Below are positions 1-64,000 of a stretch of DNA of 64,000 bases, in pieces. The first letter of the stretch is position 1; every line of letters begins with the position of its first letter. The stretch is from Amoebophrya sp. A120 (Eukaryota > Protista > Dinoflagellata). Both the position numbers and the translations under genes were made by a program. The DNA is taken from positions 229,371-293,370 of the forward strand of contig CAJINV010000007.1 of assembly GCA_905178155.1 (NCBI GenBank). Direction: 5' to 3'. The notes under the pieces were generated by a model. It had not been told where the DNA came from and did not search any database. It saw only the letters and a list, made by a program, of their open reading frames with translations.

Positions 1-915
1 TCCGGGCGAAGAAATGGCCATACCGTCGGGGGAAAAACGGAGACCAAGAAACCCCGCTTGTGTCTCACAAAGAAAACTAGATTTTCCCCCGACCTGCATC
101 TCATTTCTTAGCCCTAAGCGGGGGTCTAGTGGTCCGGGCGAAGAAATGGCCATACCGTCGGGGGAAAAACGGAGACCAAGAAACCCCACCTGTGCCTCAC
201 AAAGAAAACAAGTTTTGCCCCCAACCTGCATCTCATTTCTTCGCCCTAAGCGGGGGTCTAGTGGTCCGGGCGAAGAAATGGCCATACCATCGGGGAAAAA
301 ACGGAGACCAAGAAACCCCGCTTGTGTCTCACAAAGAAAACAAGTTTTGCCCCCGACCTGAATCTCATTTCTTAGCCCTAAGCGGAAGTCTAGTGGTCCG
401 GGCGAAGAAATGGCCATACCCTCGGGGGAAAAACGGAGACCAAGAAGCCCCGCTTGTGTCTCACAAAGAAAGCAAGTTTTTCCCCCGACCTGCATCTCAT
501 TTCTTCGCCCTCAGCGGGGGTCTAGTGGTCCGGACGAAGAAATGGCCATACCCTCGGGGGAAAAACGGAGACCAAGAAACCCCGCTTGCGTATCACAAAG
601 AAAACAAGTTTTTCGCCCGACCTGCATCTCATTTCTTAGCCCTCAGCGGGGGTCTAGTGGTCCGGGCGAAGAAATGGCCATACCCTCGGGGGAAAAACGG
701 AGACCAAGAAACCCCGCTTGTGTCTCAGAAAGAAAACAAGTTTTTCCCCGGCCTAAATCTCATTTCTTCGCCCTACGCGGGGGTCTACTGGTCCAGGCTA
801 AGAAATGACCATACCCTCGGGGGAAAAACGAAGACCAAGAAACCCCGCTTGTGTCTCACAAAGAAAACAAGTTTTTCCCCCGATCTGATTCTCATTTCTT
901 AGCCCTAAGCGGGGG
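1..915. repeat. Tandem satellite, 132-bp unit, ~7 copies (continues off the left edge; degenerate copies to ~1240)
   Basis: ATGGCCATACC recurs every 132 bp (44-aa periodicity in the spurious ORFs). Each unit holds a hairpin CATTTCTT(C/A)GCCC...GGGCGAAGAAATG. Confidence 0.95.
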
Positions 916-2010
916 TCCTGTTCTTTTGCGCCAGGAGGAGGGGTTCATCTGTTGCCCTGACCACGGTATTGCGATTTCCTAGCCGTAGGCCCTGCGGCCT
1001 AAGAAATGGGTAAGAAACGCGACAGCCCTCGGGGGGAAAACACTACTTGGCCGCCCCCTGTTTGGCAAATAAGTGTGATCTATCTTTTTCCCCGACGGCG
1101 TTGCGATTTCTTAGCCGTCGCATCTGCGGACTAAGACATCGCTAAGAAATGAGAATGCAGTTGGGGCATGAAGAACACTACTTGCTCGCTCCTTCTTGGG
1201 CAAGCAAGTGCGATCTATCTTTTTCTTATGCTGAAACGAGAAGTTTCTAACATCATTCTTGACAAAGTCAAAAACATGACTTGTTATAAATCTATTCAAG
1301 CGTTTTTTTGCAAAAAACCGTTACCAAATTTTTTTAGGATGACCGAAGATATTTGGCTGGATTTAGACACGACGGCATTTAAGGGAATCGCATCAGGGTT
1401 GGTCTTCGTGGGTGTGGGTGTGAATGAACCATATTCAGCTAAAATGGATCTTCTTCCCGACGTTCTTGCTTTACCTCGATATCCATGTAGCTATAGCGCG
1501 CTTGAGTCTTTATCTATAATTTCGCAACTAAACGCTCTCTGACGTCCCAGAAGACCCTGCAATTCATCTGAAGAAGGTCGCTTCGACATTAACAGCACAT
1601 CCGCCTCATCGTCATCATTACACTTGCTCCTGGTTCTTGAAAAACCGTCACACCATCAAAAAACACGTGCTAGCACTCCGCTGCGCGCAGGCATTCATCG
1701 TTTCGACAGAAAAGTAAAGACTATACAACTGAAATCAAAATTTGGAGTCTCCCGTTCGATGTCGTGTTGTTACTTATTTCTATTGCGACGATGGGAACAG
1801 TGTTGACGTCAACTGATGTTCTTGGCCGCCGCGTGGTGCGCACACAGTACCCAGCGACTTCGAGGACACCGGCCCCGATGGCGGGTGGTCGACAAGTGGT
1901 CTACTAGATCATTTTCATTTCAAGTACAGCTTCTGAGTGTAGTAAAAAATACGAAGTCTCCTGCTGATTCCACGACACAGGCTTGCAGTTATTTTCTGCT
2001 TTCACACTTC

Positions 2011-5000
2011 TCAAGTCACCAGTTCGTACCCGTCATCATCAACAGCTTTGTAACGATTAGAAGCTTTCTTTGACGACCACGATGGAAACAGAGATAAAAA
2101 GCCGAACCGGTTCCATATACTCCAACTTGCTCCTTCCTCCCCAACATCTAAATTCCGCTGCTCGTTTTTCCAATCGTTCATTTTTTGGTGGGATCGCCGC
2201 GCGAACCAGGAAGATCCGACGCCGGCGAACCCGACCATTCCCAACGCGATCAGCACCAGTCCGAACTTGTGCTTCTGCTGTCGCTCGAACGACGCCGGCT
2301 GGAAATCGCGCATCGGATTGGACAGGTTTTCCCCGTACTTGGCTTTGAACCGGAGCAGCGGTGATCGCTCGTGCAGGGGTTTTTTCAAGCTGTCTATCCA
2401 AGAAAAAAAAAACTGTATCCGTGACAAATGGCCAGGAGCAGCTTTGGTTGAACCAAAGATGCTCCTGGCCAAAACAAAACACGGCCTAACTACTTGCCTT
2501 CCCCTCGAGGGGCTGCGGCACCCCTGCCACTCGGGCCTCAGGGGAGAAGGCGCGCAGTCCGCTCGTGTTTGAAAGTATGGCTTTGCAGCGAATTTGTCAT
2601 GCGCAAGACCAATAAACAACCAAAGCTGCTCCTGGCCAAACCGAAACACGACCTAACTACTTGCCTTCCCCAGGAGGAGCTGCGGCAGCCCTGCCGCTCG
2701 GGCCTCGGGGGGAAGGCGCGTAGTCCGGTCGTGTTTAAAAGTGAGGTCTTCAGTCAAATTTGTCATGCGCAAGACCAGTAGACAACCAAAACCACACATG
2801 GGCAAAACGAAACACGAGCTAACTGCTTGCCTTCCCCAGGAGGAGCTGCGGCACCCCTGCTACTCGGGCCTCGGGGGGAAGGCACGTAGTCCGCTCGTGT
2901 TTGGAAGTATGGTCTTGCAGCGAATTTGTCATGCGCAAGACCAATAGACAACCAAAGCCGCTCTTGGCCAAAACGAAACACGACCTAACTACTTGCCTTC
3001 CCCCCGAGGGGCTGCGGCACCCCTGCCACTCGGGCCTCGGGGGGAAGGCGCGTATTCCGCTCGTGTTTGGAAGTATGACCCTGCAGCGAATTTGTCATGC
3101 GCAAGACCAATAGATAACCAAAGCTGCTCCTGGCCAAAACAAAACACGACCTAACTACTTGCCTTCCCCTCGAGGGCCTGTGGCACCCCTGCCACTCGGG
3201 CCTCGAGGGGAAGGCGCGTATTCCGCTCGTGTTTGGAAGTATGATCTTGCAGAGAATTTGTCATGCGCAAGACCAATAGACACAATAGACAACCAAAGCC
3301 ACTCACGGTCAAAACGAAACACGACCTAACTACTTGCCTTCCCCAGGAGGAGCTGCGGCACCCCTGCTACTCGGGCCTCGGGGGGAAGGCGCGTAGTCCG
3401 CTCGTGTTTGAAAGTAAGGTCTTCAGTCAACTTTGTCATGCGCAAGACCAGTAGACAACCAAAACCACACATGGGCAAAACGAAACACGAGCTAACTACT
3501 TGCCTTCCCCAGGAGGAGCTGCGGCACCCCTGCTACTCGGGCCTCGGGGGGAAGGCGCGTAGTCCGCTCGTGTTTGAAAGTAAGGTCTTCAGTCAACTTT
3601 GTCATGCGCAAGACCAGTAGACAACCAAAACCACACATGGGCAAAACGAAACACGAGCTAACTGCTTGCCTTCCCCAGGAGGAGCTGCGGCACCCCTGCT
3701 ACTCGGGCCTCGGGGGGAAGGCACGTAGTCCGCTCGTGTTTGGAAGTATGGTCTTGCAGCGAATTTGTCATGCGCAAGACCAATAGACAACCAAAGCCGC
3801 TCTTGGCCAAAACGAAACACGACCTAACTACTTGCCTTCCCCCCGAGGGGCTGCGGCACCCCTGCCACTCGGGCCTCGGGGGGAAGGCGCGTATTCCGCT
3901 CGTGTTTGGAAGTATGACCCTGCAGCGAATTTGTCATGCGATAGACCAATAGATAACCAAAGCTGCTCCTGGCCAAAACAAAGCACGACCTAAGTACTTG
4001 CCTTCCCCTCGAGGGCCTGTGGCACCCCTGCCACTCGGGCCTCGAGGGGAAGGCGCGCACTCCGCTCGTGTTTGAAAGTATGATCTTGCAGAGAATTTGT
4101 CATGCGCAAGACCAATAGACAACCAAAGCCACTCACGGGCAAAACGAAACACGACCTAACTACTTGCCTTCCCCAGGAGGAGCTGCGGCACCCCTGCTAC
4201 TCGGGCCTCGGAGGGAAGGCGCGTAGTCCGCTCGTGTTTGAAAGTAAGGTCTTCAATCAAATTGGTCATGCGCAAGACCAATAAACAACCAAAGCCACTC
4301 ATGGGCAAAACGAAACACGACCTAACTACTTGCCTTCCCCAGGAGGAGCTACTACTCCTGCCGCCCGGGCCTCGGGGGGGAAGGCGCGTACTTCGCTCGT
4401 GTTTAAAAGTATGGTCTTCAGTCAAATTTGGGGGGAAGGCGCCTAGTTCGCTCGCGTTTTTCAAGAAAAAAAACTGTATCCGTAGCAGTGCATGACAGGA
4501 TTTCTCTGTAGTGTAGGTGTGCTGGGGTGACAGCATGACAAATTTGCTCTGCATTACAGAGAAATGCTGTCATGCACTTGCACTGGTAGTAGGAGAACAT
4601 ACGTATGAAAAAGAAAAGAGGACGCCGTGGCTGGCAAGGGCCAGCATGACAACTGTATGAACTGTTTTGCATTTTCTGCATCACAGACTTACACTTACAC
4701 GACACTTTTTTTCTTGCATACTGTCCCGTGCTTGTTGATCAGCAGTCAAACGGTTGAAGTCGTGACTCTTGTGTATCGTATTTAAAAACGTCCCCACCCC
4801 ATAGCTGTAATGCAAATCTGCATGCTGAAAATGTTTCTCATGCGGAGCCCCATGAGAAGCATTCTCTAGTCGTGTTTTGGAATTTGCCATGCTCCAATCA
4901 GCGCGATATACTAGATCTGTGATGCTGCTGTACTACCTCAAACAGCACTACACTACGAGGCCAAATTTGTCATGCAAAACATCCAAAGCTTGTGGATTTG

Positions 5001-6024
5001 TCTAGCCGATTCCCCATCTTGACTATGGTGTGGGGACGTTTTTACATAGGATATTGTGGTCCTGGAATTTATCTCTGTCCGTCGCGAGTCTCCTCCTTTT
5101 TGCGCTTTTCAGTTGCAGCTCCATCTCGTCTTTCGTCAGATGCCACCCGGACAAACGGCTGTTCCCGTCTTTCAGCTTGCTCCATTCCTTTCCGATATCC
5201 TCGAAGTAATCCAAAAATCGATTGTATGCGAAGGAAAAACTGTTACAGTTACACATTGTGTCGCAAGACCGGCAACACAGATAAGCTTTCTCATGCAGGA
5301 AATGCTTGGGAGCCTCGTTTCCTTCCTGTTTTTCCTTATGATCTTCGCGTTACAAGTTTTCCCTGCCACACAGAGAAAATTTGTGACGCTGAAACTCCAA
5401 CAAGTGTGTAACTGTAACACTTTTTTCTCGTGATAGATTGTAGCTGGTTGTGAACAAACTTCCAGCACTAGCGGAGATGTGTTTGAAGTCGACAGTTTTA
5501 TTTCTCGAGGAGAGAAATCCGCTTGTTCCCCTTCCATCCCCACGCGTTGATATAGTGCTTGTTGAAAATAAAGACAAGGCACTGTAGTTGCTCTTGCACC
5601 GCGCAAGCGAGGTTAATACCGCCTTGCGTTTACTGGCAATCGCGGAAGTCGTTCGTTTTTTTGCCGACAGGAGTGATTTGACGAACACTTCCTCGTAGAC
5701 GCGTTTGGGTATGTCCTCGGGCTTGCTGCGCTCTGGGTAGATCTCCTGAGAAAAAAGTGTTACAGCTATGCACTCTGATGGAAGACAAGCAAGACAGACG
5801 ACCTCTGTCATGCAGGAAATGCTGGCCAGCCTCATTTCATTCGTGTTTTCCCTTATAGTCTGCGCATCACAGGTCTTCTTTGCCATGTCGAGCAACTTTG
5901 TGATCCAGAAACTCGAACAAGTGTGTAACTGTAACACTTTTTTCGTTGGATAGTAGAGTCTCTCTCTCCAATGGATGGCTTTTTTCTTCGCCCACGCCTC
6001 GAGGTGCGGAAAGGAGCTGCTCAT
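2011..6024 (-). CDS. Spliced gene, ~321-aa hypothetical protein with a C-terminal transmembrane segment; 5 exons, 4 introners
   Basis: Exons 6024-5953, 5741-5436, 5224-5054, 4773-4721, 2394-2011. Removing each element plus one TSD gives in-frame joins RLY|PERS, TSYN|RFLD, FQDH|KSHD, ARDS|LKKP. Hydrophobic stretch FGLVLIALGMVGFAGVGSSWF. Start codon assumed. Confidence 0.85.
2395..4720. mobile_element. Introner family H (TATCCAAGAAAAAAA...TTTTTTTCTTG(G/C)ATA), expanded to 2.3 kb by an internal satellite
   Basis: Perfect TSD CTGTC (2390-94/4721-25); frame restored on removal. Other H members: 22648-22856, 28024-28232, 28533-28737, 31077-31282, 58837-59045. Confidence 0.9.
2423..4460. repeat. 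Tandem array, 166-bp unit, ~12 copies, with 839-bp higher-order periodicity, inside the introner
   Basis: TTTGTCATGCGCAAGACC recurs every ~166 bp. Identical spurious ORFs at 2763/3602 and a near-identical pair at 2901/3740 are 839 bp apart (5 units + 9-bp insertion). Confidence 0.95.
4774..5053. mobile_element. Introner family C (TATC-N4/5-TAAAAACGTCCCCACC...GGGACGTTTTT-N-GATA), ~280 bp
   Basis: TSD TTGTG. Other members: 18447-18728, 22348-22631, 24297-24575, 32623-32902, 52992-53233, 54178-54456, 55593-55871, 59404-59682, 61053-61327. Confidence 0.92.
5225..5435. mobile_element. Introner family D (TAT-N6-AAAAAAGTGTTACAGTTACAC...GTGTAACTGTAACACTTTTT), ~210 bp
   Basis: TSD GATTG. Other members: 5742-5952 (TSD GTAGA, left end TCT), 23915-24126, 32081-32471, 55912-56131. 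Confidence 0.92.
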
Positions 6025-9000
6025 TGTGGAAAGTTCATCTTCTTAGTTTCGGTCGCAATAGAAGTGGTCTAACTATTTTGTATAGCGCAAAAAAATCGCT
6101 GAACTTGTCGTTGACCTAAACCGACTGCGGGTGGGCAAATAAAAGACGAATAGAGAAGGTAGTTTCTCGCTCCTCGTTCTGGATTGGAATAATTACCGAA
6201 CCGCGAACAGAACCTGCCCCAATCCGCCACTGGTGGTCCCGACAAACATGTCGAATTAGCCCACTGGTGGCCCCGACCAACATGTCGAAGGAGCTTTCTC
6301 GAATTTAGATTTTTTTCGTCAGAATAAGACCACATCAAAGCTTTTGTTGCCAGGTTTGTAGAGAAATTTGGTCAATTGCAGCACAGGGATACTGAAGTAG
6401 TTCACACAACTGTTGTATTCAAAAGCATGCTAGAGTAAGTAGCATCTTCGTTTCCAAACACGCTATTAGTTTTAGTTGCCGAGTTAAGACAACTCATGGC
6501 ACTGCTTGTTGTGTATAGATCAAATAAAAAAGACCAACTCCTGCAGTTTGGCCTGCGAAGTTGCGCGAATTTAAGAATCGCAAACTTGCAATTTAGTGCA
6601 ATTTAGGGTGCAGCAAAACATGAATAAGAGTCATCATCCTTTGATTTTGGCTCGTAACTGGCCCGAGTAGTAGCTAAGAGAAAGTCACAACAAGCTTCGT
6701 CCAAGTTCTCGCACTCGGTTGTACTGCTCGTTCTTGTAAACTTACAAGTTTTTTGAGCTTGTTCTTTCTTGAGCTATGTACGCCCTCCAACCGTCATAGA
6801 CAGCCGCTTTTACCAAAACCTTTGTCTGCTTTCACCTTCTCAACCATTTTTTTCTCTGCCTCTACTCCATATTCGTCGGCGGTAAGTAGTTTTCTCCTGC
6901 TCAATATCAAGGCCGTGCGTGAATAAAGATTGTTCGACGACAGCTTGATAAGTAATTGGTCTATTCTTGCACCCTAAATTTTTTGCCACTGAGCTTTTCT
7001 TGTTCATTATATATGCGTCTAGAAGTAAGAGCATAGAAAATGAAAATTGCTCAGTCGGAGTCGCAGGCCTACATTATTTTTCTCATCTGCCAACTAACTC
7101 AATAGCTGCTATCATGTTCTTGCACTTATCCTTGGCCCGTTCATCGCGTGATAGCTGCTATGTTGCTTGAGTCCTTTCTTGCTGAATCTAAAATTTCTCC
7201 TGAACAAGCAGACGTGGTTCTATACTTCGATGTGTGCTCTTCTGAGTCCAAACTTTTTTTTCGTTTTGCATAACAGTAGAACCTCTCACATTTAGAAGAA
7301 CCTTGCTCGTTCTTTGTTGCTAGCCCCTTAGTTAGAAAAAGATGAATAAAGAAGTCGCTTTTGTAGTAAGTACCCAAAATTGAAATAGTGGTGGTTTGTT
7401 CTTCCGAAAGAACCTGTTGTAGCTAATAATCTGCAAGTTTGCCTTATGTTCGCTTGAGCAGCCACGAGTTGTATACTGCTGCGTCGCGGCCCTCATCTTA
7501 CGCTAAAAACTGAGAGCTTGAGTTGATCTAGACAACTCTGGGGATGAACAAGGGAAATAAAGTAGAGTAAACGCTACTGAAAAACTCCGTCCCAGGTCGT
7601 CGGAGCAAAAAATCCGGAAAAAAAACAACGTTTCTAGTACCGCTAAAAAGTAGAGCGCTCTTCGGCCCTCGCCGCTTGGCCTTCGCGTCTCAACAAGTAG
7701 CGGCGCTGTCTGTGCTGTTGCTTTGTCTTCACGGATTTATCACTCCATAGTTGTTGTCCCAGGTACTAAAAGCGAAGTGAAAAACTGAGGAGCTTGTAAG
7801 ACCTATCGAGGAGCTGTAGCAGTGGCGATACTATCGTGAAGGTCGAGAATGAATCTCGACTGTTTTGCTTTTTGTTTGTTTTAGTCGCAAAGCAACTCTA
7901 GTTGTACTCCCGTAATGTCAAAGGCTGTAAAAGAGTTTCGATTATCTTCGAGGCAAGCAGCTATTTCGTCTTAACAGATTTATTTAAGAATGAATGAGAA
8001 GCGATTTTTGTGAAATTTTTTTGACATGCGAGTTTTCGCTTCTGTTGCATTAACATTTACTCACAAAAAATCTGAACCTCCCGGTTCTGGCGTCTCTTTT
8101 CATCTTCGCCGGGTGAAATTTATTGTTGTTGCAGCCTCGAATATGTTTTAGTTGTGTGAAAACAAGAATAGAAATATAGACTCAGAAACCTTTAGCTGTA
8201 TTGGAAGTCAAAATCTATCTACGAGGAAACTCTATTCGATTTGTAACTGACTCGGTATTCTATGAAGAAACATGATAAAGTGCTTTTTGTTCTTGAACCC
8301 AAATATTCCTATGGTAATATGTTGTATAGCTTTTCTGTATGGAGGCATCTTCCTTCTGATGTGCCGCCTTTCTTGTGTCGAAGCAGTTTTTCTACTGTAG
8401 CAAGTTGATAAGATCGACTCCTCTTCGTGGTTTTGTTCCCGAACAAATTACCACCACAACAAGTCCTCGCTGTTATCATAGATTGTTGCAAATAAACAAA
8501 ACTGCGTCACAAAAAAAAACCTTGTCCGTTTCCCCGCCCGCAGGGAGCAAACTGGCTTTGCGACCGGGCTTCGACAATGGACAAAAAAGGTTCTTTCTGC
8601 TGCGCTTTTCCATCACAGACTTACAAAACCTGAGACAACAACGAGCAGTGTGGCGATGGTATAGTTTCCTCTTTGGCACAGCAACACCACTCAACTCTAT
8701 TTTCCATTCGACGGGAAAAAACTTCTATCTGCCCCTAAAAACAGGCTATCAACGGCTTTTAAGCTTCGTGCTCGCGGCAACTCAAAACCTTTGTGGTTCT
8801 AAATGAGCACGCTCGGAAAAAGTTTGGAATGAATTTGGATCAATGTATCTAGTTTCTACCATATCTATGATGATCCACCCGCCTATGGATTTTATTAGTA
8901 GTAGTAAAAAGGAGAAGCAAAGATGCGTATACAAGAATACTTCTCCCCTTGTCTAGTTGTTCAACTGTCACGGCATAACAAAATACCGCTGCCACGTCAG

Positions 9001-10400
9001 TCTTTTTGTGCTCTGTATCATGTTTCCCCACATAGTTTTTTTGTACTTACTGCTTTCGTGAGAGTTTCTGAAGTGCTAAATTTTTGTTCATTATCTCCGC
9101 AAAATCTGCGAAAGCTTTTGCCCATCATCCCCTTCGAACGGAGAAGATGAGAAAAAGCTCTCCGGTGGTGTTTAAGTAGAGGAGATAAAAGGCTGCATTA
9201 TTGTTTGGCTCTGTCGTGTGACATCAGATTGGAAGTGCTGTTTTTTTTTTAGATCTGGTACTAAAAGAATAGAAAATCATTCGTAAAGCCATCATTCGTG
9301 TAGTGCTGTCGTTGGTGAGATTGTCCTGTATGTAGCTTCAATGGGAGATAAAATCAGGAAAAAGTCGATAAAAACATCTTCAGGGTAGGCAATTAATAGA
9401 TTGTCTAGCTCATTTGACTTCTTGTTCTGGCAGGTATCGGTAGAGACGAGCTCAATTATCCCGTAGCAAACTTATTCCGCCATAGCATAGTCTGGCGCCG
9501 CATCGTATTTTTTTTTGTACTTGAGACTTCACTATGCCGCTTTGACAGGAGCCAGTCCGGCGTCGGAAAATAAGTTCTTGATACAAGAAAATAAACTCAG
9601 CCCGTTTAAGGTCTTGTCTAATCTAGGAAAAAAAGTGAAAATCTTTTCGATAAATTAAAGTATAGATCTTCCCGGGAGTATATTCTTGTTCGATTCCAGA
9701 TATTTAAAAAGAACTACATCAACGAAAAATCACTTCAATATTCGATGTCTGAACTTCCTCTAGCCATAATTTCTCAGCCTGTCGCTTTACCCTGGCGCTG
9801 CAGTTCTATTCTGGCATAATTCTGACACTTCGCTGGCCTTATCGGACGAAACGAAAGCCATTACAAACTACTACACTATGGCTTTATCTCTTCCTTAACT
9901 CTACTTTGGCCCCCTGCTTCTACTGGTGTGGTTTATTGTGTCTTGATCTTTTCACACACGATCAATTTACCGCAGGCAGCCAAAGGGAAGATTTTTGCAG
10001 CGAGTTGCATCATCGCTGAAATGTAAAAACGAAAAAAACGATCTTCAAATACAACCGTACAAACATTCCTCATTTTCGATAACTCTCTTTGCTATTAAGT
10101 CATAATCTTCCATAATGTCATAATGGCTCCATACTCGTCTAGGAAGCATGGCAGAAACGCCAAGTCAACTACATACCGTCTGCGACGACGTAACTGCGGT
10201 CGTTTTGTTACACGTTGACTATGTAGCAGCTTCCGGTTTGGTGTATTTTTATCGTATGAAATAAGATCGAGAAACAATAAAATTGAATCGGAATATATTG
10301 TCGAAACCAAAATCAAACCACTTCTTGTACAAAAGGATTCTATTTATAGATTTTTTACTTATCATTTTCCTTTTCGGATAAAAATTTTCAAGGACCGACC

Positions 10401-13400
10401 CTAAACTATCACCGGCTTCATTGCGGGTTTTCTGCAGGTCGGGCACGTCCCCTTGTTATTCAGCCATTCCAACGCGCAGTCGAAGTGGAAGTAGTGCTTG
10501 CAGGGCAGTCGCACCACATCCCCGTCCTGCTGGTCATCCTCCCCTTCCAGGGCGCACATGCAGATCACGCAGTTTGACCATAAGTAGTCGTAGGTTCCCG
10601 ATTGATGGGGTTTTCTGCAGAAAATCTGGGATGAAGCAGTTTTTTGCTTTTTCAACATCGCTTCGGAGGAAGTTTTCGCGCCTCTATTAGGCTGTTCTAC
10701 TTCCTCTTCGTCCTCTCCCTGTTGCTCCTTCACGACCCGCATCGACTCTAACTCCGCCAAACACACCCGCGTCGGTAAGTTCCGCAACTGGGCATCGATG
10801 TTTTCAAACAACTTCCGCAACCGCATATCTTCCGTGCGCACCCGGGTCGCTTCGTCGGTCCACAATTGCCGTGACCAAATCTTATTGGCCTGCTGCACCG
10901 CCGCCAGCCGCATGAAAATCTGCTGCAACCTCGACCGGGACTGCGACCACCGGTTGTGGGCGAGTAACCGCGTTTTGGAAACGGGTCCGTGACCGGCGAG
11001 CGACTTCAAGAATTTTCGCAAATCCTCCCGGTTCTGGAACTGCTTCGCTTTGAGACAGAGCTCCAAATCCCGGAAGTCGTTTTGCAAAATCTTCGGAAAG
11101 AGAAAGCTCGCCTCGTACAAGCGGACCCAGATGTCCACCGGAATGGAGTTGGGTAAGTCCGGCGCCTCCCCGAATTCCTCGTGGTACCGCGCGTAGGAAT
11201 CCACAATCTCCCGCAACAACGTCGTCCTTGCGATTTTCCGCTTCCGACTCGTTTTCACGGATTTCAGCACGTGGCAGTCGGTATCCTGTGCAAAAGTATC
11301 GTACTCGTAGTAATCGCAGTCATGCATCACAAATTTCGTTTCCAAGGCAAATCAGCATGACAAATTTTATTTGTAATGCTGAGCGACTTTGTATTGCAAT
11401 AACTCCTAGTACGATACTTTTGCAATTCATAGTCCGCCAATTCTGAATAGTCGGAGCGATCAGACAGGCGCAGATGCTCGCCGGGATGCGACTCCCCGAT
11501 CGGGGAGTAAGTTTGTAGTTGCGCGGGTGTTGTTGTTGTGATCGAAGGATCTTCACCACGGCTAGAACCATCTCTCCGACTTTTCGGCACGAAGGAGAAG
11601 GCTCTCGTCCGGCTCTTTCGAATTTCCTGATCGTGATCCTCGTTGTTATTGTTGTCCTCTCCAGTATACTGCTCCTCCGTCGCCATGGAAGCCCGCTGCG
11701 TCAAGGAGGAGGAATTTGTCTCGGTCTGCGACTCGAGAAAGTTACTACTTCTATCCCTCCAGCTATGGCGTTCTCAAGTGTTACATTCCCAACTGTTACA
11801 TGAATTTGTGATGCAAGAGTGGCAAAAGTGAAAGGAGGAAGATTGCGCCTTTTGCATTTACAAGTTTGGCGCAGATTTAGATGCTGTCTAGCCCTTCCGA
11901 AATTTGTTATGCGAAGCAGCTCGATCATCTGCCGGCCTAAGGTGCTTTTGCATGACAAATTCCTGCAACAGTTGAGAATGTAACATTTGAGAACGCCATA
12001 TCCGATGGGATACCCCTGCGGATCTTGCAGCCAGTAGTTGTTGTGCAACACCGGGAACAGCTCGAAGGTGTTCTTTGTAGAATCTGTGACCGGGTAGTAA
12101 AATCCGTCTTCCCCGCTGTCCATCAGCTGAAGGCAGGTGCCGGAAATCTTCCCCGTTTTCAGACACAGCTTGCCCTCGATCCGGGTCTTATGCATTGCAA
12201 AAGTGTCTGGGTTTGGAAGGATGCAACTTGTCATGCTGTCTTTGAATTCTGAAAAAATCTGTATTGCGTAAGCCCTACACGGAAGGGGCATTTGTCATGC
12301 GGTATGGGCATCAGGAAGCCCTCACAAAATCTGTGATGCTAGCGCATGATACATCACAGACATCATGGATCATGCAAAATGTGCATGACAAGTCCTCCAA
12401 TCTTCCAGACCCAGACATTTTTGCATTTGATAGGTCTCAAAGTCTTCCCATTCCAAATCGAGGAAATCCAGCTTCTCGTACGGTTCTTGCTCATCGTCTT
12501 CTTCCTCGATTTCGTATTCGTAATTGGAAACGGACTCCTGACTGATCCTGGGTAAAGTGTCGATCAACCGCTGCTGGTTGAAAAGGTAGTCCCGATATCA
12601 ACTGCAAAAATGTCTGGGTCTGGAAGAATGCCAGACTTGGTTGGTTGGTTGGATAGCGCCTGTCGCCGGTGCAGGTCCCGCCCTCCATCGATTGCGATCC
12701 GGAGTAGCCAGAACACAAGGCCCTAGTGGCACAATCGATCGACGAAGCCCTTTATAACCAGGTCACGGACATCCGGCTGCCGTGGAGTCATTCGCGGGCC
12801 AGGCAACGTCTAGGAGCTACGGATTAGGGATCTTGATGGGCGAGACAGGTCACAGCCATCCGCCTGCCCATCGAAGACGAGCCAGGTCACTTGTCATGCA
12901 GGTTTTCCATAAGAACCCATGAGGTCTGGTATGTAGGACATAGCATGACAGATTCTGTGAGAGTTCTATCATGCCTATCCTGCATGAGAAACTGCCTCTC
13001 GATTAGGTCAAAAGTTGACAGCTTTTGGTAATCACGCAACACAGATTTTTACATGATTCAGATTTAGCATGACAAGTTGCGTTGTTCCAGACCCAGACAT
13101 TTTTGCATTTGATACCCGAGGCATGGTCGTTATTTTCGCGTTCATTTCGCCGGCATCTCGATCTCCTCGCCCGTTGTTTTTTGAAGATGACCTAGAGGAC
13201 CCCGTCGGCTTGCTCTTGCTGTTCCGACCGGCAGTGCCCGTTGCAGAGACGTCGTGGTCGTTGCCATCATTATTCCCGCTGTGTTCCCGACTGATAGGAG
13301 TATCAAGCAGCTCTCCGCCGTCCAAGACGCGACCGTAGTATTGCGCGTTCTCAATGTCCGTGAAAATCGGTTTTTCATCGCCATCAAACTGCCGCATGTC

Positions 13401-16400
13401 CTTCAATTTCGCGGTCTTAATCCGCACGAACTGCGCATCCGACCCGTCCGAATGGATCGCGTAGATCAGCTATCAAATGCAAATATCCCTGGATGTCTGG
13501 AAGGTCGCAACTTGTGATGCTGCCTTTGGATTCCACACAGAATTTGTATTGCGTGGGCAGCAAAAGAGGTCCGTTTTTTGCTCCACGGAGAGGGCATTTG
13601 TTTCTCATGCAGTACAGGCATGATCAGAAAGCCCTCAACAAATCTGTGATGCTAGGGCATGCATCACAGACATTATGGGTCATGCAAAATATGCATGACA
13701 AGCGCTGCCTTTTTCCAGACCCAGACATATTTGCATTTGATATCAGCGGCGGGGGGAGGTCTTTCAGTGGGGGGTACGGCGGCACCCGCCACGGCTGGGC
13801 CTCAATCGCGAGGTAGTAGTCCACACCGGAATCGTCTTGGGTAGCTGGGAGTTGTCGTTGTGTTATGATTACTAGCCCTTTAACGCGGGCGTCCAGGACG
13901 CCCGCTGGGCTAGTAGCTTGAAAAATAATTCTACACATGGGGCGCGCACCGTTCGCGCTATTTTGGTTGGTGAGAAGGTGAAGGCATGGCACAGACAGAA
14001 ATAGGCACAAAAGGCCCTGAAATTCGCCCCAGAGGAAGGGGGAGCTGGCACCGCAAGAGAAAGCAAAAGCACAGCGGGCGAGGACTACATAGACCCAGGC
14101 GCGGCCTTCCGGCGCGCGTGCGGTTTTGCTTTGTGCATGGGCTGCCCCGAGGGAGATTGGTGCGCCTCGGCCGGCCTTGCTGCGCTTGCCCTAACGGCAT
14201 CGCCGCTTTAGCGCTTTTGCGGTCCGGCGTCCAGGACGCCGGCCCGGCGTCAGCCCCTTTTGCGCGCCCGGCAAGCAAAGCAAAGGGGGCCAGCCGCAAA
14301 GCTTATGTTGGGGCGGCTTTGGCGGCCGGCTGGCCATCACTTTTGCCCGCCCGGAAAGTGATGGCCAAAAATGATGGCCAAGGAGTTCCGGGCCATCACT
14401 TTTGCCCGAGCGAAAAGCGATGCCCACGAAGCTCTTGGCCGTCACTTTTGCCCGACGGGCCGAAATTAAAACGATGGCCAGCGAGCTCTTCATTGACCGT
14501 CACCTTTGCCCGAGGCGAGCGAAAAGCGATGGCCATGGAACTCTTGGCCACCACTTTTGCCCGACCGGGCCAACACTTTTGACCATCGTTTTTTTTTTTA
14601 CCCAAACGAAAAGCGATTGCTGGCCACCGGCATCTTGGCCACCACTCACTTTTGCCCCACCGGAAAAAAATTCACTTTTGCCCGGCCGGATCGGAAAGCG
14701 ATGGCCAGCGAGCTTTTGCCCATCGATCATTTTTGCCCGACCGGAAAACGATGGCCGCCGAAAGCGATGGCCAGAGGGCTCGCGGCCATCACTTTTGCCC
14801 GACCGGAAAGTGATGGCCAGGGGGCTCCTGGCCATGACTTTTGCCCGACCGGAAAGTGATGCATGGCCGTGGAGCTCGCGGCCGTCACTTTTGCCCGACC
14901 GGGAAGCGATGGACAGGGACCCCTTGGCCATCGCTTTGCCCGACCGGAAAGTGATGGCCCCGCAGGAGCTTTTTGACCACCACTTTTGCCCGACCGGAAA
15001 ATGATAGCCCGGGAGGAGCTCTCGGCCATCACTTTCGCCCGGCCGGAAAGTGGTGGCCAAAAGTGATCGCCAGGCAGGGCAGGGAGCTCTTGCCTTGGCC
15101 ATTACATTTGCCCGAGCGAGGTAGTAGTCCACACCAGAATCGTCTTGGGTAGCTGGGAGTTGTGTTATGAATTTGAATGTATAAAAGTGATATCAGATAT
15201 AGTTTTCTTTCGAATAGTAGATTGGGAAGATCATCGCTCCTGTCTGTGTGGAAGTTCAAATTCTTAACCTACAAGCGGTGCCAGGCAAAGAACGACTCTG
15301 TAGTTCTCATATCAGATAAAAATTTTATGAACGTCGAAAAAGAAAACCACTATACTTCTGAAGTCTCCGGGGATGCAAATTTTCCCCTCCCATTCCCGGC
15401 CTGGAACGAGCCACTCGCGGAAGGTCAACGGCTTGTCTATCAAATGCAAATATGTCTGGGCCAGAAAGATTCCGAGGTTTGTCATGCAGTTTTTCCAAGC
15501 TCCCCCACGTCTGGAATGCAGGGCCTAGCATCACAGGTTCTGCAGCCCCTTGGTGATGCCTATTCTGCATGAGAAATGCTCTCAGCATGGCCCGGCAGGG
15601 ACACCTTTTGCACGTTCTGCTTCACAGATCTTTGTATGATCCGAAACACGCATCACAAGTTCGGATCCTTCCAGACCTAGACATTTTTGCAATCCATATT
15701 GTCTTCCGCCTTGCAATTCAAGTGCAGCGAGTGGTTTTTGCTCGAAAGAGGGCTACTTCTACCGTCTGCCCCGCTGTCCCGACGGTGGTCTGTCTCGTTG
15801 CTGTCCCGACTACCTGGAGGATGTTCATCACTCTGGTCGTGACCAGCGGCGGCCTTGATGTCGGCCGTTTGGTCTTCCTCAGCAACACCGTGAAGAATCG
15901 GTTTGTCAAAAAGCATCAAGCTTCCACCTTTGTTGACGGGCACAGCGGATAGCACCCCGATGTCTTCCAAAACTTCCTCCAAGTCGAATTTCAAGAGCTG
16001 CACAAAGAGTTTGCACAGCTTCCTGATGTCGTGAAAGTTCGAATCGTTCATGTTGGTCATGTATGCTCTGCAAAAGTATCGCACCTACGTAGTAATTGCA
16101 GTCATCGACATGAGCATGATAAATCCAAAAATTCTCTACCTGATATAGCATGACAAATTAATTGATTCTATTTTTGAAAAAATTTGTGATGCATTTTACA
16201 CATAAAACGATACTTTTGCATTGCATATCATGCTCATCAGCTCGTAACTCTGCTCCCGCATGATTTCACTGACCCGCTCGCCGTCCATGCTGTTTATCAA
16301 ATGTAAAAATGTCTGGGTCTGGAAGTGTCATGCTGTTTTTGCATGACACAGAAGGTCTGGCATGGAAGCTCTAGCATTACAGGTTTCGAGAAGCTTCGCT

Positions 16401-19400
16401 TCCGCAATGCCGAATCCGCATGACAAATCCCCCACTTTGGTGACAGAAAGTGGGCAGCTTTTGCTACCCAGCATGCATGAGAGATTTTTCCGTGTTCTCA
16501 AATGCGCATCACAAGTTTGTATTCTTCCAGACCCAGACATTTTTGCATTTGATACTGTTCAGCTCATCCTCATTAGGGTAGAGAAAACTGCCGCCCAAAG
16601 TCCCGTCAAACAAGCCGGAGGCGCGCTGCTGATTCAGGATCCACCGCTCAATTTCGGTGATCAGGAGAGAGATCTCCCGTATCCATTGCAAATATGTCTG
16701 GGTATGGAAAGTTGCTAGGTTTGTCATGCATGCAGTAATCTGAATTGCTTCGTGCTGAGTTGCTTTTTTGACTTTTTTTTGTGCAGTTTCTGGCGCGATC
16801 TGAATTGTCACAATATAGCTCATACCTTCGGACTTCGTCTTTGCTCAGTTTTCTTCGTTAATCCTTTCTGTCTTGCCGCTGTTGGTTTCACGTATGACGG
16901 GCGGCGCGTCATATCCCGCAATATTAGCCGCCGCCTTTTCGGGGTCGTCATCACGTGATAATCATGTGATCATCACGTGATGAAGACAACTCAGATTGGC
17001 TTATGAGCAACAAAAGTCATGTGATTATCACGTGACTACTCATGTGATTATCACGTGATCCGAGCAGGCCTGTTTGAGGCCCAAGGCTTTCGCGCGCACT
17101 TGTTCATGGCCAAACACGTAGCGCAAAGAGGAAGAAGCTGCAAGCGCTGCGCTCTAGCGCGGCCAGTTTGCGAGGGCCCAGCCATGGAATGCTCTTCCGA
17201 GGGCTGGACATCGTTGCGTGTGTGGCGGGCGGCGCAGTGTTACGAGAAAACTGCCGCAAGCCGCCCGCTCTATTTCGGAACGCCTCGGGCCCGGCATAAC
17301 GCTTGCGGGCGGCCTTCCCCCCCCCGCCCCCCCCGGGCCCTCTTTCGCATTCTGGCGCGCATGCGAAATTAGGGTGCGCGCGCTGTTTATTTTCGTCTTT
17401 GCTTTAGAGCAACGCTCTGCGGAAAACGTCGACACGCACACAGCCCGTCGCGCAATAGGCCGAGCGCCCGCGCAAGCCTCCCGCGCTACCGGCCTTAGCC
17501 CCTACTTACTATGCGAGGCGCCTTTAAGGGTGCTGGGCACTTCCGTGGACTACTATTTTCTTGCTCCAAATAAAGCTGTCAGGCACTGTGGTCGCAAAAT
17601 ATATTGTCGAGCCACCGCGCTGGGCTGCTTTGTCTTTGTGCGCTGAGTTGCTCCATTCTGTGACAATTCAGCTGCTGCGCTATTCTTTCCGCTTGGGGGC
17701 AAATACGACACAAGGCGCGCCATTTCCGCTTTTGAGGAAATTGGCTCCTGAAGTGCTTCGCTCGCTGTTTTCAGGCTTTCGCCATACGATACGACGCAAG
17801 CTTTGCTCGGAACTTAATACGTATTCGGGTACAATTCAGACTATACGACAACTCAGCGTAGTGCATGCATATTTTGCATGACCCCTGATGCCTGTAGTGC
17901 ATGGCCTAGCATGACAGATTTGTAGAGGGCTTCCTGATGCCTATTCTGCATGAGAAATGCCCTCTCGCCGTGGCAAAAACTGGACCTCTTTTGCTGTTGA
18001 TGCAATACAGATTTTTGTAGTATGCAAGTGCAGAGTGATAAGTTACATCCTTCCAGACCCAGACACATTTGCAATGCATATCTCGCGCTTTAGAATCCAG
18101 CTGCTGCACCTTCAACTGCCGCTGTTGGTTGAAAGTGTGAAGAGCTTCGGCACTCACCGGGCTATAATCGAGGCTCTCGTGGTCTTTGTTGTGCACTGTC
18201 TCGGACGTACTCGTACGTTCTTTGTCCGCATGATTCGCACCCATTTCTTTGCCACCTTCCTTGTCAACATCTTGTTGTTCCTCGGATGCAGCTGTTGTCA
18301 CAACCACCTCCTTCCTATCCGTCATGGCTCTGGGCGCTGCCCACTTCCCGCGCATATAGTTGATATCCCCGCTGGAGATGCCGTTCGTCGGCACATAGCT
18401 CCCGTCCTCCACCTTTTTCGGGCGGGTTTTCAACTCCCGGGTGCGATATCATTTGTAAAAACGTCGCCCCCACAGCAGAGTTGTCATGCAAATGCGCAAT
18501 GACACAAACATTTGTAATGCGCAGCTCCATGGGAGACATTTCCAATCGTGTTTGGGAATTTGTAATGCTGTAGACAGGATGAGAAAGCGGCTCTCTCATG
18601 CGGCTTCCCTTGCTAACCAGCACTACAATGCAGAGGGAAACTTGTCATGCACAACTCCCAAAACTTGGAGATTTGTGTTGCAGATTTACCAGCTTGGCCA
18701 TGGGGTGGGGACGTTTTCACTCAGGATATGCGAAAATACTCCTTCATCACCAGATCCAAATCGCAACTCCGGTCATTCTATCAACTGCAAATATGTCTCG
18801 GTCTGGAAGTGTGCAACGTTTGTCATGCACATTTTGCATGACCCGTGACGCATGCAATGCATCACCTAGCATCACAGATTTTTAATAGGGCTTCCTGATG
18901 CCTATTCCGCATGAGAAACGGCCTCTCCATGCAGCAAAAACTGGACCCCTCATCTTGCTGGTCACGACGCAATACAGATTTTTTTAGAATCCAAAGACAG
19001 CATGACAAATTGCTGTCTTCCAGACCCAGACATATTTGCAATGCATACATTCATGCTGGCGAAGTACTCGCGACCCAATCCCCGGGTCGCCGCCCCCTCG
19101 GGGACCTGAAACGTATCAAATGCAAAAATGTCTGGGCCTGTCATGCACATTTTCCATGATCCATGATGTTTGTGATGTATGCCATAGCATCACAGATTTT
19201 TTGAGCGCTTATCTATGCGCATCCAGCATGACAAATGCCCTCTCCTCGTAGCCAAATTTGAATCCTCTTGCTGGTCATGCAATACAGGTTTTTTTAGCAT
19301 CCAAATGCAGCATCACAAGCTTGGCTCTTCCAGACCGACATCATTTTTGCATTTGATAAAACGCGTCGGTTTGCAACGTCAACGCCCCCGCCTTTTATGG

Positions 19401-22400
19401 CGTTCTCAAATGTTATATTCTCAACTGTTGCATGATTTGCCATGCAGATTCACTATCAGAATCGGCGCGATCAAGCTGCTTCGCATGACAAATTCTCGAA
19501 GACCCACACAGGCTGAGCATCTGTGTACTAAATTTGTCATGCAAGGCACGCAGGGTCACCCCTTTCACTTCTGCCATTCTTGCATGACAAATCCACGGAA
19601 CACTTGAGAATGTAACGTTTGAGAACGCCATACCTTCTTCGCGGCGGTGGGGGTTAAGCTTTGTGTCGCCGCTTTCGAGGTTGCGAAAAAATTTTCGGCG
19701 GAAACTTGCGCTTTGGAATAGGCCGCGGGCGGGCTGACGGAGGAATGTTTGTTGAGTGGGGTGGCATTGAGTTGTGTATTCAGGTTGGGGCCCATGCCCA
19801 TCATCTGCGACACCGCGGGGGACAGCCCTTGATGGTGTTGCTGGTCTAAATTCGATCCTATGCACTGCAAAAGTATCGAACTAGTTCTAGTTCTAGTAGA
19901 AATCGCATGACAAATTTCCTTAGCATGAGAAATGAAATTTGTAAAGCGGACTCGCCTCGAGAAAGAAATTTGTAATGCATGAATGCGATTGCGATTAGTA
20001 CGAGTACGATACTTTTGCAATGCATAGATCCCGCTTTCGACGAAGCCACGGTCGTGCGGCCCGAGGTGTTCGCTGCGTTGTTTAGCTGCTGCTGCTGCTG
20101 GATGTAGTTATTTACTAGATTCACCTGTCCCGAGTAGCTAGTATCGGTCGGGTCGTTCCGGCGCAGGATGTTGCTGCTGCCCTGCAGCATGTCGTTTAAT
20201 TCTCCCGTCGAGGGCAAACTGTACCGGGAAGTAGAAGTCGTGTTGCTGGTCCTGATGCTATCCGGACCGTTCGGCCGGAGCCGGACGTCAAACGTTCCCT
20301 CCGACTGCCGCCCGTCCACGCCGGGCGTCTGCGTCACGACGTAGGGCGACGGGACGTAGCTGGCTTGCGTGGCAGAGCTGTGCGAGGTGCGAGACGTCCC
20401 GTTCGTGGCTCTTGGTCGCGACGGCTGGTGGACCCCCTGCTGGTTCAACACCTGTACCTGCTATCATATGTAAAAACGTCCCCACCCCATAGAAAAAAGG
20501 AAACTTCTGTTGCTGGATTTCTGTACACAAATCGCCACTGTATTGCAGAAGATGCTTGGACAGGCATTTCCTAAGCTTGATTGGGTACTACGCAACAGGC
20601 CTCTAGCGGTTAGGCATGGCAGACACCTTTGCAGTATGAAAAAACGCATCACAGATTGGCTGTGGAATGCGCCAAACGGCTTCCATTTATTGCCCCAGAT
20701 GTTTGTGGGCACAAATCAGCATCACAAATTTCCTTATGGGGAGGGGAGATTTTTCCTCACAATAACTGCCCCGCCTTGTTCGGCGGCATCCAGTCCGGGT
20801 CGGAAAAGTTCACGTTGGCTGTTTATGCATTTCAAATATGTCTGGGAGGTCTGGAAACTTATATTGCTGAGCTGTGAATAGTGAGTGCTCTGTAATGCAC
20901 AGCCAAGCATGAGAAATATTTGCGGAGCTTTAGTGTTGCGTTTTCCGCATGACAAGCTGCGTTTTTGCATGACAAGCAAAAGGGTTCTTTCTTGGACACG
21001 CATGACAGACTTTTCAGTCATGCCAGACAAGCATGACAAAGCTTGCATCCTTCCAGACCCAGACATATTTGCATTTGATATTGCTCCACGAGCGGAAAGC
21101 ACTTCCTCCGCCGAGCTGTTCGCATTTGAAGTCGCGCTCGGGCTCACCGCGGGCTGCTTGTTCTGTGCGATGTTTTGGGGCCGAAGTACAGGATGGTGGT
21201 CCTGGTGGGCGCTGCCACTGTGGGTGCGCGCGTAGAAATTCCGAGACGCCGAGTTGCTGTGAGAGCCTTGACCTGCGGGATAATTTTTGGGATGAAAATG
21301 AAGTACTTAGATAAGTATTCATAATCATAAGAGCGTGGTAAGTAAGTGTTACATATATCTAGTGCCCTCTACTTTCCGCCAATCCGCCCCATGTTGTATG
21401 CAAGTACAAGAAGCTATCGCCCATGCTCTCCTGAGTGTCAGGCACAGTTAGACCCCCCAGAGCCTGCCAAAACACCAGTAAAAAATCATGCTTTGAAATG
21501 TAGTCAATCGATATACTTTCGTCACTCTGGTTGCTCAGTCCGCTTATGGACCGCAAACTCGACTGGGTCCTGCGCAGGTTCTTCTTCATCGGCTCATCTT
21601 CCAGCTCAAAATCATACGCCGAGGCTTCGTCATTGGCGTTGTTACTTCCTCGTGTGATCGCGTGCCCACTGATGTTTATGGAAGTGTCAGAATCGAAATT
21701 GACAAAATCGAAAAATTTGTAATGCATAAAATGTAGGGCACTGGAGGCCTGTATTGGGGCGCAGGCAAATGAGACCGATTGTAAGCCTGTTTAGGGGTAT
21801 GCAATGTGCTGCCAGAGTAGCATGACAGTGGCAGTCTTCTTTGCCCAAACAGCGCGACAGACTGGATTTGGGTGCTCCCGAAATTTGTCATGCGCCGCTT
21901 GCAAACTGAGGCTCCAACTGGTATCGATTTTATGCATCACAAGTTTTGCGATTTTGTCAATTTCGATTCTGACACTTCCATAATGTTCCCGCTCCGGTTA
22001 TTACTCCGGTTCGTCACCGCGGCCCGATTCGCAGTTGTATTCGCGCCGCCGGAGAACCCTCGAGACGCACTTCGCTGCTGCGTGTTGTCTCGACTGTTGT
22101 CGCGGGAGAACGAGTATGAACTGCAAAAGTATCGTACTCGTATAAATGCATCACAAATTTCCTCAGCATGAGTAGAAACAAAATTTGTAATGCGGATTTA
22201 CCTTGGCAAAAGGATTTGTAATGCATGATTGCAATACGAGTACGATGCTTTTGCACAGGATAACGAGGGAGGTAGCGGCACTGCGGAAGAAGCCGCCCGG
22301 GAAACGGACGCGTTGGAATTCGCGGTGGGTAATAACGTGTTGAGCACTATCCTGTCTAAAAACGTTCCCGCCCCATAGTTGTAATGCAAATCTACTGCAT

Positions 22401-25400
22401 GCTGAAGATATTTCTCACGCGGAGCCCCATGGCAAGCAATTTCTACCGTCGTGCTTCGAAATTTGGCATGCTCCAAGCAGCATGACGCGCTAGGTCTGTG
22501 ATGCTGCTGAACTGGCTGGGCAGCATTACACTACGAGGCCAAACTTGTCACGCGCAACAGCCAAAGCTTGTTGATTTGTCTAGCAGATTTCCCATCTTGA
22601 CTATGTGGTGGGGACGTTTTTGCTCCGAGTAAACGCCGAGTCTTGTTTATCCAAGAAAAAAACGTTGTAGGTGTAACTTTTTTGGAGGAACAGCATTACA
22701 AATCTGTCTGGCATGACAGCAAAAACGTGTCATGCGCAGATAGTACGTGAAAACGCCCTGTAATGGACCCTAGAATGCATGCCAAGCATGACAGACGCAA
22801 TCATCTTGCATGTTGCGCATCACAAATTTACACTAACAACGTTTTTTTCTTGGATATTGTTCGTCCAACTCCAGTTTTCCGACAATCCCCGCACTTGTGT
22901 CATCAAGCATCCGGTATGGGGTTCTCAAGCGTTACATTCTCAACTGTTGCATGATTTGTCATGCAAAACGACCGTGAGCCACCAGACGATGAAGGTGCTT
23001 CGCATGACAAATTCTCGGAGGGCTAAATAGCACTAGAATCCGCACTAAATCTGTAATGCAAGACGCGCAGGGTTCTCCCTCTGACTTGTGCTATTCTTGC
23101 ATTACAAATTCATGTAACAGTTGAGAATGTAACATTTGAGAACGCCATATCCGGTTGTGCTGCGTTGGAAGTAGAGCAGCTGCTCCACCAATTTCGGTAG
23201 AAGAAGAGGCGTCTCCTGCAGAGATGTTCGCCTGCATGCGGTTGATTATCAAATGCAAACATGTCTGGGTCTGGAAACTTGTGATGCAAGTCTGTGAATG
23301 GTAGGCGCACTCCACTACGCAGCCAAGCATGACAAGTTTTTGAGCTGCCGTGTGTTTCGTTTTTCGCATGACAAGCTGCGTTTTTGCATGAGAGGCAAGA
23401 GGCCCTATCCTGCTCATGCATCACAGATTTAAGAGTCATGCCAGACAAGCATGACAAACTTGCTTTCTTCCAGACCCAGACATATTTGCGATGCATATTG
23501 ATGCTCTGCTGCTGAAAGGAGATACTGGGCTGGTTCTGGGGTTGCGATCCCGCGTTGATTTTCTGGTTGAACGCTGTGGTTATCAACTGCAAATATATCT
23601 GAGTCCGGAATAAAGTTGGAACTTGTAATGCTGACGTTGCATTCCTGTGAATAAATCTGTATTGCATGACCAACAAAGAACAGGCGCAGCCCCTTTTGAT
23701 GTCATACAAGAACGCAGCTTCTCATGCGAGTTGCGTACGAGAAAGCGCTCTGCAAACTTGTCATGCTTCGCTGCATTCGAAAGGGTTTTTATCATCCACA
23801 GTTCAGCATCACAACTTTCCAGATCACCCAGACGCAGACCACATACTTGCAATGCATAGTGGTTTGCAAAGACCGAATACTGGTTTCCGACATGGGGTTT
23901 TTCAAGTTGTAATCTATCCTGAGAAAAAAATGTTACAGTTACACACCCTGATGGAAGACAAGCAATACAGACAACCTCTGTCATGCAGAAAACGCGTGCC
24001 AGCCTCATTCCATTCGTGTTTTCCGTTATAGTCTGCGCATCACAGGTTTTCTTTGCCATGTCGAGCAACTTCGCGATGCAGAAACTCCAACAAATGTGTA
24101 ACTGTAACACCTTTTTTCTTGTGATATAATCCCGCGAATCCACACTGGTCCGGGGGTAGCTGTGCGACTGCGGAGACAAAGGCGGAATCATGTTGCCGTG
24201 CTCTCGATTCATCAGGGTGCCACTGTCATCGTCCCCTTCAGACGGAGCTCCACCCAGGGCCGGAATTCGCTTGTTGCCAAAAGTCATCATGTTTGTTATC
24301 CTGTGTAAAAACATCCCCACCCCAGAGTTGTCATGCAGATCTGCAAGCACAAGAGCATTTGTAACGCGCATCCCCATGATAGGCATTTCCGACCGTGTTT
24401 TGGAACTTGTAATGCTGTAAACAGGATAAGCAAGTGGATTTGTAATGCGACTTCCCTTGCTAAACTGCACTACACTACAGCCTGCAATTTGTCATGCGTG
24501 ACTCCCAAAACTCCTAGGTTTGTGTTGCAAAATCCCCATCCTGACTCTGGTGTGGGGACGTTTTTACTCAGGATATTTGTTGTACTTGCATTCGTTTCCG
24601 ATGAATCCGCTTCGGAACCGCCGTGCCGCGTCGCTATGGAAGCGTCAGGTTTGAAATCGTCAAAGTTGAAATAGCTTGTCATGCATAAAACGGATACCAG
24701 TTAGACCTACAGTTTTTAGTCAGCGCATGACAAATTTTCCCGGTCCTCGAAGCGAGTCTCTCATGCGGTTTAGGGCAAAAGAGCTGCCTGCTGTCATGCT
24801 AGTCAGCAGGCCAACTTTTGAAGACGACCCTTGCCAGGACTATAATCTGCCTCCCGTGCGTCCTCTGCAATAGAGTCACTTTTTGAATCGCATTTTATGC
24901 ATGACAAATCATTTCAACTTTGTCGATTTCAAACCTGACGCTTCCATAGTCGCTCCTGTGCCGGTAGTTCGTGTCTGTTCCGACGGTCCACAAGAAACAG
25001 GGCCCGCGTTGCGTTCTTTATCTTTACTCGACGGCGCACCATGTTGTTGGCCGCTTCTATAACTAACCGGTGCCGAGATGCGATGCGCGAAGCTGCCCTG
25101 CTCACCGATCTGGGGGTTGACGGAGGTTTCAGCTATCCACAGTAAATTTCCTGTACACGTACAAATGCAGTCTCTGCATGACAAAACTTGGCTTCAATCC
25201 TAGTGCAGCATGACAAGTTGCACACTCCAAGTTACAGAAATTTGTCATGCATTTTGTACATGTACAGGAAATTTACATTGCATATCAGCAGTGAACATGA
25301 CATTTGGAGAGGAAAATGTTCGCTTCGCAGACGAATCCTTCATATCCGTCTCGCCAGCAGGAAGATCTTTCCCCTCGTCTTCCACCAGTTTCTCTCCTAC

Positions 25401-28400
25401 CGTGGACGCCTTCACAACCGACGTATTTGGCTTCGATAAGTTCTTGTCCTTGAAAATCTCCCGTTCCAAGGCGCGCGCCGTGGTTATCCTGTCTGTGTCG
25501 CACCTTTGACGAGAAGGACTATCGTGGTCAAGAACATCTTCCTCCTTTTGTTCCACAGTTGCTCCTATGAACTGCAAAAGTATCGCACTCGTATAAATGC
25601 ATTACAAATTTTCTCAGCATGATGAGAAATGAAATCTGTAATGCGGATTTACCATTAAGAAAAAGATTTGTAATGCATGACTGCAATACGAGTACGATAC
25701 TTTTGCACGGGATAGCTCCACTAGGACCTTCGTCTCGCAAAATTTCCGCGCGCTCGTCTTCAATAATATGATCCTGCTTGTTGCACTTCTTCTTGCTCGT
25801 TCCTGTGTCCGGTTTGGTATCCGCGGACGTCGTTCGCCACGCGTTGGACGAGGTCGGATCTTCATTGTTCAACAAATTCGAGGAGGAATTCGAACTCTTG
25901 TTCGTCGAAGATTTCACCGTTTTACTATTCGAAGACACATTATCCCGACTTGTGGATTTCGAAACAGTCTCGTCGTTCGCACCGCCCGTAGACGAGGATT
26001 CTGACCTGCCACGACCTATCAAATGTAAAAATGTCTGGGTCTGGAAGAATGCAACTTGTGATGCTGCATTTGGATTCCAGAAAAATCTGTATTGCATGAG
26101 TACCAAAAGGAATGCAATTTGTGCTATGCGGAGAGGGCATTTGTCATGCGGAATAGGCATCAAGAAGCTCTCAAAAAATCTGTGATGCTAGGGCATGCAT
26201 CACAGACATCAGGGCTCATGCAAAACGTGCATGACAAGTGTCAGAATCTTCCAGACCCAGGCACTTTTACATTTGATACGACCCGTGGACAACTTATCAG
26301 AACTTTGTTCGTCCTTCTCTTCCGTCGGGCTGGTGTTCGGAGTCGTGTCAGAGGAGGCGTTATCAAGTGCAAAAGTGTCTGGGTCTGGAAGAATGCAACT
26401 TGTGATGCTGCATTTGGATGTCTAAAAAAATTGTGTTGCATGAGCAGCAAAAGATTTCTATAATTTCGCTGCGCGGAGCGGGCATTTGTCATGCGGAATA
26501 GGCATTAGGAAGCCCTCTAAAAATCTGTGATGCTAGATCATGCATTAGAGGCATCATCGATCATACAAAATATGCATGACAAGTCTCAGAATCTTCCAGA
26601 CCCAGACATTTTTGCATTTGATAGGCGTAGGTGCCTTTCACGGAAATCGAGTCCGGCGTCTCGTTGCTGGTCGGCTCTTCCGAGGTGTTGATGTCTTGCG
26701 GTGGAGCAGGACTACTTCTATGCGGCGAAACCACAAATCCTCGATTCTTGTTCGATGCACCAGCACCGGCACTGCTGCCTTTCGACATAATTGTCGTCGC
26801 ACCATTTTGTTGAATATGCTTCTTGGCCCCCGCAACCAGAGCGTGCGTGTTGCTGTTCCGGTTTTTCTCCAGGATTCGTCTCCGCATGGTCTCCCGGTCT
26901 TGCTGCCGACTACTAAGCAGCAACTCATCGTCTACGGAGGACAACAAATCCGGCACGACAGAATGCGTCTCCCCCGGTCCGGATCCGGTATTGGTCAGAT
27001 CCTGATCCCGTTCGCGCTCGACCCTTTCCTCCTCTTTCTGGCGCAGCGTGAACGTATCATCCGACCGATTTCCGTCCGATCGGTTTTCGCTACTGGTGGT
27101 GTTCGTGGCGGACGGGCGCAGCGCGTCTTCGCTGTTCACCTGGGAATTGCTCGAAGTCTCATCGTATCAAATGCAAATATGTCTGGGTCTGGAAGGATGT
27201 AGGATTTGTCATGCCAGTTTCCATGACCCATGAGGTCTGTAATGCAGCACCCGGCATGACAGATTCTGTGGGATCTCTAACTCTATCAATATCATGCCTA
27301 TCCTGCATGAGAAATTCCCTCTCAACTTGTTAAAAAAGGACGGCTGTTGGTAACCATGCAACACAGATTTTTTGCATCATTCAGGTTTGGCATGACAAGT
27401 TGCCATCTTCCAGACCCAGATGACATATTTGCAATGCATACATCGGATTTGTAGTCGGAAATGGAATTCTATGAATTGCAAAAGTATCGCACTCGTATAA
27501 ATGCATTACAAATTTCCTCAGCATGAGAAAAAAAAATTGTAATGCTGATTTACCTTAAGAAAGAGATTTGTAATGCATGATTGCAATACGAGTATCAGAT
27601 ACTTTTGCACAGGATAAATTCGCCGACATGCGGAAGTTGTTCGGGGACCGCGACCCGTCGTTGCTGTCCGTGTAATTGTATCAACTGCAAATATGTCTGG
27701 GCATGGAAGATTCTGAGACCTGTTTGCACGTTTTGCATGAGCCATGACGTCTGTGGCGCATGCTCTAGCATCACAGGTCTTATTTTGAGGGATTCTTGAT
27801 GCCTAGTATTCCGCATGACAAACGCCCTCTACTCTGCGTAACCAACATTAGATTCCTTTTGCTGCTCATGCAACACAGATTTGTTTGAAATCTAAACGCA
27901 GCATCACAAGTTGTAACCTGCTTCCAGACCCACACGACATATTTGCAATGCATAAATTGAGGGGTAATTTCTCCTCGGATCCCTCCGCAGACACCATCGG
28001 GTGAAAGGACACCGTGGATCTCTTATCCAAGAAAAAAACGCTGTTAGTGTAAGTTTGTGATGCGCAACATGCAAGATGATTGCGTCTGTCATGCTTGGCA
28101 TGCATTGTAGGGCCCATTAAAGGGCGTTTTCACGTACTATCTGCGCATGACAGGTTTTTGCTGTCATGCCAGACAGATTTGTAATGCTGCTCCTCCAAAA
28201 AAGTTACACCTACAACGTTTTTTTCTTGGATATCTCTGTCGCTCCGGGTAGGAATCGAGTTCCGGCGAGCTCGGGACAGGCCGGCCGCTTTTGTCCTGGC
28301 CGCGGGCGCTGTCCGCTGACCGGTGCTTCTTCTTCAGCACGCCCTTGATCTTCTTCGGATGCTGCTGGGTGTCATTATTTGGAGCTCGTCCCGCTGACGA

Positions 28401-31400
28401 CGTTCCCGACGTCCCGGCGATGTGAGAGAGAGACCTCAAATCCGCTAAGTTCTTGCTGCTATCGGAGCTCGTCCCCCCCTGCTTTGACGACCCGTTGTTC
28501 GATCCAGAAGAACTGCTGCCAGAAGACTCCTTTATCCAAGAAAAAAACACCATCACAATCACATTTGGGAGGTTTTGCATCAGAAATTTGTTTCGCGGGA
28601 CAGACTTCTCTTGTATTGCAAGAACATATAGGGAAAGCGCCTACAAGTGTTGACTGTGATGCATTTTTGCGCATGACAAAAATTTTTGTATTGCACAAAT
28701 GTGCAAAAGTGATTGTGATGATGTTTTTTCTTGGATATCCTTACTGGTCTTATCAGTACTAGAATCGGTCCCGCCCGGCGATAAGTCCTATCAAATGCAA
28801 ATATGTCTGGGTCAGGAAACTTGTGATGGTGAAATGTGCATCATGGAAACACTTCCGAATGCAGTCCAGCATGAGAACTTTCCGCGGCGCTTTCTCATAG
28901 GCAGTTCGCATGAGAAACTGCGTTTTTGCATGACAAAAATGGCTGCGGCTTTTGTCGGTTCTGCAATACAGATTTCCCACGAATGTAAAGCTAGCATTAC
29001 AAGTTCCAACTTTCCAGACCCAGACATTTTTGCACTTGATAAGTCCGGCCGAGGACCGATGATCACCTCGACGAAGGGCGTGCGCTGGCGGGGATTTTGA
29101 TGTTGGTCCACGACCTCTTCGTCGACTTTCGGAAGGAGGGTTTCCTTCTCCCCGAGGAACCGCATATGTCCACCAGTGTGTTGGTCCAGCGGCAAGTGAT
29201 CCGACAGCAAGGTTTGGTTCATCACGACCGGTTGCTGTTGAAGATGCTCATCTTCTGTAGCTGCTGTTTTCACTGCCCTCGCTTGATGTTGATGTTCCCC
29301 GCTTCTCTGACGCTCCAGCTCCACGCGGAAATCCACCGGCGTGAAGCAATCCAGGTTCGGGTTCGTCATTACTGTAGGCGTAATTACATTCATAGGTGTA
29401 GCTGCTGCTGCTCTACTACGCTCGGAACGACTTCTGCTTGCCGCAGCTACCGGCGTAGTAGCTAGACCCGGTTGATTTTCAACATGGTTCCTCGGGGAAG
29501 GTCTTGCTTGCGCTGGGATTTGTTGTTGTTGATGTCCAACTTGTTGCGCAACAGCAGTCTGCTGCAGCTGCTGCTGACTATCCTGCAACATCAGCCCCGG
29601 GCTCCCGGTATTTGTGATAATTCCCGAAGTGGTATTCATCACAGCTGTGTGCTCTTGCTGAGCAGTCTGCTCTTGCAGGAACTGCGGATCGTAAGGTACC
29701 CCGCCAATGTAATCCTGCAGTTGCAGTTGCACGGGCCTGTCATTCAGCATCTCTTTTTCGTCCACCCCGTTGCTGCACTGCACCCGAATATCTGCCAACT
29801 GCGCAAACTCGCTTTCCGACGGCTGGTTTAACTCGTTTTCGTGGAGCTTTTGCGCGGCACGCTCCGCATTGCCGAGCGCGTAGCTCGCGGCCGCCATCAC
29901 GTTTTGCAAATCCGAAATCACCGAGTTCAGCGCCAGCTGCGCATTCCGCACGTCCTGCGTCTGCGACTGCGCGGACGTTGGTGAAGCCGCGGAGTTCATA
30001 TTCTGCTGGGCCGCAAGGGTGGTCGCCGCGGCAATGCTGTTGGCTTGCTGCTGCAGCGCGAGTAACGGAGAGGGCAGGTTTAACGGGTAGGCAGATGTTG
30101 CACCAAGTGCAGTTGCAGGAGCTTCTTGTCCTTGTGTGGTAGTGACTACAAAGTCTCCTGGCGACCCAGACCCGCTGTGTGCGGAGGATGAGCCAGCCGG
30201 TCCTGTGGCGGACCCACTGGGATTATTGACAGTGTTGTTCAGAAATTGAACGTTTCCAGCGCCGGTCGTCTGCTGCTGCTGGTGCTGTCCCTGAGACGGG
30301 ATCATTACATCCGCCATTTGCCCAAACCGCTGCACCTGCCTGGTCGTAGTTTCCAGCGACATCATCCTCTGAATGGTGGTCGTCTGTTCGTGCAAATTCA
30401 TCTGGTGCGACACCTCGTCCGTCGTTTGCCGCACGACCTGTATCCTCTGCAAAAGTATCGTACTCGTACTAATTGCATTTATGCATTACAAATCTAGTTC
30501 CTAAGGCAAATCTGCATTACAAATTCAATTTGTAATGCTGAGCCAATTTGTATTGCAATTTATACTAATACGTTACTTTTGCAGTGCATAACCTGGTGCT
30601 GGTGCTGGTGTGAGGAGGAGAACTGCTGCGAAGACGTTTGCTGCTGCTGCTGTTGAAACAACTGCTGTGATTTTTGCAACTGCTGTTGTCCCCCAGGTTG
30701 TTGTTGAGCTCCTACAGCAATACTTCCACTATGGGTCTGCAGCTCCGGGTACTGATATGGATTGCAAAAATGTCTGGGTCTGGAAGGTTGCAACCTGTCA
30801 TGCTAATTCTCGATCATGCAAAAATCTGTGTTGCATGATCACCAATAAAGCTGTTCACTTTTGAGCAGGCCGAGAGGCAGTTTCTCATGCGGAAAAGGCA
30901 TGGAAAAGATCTCACAGAATCTGTGATGCTAGGGCATGCATCACAGACCTCACACGTCATGCAAAACGTGCATGACAAATGTTGCATTCTTCCAGACCCA
31001 GACATTTTTACATTTGATAACTGAGATGTTGCCACATAATGCTCCTCCAGCGTCGCGCCGGAACTCGAAAACGAATTATCAAAGAAAAAAAGTTCGTCAC
31101 GATCACTCATGCGCATTCTTGCAATACAAAACTGTTTGTCATGCGTAAAAATGCATCACAGCCAAACTTCATTGGGGATTTCCCTAGTGTTTCTGCAATA
31201 CAAGGAAAGTTTATGATGCTGAGAAAATTTGTAATGCAAAACCTGCAAGTTAGTGACTGTGACAAACTTTTTTCTCTCCATACGAATCCCCGACTTTGTA
31301 TTCGCGGTTGAAGATTTTCGTTTTGTTCTGCGAGACTGGCATCTGGGAAATTGTTGTTCCGAAATAAGGGGAAGATGTTGAAGCTCCTGCTTGTTGGTTG

Positions 31401-34400
31401 TTGTACTCATAGGTCGCCATGCTTATATTCTTGTTCCCTGCTGCAACTCCTGGGGACGACGGAGAGAAGCTGCTGGAAGCCCCACCCGCGTTTTGCTGCA
31501 GTAGTGTCATCATCTCGTAGTTTTCCCCGCCGCCAGCATGTGACGAAGACGCAGGACCAGGAGATCTTCCGTCGCTTTGCATCATCTGCTTGTTCCTACT
31601 TTGATGTTCCCCTTGATCATGTACTAGTGCAACACCTTTATTGCTGGTGTCGAAGAAGTGCCTGCGCCTCCCGACATCATGGTCCGTCAAGTTCTCCGAC
31701 TGCGAGCGAACTAACCTGCTTATCAAATGCAAATATGTTGTCCGGGTCTGGAAATTTGTGATGCTAAAATGTGCATGATGAAAACGCTTCCTTATGCGGC
31801 AGAGCATGACAAGTTTGCAGAACGCTTTCTCGTACGCCCTCCGCATGACAAATTGCGTTTTCGTAAGACAAGAAAGGCTACGACTTGTTTTGTTCGTCAT
31901 GCAATACAGATTTCACAGGACGCTGAATGTAAGGCCAGCAATACAAGTTCCAACTTTTCAGGAGACCCAGACTTATTTACATTTGATACTGCTATTGATG
32001 ATCCGATGCGTTTCCTTGCTATTTTTCGTCGCGGTTCTCTCCGAAATTTCGTTCAGCTGTGGAGCGAATTGCTGGTGGTGTATGCGAAGAAAAAAGTGTT
32101 ACAGTTACACATATAGTCTATGCAAGACCGGCAACACAGATAACCTTTCTCATGCAGGAAACGCTTGGGAGCCTCGCTTCCTTCCTGTTTTCCCTTATGA
32201 TCTTCGCATTACAAGTTTTCCCTGCCATCATCATCATCATCATTGAGACGGACCCCCTGTGGTCGTCCTCACGGTGTCGTCTTGGCCCTAGGCTGTTTCG
32301 GACAGATGTTGGTTGTGTCCGGCAAGAGGACGGCTCTGCGTGGGCAAATGTTGGTAATGTCCAGCAAGAACTCTTCCGTGGCCCCATTTATTTTCTGCCA
32401 CACAGAGAAAATTTGTGATGCAGAAACTCCAACAAATGTGTAACTGTATGTAACACTTTTTTCTCGTGATATGGTGGTCCGAGGGACTAGTACAAGAACC
32501 AGGAGACACGTTATTTGAATTTGACACGGGCGTCGCGTGTACGCTGAGCTTGTTGTGCTGGTACTGCTGCTGTTCTTGTAAGCCGCCAGTAGTTGCACCG
32601 ATTGAGATTTTGCCACTGCTGTTATCCTGAGTAAAAACGTACCCACACCATAGTCAAGTTGGGGAATCGGCTAGACAAATCCACAAGTTTTGGCTGTTTT
32701 GCATGACAAATTTGGATTCGTAGTGTAGTGCTGTTTGAGCTAGCTCAGCAGCATCACAGATCTAGGATGCCATGCTGATTGGAGCATGACAAATTGCACA
32801 ACACGATTGGAAAATGCTTCTCATGGAGCTCCGCATGAGAAAGATTTTCAGCATGCAGATTTGCATTACAACTATGGGGTGGGGACGTTTTCAAATAGGA
32901 TAGCTGTTCGGAGTGGTTCTACTATTATTTTGACTCATCTGCTGGTATGGATGTGTCAGAGTTGAAATCGACAAAGTTGAAATAATTTGTCATGCATAAA
33001 ATGGATGCTAGCTGGAGCCCAGTTTTCAAGTGGCGCATGACAAATTTCGGCGGTCCCTAAATGCAGTTTGTCATGCTGTTTAGGCAAAGAAGAGCGATTT
33101 TCTCGTGCTACTTTAGCAGCTCGAGCTGTCACCCCAAACAGGCTTACAGTCGGCCTCACTTGCCTGCTCTGCAACACACGCGCCTCGGGTCATGCATTTT
33201 ATGCATTACAAATTATTTCAACTTTGACGATTTCAAACCTGACGCTTCCATAGCTGGCGCTGATCAGTTACAACTCGCCGGTTGTTGTTCGGGGTGAAAG
33301 CAAGTCCTCCATTCTGATCGAAACCTTGAAGCTGCGCCAGTTGCGGGTGAAGATGTTGACCATTCGTCTGGGTCGCGAAGTTCTGGTGTTCGTCAACGTG
33401 AGATAAGTTTGGTGTCCGAAACTGCTGCTGAATATTAAATCCGTCCGCATTTTTGTAATAGTTCTCTTGGCTACTACTACTTCCCGAAGCAGCTGGAGCT
33501 GCTCCCTGGATGCTGCGGCCCACCAAGCTCGTACCCTGCATCCTGCCCATAATGTCGTGCGTCGCAGCCACCGTGGAAGCCGTTCCGCTGCCGTCCGAGC
33601 GACAGCCGTCGCCCCCCGGGGTGCTCGGCTTCAGTAGAGAAGACGTGTTCGCCGCCGTGGGCGGTTGTACAAGCTGTTGGCTATGCATTGCAAAAGTATC
33701 GTACAAGTAGAAATAGCATTACAAATTTTTCCAGAAACAAAAATGGAATTTCTAATGCTGAATTCGCTAGGAAGCCAGATCTGTCATGCATGACTGCATT
33801 TCATACGAGTACCATAGTTTTGCGGTGGATATTGGCGCGGATGGGACGACATTGAGGAAATTCGATTCCTTGTTTCATCATCGCGGTAAGTGCCACCCAC
33901 GATTTCGCTGGTCGTGCTATCCGGCTTCATAGAAGTCATGGAAGTAGAAGATTTTCTTATCCACTGCAAATATCGATCTGGATCTGGAAGGATTATACAG
34001 AGGTTTTTTGTAATGCAGCTTTCGCGTGTTACCCCAGGAGGTTTGGCATGCAGCACGCCCTAGCATGATAACAGGCTCTGAAATATTAAAGTAGGTCTCT
34101 TAATATATAATGCGTCATCCGCATGAGGCAATAAAGCCCTTCTTTCGGTGGCCAGAACTGGTGTCCAGCTCCTTTTGGCTTCCATGCATGACAGATTTCT
34201 GTGCGAAGTGAAAAGCGCATCACAGGCTCGCATGATCGTGATCCTTACAGAGGACCCAGATAACATCATTTGCATTTGATATTTCTACCATGTTCAACAT
34301 CGCTTCTATGTTCCGAGTATAGCCCTCGGAAAGAACGGTGCTCCTTGTTGGAAGTAGCGTGGATAATCATTCCGCTCGGTGGACTATCAAATGTAAAAAT

Positions 34401-35155
34401 GTCTGGGTCTGGAAGATTGCCAGGTTTGTGATGCAAATTTTGCATGACCAATGACGCCTGTAATGCATGCGGTAGCATCCCGGATTTTTCGAAGGCTTTC
34501 TGATGCTTATTCCGCACGAGAAATGCCCTCCCCATGTAGCACAAACTGGACTCCTTTTGCTAGTCATGCAATACAGATTTTTTTGGAAACCAAAGACAGC
34601 ATCACAAGTTACCACCTTCCAGACCCAGACATTTTTCAATTTGATATGGACTTATGTTGTCGCACGCTGTCGTCGAGGAGACTCGCTCTGTCGAACCGCC
34701 GCCTTGTATGAGAGTGCACAACCCCCCCTCCCCCTCATTTGCCATGCAAAATCCCAAATCCAGTCTGTTCCTCATGGCAGTGTTTGCATGACAAATTCGG
34801 ATGTTGGCCCAAATAGCCCTACACTCCAGCGTAATAAACTTGTCATGCAACAGCGGCATTCTTGCTGATGCTTTTATTGCCGTTCATGCTATACAAATGA
34901 GGGGGACGAGGGGGAGTTGTGCATTGTCATACCCCCTGTCGTCGTGGAGATGGCGCTGATCAGCGTCCCTGTATGATCTTCGCTGAAAACCTTTCGATAC
35001 GCTGCCATGGGAAGATTTTCTCCCTCCGGATGGGGGTAATTATATGGTCCTTGCTGTGTTGATGTCCTCATCTCGGAGGTGGGCGTAGAAGCTGCTGCTG
35101 GCGCACCTCCCTGCTGGGAGGACGACCTCTGTTCTTGCGAAGTGGAAGATGACAT
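10401..35155 (-). CDS. Giant spliced gene, ~3,300 aa: long S/T/Q/N-rich low-complexity region plus C-terminal RING-H2 finger (putative E3 ubiquitin ligase); ~50 exons
   Basis: Last exon encodes CVICMCALE...RLPCKHYFHFDCALEWLNNKGTCPTCR (C3H2C3). 47 TAT...ATA elements each give an in-frame join when removed with 5 flanking nt (e.g. WEDFET|RIEG, TTMPR|DYLF, DSKARE|ISLL, HQV|VRQ). One likely GT-AG intron at 21516-21273. Junction 15354-13864 is unresolved, so a two-gene split there cannot be excluded. Summed exons ~9,975 nt. Confidence 0.8.
11282..11431. mobile_element. Introner family B (TAT-N5-GCAAAAGTATCGTACTCGTA...TACGATACTTTTGC-N5-ATA), ~150 bp
   Basis: TSD GTCGG/GTCCG. Other members: 16062-16227, 19859-20026, 22115-22262, 25566-25714, 27470-27616, 30441-30590, 33682-33831, 50515-50663, 53252-53404. 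Confidence 0.92.
11764..12000. mobile_element. Introner family E (TATGGCGTTCTCAAATGTTACATTCTCAAC...GAGAACGCCATA), ~236 bp
   Basis: ~30-bp TIR. Other members 19396-19632 (TSD CCTTT/CCTTC) and 22915-23149 (TSD TCCGG) lie in the opposite orientation. Confidence 0.9.
12189..12432. mobile_element. Introner family A (TAT-N5-GCAAAAATGTCTGGGTCTGGAAG...CTTCCAGACCCAGACATTTTTGC-N5-ATA), ~245-325 bp, most abundant (32 copies)
   Basis: TSD GGTCT. Others: 12596-13114, 13471-13742, 15438-15698, 16295-16554, 16680-18080, 18779-19047, 19114-19358, 20824-21080, 23247-23497, 23581-23858, 26017-26278, 26361-26623, 27165-27440, 27679-27954, 28789-29041, 30756-31019, 31721-31988, 33958-34281, 34385-34646, 51029-51595, 51920-52188, 53475-53728, 54708-54970, 55117-55365, 56352-56613, 56693-56963, 57391-57652, 57988-58250, 59909-60184, 61925-62182, 62303-62564. 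This family is the source of the recurrent spurious 'PDPDIF/MSGSG/CKNVWVWK' ORF motifs. Confidence 0.95.
12640..12888 (-). mobile_element. ~250-bp insertion nested in an A-family introner; probable truncated non-LTR retroelement/SINE
   Basis: Interrupts the usual GCCAGACTTGTCATGC with duplication of ACTTG. Minus-strand 3' end is a (CCAA)n tail. Confidence 0.6.
13872..15115 (-). mobile_element. Helitron-like non-autonomous insertion containing palindromic tandem repeats
   Basis: Minus strand starts TC and ends with hairpin GCGGGCGTCC-T-GGACGCCCGC, 9 nt, then CTAG|T. Flanked by a ~55-60 bp direct duplication (13808-13868/15116-15170). Confidence 0.5.
14330..15115. repeat. Degenerate tandem array of ~45-bp hairpin units (GGCCATCACTTTT-GCCCGACCGG-AAAGTGATGGCC)
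   Basis: TTTGCCCG recurs about 15 times; the arms are inverted repeats. Confidence 0.85.
16733..17863. mobile_element. hAT-like non-autonomous element (~1.13 kb) nested in an A-family introner
   Basis: 8-bp TSD CATGCATG/CATGCATA. Imperfect TIRs CAGTAATCTGAATTG / CACTACGCTGAGTTG. Repeated CTGA(A/G)TTG motifs and an ATCA(C/T)GTGAT cluster at ~16950-17060. The two halves of the host introner (16680-16732, 17864-18080) join into a normal A element. Confidence 0.65.
20462..20764. mobile_element. Introner family K (…AAAAATCCCCCCTCCCCATA-type TIR), ~300-335 bp
   Basis: TSD CCTGC/ACTGC; left end is C-like. Other members: 58440-58762, 60238-60573, 61402-61711. Confidence 0.85.
21273..21516 (-). other. 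Probable canonical GT-AG intron of the RING gene
   Basis: Donor GAAA|GTATAT and acceptor TTATCCCGCAG|GT give in-frame NQSDE-S-QGSHS and skip in-frame stops. No TIR, TSD or shared motif. Confidence 0.6.
21677..21982. mobile_element. Introner family F/G (TATGGAAG(T/C)GTCAG...CTGAC(A/G)CTTCCATA), ~310 bp
   Basis: TSD ATGTT; long (~50 bp) TIR. Other members: 24635-24948 (TSD GTCGC), 32946-33252 (TSD GCTGG). Confidence 0.9.
25134..25284. mobile_element. Singleton introner (TATCCACAGTAAATTTCCTGTACA...TGTACAGGAAATTTACATTGCATA)
   Basis: TSD TCAGC; frame restored (FTA|ETSV). Other singletons: 50254-50466 (TSD AAGAC), 50695-50958 (AAGTG), 52636-52894 (GTGTG/GTGTT), 62635-63854 (TGCCC). Confidence 0.88.
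32228..32394 (-). mobile_element. ~167-bp insertion nested in a D-family introner; probable truncated non-LTR retroelement
   Basis: Duplication of CTGCCA relative to the uninterrupted copy at 5225-5435. (TGA)n tail at the minus-strand 3' end. Confidence 0.6.
34707..34931. mobile_element. Introner family I (TAT-N-GTGCACAAC(T/C)CCCCCTC...CATTTG), ~215-320 bp
   Basis: Other members: 51658-51870 (TSD GGTCT), 53814-54133 (ATGGT), 57121-57336 (TGCGA), 60617-60877. The TSD of this copy is diverged but the frame is restored. Confidence 0.88.
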
Positions 35156-35980
35156 ACCCGGTTTTTTTTTTGAGGTCCTGCTCTCCTTCCGAGAAAGAGA
35201 ATTAGGTAGTTTTATGACGAAATATTCGTCGTGTTAACACGCCGATTTAGTTTCACGTGGACGACGTTGCTTTTATCCTCGTTATGTAGGACGATAAGAA
35301 GTGATAAAACCAGGAAAAAGTCGGTAGTCGATGACTATTAATTTGGCCGAAAAAAAAAACCGCAGCGAGCCACACACAGAGTAATAGTGAGTGGTTTGCT
35401 CAGGATAAAAGATTTTCCTCGATGGCACAAAAATAGTTAAAGATTGGGCAAAAGGTATTGAAGCACGTGGTAAAAGAGAAGTTTTCTTGCCAGAAAATTG
35501 CGAGGTTAGTTATGTTCTGCGATCGGTTTCAAACGAACCCGAACGAGAATCAACAAACCCTACAAAGTAGTCCTGCAAAAAAGAAACTTCTCCTCCAAAT
35601 TATGCAAGTATCAAATACCAGTCCACAAAAGCTCAAACGAATACTCTACGGCATCTTCCCCGTTTTTCTTTTCTCTACTTTACGACCAAGTCCGCCGGAA
35701 TATTAGCGAACCTGGCTGACAAAAGAGGAAAACTCAGGGATGATCTTTAGAGCACAATGTGACTTTTTCTTCAAGTCATGGGTAGTAGAAATACTTTTAA
35801 TATTGCAAACAAGAACAGTAAAGAATCGACGAGACTAGACAATCTATAGATGAATTTGGTAGGAGTACTGTTTTCGCAAAATAGTATTAGGGTCGTCGTT
35901 CTTGGGTAGTAGATCAAAGCACAAACACGCTGTCGTTTACTTTGTCGTGTTGTATGAAGGTCGCGCCCGGAGGGCGATAT

Positions 35981-37439
35981 TGGTAACCAAATGCGTGCGC
36001 GAAAATCTAACCAGCGCGAAAGCCTAACCAGCCGCGCGGCGAAAGCGCGGCCCTGCGGGCCGCGCTTTGGCGCTATTTATTTTTGATTACAGTCCCACTC
36101 CTTCGTCTTCAAGCCCCCCGCATGAGAAACTGGCCCCCTGGCCAGGAAGGTTTCTGGGTCATCGGTGGCTTCCGGATTTCTATTCAAAGCGTATCGCAGG
36201 AGCCTGCGGGCCGCCGCGGGCTCCACCACTTCCCCGCGGCCCTAAAGGGCCGCGCACAACTACTGTCGCCCGCGGCGGCCCGCAGGCTCCTGCGATACGC
36301 ATTGAATGCTAAGTCCGGCTATGTGGCAGCGGGGCATCCTTTTTAGCCCCTGCATGACAAACTGGCCCCCTGGCCCGGGAGGTATGTTGCCGGGGGGAGG
36401 GCTTGAACGGGGCATCCTTTCTAGCCCCCTGCATGACAAACTGGCCCCCTGTCCCGAAAGGTATGCGGAAGGCCGAAAACCCGCGAACCCTTCCGGGCCA
36501 CCAAAATCGGCCATTTCAGACCCGGGGAAGATGCAGAATTTCTGCCCACAACCCAGAGCAAATGCGGACTTTGTGACATGCCTCCGCCCGCTTCTAGTGC
36601 GATTTTTTTTCCCCAATCGCGATGGTATGGCGCAAGCGCGCGCCCGCCGGACCGCCCTTGGTGGCCAGTTTCTAAGCCTGCCGGGGGTTCTCGATTTCTT
36701 TTAATTTTCGCGTTTTTTTCTGGTTTCTAAGTGGCCCGGGGGACCTGCACATTTTCACCGACCGCAGCTGACTGGCAGTTTTCAAGCCTGCGGAGGGATT
36801 GCGCTTTTGCGCAATTTTTCATCTTTTTCTATTTTCCAAGTGGCCCGGGCGACCTGGACATTTTCACCGCCCCCACCTTGGTGGAAGTTTTGAAGCCTGC
36901 GGAGGGATTGCGCTTTTGCGCAATTTCTCATCTTTTCCCATTTTCCAAGTGGCCCGGGTGATCTGGACAAAATCCGACGATTGCCTCCACCCACGTTATG
37001 ACGCATTTTTTTGCCATTTTTTTCAAACTTTTTCCAGTTACGAAGCGGCCCAAGGCTTCCGGACAGGTCGCGGGCCTGCTGCTCCAACGCAGCTGGCCAG
37101 CGGGCGGAGCAAAAAATAGTCCGTCTCTTTTTCAGATATCAAGTGGGCTAAACCGCAAAAATACTCTTTTTTCACCTTCTCCCGCTTGGTTTCTGCCGTT
37201 TTTGCGACATTTTTGACCTCCTGGCCATTTTCCCATCTGGTCCGCTTTTTTTCCCTTCTCCCGCTTCATTTCTGGCCATTTCCCTGACCTTCACGCCTCC
37301 CGGCGGTTGCCCTATATGGTAACGGCAACTGCCTTCGCGCTGCGTTTGCTAAGCAATATCGCAAGCGCGCAGAGCGCGCGCGCCGGCTTCGTGGGCCGGC
37401 GCGCGCTCTGCGCGCGCGCGCGCACGCATTTGGTTACCA
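35981..37439. mobile_element. GC-rich non-autonomous TIR element (or solo-LTR-like), TG...CA ends
   Basis: Perfect 21-bp TIR TGGTAACCAAATGCGTGCGCG. Flanks GATAT/GATAA. Internal 40-bp-arm hairpin (36182-36307) and ~109-bp direct repeats (36729-36960). No credible ORF. Confidence 0.75.
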
Positions 37440-40400
37440 GATAATTCGTTCGTATGTGTACGTGTTTTTTGATACAGTTGTTATTGAAGCTACATATTAG
37501 ATACGGACATAATATGTGATAGTTTTTATGAGAAGATTCGTCGGGCCGGACGAGGTTCTTGACGAGCAGTGGTCTCAGCCGGAAGAATAACTTCTGAGAT
37601 GAGACCTGATCGATCTATCACCACGCCGGTAGTATTTTCCGCGGTCAATCCTCAAATAGTGTGGTACAACAATGAGATACTAGAGAACAACTATTCGTTG
37701 TGTTTGTTCAGTAAATTGTCGCTAACTTGATTTTACGATAGCAGGGAAGAGAAAACTTTCCCGGAAAATTATATCACTCAATCTGGAAAAACTATAATTC
37801 TATTCACGGTACTATGAGATTGAGGTGGGATTAGAAATCGTCCGCATTTGTTGTCTTCTGAATAGAGTTGAGAGATCACACTACAATCACAGAGAAGAAC
37901 AACTTGCGGTGTAGTTTTTGTATATAATCGCTGGTACTATTTTCGATTGGTATTTATTTGACAATTTTCTACTATTGGGTCACAACTTCTTGGGGCAGGT
38001 CCTGTGTCGTTGTAAGAAATTGGGGAATGCAGTAGTTCCGTGCTCCGGTACCTACGCATTAATCCTATAATCGGTCCTTAAAAATCTCTTGTAATATAAA
38101 TGCCGAGTCGTCGTCACTACACCTGATAGCTCAGTTCCTACTGCTAGTACTATGTATTCTCCCGATATTCTGTCAAGTTTGTCAACAGAAATCGACAGAC
38201 CACCGAATCAGTTTTTCAATAGCTCTGAAACTGATGTCGTTGCTGTAGCAGGGAACTGAACAATATCACGAACTACTACTACGTATCCCTCTCGCCGTCT
38301 CCAGTAGTGAGTCCTAAAGGTGTTTTTTTATGATGATCGAGAAGTAATTCTTTATGGTGATGTGTCGCGACGACGACGAGTCAAACTAACACAGTCCGCT
38401 GCTCCTGTGCTCCTCTCGTCGACAAGCGACGAGCTATTTTGTAAGCTGCTTATAATCTCCAGGAGCTGCGAGCTGCAAGTTGTGCCGCGTCGGTTTTGTA
38501 AAAAAGCAGTAGAGATAGAGATAGTACTACAACTAGGCCAAAATTTTATTTCTCGGGGCCCATGTAAAAATACAGCAATCTCAAGTCTCCAACTCTTCCT
38601 CTCTCATCAACTACAGGTGGTGATAACAGTTTTCAAATCGAAACAGAGTTCTTCTTTACGTGGTACTATATCTTTCGATAACCGCAAAAAAAAACTGCTC
38701 TCGAATTTTTAGAGAAAGAAGTACTGGCTCCGCTTTTCTGTCGTACGTTCGCGCGCTTGAGGCCAAGAAAAGTCGTTGATGAATGACCGATGATTTTTAT
38801 TGCTATCTCTCCACACACAAGAATCGGTATCCTGACAAGTACTATAAAACATAGAGTCAAAAATACCGGCGACGTTTCGAGCTTGCTAGAACCCGGTTTT
38901 TTACATCGTAAGATCCCGCGAAAAAACCGAACTTTGTTGTCACCTTGTGGTGTTTTGCGAAAATCTATAACTGCTTCCGAAAAAAAAACGTATCTATACC
39001 TACACCGCTATTCTTCTGTACAAGTATCAAAAAAAGAATTGAAAGTGCCGGCGATAGTTGTAAAATAAATTGCCCCCTGCTTGTCTTGCCAACAATTCTG
39101 CGACAAGTATCTATAGTCACTTCGTTTATTATTGTAGATACCTTTGTAAGTTACAGTCACACACACCAGGCACAGCAGCGCGCCTTTGCGCACAACGCTG
39201 CGACTAGTTGAGTCGTTTGTTCGGTAGAATGTAGTAAACTGATATAGTAGTGTCTTCGCACAACTAGTAGTTCTTCAGTGAGGTGGAAAAGCTGTTCGTT
39301 TGTCGGTTCTCCTTGTCGGGAATCGTTGTTTCTGGAATTTCCGTACTACTCCTTCTCCTGCTACTTTAGTGCCCCCGTCTAGTAGCGTCTGAAAAATTCC
39401 AAAACTTCTTCCCGCCGACCGCCAACGGTTTTGTATATCCTATCTCAAGATTGGTGTCAAGACTCACCGGCTCTTTGAAGTTTATGATTCCCAACCCAGG
39501 AGCGCTATACCAACCTTGAGAAAGACGCAAGACGCCTTATTTTGGTATAAAAGTTTACACGATCTCACAACAAGATTCCGTAGGGCGATTGTTGGATAAA
39601 AGTATATAAGTATCCTAGCGGTCTAACATTTCTTGCTGATGCGTGCTGCTAGAAATTTCTCGAAGAAACTCGATTTCTGATATCGTTATCGGACAATTTC
39701 TAGTAGACAAAAAAAACACGACCTCGGGAGTGATAGGCTTAGGACGAAACGTTCCTTATTCAGAAGTGAAATAAAAATACGGCAAAAATAGTTCGAACTT
39801 TTCACAGTATTCCTGATGCGTCGAAGCTTACTGTCCGCTTCGACTAGTTTCACGACTGTATACTCGGTTCGAGCCACGTGCTTATTGCCTGTTGAGTTTA
39901 CACTTCTCGTGCGTTCTTGTGATGCACTACGTAACCCCCCTCCCCCTCCCTAGCGTGATTTTAGCTGTAACTAGAACAATAAAGTTTGTGCTGATTATTT
40001 ATTAGGCTGCAATTATAGCTCTGATTCGGTTCTTGTTTCACGACACAGCTTCGCCTTGTGTTTCTGCTGCCTATAGCGAGTTCTTCCAAGAGCAATCCGC
40101 CCTGATCAGCAACTATAAGTAGACTCCAATACTTCTCTCCGTGGGTCCTTGTCCTTCTTTCCTACTGAAATTTGTTTCAAAGAAGTGCGCTTTTATTTAC
40201 GAGAAAACATTTTTTTCCCTTCAAGAGCGTTGTATTTTCTACTGGCTAAGATGACGGCCGGTTGGATGTCCTACACAACAACTGAACTGCGGCACTACTG
40301 TTTCTAGTTTTAATACTGTCGGCGAAATCATGGAATAAATGCCACCTGCTACTTCACAATCTCTACAGCAAAAAACGAAATTTAGTACAATGCTACGCCA

Positions 40401-41371
40401 CTGATCTACGAGTAGGTCTGATTCCGCAAAGAACCGCCAAAAAAACGACTTCGAAATATGGCTTTGGCTTGTTGACTCGTTAGCTTCAATAAATACTTGT
40501 CTTTCTCAAAATAAATATATCGAATCGGTTCTCTCTTTATTCCTCTCTTTTTGTCAAAGGTCACTGTCTGGTCGTGAAGAATCAAGCAATTTTGGGGTCG
40601 TGCAAGAAATAAAACTCAACCGTGCCGGCCCGGCGACGAAAGATAGTGGAAAGCTGGACGACAGGAAAAAAATTCGTATACGGATCTTTTTTCACATAGA
40701 GGTTCTTGGGTTACTTATTCAGTAGTAGAGCTACCGGATGAAAAGCAACGATCCAAAAACTGATCTCCCAGCAGAGCTTGTAGCCGCGAGAAAAGAGAGT
40801 AGACCCATGGAGCTAGAAAGATCTCTGTTCTTGTTCTTCGTGCCGCCCGTGTATTGAGTAAGCTTAAGCATATGTACTAAGCATATGTACAATATCTTTG
40901 GAAAAAATTCTACAGCAAGTGTTGTGCGCCGCTTTCTTCGATACTAATTAGCAATAAAGTGAACAAAAAAAATTTCGCATCAGAGTTGTTCCACGCGCCT
41001 CCGCGCGACTTCGTTTAGAAGCGTAAGTCGGGCTACGCATTTGAAATCCCATTGTGCTTCGTTTCATATTTTGTCCTGCACGTCGGTGCGGCTTTCGGTT
41101 ATTTTACATGCGGGCTGTTTGGTGCTCCTCCTGAGATAGCTTCACTAGCTGTAGATAGAAGGCATTGCGACGCTCTGGCAAATAAATCTACGAGAGAAGA
41201 AGTACTACGCTTCTTTGCTCTATAATGCGCAGCACTGGTTCCTTTCTATTCTATATCATGCAAAGCAAAAGTACTGCGGTGAGAAACTAAAAAGTACTTT
41301 GAATAGTCGCCAGCAAGGACGAGCGCCGGAATGTTGAAAATGAAAACAGTCTTGCTTTACATTTATTATGT

Positions 41372-44300
41372 TCATCGTATCACAATGTCGAGACTTAACC
41401 CGGGGCAAAAACCTCCGACGTTCTCTTCGACACGAAGAAACCGGAAGCTCCCTTGCATGTTGTACCGGTTCCCCCATGACGATGACACCAGATTCCGAAT
41501 CGCAAGTAGCACCGACCGGTGAAACTCCGTGTCGTTGTTTTCACAATTTTCTGCAGCACGCGTCGGACGATGATCTCCAGAAACTATCGCAGTTTGTGCT
41601 GCTGATATTGCTGCTGTGGGTACACCAAACGATGTCGACACCCCGTGGAGGTTTTTTGCGTCTGTAACTGTATTGCCACGACAAGATAATTGGTCGTGCA
41701 GCTGCAGGATTTGTTGCAGCCTCAACGCTGCGGCTACAACAGACCCCATCTGCTGCAGCTTCATGCGCGTTTTCCAACTGGAACTATGTTGACCATTTCC
41801 TGCAGAAGAGGTGCGACACCACGCGAGTCCTCCCACTAGCTCCCGGAGAAATTTGAGTGGCGGCTGGACAAAGCAGCAGACACAGGAAAAGCAAACCCGG
41901 ACCGCGTTCTCGAACGATGCTGGTGCTAGGGACGCGCTGGCTCTTGCTGGCAGGGACGAGGAACTGCCTGAAGGGGAAGGTAGAGCACCGGGAAAAACAG
42001 CACCTGCTGCGTTCATCATCTTCGCAGCACCGCTGCAAGTATATAAACGTAAAATTTTCTGTAATGAATCCACGTCCCCACACCGGTGGCAGGCCCACAG
42101 AATCGTGTTTGTCAGGTTTTCATCGACCAGCACGTGGCCAGCTTCATTTCTGGTCCGCGGGAAGTTGTTTTTCATCATCAACACCTCCAGCAGGTGGTCC
42201 ACCGCCCTGCGAAGAAACCTCGGCTGATACACCTGTCGGTCGGCAAGCGCCATGAGGATCCGGCCAGTAGACGTCGGGGTGAAGAAGTTGCGCCGAAACT
42301 TGTCATGCGCTAGTTCAACATCCGTACTAGTAGTACGTGTACCACAAAACTGCCTCTGCCTCTCATCGATCCTCTGCAACACAAGCTGCAGAAAGTCCGG
42401 CTCATCTTGTCCTTCTACCATGATTTCCAACGACGCACAGATCACGTTGACAAACTCGATCTCGTCAAGGGCACTGTGGGGGAAGGAATCAGACTCAGGC
42501 AACCCAGGAAGTGCTGGCGTTTGCTTCTTCAGAAGCTGTTTCAGAAAATTCCGAAACTGAGCTCTCCGACGCTGGTAAGTCGACATGCTGGTGGAGGAAG
42601 ACAAGACATCATCTTGGTCGCTGGAGGGCGAGGGCGTTGTTGGACGAGAGCGCCTTCGACTACTTGCCGTCTGGTGAGCTGCCAAGTCTTCGATCACTTT
42701 CGGCGCGATGTGGCAGAAGTTGCAAATGTCCCGCTTGTCGTTGCTCTTGAAAAAAGCCGTGGTCTTTAGTGCCGGCGCGGACCCTCCTGCTGCGAACGAG
42801 CAGGGTGAAATTCCCGTCCGAAGCACTAGATTTTCTTCCGTTTTCAAAATTTCGTCTAACACTTTTCCGCACCAGATACGCAAAACTAGGAGTTCCTCGT
42901 AGCTGATGGGATCATCGTGACCAGCCACGGTGGGTTGCAGCAGTGCCGGCGCATGTGCAGCATTTGCATTGATGCTGGTTGGACTACAATTTGTTCCGAT
43001 TGCCTGCCACAAAGCGCGCAAAGCTCGGTAGTGGTTCTGTGGTACTATCTGTGCTGGAGGCGAAAGAGCTCCCAGCGTTTCTGTGTTCTCGGGATAATTT
43101 CCTCTCGAGAATAGCTGCACGTAAAATTTCGTCTGTTGCGATCGTTGTTCCGAAGTAGTGTCTTCACTTTTTCCGAGATTTCTTCGCGCGGTGTCCAGTT
43201 TTCCCAAACATCTGCTTTCATCTAGTCGGGCCAGATTGATAATGGTCTTTGCGCAATACCGTACAGCCGCTTGTGTAGGTTCAAATGCAGTAGAGTCCGG
43301 GCAGTTTATCCGTAGTGCTCGAGACACCGACGCCTTTACGTGCTCGCAAAACTTCCGATGGTAGTGCGGTAGTTTCGCAGTGTGTATAGGTCCGGCATCA
43401 AAGGTATTAGCGGCTTTTCCTCCAGCAGAAGCGTCGATGGCACGGCTTGTTTTTGACAGCTGCGAATCCTCGCTGCGACACAAGATTTCAGAAGCCGCCC
43501 ACAGAACCTTTGGCGACTTCCAGTCTGTTTCTTGCGGCCAGTCGGTGTGTCGTGCAGGCCTCCTCTTGTTTCGTTCCGCAGCAGAGCTCCTCCAAGTTCC
43601 GGTGAAGAGGTCCAGCATTGGCTCTCGACACAGGAAGTTCTCCATGACACGCACCAGAGCTGTAGTCCTCGTGCTTGTAGTCGTTCTACTGGTTCTGCTT
43701 GGCTGCATTCGATCCAAATTTTCCAAAATCGTTCCGAAACTCAGAAGCGCGAAACCTGCGTTGTGTTCTGTGATCCTCAACTTCTCCAGCGTGAGAGAAG
43801 CGATCTGTTCCAGCACGAAAAGAAGACTGGCGACCAAGTGTTGCTCATTCGCATCGCCTATTTGACGATCCAGTGCGCTCATAGAGATAGAGGCGACCGG
43901 TCCCTTCATCCTTGCAGCCGCATCCAGAAGCGTCAAAATTTCGGGATCTGCCAGCGGTTTCGGAAAACTGCCGTCGCTTAGACAGGTTTTGAAGGCAGCA
44001 ACCAGCTGCTGTTGCAATGAAACGTGAGATTTCAACATCTTGTCGGCTGCACGACCTCCCGCTATAGCCGCGTCCGGCACTAGTGCACCACGACCGCCAA
44101 AAGTAGTAGAACAAAGGCTGAGAAGACTACTCGCAAGCGAATGAAGCAGGCTTGCAAGCTGCTGTCCCGAGTACAGACGTCGCCTTGCCAATTTCTGAAT
44201 CTCGTCCGAAATGAGAAATTCGACGAACTCAGCAGTTAGCAGAGGTCGCTCCGCCTGTGGAAGTCCCGCAATGGATGGTCGTGCTGGCGCACCACGTTGT

Positions 44301-45895
44301 ACATTCTCCTGTGAGAATGTTGACCAAGGTGTGATGTGCACTACTGGATCTGCTTGTACTTCTTCTTCGAAGCTGTAATCTGTACGAGCAACACCAGCCG
44401 CGTTCTCGGGTCCCCGCACCATAGCGTGAGTAAAGTTTGCGATGTGCTGTGGGCTCCAGGATTTTGTGGTAGCGGCCGACGTCGGATCTGTCACTGTCTT
44501 CTGGTGGCCACAAGAAAAACAACTCAGTCGGACTTCGCGCACAATGCGGGCCTGTAACAAATGATGTACACTCCGCGCGCCGTCGCTCTGAAAAAACCCC
44601 GAGAAACCTAGGCTGCTCATTCCCCAGGCGAAATTCGCCACGTGTTGCGGTTCGTAATCACCGATTGCGTTGCTGCAGTAGTGAAGCGTCGCTCTTGCCA
44701 GTAGTTCATTGAGTTCTTCTACCCAGGCGAAGTCGTGTTCAACAGCAAGATCAACTTGCGGATACATCTGCTGTTTCGAATTATACAATTGCAGCTCCAG
44801 TTGTCCTTGTTTGGCCAATTTTCCCAAGCTCCAGACCGCGTTCGCCCAGCCTCGGCAGTCGAGAACTGACGTTGGCCTGTTTTTGCTACCGTCAGCTGTG
44901 CCTCCACACGACTTCGGCACCTCGCAAGCGCGGAAGGGTGGTAGGGTGGAAGTGATGGACGGTGACGTTCTACTTGTGGCAGAACTGCTAGAGCAGCCCT
45001 TTCGATGCTCTTCTGCCGGCGCGTTTCGCTGTTCTCCAGTAGTTTCAGTTGCTGCCGAAGTAGAAGAAAAAGAACTTGTACTTCTGGTCCGCAATACAAG
45101 CTTTTCAACCAGTTGCTTCACGTAGAAATCAATCTCCGCTCCTGCCCTTCGAGCAGACACTGGCGTATTCTTGTTGCTTTTAATTTTATTCTTCGGATTT
45201 ATTTGCTCTCCTCGTCGTTGACCAAGTTTCGCGAGTCTGTGCAAGGCTGTCACCAGGTTCACTGCGTTCATGTTGTCCAGATGCTTTTTCACATACTCCC
45301 GCACCGCCTCGGCAGACCGGCATTCCGCAAGTCGGGCGTTGAGCCAAATAGGACAACTTCTACGGAGAGCAGTAGTTGTTGTAGGGGTGGAGGTCGCGAC
45401 GTGTGACGACGTTGTTGATGTTTTTGTTTTTCGCACCTGCAAATGATCCGCAGAACAAGAAGCACTCTTCTTGCTACATGAGCCCCACACCTGATCAGAA
45501 GCTGTTTCTGACGAATTGTTCATCTGCGCTACGCCGAATTCTTTGTGCAGTTGCTCTCGTAGTGGCGCGTCTTGCGGCTGTCGTGTGGCGGAGGCGGGAT
45601 ATGATTTCAATTTCTCTGGCAGCTGCAATTCGTTGCTGGTACTACCTCCCGGGGCATTCTTGTTGCCGCTTTTATTCAGAGTAGGTCTTGCGGACGAGCA
45701 GGCGGGCTTCGGGATGGTTGTGCAAGGCAGCGAGATGACAACTTGCCGACGAGCGGCCGGAGGAACTCCCTGCATCATATTCTCTGTGCCGACTTCGTTG
45801 ATATGGATACGCACAACTGTCCGTCTATTTTTCAAAATATCATCGCTCTTGCCTTGGTCTACTTTTTGTTTTTCGAAAGGCGGCAAGTGAAGCAT
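41372..45895 (-). CDS. Intronless 1507-aa helical-repeat (OPR/HPR/RAP-associated-like) putative RNA-binding protein
   Basis: Uninterrupted 4.5-kb ORF with motifs MNAVNLVTALHRLAK, LDCRGWANAVWSLGKL, YEPQHVANFAWGMSSLG, WSPQHIANFTHAM, YSGQQLASLLHSLA. C-terminal GLSLDIVI resembles the start of a RAP domain. Confidence 0.75.
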   Translation of the reverse strand: MLHLPPFEKQKVDQGKSDDILKNRRTVVRIHINEVGTENMMQGVPPAARRQVVISLPCTTIPKPACSSARPTLNKSGNKNAPGGSTSNELQLPEKLKSYPASATRQPQDAPLREQLHKEFGVAQMNNSSETASDQVWGSCSKKSASCSADHLQVRKTKTSTTSSHVATSTPTTTTALRRSCPIWLNARLAECRSAEAVREYVKKHLDNMNAVNLVTALHRLAKLGQRRGEQINPKNKIKSNKNTPVSARRAGAEIDFYVKQLVEKLVLRTRSTSSFSSTSAATETTGEQRNAPAEEHRKGCSSSSATSRTSPSITSTLPPFRACEVPKSCGGTADGSKNRPTSVLDCRGWANAVWSLGKLAKQGQLELQLYNSKQQMYPQVDLAVEHDFAWVEELNELLARATLHYCSNAIGDYEPQHVANFAWGMSSLGFSGFFQSDGARSVHHLLQARIVREVRLSCFSCGHQKTVTDPTSAATTKSWSPQHIANFTHAMVRGPENAAGVARTDYSFEEEVQADPVVHITPWSTFSQENVQRGAPARPSIAGLPQAERPLLTAEFVEFLISDEIQKLARRRLYSGQQLASLLHSLASSLLSLCSTTFGGRGALVPDAAIAGGRAADKMLKSHVSLQQQLVAAFKTCLSDGSFPKPLADPEILTLLDAAARMKGPVASISMSALDRQIGDANEQHLVASLLFVLEQIASLTLEKLRITEHNAGFALLSFGTILENLDRMQPSRTSRTTTSTRTTALVRVMENFLCREPMLDLFTGTWRSSAAERNKRRPARHTDWPQETDWKSPKVLWAASEILCRSEDSQLSKTSRAIDASAGGKAANTFDAGPIHTAKLPHYHRKFCEHVKASVSRALRINCPDSTAFEPTQAAVRYCAKTIINLARLDESRCLGKLDTARRNLGKSEDTTSEQRSQQTKFYVQLFSRGNYPENTETLGALSPPAQIVPQNHYRALRALWQAIGTNCSPTSINANAAHAPALLQPTVAGHDDPISYEELLVLRIWCGKVLDEILKTEENLVLRTGISPCSFAAGGSAPALKTTAFFKSNDKRDICNFCHIAPKVIEDLAAHQTASSRRRSRPTTPSPSSDQDDVLSSSTSMSTYQRRRAQFRNFLKQLLKKQTPALPGLPESDSFPHSALDEIEFVNVICASLEIMVEGQDEPDFLQLVLQRIDERQRQFCGTRTTSTDVELAHDKFRRNFFTPTSTGRILMALADRQVYQPRFLRRAVDHLLEVLMMKNNFPRTRNEAGHVLVDENLTNTILWACHRCGDVDSLQKILRLYTCSGAAKMMNAAGAVFPGALPSPSGSSSSLPARASASLAPASFENAVRVCFSCVCCFVQPPLKFLRELVGGLAWCRTSSAGNGQHSSSWKTRMKLQQMGSVVAAALRLQQILQLHDQLSCRGNTVTDAKNLHGVSTSFGVPTAAISAAQTAIVSGDHRPTRAAENCENNDTEFHRSVLLAIRNLVSSSWGNRYNMQGSFRFLRVEENVGGFCPGLSLDIVIR

Positions 45896-45918
45896 AAATA
45901 CGTAAGTGGAGCCTTCAT

Positions 45919-46724
45919 CTCTACCGGCCCCGGCAAGAGGATCAGGCGTCGCCGGTAGAAACGAGAGACAGACCGGGAAAGTAAATCAAGGTAGCCACTG
46001 ACTCTGCCACCAACGGCAAGCCGTGTTTTTCGTTTCCGGGGCGATCTCTCGTTTCTACCGGCCCCGGCAAGAGGATCAGGCGTCGCCGGTAGAAACGAGA
46101 GACAGACCGGGAAAGTAAATCAAGGTAGCCGCTGACTCTGCCACCAACGGCAAGCCGTGTTTTTCGTTTCCGGGGCGATCTCTCGTTTCTACCGGCCCCG
46201 GCAAGAGGATCAGGCGTCGCCGGTAGAAACGAGAGACAGACCGGGAAAGTAAATCAAGGTAGCCACTGACTCTGCCACCAACGGCAAGCCGTGTTTTTCG
46301 TTTCCGGGGCGATCTCTCGTTTCTACCGGCCCCGGCAAGAGGATCAAGCGTCGCCGGTAGAAACGAGAGACAGACCGGGAAAGTAAATCAAGGTAGCCAC
46401 TGACTCTGCCACCAACGGCAAGCCGTGTTTTTCGTTTCCGGGGCGATCTCTCGTTTCTACCGGCCCCGGCAAGAGGATCAAGCGTCGCCGGTAGAAACGA
46501 GAGACAGACCGGGAAAGTAAATCAAGGTAGCCACTGACTCTGCCACCAACGGCAAGCCGTGTTTTTCGTTTCCGGGGCGATCTCTCGTTTCTACCGGCCC
46601 CGGCAAGAGGATCAAGCGTCGCCGGTAGAAACGAGAGACAGACCGGGAAAGTAAATCAAGGTAGCCACTGACTCTGCCACCAACGGCAAGCCGTGTTTTT
46701 CGTTTCCGGGGCGATCTCTCGTTT
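45919..46724. repeat. Satellite sub-array 1: 134-bp unit, 6 near-identical copies
   Basis: CTACCGGCCCC at 45921, 46055, 46189, 46323, 46457, 46591, 46725. Confidence 0.97.
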
Positions 46725-47394
46725 CTACCGGCCCCTGCGAGAGGTGTAGGCGTGGCCAGTAGAAACGAGGGATAGGTCGGGGAAAGAAATCAAAGCCACA
46801 ACTAGCGCTTCACGCAAGACAAGTCTATGCTTTTCTTCTCCGGGGCGGAATCTCGTTTCTACCACTCCCTCCAAGAGGTTTCGGCGTCCCCGGTAGAAAC
46901 GATGGATAGGTCGGGGAAAGAAATCAAAGTCACAGCTAGCGCTTCCAGCAAGACAAGTCCACTTTTTTCTTCCCCGCGGCGGAGTCTCGTTTCTACCACC
47001 CCCTGCGAGAGGTGTAGGCGTGGCCGGTAGAAACAAGGGATAGGTCGGGGAAAGAAATCAAAGCCACAACTAGTGCTTCCAGAAAGACAAGTCTATGCTT
47101 TTCTTCCCCGGGGCGGAATCTCGTTTCTACCACCCCCTGCGAGAGATGTGAGCGCGGCCGGTAGAAACGAGGGATAGGTCGGGTAACGAAATCAAAGCCA
47201 CAACTAGCGCTTCTAGCCAGACAAGTCCATTTTTTTCTTCCCCGCGGCGGTATCTCGTTTCTACCACTCCCTCCAAGAGGTTTGGGCGTACCCGGTAGAA
47301 ACGAGGGATAGGTCGGGAAAAGAAATCAAAGTCACAACTAGCGCTTCAAGCAAGACTAGCTTATGTTTTTCTTTCCCGGGGCGGAATCTTCTTT
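46725..47394. repeat. Satellite sub-array 2: ~134-bp diverged unit, ~5 copies
   Basis: TCTCGTTTCTACC...GGTAGAAACGA(G/T)GGATAGGTCGGG recurs in the same phase as sub-array 1. Confidence 0.92.
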
Positions 47395-49055
47395 CTACCA
47401 CCTCCTACAAGAGGTGCGGGCGTGGCTGGTAGAAAGAAGAATCAGGTGGGGAAAACAAAAAACGCTGCTTATGAGGCTTTCAGAAACACAAAGCAGCGAT
47501 TTTTTTCCCACGAGCGGAATCTTCTTTCTACCACCTCCTACAAGAGGTGCGTGCGTGGGTGGTAGAAAGAAGAATCAGGTGCGGAAAACAAAAAACGCTA
47601 TTTCTGAGGATTTCAGTAAGCGAAAGCAACATTTTTTTTACCACGAGCTGAATCTTCTTTCTACCACCTCCTGCAAGACCTGCGGGCGTGGGTGGTAGAA
47701 AGAAGAATCAGGTGCGGAAAACAAAAAGCGCTGTTTCTGAGGCTTTCAGTAAGCGAAAGCAACATTTTTTTTACCACGAGCTGAATCTTCTTTCTACCAC
47801 CTCCTGCAAGACCTGCGGGCGTGGCTGGTAGAAAGAAGAATCAGGTGCGGAAAACAAAAAGCGCTGTTTTTGAGGCTTTCAGTAAGCGAAAGCAACATTT
47901 TTTTTCCCACGAGCTGAATCTTCTTTCTACCACCTCCTGCAAGACCTGCGGGCGTGGGTGGTAGAAAGAAGAATCAGGTGCGGAAAACAAAAAGCGCTGT
48001 TTTTGAGGCTTTCAGTAAGCGAAAGCAACATTTTTTTTACCACGAGCTGAATCTTCTTTCTACCACCTCCTGCAAGACCTGCGGGCGTGGCTGGTAGAAA
48101 GAAGAATCAGGTGCGGAAAACAAAAAGCGCTGTTTTTGAGGCTTTCAGTAAGCGAAAGCAACATTTTTTTTCCCACGAGCTGAATCTTCTTTCTACCACC
48201 TCCTGCAAGACCTGCGGGCGTGGGTGGTAGAAAGAAGAATCAGGTGCGGAAAACAAAAAGCGCTGTTTTTGAGGCTTTCAGTAAGCGAAAGCAACATTTT
48301 TTTTACCACGAGCTGAATCTTCTTTCTACCACCTCCTGCAAGACCTGCGGGCGTGGCTGGTAGAAAGAAGAATCAGGTGCGGAAAACAAAAAGCGCTGTT
48401 TTTGAGGCTTTCAGTAAGCGAAAGCAACATTTTTTTTCCCACGAGCTGAATCTTCTTTCTACCACCTCCTGCAAGACCTGCGGGCGTGGGTGGTAGAAAG
48501 AAGAATCAGGTGCGGAAAACAAAAAGCGCTGTTTTTGAGGCTTTCAGTAAGCGAAAGCAACATTTTTTTTACCACGAGCTGAATCTTCTTTCTACCACCT
48601 CCTGCAAGACCTGCGGGCGTGGGTGGTAGAAAGAAGAATCAGGTGCGGAAAACAAAAAGCGCTGTTTTTGAGGCTTTCAGTAAGCGAAAGCAACATTTTT
48701 TTTACCACGAGCTGAATCTTCTTTCTACCACCTCCTGCAAGACCTGCGGGCGTGGGTGGTAGAAAGAAGAATCAGGTGCGGAAAACAAAAAACACTGTTT
48801 CTGAGGCTTTCACTAAGCCAAAGCAACATTTTTTTCCCACGGGCTGAATCTTCTTTCTACCACCTCCTGCAAGAGCTGCGGGCGTGGCTGGTAGAAAGAA
48901 GAATCAGGTGGGGAAAACAAGAAACGCTATTTCTGAGGTTTTCAGCAACACAAAGCAGCGATTTTTTCCCCACGACGTGAATCTTCTTTCTACCACCTCC
49001 TGCAAGAGGTGCGAGCGTGGGTGGTAGAAAGAAGAATCAGGTGGGGAAAACAAGA
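47395..49055. repeat. Satellite sub-array 3: ~133-bp unit, ~12-13 copies, partly 266-bp dimeric
   Basis: TCTTCTTTCTACCACC...GGTAGAAAGAAGA recurs; GGGTGG/GGCTGG variants alternate over ~47660-48490. Confidence 0.97.
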
Positions 49056-49876
49056 GGTTCTGGGTAGGCCGCGCCCTAAAATCTGCGGGTCGAACCCAAG
49101 CAGCAAGATTTGTAATACGCCATGCAAAAAACCCAGGCATGAAACAATACACAGGCACTGTTTAGATGCTTCTTAAAAGGCTTCGCGTCCTTGTAAAAAG
49201 ATACAGCTTACGCAAACACCGGCTCCAAAGGCAGGCGGGTGGGAGCAAGAAAAATGTAAGCGGTTCTAGATAGGCCGCACCCTAAAAAATGCGCGTCAAA
49301 CCCAATGCGCCTGTAATCGCGTTCCAAGACATCACGAATGAAAGAGAACACTTCTGAAGTACCTTAACTTGGTCATCCGAATGAAAGTCAAGTCTTGAAA
49401 AGGACCTTCAACAAAAGCGCTTACTCTTCTAATATCTGTGAACAAGCGTTCTTGATAAGTACTTAAATTCTTCGAGTCGTGGTTTCTTATGTTCTTGATG
49501 CAAAAATGTTTTGGTAAGAACGATATTGTCGCAAAAGCAAAGTCTTCACTTTGCACCTCCTCTGTCGTCAGGTCTGTGCAGCACTACGCAACTATGCTAA
49601 ATGTATCGGGTACGTCGAGAGGAAGAAGTTTCCTTCCTGAAAAAGTTATACTCTGTACCATCAGTGTTGCTCGTCTGCAGGATCTGAAGATACCGCTCAA
49701 AGAAATAACCCGGATAAACACTCAAAACGAAAACCGAATCAAGATCTCAATATGAGAAGTTTACTTACTTTAGTAATTGTCTCTATACTCCGCCATACAG
49801 CTCAGAACTGAAGAGGAACTACGAGCAATGTCAGCAAGAATCAACATGTGAACCTCGTACAAACAGAAATGATATT

Positions 49877-49953
49877 ATGAAGTCATGGTATTTAATACCA
49901 TGACTTCATGTCGGCTTTTGTAAAGGGATAATACTATTATCCCTTTACAAAAG
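49877..49953. repeat. Two adjacent perfect palindromes (16-bp and 19-bp arms, 1-nt centre)
   Basis: ATGAAGTCATGGTATT-T-AATACCATGACTTCAT and CTTTTGTAAAGGGATAATA-C-TATTATCCCTTTACAAAAG. Confidence 0.9.
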
Positions 49954-50166
49954 TCTAAAGCCGATAAACGTAGAAAAGGTGTAACAAATTGGATCTAAAA
50001 ATGCGCCGTCGCTCTGCAGTTCAACTACTATACTTTTTGAGGCGCAATTTTGTTCGACTCTCACCGATTTGGTCTTTCCCTCCGGCGCCAGCACTATTAG
50101 ATTACCGACTCGTCGGTAACTATTTAAATTTAATTGATCATATATCATCCACCAGTACTTACAAGA

Positions 50167-53100
50167 CTAATCCGCCTCTTCCTCCGCGCCGCCATCTGTA
50201 GTATGAAAACCGTAAAAGTCCGCCTCGTACTGCACTAAATGCAATGGTAAGACTATCCCACGACAAAACTGTTTCAACACTGTGATGATCTTGCAAGATT
50301 TGCATCACAAGTTTGTTACACATGAGCCAGAAGGTTTGCCATGCGCGCTTCCAAAGGGAAAACACCGCGAAAAAGTCAAGGTCTTGCAGGTGTAGGCAAG
50401 ACAAATAGTTCTGTGCTTCATTCTATGCATCACAAGTTCACAGTGAAACAGTTTTCTCTCACGATAAAGACGCGCGCGGGGTCCATGACGACGAGTTCTA
50501 CGTGATCCTGTCCCTATCCTGTGCAAAAGTATCGTACTCGTATAAATGCAGGTCTTGCATTACAAATTTCTTTGTCAAGGCAAATCAGCATTACAAATTT
50601 TATTTCTCATGCTGAGAAAATTTGTAATGCATTTATACGAGTACGATGCTTTTGCAGTTCATAGTCCCAGTGGTTTGAAAATGTCCGGAAAGTGTATGCC
50701 CCGCTCAGGTGTTACAATCTCAAACGCTACAATAGTTAGAATATGGAAATCTGTGATGCAAGAAGTGCATTATCCAGCGAACTCTCAAAGGATTACGCAT
50801 GACAAGTTCCGGCTCTTTCCCAAACCGCGCTACAATCTTCCGAAATTTGTATTGCAGAAAGTTGAACGCTCTGCGAGTCTGTCATGCTCATATGTGCAAG
50901 ACAAGTCCCAGCCTCTCTTGTAAAGTTTGACACTGTTCTAACACCTGAGCGGGTTATAAAGTGCTCCACACTACTTCCATCGGCGCTCTTCCGCTCGCCG
51001 CCCGGGTGCCACCGCCACATCAGCCCCGTATCAAATGTAAAAGTGTCTGGGTCTGGAAGATTGCAACTTGTCATGCTAAATCTGCAGCATGCAAAAATCT
51101 GTGTTGCATGATTACCAAAAGTCGTCCAGTTTTGACCAAGTCGGATCGTATCGTTTTGACATTTGACTCCTGTCAGGGTGGCGCTAGAACAGATTTAGCC
51201 TCTGCCAATACCGTGGCGTTAGAACAGATTTAGCCTCTGCCAATACCCTAGGTGGACACCCGTTCCACGTCCTACAGGTACCACCCGACCGCATCCGCCG
51301 AACCGTTTCCGATTTCTTACGCGTGCGTACGGCCAGTGGGCGCTAGATGTGGCTGACCTGATTTACCATCCAAGCCCGCGAGCAAGGTGGAGCTCCAGTG
51401 TTGCCTTGTTGGGTTATTCTTACAAACGGGAGGTAGTTTCTCATGCAGGATAGGCATTAATAAGGTCTCGCAGAATCTGTCATGTTGGTCAAAAGCATGA
51501 CGTGCTAGGTCCTGCATTCCAGACCTCATGGGTCATGGAAAAGCAGCATCACAAGTTTCGAATTCTTCCAGACCCAGACACTTTTACATTTGATACCCCG
51601 GAAGGATGATCAACGAGTCACAATGCGGCGGCAAAAACTCCAATCCCGGCACGGTCTTATGAGAGTGCACAAGCCTTCTTGCCGCCCCTCATTTGTCATG
51701 CAAAATTTCAAATCCAGGGTATGCCTCTTGGCACTGTTTGCATGACAAGTTCAAATAGTAGAACTACACTCCAGTGTAAATTTGTCATGCAAAACCGGCA
51801 CTCTTGCTGATGCTTGTATTGCCGTTCATGCTATACAAATGAGGGGGAAGGAGAGTTGTGCACAGTCATAGGTCTGCGTGACCGCACAGATGCGGCCCAA
51901 GTTGGCTTTGATCAGCAGCTATGCATTGCAAATATGTCTGGGTCTGGATGGATTCGGATTTGTGATGCGTATTTGACAATACAAACAAATCTCTCATGCA
52001 TAGGCAGCAAAAGACGCCCAGTTCCTGCCGCCAAAATGGGGGATTTGTCATGCGGATTAGGCATTGCGGAACCATCTCGAAATCTGTGATGCTAGGTCTT
52101 CTATGACGAACCTTCCGTATCATGCAGAAGCAGCATAAAAAACATCTACTTGCTTCGGATCCAGACCCAGACATATTTGCATCGCATAGCAGCGCGTGGT
52201 GGACTCTTCGTCTTCTTTTACTTGGCCGCTGCTGCTGGTGGCCGACACCGGCTGTAGCTCGTCCCCTGGAACTCCTCGCCCCAGGACTTCTTTGTCTTGT
52301 AGTGCTGCCCGAGGACTTCTGTACAAAAGTAGACGTTCTAGCCCTTCTTCGGCGCCTTTTTTTTTCCGAGACGTTCTTCTTGAGGATTCGTTGCTTTATT
52401 TTTCGCCCCGAGGAGGTTGATGTTCTTTTTATCAACTTTTTCTTGCCGCGCTGGTGGTGCCTCCTCGTTTTTTTGATGACGCTCCGGAGCTGATGCTGTG
52501 CCTTCTTGTTCTTCCGCCGGTTGATATTTTTGCCTTGTGATGACGTAGTGGTCCTCCGCATGGAGGAACAGGCAGACGGAACATCCACCTCATCCCCCTC
52601 CGGGGTTTTTGACTCGGGCGATTCCGTCTCGTGTGTATCCCACAGAAAATCTTAGGCACGGCCATACCAGAAAAAAACGACCAGAATGTAATAAATGTGA
52701 TGCTGCGACAAGTCTACTCGGTGTAGCTCTTCTTTCTTGTACTGTTCTGACAGAAAATTCTCTCTGTTGGTGTAGTAGTGTTCGCGACGAGACAGAAGAC
52801 CTCGTCTACTTCACTGACGCTGATTTAGCGACACAGGTCGTAATATTTTTTTTCTGGTATCATGCCTATGCTTGTACAACTTTTCTGTAGGATAGTGTTC
52901 CCCCTGCGCGTAGTAGTGCGCCTTGCACATCTGAACCGCGAAGTAGAATCCTTTGCCGTACCAACTGTAACGGCGGACCATCGGGGTGGAATGTGCTGTG
53001 TAAAAAAATCTACGTCGACGTCCCCACCGCACCAGTACTTTGTATTGTAATGCAAATCGGCAGACCTAAAATGTTCTTTCTCATAGTACGCAGTGCCAAC

Positions 53101-56100
53101 TACATGAAGCGCGTTTTTTGATCATCCTATCTGGCATTTATTTGTCATGCTAGCATCAGCATAAGCTGTTGAATAAACTCCCAGCTCGATGACCTTCGGG
53201 CAGGGACGTACTTAGGAGTTTTCACACGCGGTAGGAAGAACCCTTGCTTCTTATGCGGTGCAAAAGTATCGTACTCGTATGAATGCAGTACAAATTTCCT
53301 CAGCATGAGAAATAAAATTTCTTAATGCGGATTTCGCTTAACAAAAACAATTGTAATGCGTGAATGCGATCATTAGTACGAGTACGATACTGTTGCACAG
53401 GATACTTCTTGATCCCCAGCAACTTCGATCGTTTTCCTGCATGAAACACCAACACCTCGGGCGCCGCACTACCATATCCACTGCAAGTATGTCTGGGTCT
53501 GGAAACTTGTGATGCGGGTAGGACAATCACGAGGAAGCCTCAATTTGCAGCTCAGCATGACAAGTTTCTGAGTGCCTACGGTGTTGTGTATTCTGCATGA
53601 CAAAGCGCGTTTCTGCATGACAGAAAAATGGGACTTTTGGGTAATGTGCATGACAGACATTGGAATCATGCTAGCAGAGCATGACAAACCTTGGATTCTT
53701 CCAGACCCAGACATTTTTGCAGTTGGTATACCACTCTCAGACACCACCTGCGCACTCGAGAATACCGGCGGCACGACGGTTCTATCCCCCGATTGTGTGA
53801 ACACCGTCATGGTTATACGAGTGCACAACTCCCCCTCGCCCTCATTCGTCATGCTTAACAGACTGCGCAGCTAAAGCCCGGGGGGGTGCGGGGTCCGAGG
53901 GGTGCACAATGCACTGCCCTCATTTGTCATGCAAAACCCCAAGTCCAGGTGCTTCGCTTGGCTTCCCTGTGGCAATATTTGCATGACAGATTTTTCCGGA
54001 AAGAACCCAAATAGTACTACACCAGGTGGTCACCACTGAATTTGTCACGCACAGGCTTCACGTGTGCTGGTGTTTGTATTGCAGCTTATGCAAAAATACA
54101 AATGAGGAGGAGGGAGAGTTGTGCACTCTCATAATGGTCGTCAGCAAGTCATCGAACTTCACCGGGCGAAAAATGTCCATCATTTGCAAAAACGTCCCCG
54201 CCCCAGACTTGTCATGCAAACTGGCATGTCTAAAATGTTTCTCATGCGCAGCCCCATGATCATGAGAGCCATTTTCTATCTGGGAGTTTGTTTGTTATGC
54301 TGAAATCCGGATGAGGTGATGCGTCTGCACTACCTCGAACAGAACTACACTACGGATCCAAATCTGTCATGCGAAACAGCCAAAAGTTGGCGATTTGTGT
54401 AGCAATAAAGACACCATCTTGATTCTGGGGCCGGGCCGCCGTTTTTGCTCAGGATAATCTCCAGTAAATTGTCGGTGAAACGCACCGGAAACGACTGGTA
54501 ATACGGATGGTACAAGAACTCCTCGAGGTTTATTTTTTTGCCAAAAACTGGTGTCTTTTCCGACACTTGCAACAGCTTGCTACGGTGGATGAACGGCTCT
54601 CCTTGTGCCTTTTTACTGTCTCCCCCCACAACTTCCTCGTCGCTCGGCCACCCATACTTCGCATCTTTCGGGAGGAAGATCGGGGTGTCTTGCGTAACCA
54701 CTTTCCATATGGACTGCAAAAATGTCTGGGTCTGGAAATCACGCAAGTCGCGCTCGCGGACCACACTCATAGTCTGTAATGCAAACAGAAGCATCACAGA
54801 TTTTTTGAGACCTTCCGTATGCTTATTCCGCATGAGAAATTCGCCCTCTGCCTAGCGAGAATTGCGTAACTGTTGGCGTTCATGCAACACAGATTTTTTT
54901 GTGATCCGAAATCGCATGAAGACAGGCTTTATGTTTATTCTTCCAGACCCAGACATATTTGCAATGCATATTCCAGACGGTTTCGCTCATGGGAAACTGT
55001 CGGTCGCCCATTTGGACAAAAAGCTCGTTCGCCGCTGCTGGTGCTTCTTGTCCTCCCTTGATTGATTCTTTATCTTTCCCCCACCGGACCGGGATACTTT
55101 GCAAACCGTTCCTCCGTATCAAGAGCAAATATGTCTGGGTCTGGAGGAAACTTGTGATGCAAATCTACGAATTGTGCGCGCACTACAATACGCAGCCCAG
55201 CATGACAAGTATTTGCGCTGCTGTGTGTTTCGTTTTTCGCATGACAAACTAAATTTTTGCATGAAGGGGCCCTTTTCCTGCTCATGCATCACAGATTTCA
55301 GACTCATGCCAGGCAGGCATGACAAACTTGCATTTTTCCCGACCCAGACAAATTTGCATTTGATACTCCGCCGGTAATCCGACACTGCGTGAAAAAAGTC
55401 GACCACTTTTACCGCAAATTTTCTGCGTTCCAGCACCCAAGATGTTTCACCTTCTAGTGGGTTTAGTTCCTCTCCTCTTGCCCTTCGTCGCCGTCTTTCG
55501 TAACGGTGTCCTCTTTCTAATTCTTGGGTATCAGTACTTGCTAGAACGGTTTCAATTTCGATGGTGACCCGCAAGACAGCCTCGTGCCAGTGTATCCTGA
55601 GTAAAAACGTACCCACACCAGAGTCAAGATGGGGACTTTGCAACACAAACCTAGGAGTTTTGGGAGTCACGCATGACAAGTTTCAGTCCGTAAGGTAGTG
55701 CAAGTTAGCAAGGAAAGCCGCATCACAAATCGACCTGCTGATCCTGTTCACAGCATCACAAATTCCAAAACACGATTGGAAATGGCTCTCATGGGGATGC
55801 GCATCACAAATGTCTTTGTCATTGCAAATCTGCATTACAACTCTGGGGTGGGTACGTTTTTACTCAGGATACAGTCCCTCATGAGTTCAGTCCCGGCGTC
55901 TTCCAGTTGCATATCGTAGGAAAAAAGTGTTACAGTTACACACTCTGATGGAAGACAAGCAAGACAGACAACCTCTGTGATGCTGGAAATGCTTGCCAGC
56001 CTCATGATTATTTCATTCGCGTTTATTTCCATTAAAGCCTGCGCATCACAGGTTTTCTTTGCCATGCAGAGCAACTTTGTGATGCTGAAAGTCCAACAAA

Positions 56101-59100
56101 TGTGTAATTGTAACACTTTTTTCCTGTGATACTGTACCACCTTCACATACCGCGCAAAATTGGAATCAGCGGTAATAGTAAGCTGCGAAGTGCCTGGAAC
56201 AACATCAAGACCTCCTCGCATCGTCGTGCCAACCGCCGGATGTATTCGTTCACAGGAACACGGGGATCCACTCGAGGGTAGAGGTTCTTGCAGCGGGTGT
56301 CCTCGACGAACTTGCTGACTCAGCATGTTGATGTTGCTGTCCCCTCCAGTGTATCAAATGCAAAAGTGTCTGGGTCTGGAAGGTTGCAAGACTTGTCATG
56401 CAGATTTTCCATGACCCGCAACGCCTGTAATGCATGCCGTACCATCACAGATTTTTAGACGGCTTACTGATGCCTACTCCGCATGAGAAACGCCCTCTCC
56501 GCGTAGCACAAAGTGGACTCCTCTTGCTGGTCATGCAATACAGATTTCTTTAGAATCCAGAGATAGCATCACAAGTTGCAACCCTCCAGACCCGGACATT
56601 TTTGCAATCCATACAGTGGACATCAGTGCGCCGCCGGCGCGGCTGGTCCTTGTGCAAGGCGGACAAACCAGCTTGTCCCACCAATGAAAAGGTATCAAAT
56701 GCAAATATGTCTGGGTCTGGATGAGTGCAGCTTTGTCATGCACGTTTTGCATGAGCCATAATGTCTGTGATGTATGCCCTAGCGTGACAGATTCTTAGCA
56801 GGCTACGACCATCCTGATGCCTATTCCGCATGACAAATGCCCTCCCCACGTAGCACAAACTGGGCTCCTCTTGCTGGTCATGGTGCAATACAGATTTTTT
56901 TAGAATCCCAAGGCAGCCTCACAAGTTCCAACTTTCCAGACCCAGACACTTTTGCATTTGATAAAAGGTGCCGCGCAGCAGTTGCTACTCTCTCTGAAAG
57001 TCTCTTCCACCTTCTTCTTTGAAAATCTCTGGCGCGATGAACCGAGGCCGCGCGAGGACTGGGCAGCAGTAGGCGCCAAAGCAGTACCAGTCTCCTCCAT
57101 CCCGGCCCAGCTACGTGCGATATAACAGTGCACAACTCCCCCTCCCCCTCATTTGTATAGCATGAATGGCAACACAAACATCAGCAATAGTGCCGGTTTT
57201 GCATGACAAAATTTGCAACGGATTATAGTGCCATTTGGGCTACCAGAACTTGTCATGCAAACAGTGCCAAGAGGCAAAGGGTGGACTAGGTATTTTGCAT
57301 GACAAATCGGGGGAGGTGGAGTTGTGCACTGTGATATGCGACATACCGCTCCCACGTGAGGTCGAACTTGTGTCGTAGAATATCCGAGGCTATCAAATGC
57401 AAAAATGTCTGGGTCTGGAAGAATGCAACTTGTGATGCTGCATTTGGATATCTAAAAAAATTGTGTTGCATGAGCAGCAAAAGGATTCTACTTTTTGTTA
57501 CGCGGAGAGGGCATTTGTCACGCGGAATAGGCATTAGGAAGCCCTCAAAAAACCTGTGATGCTAGGTCATGCATTAGAGGCATCATCGATCATACAAAAT
57601 ATGCATGACAAGTCTCAGAATCTTCCAGACCCAGACATTTTTGCATTTGATAGAGGCAGCCGCGTTTCGGAATTCATGCCACTGCACTTCCCGGCAGTTG
57701 CTGTGCAACGAAGGTTCTAGTAGTTTCTGCGGCATCTTGGGGACACAGGGGTGCGGCAGCGATCCGTAGCTGAAACTCAGAATCGTTTTCAAGTTGTAGG
57801 CGACCAGGGGGCTACCATATTGCTTTCGCAGGCCGTGTAAAAGAATGGAATATTGCAGCGGCGGGTACAAATCGAAATCTTTATGCAGAGGGTTAGTACG
57901 AGCATGATCTTCTGGCAGTCGCTCGAGCAGAATCGGCGGGGGCGCCACGGACACAGCCTCGTATGGCGTCGAAATTGCCTCGAAAGCTATGGATTACAAA
58001 TATGTCTGGGTCTGGAATTTTGTATAATGCTAAAAGTGAATGGTAGACGCATTGCAATATTACGCAGCTATGCATGACAAATTTTTTTGGCTGCCATGTC
58101 TTACGTATTCCGCATGGCAAACTGCGTTTTTGCACGACAGGTAAGAGGGCCTTTTCGTGCCTATGCAACACAGATTCATCTCGAGAAGTCATGCCAGACA
58201 AGCATGACAAACTTGCATTCTTCCAGACCCAGACATTTTTGCATTTGATAAAAACCTGCCTGAACCGATCTTCCGGGGGAGCTTTTGGTGTCTTCTCGCC
58301 AATAAAGTAATACTCTGGGCCATCTTGCCCACCCGGCACGTCTTGCTTTTTCTGCTCGTCCTTTTTCTGCTCGTCCAGTGCGTTTCGAGCGCACTCTTGC
58401 ACGTCAGCTACAAATTTTCGATAGTCCTGACTGGCATGCTATTGAGAGGAAAAATCCCCCCTCCCCATATCGAAAAGGCATGTTTCCGAAAATTTGTGTT
58501 GCGTATTTGAGGTCACAAATCACGTCTGTCTTGCAAGAAGACAAGGGCAAAAGCTTCGCCCCCATTATGGAGGCGATTTGTCATGCTGTTGGGCCTAAAG
58601 CGGAGCCGTTTGCCATGCTGAACAACTAGACCGATACGCCCCTGCATAGCCTGTGGATCTGGCCGCGATGCCTTCCTGCAATACAAAGCCGATTTGTGTA
58701 CACAAATCCCGCATCACAGATTTCCATTTCGATATGGGGAGGGGGGATTTTTCCCTTTGATACATGCAGCGTCATGACCGCGTGGCTCCACACGACAGAG
58801 TCTACTGGGCGGACCGGCCCTTCTTGTCTTCCACCGTATGCAAGAAAAAAACTGTGTGAGTGTAAATTTGTGTTGCAGAACATGCAACAGAGTTACACCT
58901 GTCATGCAAGACAGCCATGAAGCTCTCTTTTCATGTGTGTTTTGCCTTACAAGCCACGCATGACAGGTTTTCTCTGTCGTGTAGAGCAAATCTGTGATGC
59001 TGTTCCTCAAAGAAAATTACACTTACACACTTTTTTTTCTGGATACACCGATGAGTTCTTGTACTATTTGCGCAGCCGCTTCAGGCTGGAACTCTGTCAC

Positions 59101-62100
59101 CACGTCCAGAAAGGTCATGCCGAAGGTCCGCGGCGCAGAAGACCTCGCGTACAAAAATTTCTCCACCTGCTCTTTTACTGCCTCGAGCTCGCTCGAGCTG
59201 ACCTTTGGTTGCTTGGTGAGCTGGGGTAAGGACTCGTGCTTCAATTCGTCAACCACCAACGCCCGGGCCCGCAAAACCATTTCCAGTATGGGACGCAGCA
59301 CGGGCTCAAACAAGTGCTCAAACATTGCCGCGCGGTGCAAAACCGTTTCGCCCAGAGGCGAAACCGAATAGGTGAGGACTATTTCCAGAAACGGCGCTAG
59401 ATCTATCCTGAGGAAAAACGTACCCACACCAGAGTTGTAATGCAGATTTGAAAAGACAGGAAGACTTGTAATGCGCATCCCCATGAGGGCCATTTCCAAT
59501 CGTGTTTTGGAATTTGTGATGCTGTGAACAGGATGAGCAGATGAATCTGTGATGCGGCTGCACTTGCTAACCTGCACTACACTGCATAGTGCAACTTGTC
59601 ATGCGTGACTCACAAAACTCCTAGGTTTGTGTTGCAAGATCCTCACCCTGACTCTGGTGTGGGTACGTTTTTACTCAGGATAAGATCTTGCAGTTGTTCC
59701 AACACTGTTCGCTGCCGGCGGGGAGAGGAGCCGCCAGCTGCATCTTGTTTTTTTTCTTCTTGCGGGACACCAATGGCAAACAAAAACTGGGTCAGCCACA
59801 CCGCCCGCGCGTCCAGCGAAATTCGCTCAAATTCGCTTGGGTTCTGCAGCTGCTCGTAGCTCATCTTCTTTCGCACCGATGCAGCTGCAATCGCCCGCTC
59901 CATTTCCGTATCAACTGCAATTGTGTGTCTGGGTGTAGAAGAATGCCAGACTTGTCGTGCAGGTTTTCCATGACCCATGAGGTCTGGCATGTAAGACATA
60001 GCATGACAGATTCTGTGAGAGTTCTATCTATCATGCCTATCCTGCATGAAAAACCGCCTCTCGATTGGCTCAAAGAAAAGTGGACAGCTTTTGGTAATCA
60101 TGCAACACAGTAGATTCTTTACATGATTCAGATTTAGCATGACAAGTTGCTTTGCTCCAGGCCCAGATATTTTTGCATTTGATATTCCGCCTCCGCGTGG
60201 CCGAGCGCCCGCATGAAAACGGTCTCACCCTCCACGTTATCGTGAAGAAAAATCCCTCCTCCACATACTCACAATGGAAATTTGTGCTGCTGATTTGTGA
60301 CCACGAATCAGCTCTGTCTTGCATATGAGGCAAATGGGAGCCGTGTGGCGCATTCCACAGCCAAGCTGTCGTGCGCTTCTGCCTAATGCAAAGCGGTTTG
60401 TCATGCCTGCGGAATTGCCTGAGTGCTAGCCTTTTGCATATTTTTACCTGATCAGGCTTAGAAAATGGAATGCCTACAAGCTCGCTTGTTGCAATACAGC
60501 TCTGTGTACAGAAATCCAGCAACAGAAATTTCCGTTTCAATATAATGGGGAGGTGGCTTTTTTCAACTTGATACACGTCCCGGGCCTGGAACAGTTCGTA
60601 AAGAATCATATCGCTCTATGAATGTGCACAACCCCACCCCCTCGTCCCTCTCGTTTGTCATGCAAAATCCCAAATCCAGTCGCTGCCTTGTGGCACTGTT
60701 TGCATCACAAATTTATTTATCGGGAAGCCCGAATAGAAATAGTTGTATTTTTACACATAGGCACATAAATTTGTTATGCATATGCACAGGCTCCATGCGT
60801 GCTGGCGTGGTCATGTGTATGGCTCTTCATGCCAACCTACAAATGAGGGGGAGGGGACGAAGTTGTGCACTCTCGTACCGTCACCATTCTGTCGTTTCCG
60901 ATGTTTTTCGTGGAGAAGAAGGCCAAGCTCAAATGGAATCGCAACAGATCTTGATTGCCGCTCGCCTGCGCTGCTACGTGCAGCGGCGACCGTCTCAGCA
61001 GGTCTTTTGGCGCAAAAAACAGCTGCCATACGGCCGGGAAGGACCCAGCCTGTATCCTGTGTAAAAACGTACCCCAGAGTTGTCATGCAAATGCGCAATG
61101 ACAGGAAGATTTGTAATGCGCACTTCCATGAGAGGCATTTCCAGTCGTGTTTTGGAATTTGTAATGCTGTAAACAGGACGAGAAAATGGCTTTGTCATGC
61201 GGCTTTCCTTGCCAGCCAGTACTACACTGCAGATGGAAACTTGTCATGCAGAACCTCTAAAACTTGGGGATTTGTGTTGCAGACTTCCCATCTTGACTAT
61301 GGTGTGGGGACGTTTTTACATAGGATAGCCTCCGGATTTTCGCTTTCCCTTTCTCGCTTCTCAAGTGCGGTTTTCAGCAGTTCCAATTCTGCGATGTGGC
61401 CTATCAAAAGGAAAAATGCCCCCTCCCCGTATCAAAACGGAAATTTGTGTTGCTGATTTGCGACCACAAATCATGTTGTCATGCTGGAGGGCAAAGGATG
61501 CGGACTGTAGTGCTGGCTGGCGTTGGAAAGCCTTGCATCTTCAGCATGACAGGAGGCAACTGGAAGAGGGAAACAGCATAACAAATTGCCTACAATTCAG
61601 GCGACAGTTGCGTCTTTTGCCTTTCTAGCAATACAAGTCGATTTGTGTACGCAAGTCCAGCATCACAAATGTCCTCTTCGATATGGGGAGGGGGGGTTTT
61701 TCCTCGCAATATGGCCGAAGGGCGCGTCCTTGTGAAGTTTTTGCGTGCCCTCCGCACGCAGAAACCGAATTTGGTCCGCAAGCAGCGCCGAGCCTTCCCA
61801 GTCTTTTTCCTTGTCGTCTAACACTATCTTCAGCTTCGAAAAAAAGACCCCGGCCATCTGCAGGGTACTAGTCCGCTCCCCGGCCCCGGAATAGAGAAGA
61901 TGAAAATTGCTCCGGCCTGCATTGTATCAAATGTAAAAATGTCTGGGTCTGGAAAAGTGGAACCTGTAAGTATTGCGTGGTTTGGATCTCTGTAAAATCT
62001 GTTTTGCATGACCAGGAAAAGGAGCCTTCTTTTGTCATGCAAAAGCGCAGTTTCTCATGCGCACTACGCATGAGGAAGTGTCCGAAAAATTTGTCATGCT

Positions 62101-63957
62101 TGGTCGCACTCAGGAGCATGTTCAATCATCGCCACCCAGCATCACAAGTTTCCAGCAGACCCAGACATTTTTGCAGGTGATACATTGTCTGCCCCCCGAA
62201 GCCAAAGACGCGGAAACGTGCTTGCAATCGACCACTTGGGCTCCTGTGTTTCATCTTCCCGCCACACGTAATCTTTTTTCACTGCGTCCCATTCGAACAT
62301 CCTATCAAATGCAAAAGTGTCTGGGTCTGGAAAACTGCCAGACTTGTCATGCAGGTTTTCCATGACCCATGAGGTCTGGTCTGTAGGACAGAGCATGACA
62401 AATTCTGTGCGATCTCTCTCATGCCTATCCTGCATGAGAAACTCCCTCCCGACTTGGTCAAAACTGGACGACTTTTGGTAATCCGACAACACAGATTTTT
62501 GCATGTTTCAGATTTAGCATGACAAGTGTCACTCTTCCAGACCCAGACATAGTTGCAGTCCATACATCCCCTCGCGTGGCAATTGAATCTTTCCGAGCAA
62601 TTTTTCCATGAAGATGACATCCCGCTCCTTGCCCTATCACACAGAAAAAAGCTGGCAGGGCATATCTGTCATGACAAGTACTCGGAACAGCTTACATATC
62701 ACAAGTAGACGCGCATCTTGTGCAACTTGTGCGCCGTTTGTGATTTCAGGTCTTTTCGAAAACCGCTTTCTTCTTCCTCGCCTTGAGCGCTAGCCGAAGC
62801 CCAGTTGTTCGTCCTTTCTGCGCCCATATATGTGCGGCGAATGCGAAGCCTGTTCCTGTAAGAAGCTCAAAGCCAAGTCCATTCGTTTTACTTTCTAAAA
62901 TTTGCGCCTTCTTTCTCTTATGAATATGTGTATTTATTTTTGCATTACAAATACCAGCCATGCCCCGGCTGACGCCGGGGCGCAAGGCTGTTGGGGCGGG
63001 GCAGGACTATTTGCGGATCGGGCCACAGCGACAGGGCTTTACGGACAGCGTGACAGATCGAAGGAAGTTTCGGCGCCGGTTTGCGCCATGTCAACCCGCA
63101 GGGCCTCCTGCGCGCTTCCCGCGCCTTCAGGCGCTATGCGCAGAGAGCAGCTGCAGCGAAGCTTGAGGGCGAAGAGAAGCCGCCTCGGCATCGGTGCCGA
63201 AGCAGAACTCGGACCGCGCTGCCCTTTGTTGATCACACACACGCCCGCCCCCGCCCAACTGGCTTCCCGGCGGAAGCTGTTGGCGCGAGCGGTTAGCGCG
63301 AGAGGGTCCGCGAGAGGGTGCGCGAGAGGGTGCGCGGGGGGGTAGCGCGAGAGGTGTGGGCCTACACCGTGAAACAGTCCCACCAAAATCGGCCTCGTGC
63401 TGGGCGGATTCGGTTCTTTTTTACCCCCTCGCAGGCCCTCTTTTTGGCCTCTCCCAAGGGGTGTGGCTAATAATCCGGCTATACTCGCCGGTAGAGGTCT
63501 ACAGAGGTGGCCGAGAGGTGGCCCAGAGAGTGCGCGAGGGGTTCGCCCTTATTCGCGCAACCTCTCGGCACCTCTGTCCCCCTCTCGCTTACCCTCTCCC
63601 GGCCCTATCGGCCACCTCCGTCCCCCATAGGCGCGGCTTTAGGGCGACCGGTTCGGCTGGCTATACTCGCGCCACCTCTCGGCCACCCTCCCGAATGACC
63701 TCCCGCGCCACCTTTCCACCTCTGTGGACCTCTTTTTGACCTCTTTTCACGTCTTTTTGACCTCTCGGCCACCTCTCTTCTATCCTCTGTAGACCTCTTT
63801 TTTCGCATGAATATAATAGATAGTGATGCCCTCCCAGCTTTTTTCTCTGGGATATGCCCATCCGGATGCGCATGCCACTGAAGGTTTCCGCTGTCTCCAC
63901 CGAAGTGCTCGACCAGAGCTGCATCACCACCCACGAAACAAACAGGTCCTGTGCGGC
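50167..63957 (-). CDS. Spliced gene (5' end beyond the window), >1,380 aa: degenerate ankyrin-like repeats plus C-terminal PARP-family ADP-ribosyltransferase domain; 33 exons visible
   Basis: Removing 32 introners gives one open frame: EVLVFHAG...IKKQGFFPPMVRRYSWYGKGFYFAVQMCKAHYY...HALLLIKANLG...PPHCDSLII...GQDHVELVVMDPARVLPLHLVQYE...stop at 50167. Ankyrin-like KDLLRRSPLHVAAQASGNQDLLRF and ADNAGRSNFHLL. Confidence 0.85.
51145..51426 (-). mobile_element. ~280-bp insertion nested in an A-family introner; possible retroelement 3' fragment
   Basis: Interrupts the usual CCAAGTCGGGAGG (cf. 62440-62465). Minus strand shows the end of a reading frame, a 35-bp tandem duplication and an (ACGAT)2 terminus. 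Confidence 0.5.
62635..63854. mobile_element. Enlarged (1.2 kb) singleton introner with GC-rich internal filler
   Basis: TIR TATC(A/C)CA(C/G)AGAAAAAAGCTGG(C/G)AGGGCAT; perfect TSD TGCCC; in-frame join RIRMG|KERD. Confidence 0.85.
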
Positions 63958-64000
63958 TATCGTACCGGAGATCCGGTAATTTAATCCCAGCCTAGCTTTA
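63958..64000. mobile_element. Probable left end of another introner, truncated by the window edge
   Basis: Begins TATCGTACC... where the plausible exon reading (AAQDLFVSW) ends; the other end is not visible. Confidence 0.45.

Follow-up and report, generated by a model that had tools for sequence, protein, structure and literature searches.

Introners of Amoebophrya sp. A120 are removed from RNA and carry polar signals at their ends

Short transposon-like elements interrupt the genes of Amoebophrya sp. A120 in a 64,000-nucleotide stretch of DNA (hereafter called the window). The elements are retained in the DNA and absent from mRNA: each is removed, with 5 nt, at the RNA level. The reading of their ends depends on polarity and base identity, and not just on a symmetric stem. 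We propose that they are likely removed by a modified U2-type spliceosome that would no longer read G+1 or the 3' AG, with A-7, seven nucleotides from the end, as its putative branch point.

Results

The window holds at least 79 elements with TAT..ATA ends and 5-bp duplications, in both orientations. Our curated list (n=79; 66 automatic, 13 by hand) leaves out two probable elements near 4509-4720 and 50694-50959. End pairs combining a terminal inverted repeat (TIR) of at least 12/20 with a perfect 5-bp target site duplication (TSD) occur 58 times in the window and 0 times in each of 20 dinucleotide resamples. The duplication measures 5 bp throughout and is perfect in 64 of the 79, and TAT followed by seven variable nucleotides and at least AAA is found at 60 of the 5' ends and 63 of the 3' ends. 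The elements are about 250 nt long, have 44% GC against 55% in exons, and fall into nine families of 2-28 copies each. They have the features of MITEs (TIR, fixed TSD, short length, many copies in both orientations) and are MITE-like transposon copies of the Amoebophrya A120 type. An Rfam scan of the whole window returned 0 matches.

Judged by sequence, these are the introners of Amoebophrya sp. A120 that have already been published (Farhat et al. 2021, PMC7789003). The window elements match those of an assembly at 69-96%, and the CCT-beta exon of that assembly is 100% identical to A120 CAD7948183.1; the link from window to A120 runs through shared element families, and the window exons match no database protein.

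Elements are given here without strand. The element at 22648..22856 (209 nt, perfect 21-bp TIR, TSD TTGTT) and a member of the same family in opposite orientation at 28024..28232 (TSD TCTCT) lie inside one minus-strand ORF. They are near reverse complements, as a preliminary description of this DNA had stated: 202 of 209 positions are identical after reverse complementation, compared with 131 of 214 on the same strand. Between them lie 13 further elements (22915..27954), at 22915, 23247, 23581, 23915, 24297, 24635, 25134, 25566, 26017, 26361, 27165, 27470 and 27679. Two more pairs described as reverse complements are just that. The copy at 11764..12000, whose host gene (frame 14190 to 10403) encodes a RING-H2 finger, scores 284 against 22915 as reverse complements and 164 on the same strand; for 24297 and the copy at 55593..55871, in another minus-strand gene, the scores are 414 and 110. 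The duplications are indeed arbitrary, the sense sequences CACAA, CAATC, TCTAC and TCGGG belonging to the elements at 4774, 5225, 5742 and 12596.

The gene that hosts the pair (15314..35233, minus strand) has a 2694-codon open frame, running from 35233 to 15314, that emerges solely once 42 elements (each with 5 nt) and one canonical GT-AG intron are taken out. The intron (21273..21516, minus strand) is 244 nt long, starts GTAT, so that +2 to +4 are as in the elements, and has no terminal repeat. The product is a low-complexity protein; Pfam gave no match for three scanned exons of the gene, and searches with two exons of the window had no match among longer database proteins, which is weak evidence. 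A single large gene across 10400-35233 was rejected because the frames are separate.

From transcript contig X1 record 1, 33 elements are missing, each with 5 nt, as is the 244-nt GT-AG intron. The length arithmetic leaves a difference of 0 in 7/7 intervals of X1 record 1 and in 2/2 of X4, and by the same arithmetic all 13 elements of 22915..27954 are missing from the transcript contig. X1 and X4 are assembled contigs of two runs with predicted RNA status, and this check covers the elements at 19396-34931. Because the element-free contig has also lost the GT-AG intron, it is spliced RNA. Conversely, DNA-like contigs (X6) keep the elements: all eight listed pieces run from exon into element, on both sides, and two span whole elements. 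Removal therefore takes place at the RNA level.

A GT..AG reading, at any boundary shift, is possible in 4 of the 79 curated elements, in 1 of the 15 within 22648..28232 (26017) and in 17 of 463 copies in a larger set, in line with the earlier claim that many elements admit no such shift. There is no enrichment of G+1 (141/463 copies, background 0.286) or of terminal AG (34 copies in the same set, 30.7 expected). Thus the elements lack the canonical combination of GT at +1/+2 and AG at -2/-1. Nor is there an orientation bias relative to the transcript (101 versus 84, p=0.24; 185 family-assigned of 276 oriented copies), and both orientations are missing from transcript contigs. Removal is thus independent of orientation and of GT-AG, as had been proposed.

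Where is the cut? Five elements of the host gene have degenerate duplications that bear on this point. We count as k the upstream TSD bases inside the intron. The element at 22348..22631 (AGCAC/AACGC, sense 5' end TAC) allows k of 0 or 1; that at 20824..21080 (CTGTT/TTGCT) allows 1 to 3, an X4 piece starting at 21082; and that at 20462..20764 (CCTGC/ACTGC) needs at least 1, the X1 and X4 pieces ending at 20457. At most 2 is allowed by 34707..34931 (CCTTG/CCCCC), where an X1 piece starts at 34932 with no other letters, and at most 4 by 19396..19632 (CCTTT/CCTTC), where an X4 piece starts at 19633. The sole intersection is k=1, a joint result that no single element fixes. Assuming one common register, this supports N/UAU...AUA-NNNN/, in which 1 nt upstream of the repeat and 4 nt downstream of it belong to the intron. 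Among 44 amino-acid-changing cases, k=0 creates a stop in two and k=1 is excluded by none. Further degenerate duplications (seven at 52636-61327, three at 11282-18080) lie outside the register set. A look-up of annotated proteins for the junction of the element ending at 7445 (L034) yielded no more than a distant fragment from A25 and an ORF call without splicing, and a test for GC/AT drift among the TSD mismatches, with small counts and a direction opposite to expectation, was left unused. The 1+4 offset would take out exactly one 5-bp duplication, so that an insertion would be silent at any site.

The ends of the elements are conserved unequally. We compared ORF-oriented copies with a TSD of at least 4/5 (n=276) and an extended set (n=465); 324 of 617 unique elements were dropped as not orientable by ORF, and 39 of 665 calls had a TSD of 3/5. 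Presupposing k=1, U+2 and A-7 are invariant in 276/276 ORF-oriented copies. Base 1 of the repeat has 0 changes at the 5' end and 9 at the 3' end, and base 3 has 4 and 0 (Fisher p=0.0014, n=276); in the extended set the counts, likewise small, are 0 versus 11 and 10 versus 2 (p=7e-5). Including 3/5 duplications weakens the base-1 contrast (2 versus 9 ORF-oriented, 5 versus 12 extended), and the base-3 contrast becomes 8 versus 0 and 17 versus 3. Position +3 is a purine, both deviations being G, whereas no constraint is seen at +1 or in the last four bases. Repeat positions 11-13 are symmetric. Strand-biased mutation was rejected as the cause, as it cannot yield both signs.

Stem structure is predicted too. 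The inner stem appears in 35/35 folded elements (19396-34931); in roughly a third of these (22348, 23247 and 25566, for example) the three outermost pairs are predicted to be open. Strong terminal stems are predicted for both orientations (z -6.7 and -9.0). The elements thus have a predicted terminal stem of the kind seen in tRNA/XBP1-type or euglenid-type splicing. Yet positions 4-7 form Watson-Crick pairs in just 177-329 of 463 copies, and it is not pairing that is constrained at the ends: U+4>C is tolerated despite the lost pair, and A-7>G, which is wobble-compatible, is missing from the ORF-oriented set. U+2 and A-7 are fixed while their mirror positions vary, and neither G+1 nor AG is selected; therefore the ends are read by polarity and identity. 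The preliminary description had placed the signal in a symmetric end structure. The end structure as carrier of the signal is upheld by the inner stem; its symmetric reading is not supported, given the offset (1 nt on the 5' side and 4 nt on the 3' side) and the polar conservation.

Discussion

How might a modified U2-type spliceosome remove these elements? The inner inverted-repeat stem would join the ends and replace recognition by U1 and U2AF; U+2 and R+3 may be the remnant of a GURAG 5' site; and A-7 would be the branch point, setting the 3' site at a fixed distance. Under k=1 the elements do have U+2, a purine at +3 and, close to the 3' end, an A that never varies, for which a branch function is presumed. 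The palindromic ends would offer the same polar signals either way, so that orientation independence is no argument against a spliceosome. A120 retains 83 of 89 spliceosome proteins as well as U2, U4, U5 and U6, whereas U1 was not found (PMC7789003). The nine commonest non-canonical sites of Table S4 start NT in A120 (9/9) and TT in A25 (9/9), though this evidence is not independent, as aligners favouring shifts near GT-AG may bias the sites. Branch points anchored at -6 to -8 (distances converted here) are described for Yarrowia, Candida guilliermondii, Trichomonas and Giardia in PMC2483917, and PMC13326754 has non-GT-AG introns of Fritillaria removed by the U2 spliceosome. On the other side, the context of A-7 is a poor match to the U2 branch consensus (-9 is T in 35/79), and position -7 of the canonical intron is not A. 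Perfect 21-bp stems would need opening for U2/U6 pairing.

A spliceosome-independent RNA route is possible, though distinctly less probable. A structure-guided endonuclease with a ligase, or a second machinery such as that considered for euglenids, would bind the terminal stem, contact U+2 and A-7, make a 3-nt staggered cut and join the exons. A stem-binding nuclease could also require U+2 and A-7. The strong predicted stems, the complete irrelevance of G+1 and AG, the U1 that was not found, and the euglenid TIR introns that leave as circles without a lariat (PMC11282704) all favour it. Against it stand the patchy pairing of positions 4-7, the constraint at positions 1 and 3, which follows base identity and the direction of the transcript and not base pairing, and the nature of the kept bases, which are the spliceosome's own; UAU at +2 to +4 is moreover common to the canonical intron. 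In its fullest form, which we hold doubtful, a second machinery would remove most A120 introns by reading the transposon-end hairpin, with U+2 and A-7 its only base signals, and cutting 1 nt (5') and 4 nt (3') outside the stem, making any copy harmless anywhere and in either orientation.

Programmed excision from DNA in the transcribing stage, which had been entertained earlier, is very improbable. The internal eliminated sequences of ciliates are lost from DNA with one repeat copy, as element and repeat copy are lost here, and an apparent offset could also result from a staggered but symmetric cut in DNA when it is read from the template strand. Here, however, DNA-like contigs retain the elements, and their loss accompanies ordinary splicing of the GT-AG intron. 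There is no empty site among the 15 joints listed of 1848 in X6, although this is one DNA-like run and contigs drop rare variants. The polarity of the ends relative to transcription also speaks against excision, and this parasite is not known to have a separate germline nucleus. Least probable is artefactual loss, in which the reverse transcriptase would switch templates at direct repeats and so skip a hairpin. Artefacts of this kind are known to have just this geometry, but 30 of the 42 host-gene elements would shift the frame if retained and their removal restores the 2694-codon frame; removal in L015 restores a CCT-beta motif whose spacing is the same in 100/100 pattern-matched homologues (of 120); elements with 3/5 duplications are removed from transcripts as well; and the ends are under polar selection. 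Our preferred reading remains the modified spliceosome.

The published A120 introners (PMC7789003; Gozashti et al. 2025, PMC12130899) share with the window elements the TAT + 7 nt + AAA repeat, direct repeats, tens of copies per gene and removal from RNA, and the published figures (length 240, GC 46.5% versus 56.3% in exons) are close to ours. Unlike our 5-bp duplication, one register and invariant U+2/A-7, PMC7789003 has splice sites that vary relative to the hairpin and repeats of 3-5 nt; Farhat et al. report no cognate transposase in A120. In A25 the repeats begin with TTA, and strains AT5 and Kv have canonical introns. Two motif strings were not found in the 12 of 14 supplements of PMC12130899 consulted. 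The non-canonical introns of Fritillaria borealis (Henriet 2019, via PMC11282704 and PMC13326754) are likewise MITE-derived, with TIR and TSD and without GT-AG, and U2-spliceosome dependence is reported there; they prefer AG-AC/AG-AT ends and conserve U1, whereas A120 elements are NT-NN without preferred termini, in an organism where U1 was not found. In euglenid nonconventional introns (PMC11282704) a TIR stem also joins the ends, with TSD-like repeats and non-canonical junctions, but they have a pyrimidine/purine junction, pair +4..6 with -8..-6 and are released as circles; in A120 elements +2..4 lie opposite -5..-7. Micromonas and Aureococcus introners (PMC11282704) are also non-autonomous TIR transposons turned introns, with one TSD copy lost. 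They use one canonical site and one from the TSD, and orientation and target matter; neither matters for the A120 elements.

The way in which A120 removes some 40,000 non-GT-AG introns has been an open question since 2021, PMC7789003 having left both mechanism and borders open. New here are the single register and the polar, invariant U+2 and A-7, which make that question directly testable; the splice sites reported as variable are explained as shifts within the 5-bp duplication, and the register rule would correct A120 gene models at degenerate junctions. If a spliceosome acts, it does so without relying on either G+1 or the 3' AG. That would inform the question of which splice-site contacts are truly required for catalysis, and also of how introns from one transposon family can spread through a genome without cost.

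Results

The window is densely populated by elements of 150-340 nt, each with TAT at its start, ATA at its finish and one copy of a 5-bp duplication on either side. End pairs with a perfect 5-bp duplication number 58, against 0 in every one of 20 resamples. We curated 79 elements (nine families plus singletons, both orientations within every family). Aligned as reverse complements, 22648-22856 and 28024-28232 are identical at 202 of 209 positions, and the same relation holds for 11764 and 22915 and for 24297 and 55593. The preliminary description had recognized these three pairs, and was also right that removal is orientation-independent and needs no GT-AG: orientation relative to the transcript is unbiased (101 versus 84 copies), and a GT-AG reading is possible for 4/79 curated elements and for 17/463 in a larger set.

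Judged indirectly, through shared element families, these are the already known introners of A120 or a conspecific strain. A scan with one element end found 86 stretches, and one assembly accounts for all 80 among the matches listed; among the window's 79 elements, 76 have matches in the 84 comparison loci at 69-96%. At one such locus (L015) an element interrupts a CCT-beta gene. The exon of this gene matches the Amoebophrya sp. A120 protein CAD7948183.1 with 100% identity (93% to AT5.2, 92% to A25). Exact removal of the element produces the CCT-beta motif, spaced as in 100/100 pattern-matched homologues (120 in all). The sections of Farhat et al. 2021 (PMC7789003) used here describe A120 introner repeats of TAT + 7 nt + AAA plus direct repeats, more than 60% of introns as non-canonical, and introner splice positions as 'variable' or 'unknown'. 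That repeat fits 60 of the 79 elements at the 5' end and 63 at the 3' end, and element length and GC agree too.

Removing every element plus 5 nt, together with the GT-AG intron 21273-21516, yields a minus-strand frame of 2,694 codons (35233 to 15314); of the 42 elements within it, 30 would cause a frameshift if they stayed. This frame also requires loss of a 1,401-nt element (16680-18080) with a GC-rich insert of ~1.1 kb, so that, from the frame only, element ends alone appear sufficient for removal. Inserts also enlarge 12596-13114 and 51029-51595. The 240-nt insert of the former (12651-12890) recurs at 97.5% in L034, another locus with these families, the shared sequence marking a recent composite subfamily.

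Two of the window's own exons gave no match to database proteins. An uninterrupted, element-free minus-strand frame of 1,537 codons (41372-45985) had no Pfam hit. It adjoins tandem arrays; such arrays occupy 1-959, 2444-4412 and 45781-49127 (units of 132, 166 and 133-134 bp). An intergenic, GC-rich, internally repetitive stretch spans 13900-15200; 48 nt near 15116-15163 are a 98% duplicate of 13808-13855. A GC-rich repeat at 62952-63827 shares 81% identity over 893 nt with L013:8917-9788, outside the window. All 66 elements orientable by an open reading frame sit in minus-strand genes, in agreement with the unidirectional gene clusters reported in Amoebophrya.

We compared four public sequencing runs with 19300-35300 of the window. 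A 15,345-nt contig of X1, which like X4 is labelled RNA by a tool's guess, lacks 33 elements and also the GT-AG intron 21273-21516, and is therefore a spliced transcript. Removed length equals prediction to the base in 7/7 intervals of X1 and 2/2 of X4, counted per interval rather than element by element. The X1 contig has 7,402 letters past 20027, where the spliced host gene offers only 1,552 to the stop and 5,019 down to 10400; it may continue into the next co-oriented gene(s), whether by read-through, as a polycistronic RNA or through a join made during assembly.

X6, by contrast, behaves as genomic DNA. All eight listed pieces pass from exon into elements, two cover entire elements and one retains the GT-AG intron. 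The DNA-level excision proposed earlier, with its predicted empty sites, is thus very improbable: this one DNA-like run has no empty site among the 15 joints listed (of 1,848), and the transcript contig has lost the GT-AG intron as well. Rare or stage-specific excision, a slight possibility, finds no support either. We give slightly less credence still to element loss as an artefact of reverse transcription.

Where the two copies of a target duplication differ, the transcript tells which bases are retained. Let k count the bases of the upstream copy that fall within the intron; it is 0-1 at 22348, 1-3 at 20824, at least 1 at 20462 (two runs), at most 2 at 34707 and at most 4 at 19396. If there is one common register, k=1 and the boundaries must be exon / N-UAU ... 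AUA-NNNN / exon; this rests on five elements of a single gene and needs genome-wide confirmation. In a stop-codon test of 44 cases, k=0 is ruled out by two and k=1 by none. In supplement file 8 of PMC12130899 (19/58 A120 rows), the annotation gives GT for 26-28% of the copies in large A120 families, close to the 26-30% that have G at +1 under k=1. The AG ends annotated there may stem from a different shift within the same duplication.

Are the two ends equivalent? We located 617 unique elements independently of their first four bases, oriented 293 by reading frame, and kept 276 with a duplication match of at least 4/5. The first repeat base has 0 changes at the transcript 5' end versus 9 at the 3' end, and the third has 4 versus 0 (Fisher p=0.0014); in an extended set the counts are 0/11 and 10/2 (p=7e-5). 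Under k=1 the two positions that never change are U+2 and A-7. If pairing alone mattered, the opposite would be expected at the third position, since the pair is lost with U>C but kept as a wobble with A>G. The symmetric end structure suggested earlier as the signal does not by itself account for this polar conservation. G+1 and AG are no more frequent than background. Folding predicts an inner stem in 35/35 elements, with the outer three pairs unpaired in about a third, and z of -6.7 and -9.0 for 22648-22856 and 28024-28232.

Discussion

The simplest account, and to us a probable one, is removal by a modified U2-type spliceosome. Such a spliceosome would have given up the requirement for G+1 and 3' AG and retained U+2/R+3; it would take the 3' site at a fixed 6 nt past a putative branch A, and the stem would take over from U1/U2AF the job of holding the ends close to each other. 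During canonical splicing G+1 and the branch A are the docking partners of the 3' AG, so joint loss of both specificities is coherent. Branch points anchored at similar distances are described in extracts of PMC2483917, and U1 was not found in A120 according to the consulted sections of PMC7789003. Non-GT-AG transposon introns also occur in Fritillaria, where excerpts of PMC13326754 and the review PMC11282704 have the U2 spliceosome handling them. Among the commonest sites in Table S4 of PMC7789003, as far as excerpted, A120 starts are only NT and A25 starts only TT; these agree with the proposed rule but may carry aligner bias. Against the spliceosome, the sequence context of the putative branch A is weak, and a stem-binding nuclease could have the same base needs. 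A spliceosome-independent RNA route is a real though clearly less likely possibility.

Our literature search, mostly of titles, found no register, U+2/A-7 rule or lariats for Amoebophrya; the logos in Figures 3 and S19-S25 of Farhat et al. may bear on the register. PMC12130899, in the parts used, assigns the A120 families to TIR DNA elements whose annotated ends are mixed, and strain Kv, per a partial text of PMC12005148, has canonical introns and U1. The introner system itself is known; what is new is a testable rule bearing on its mechanism.
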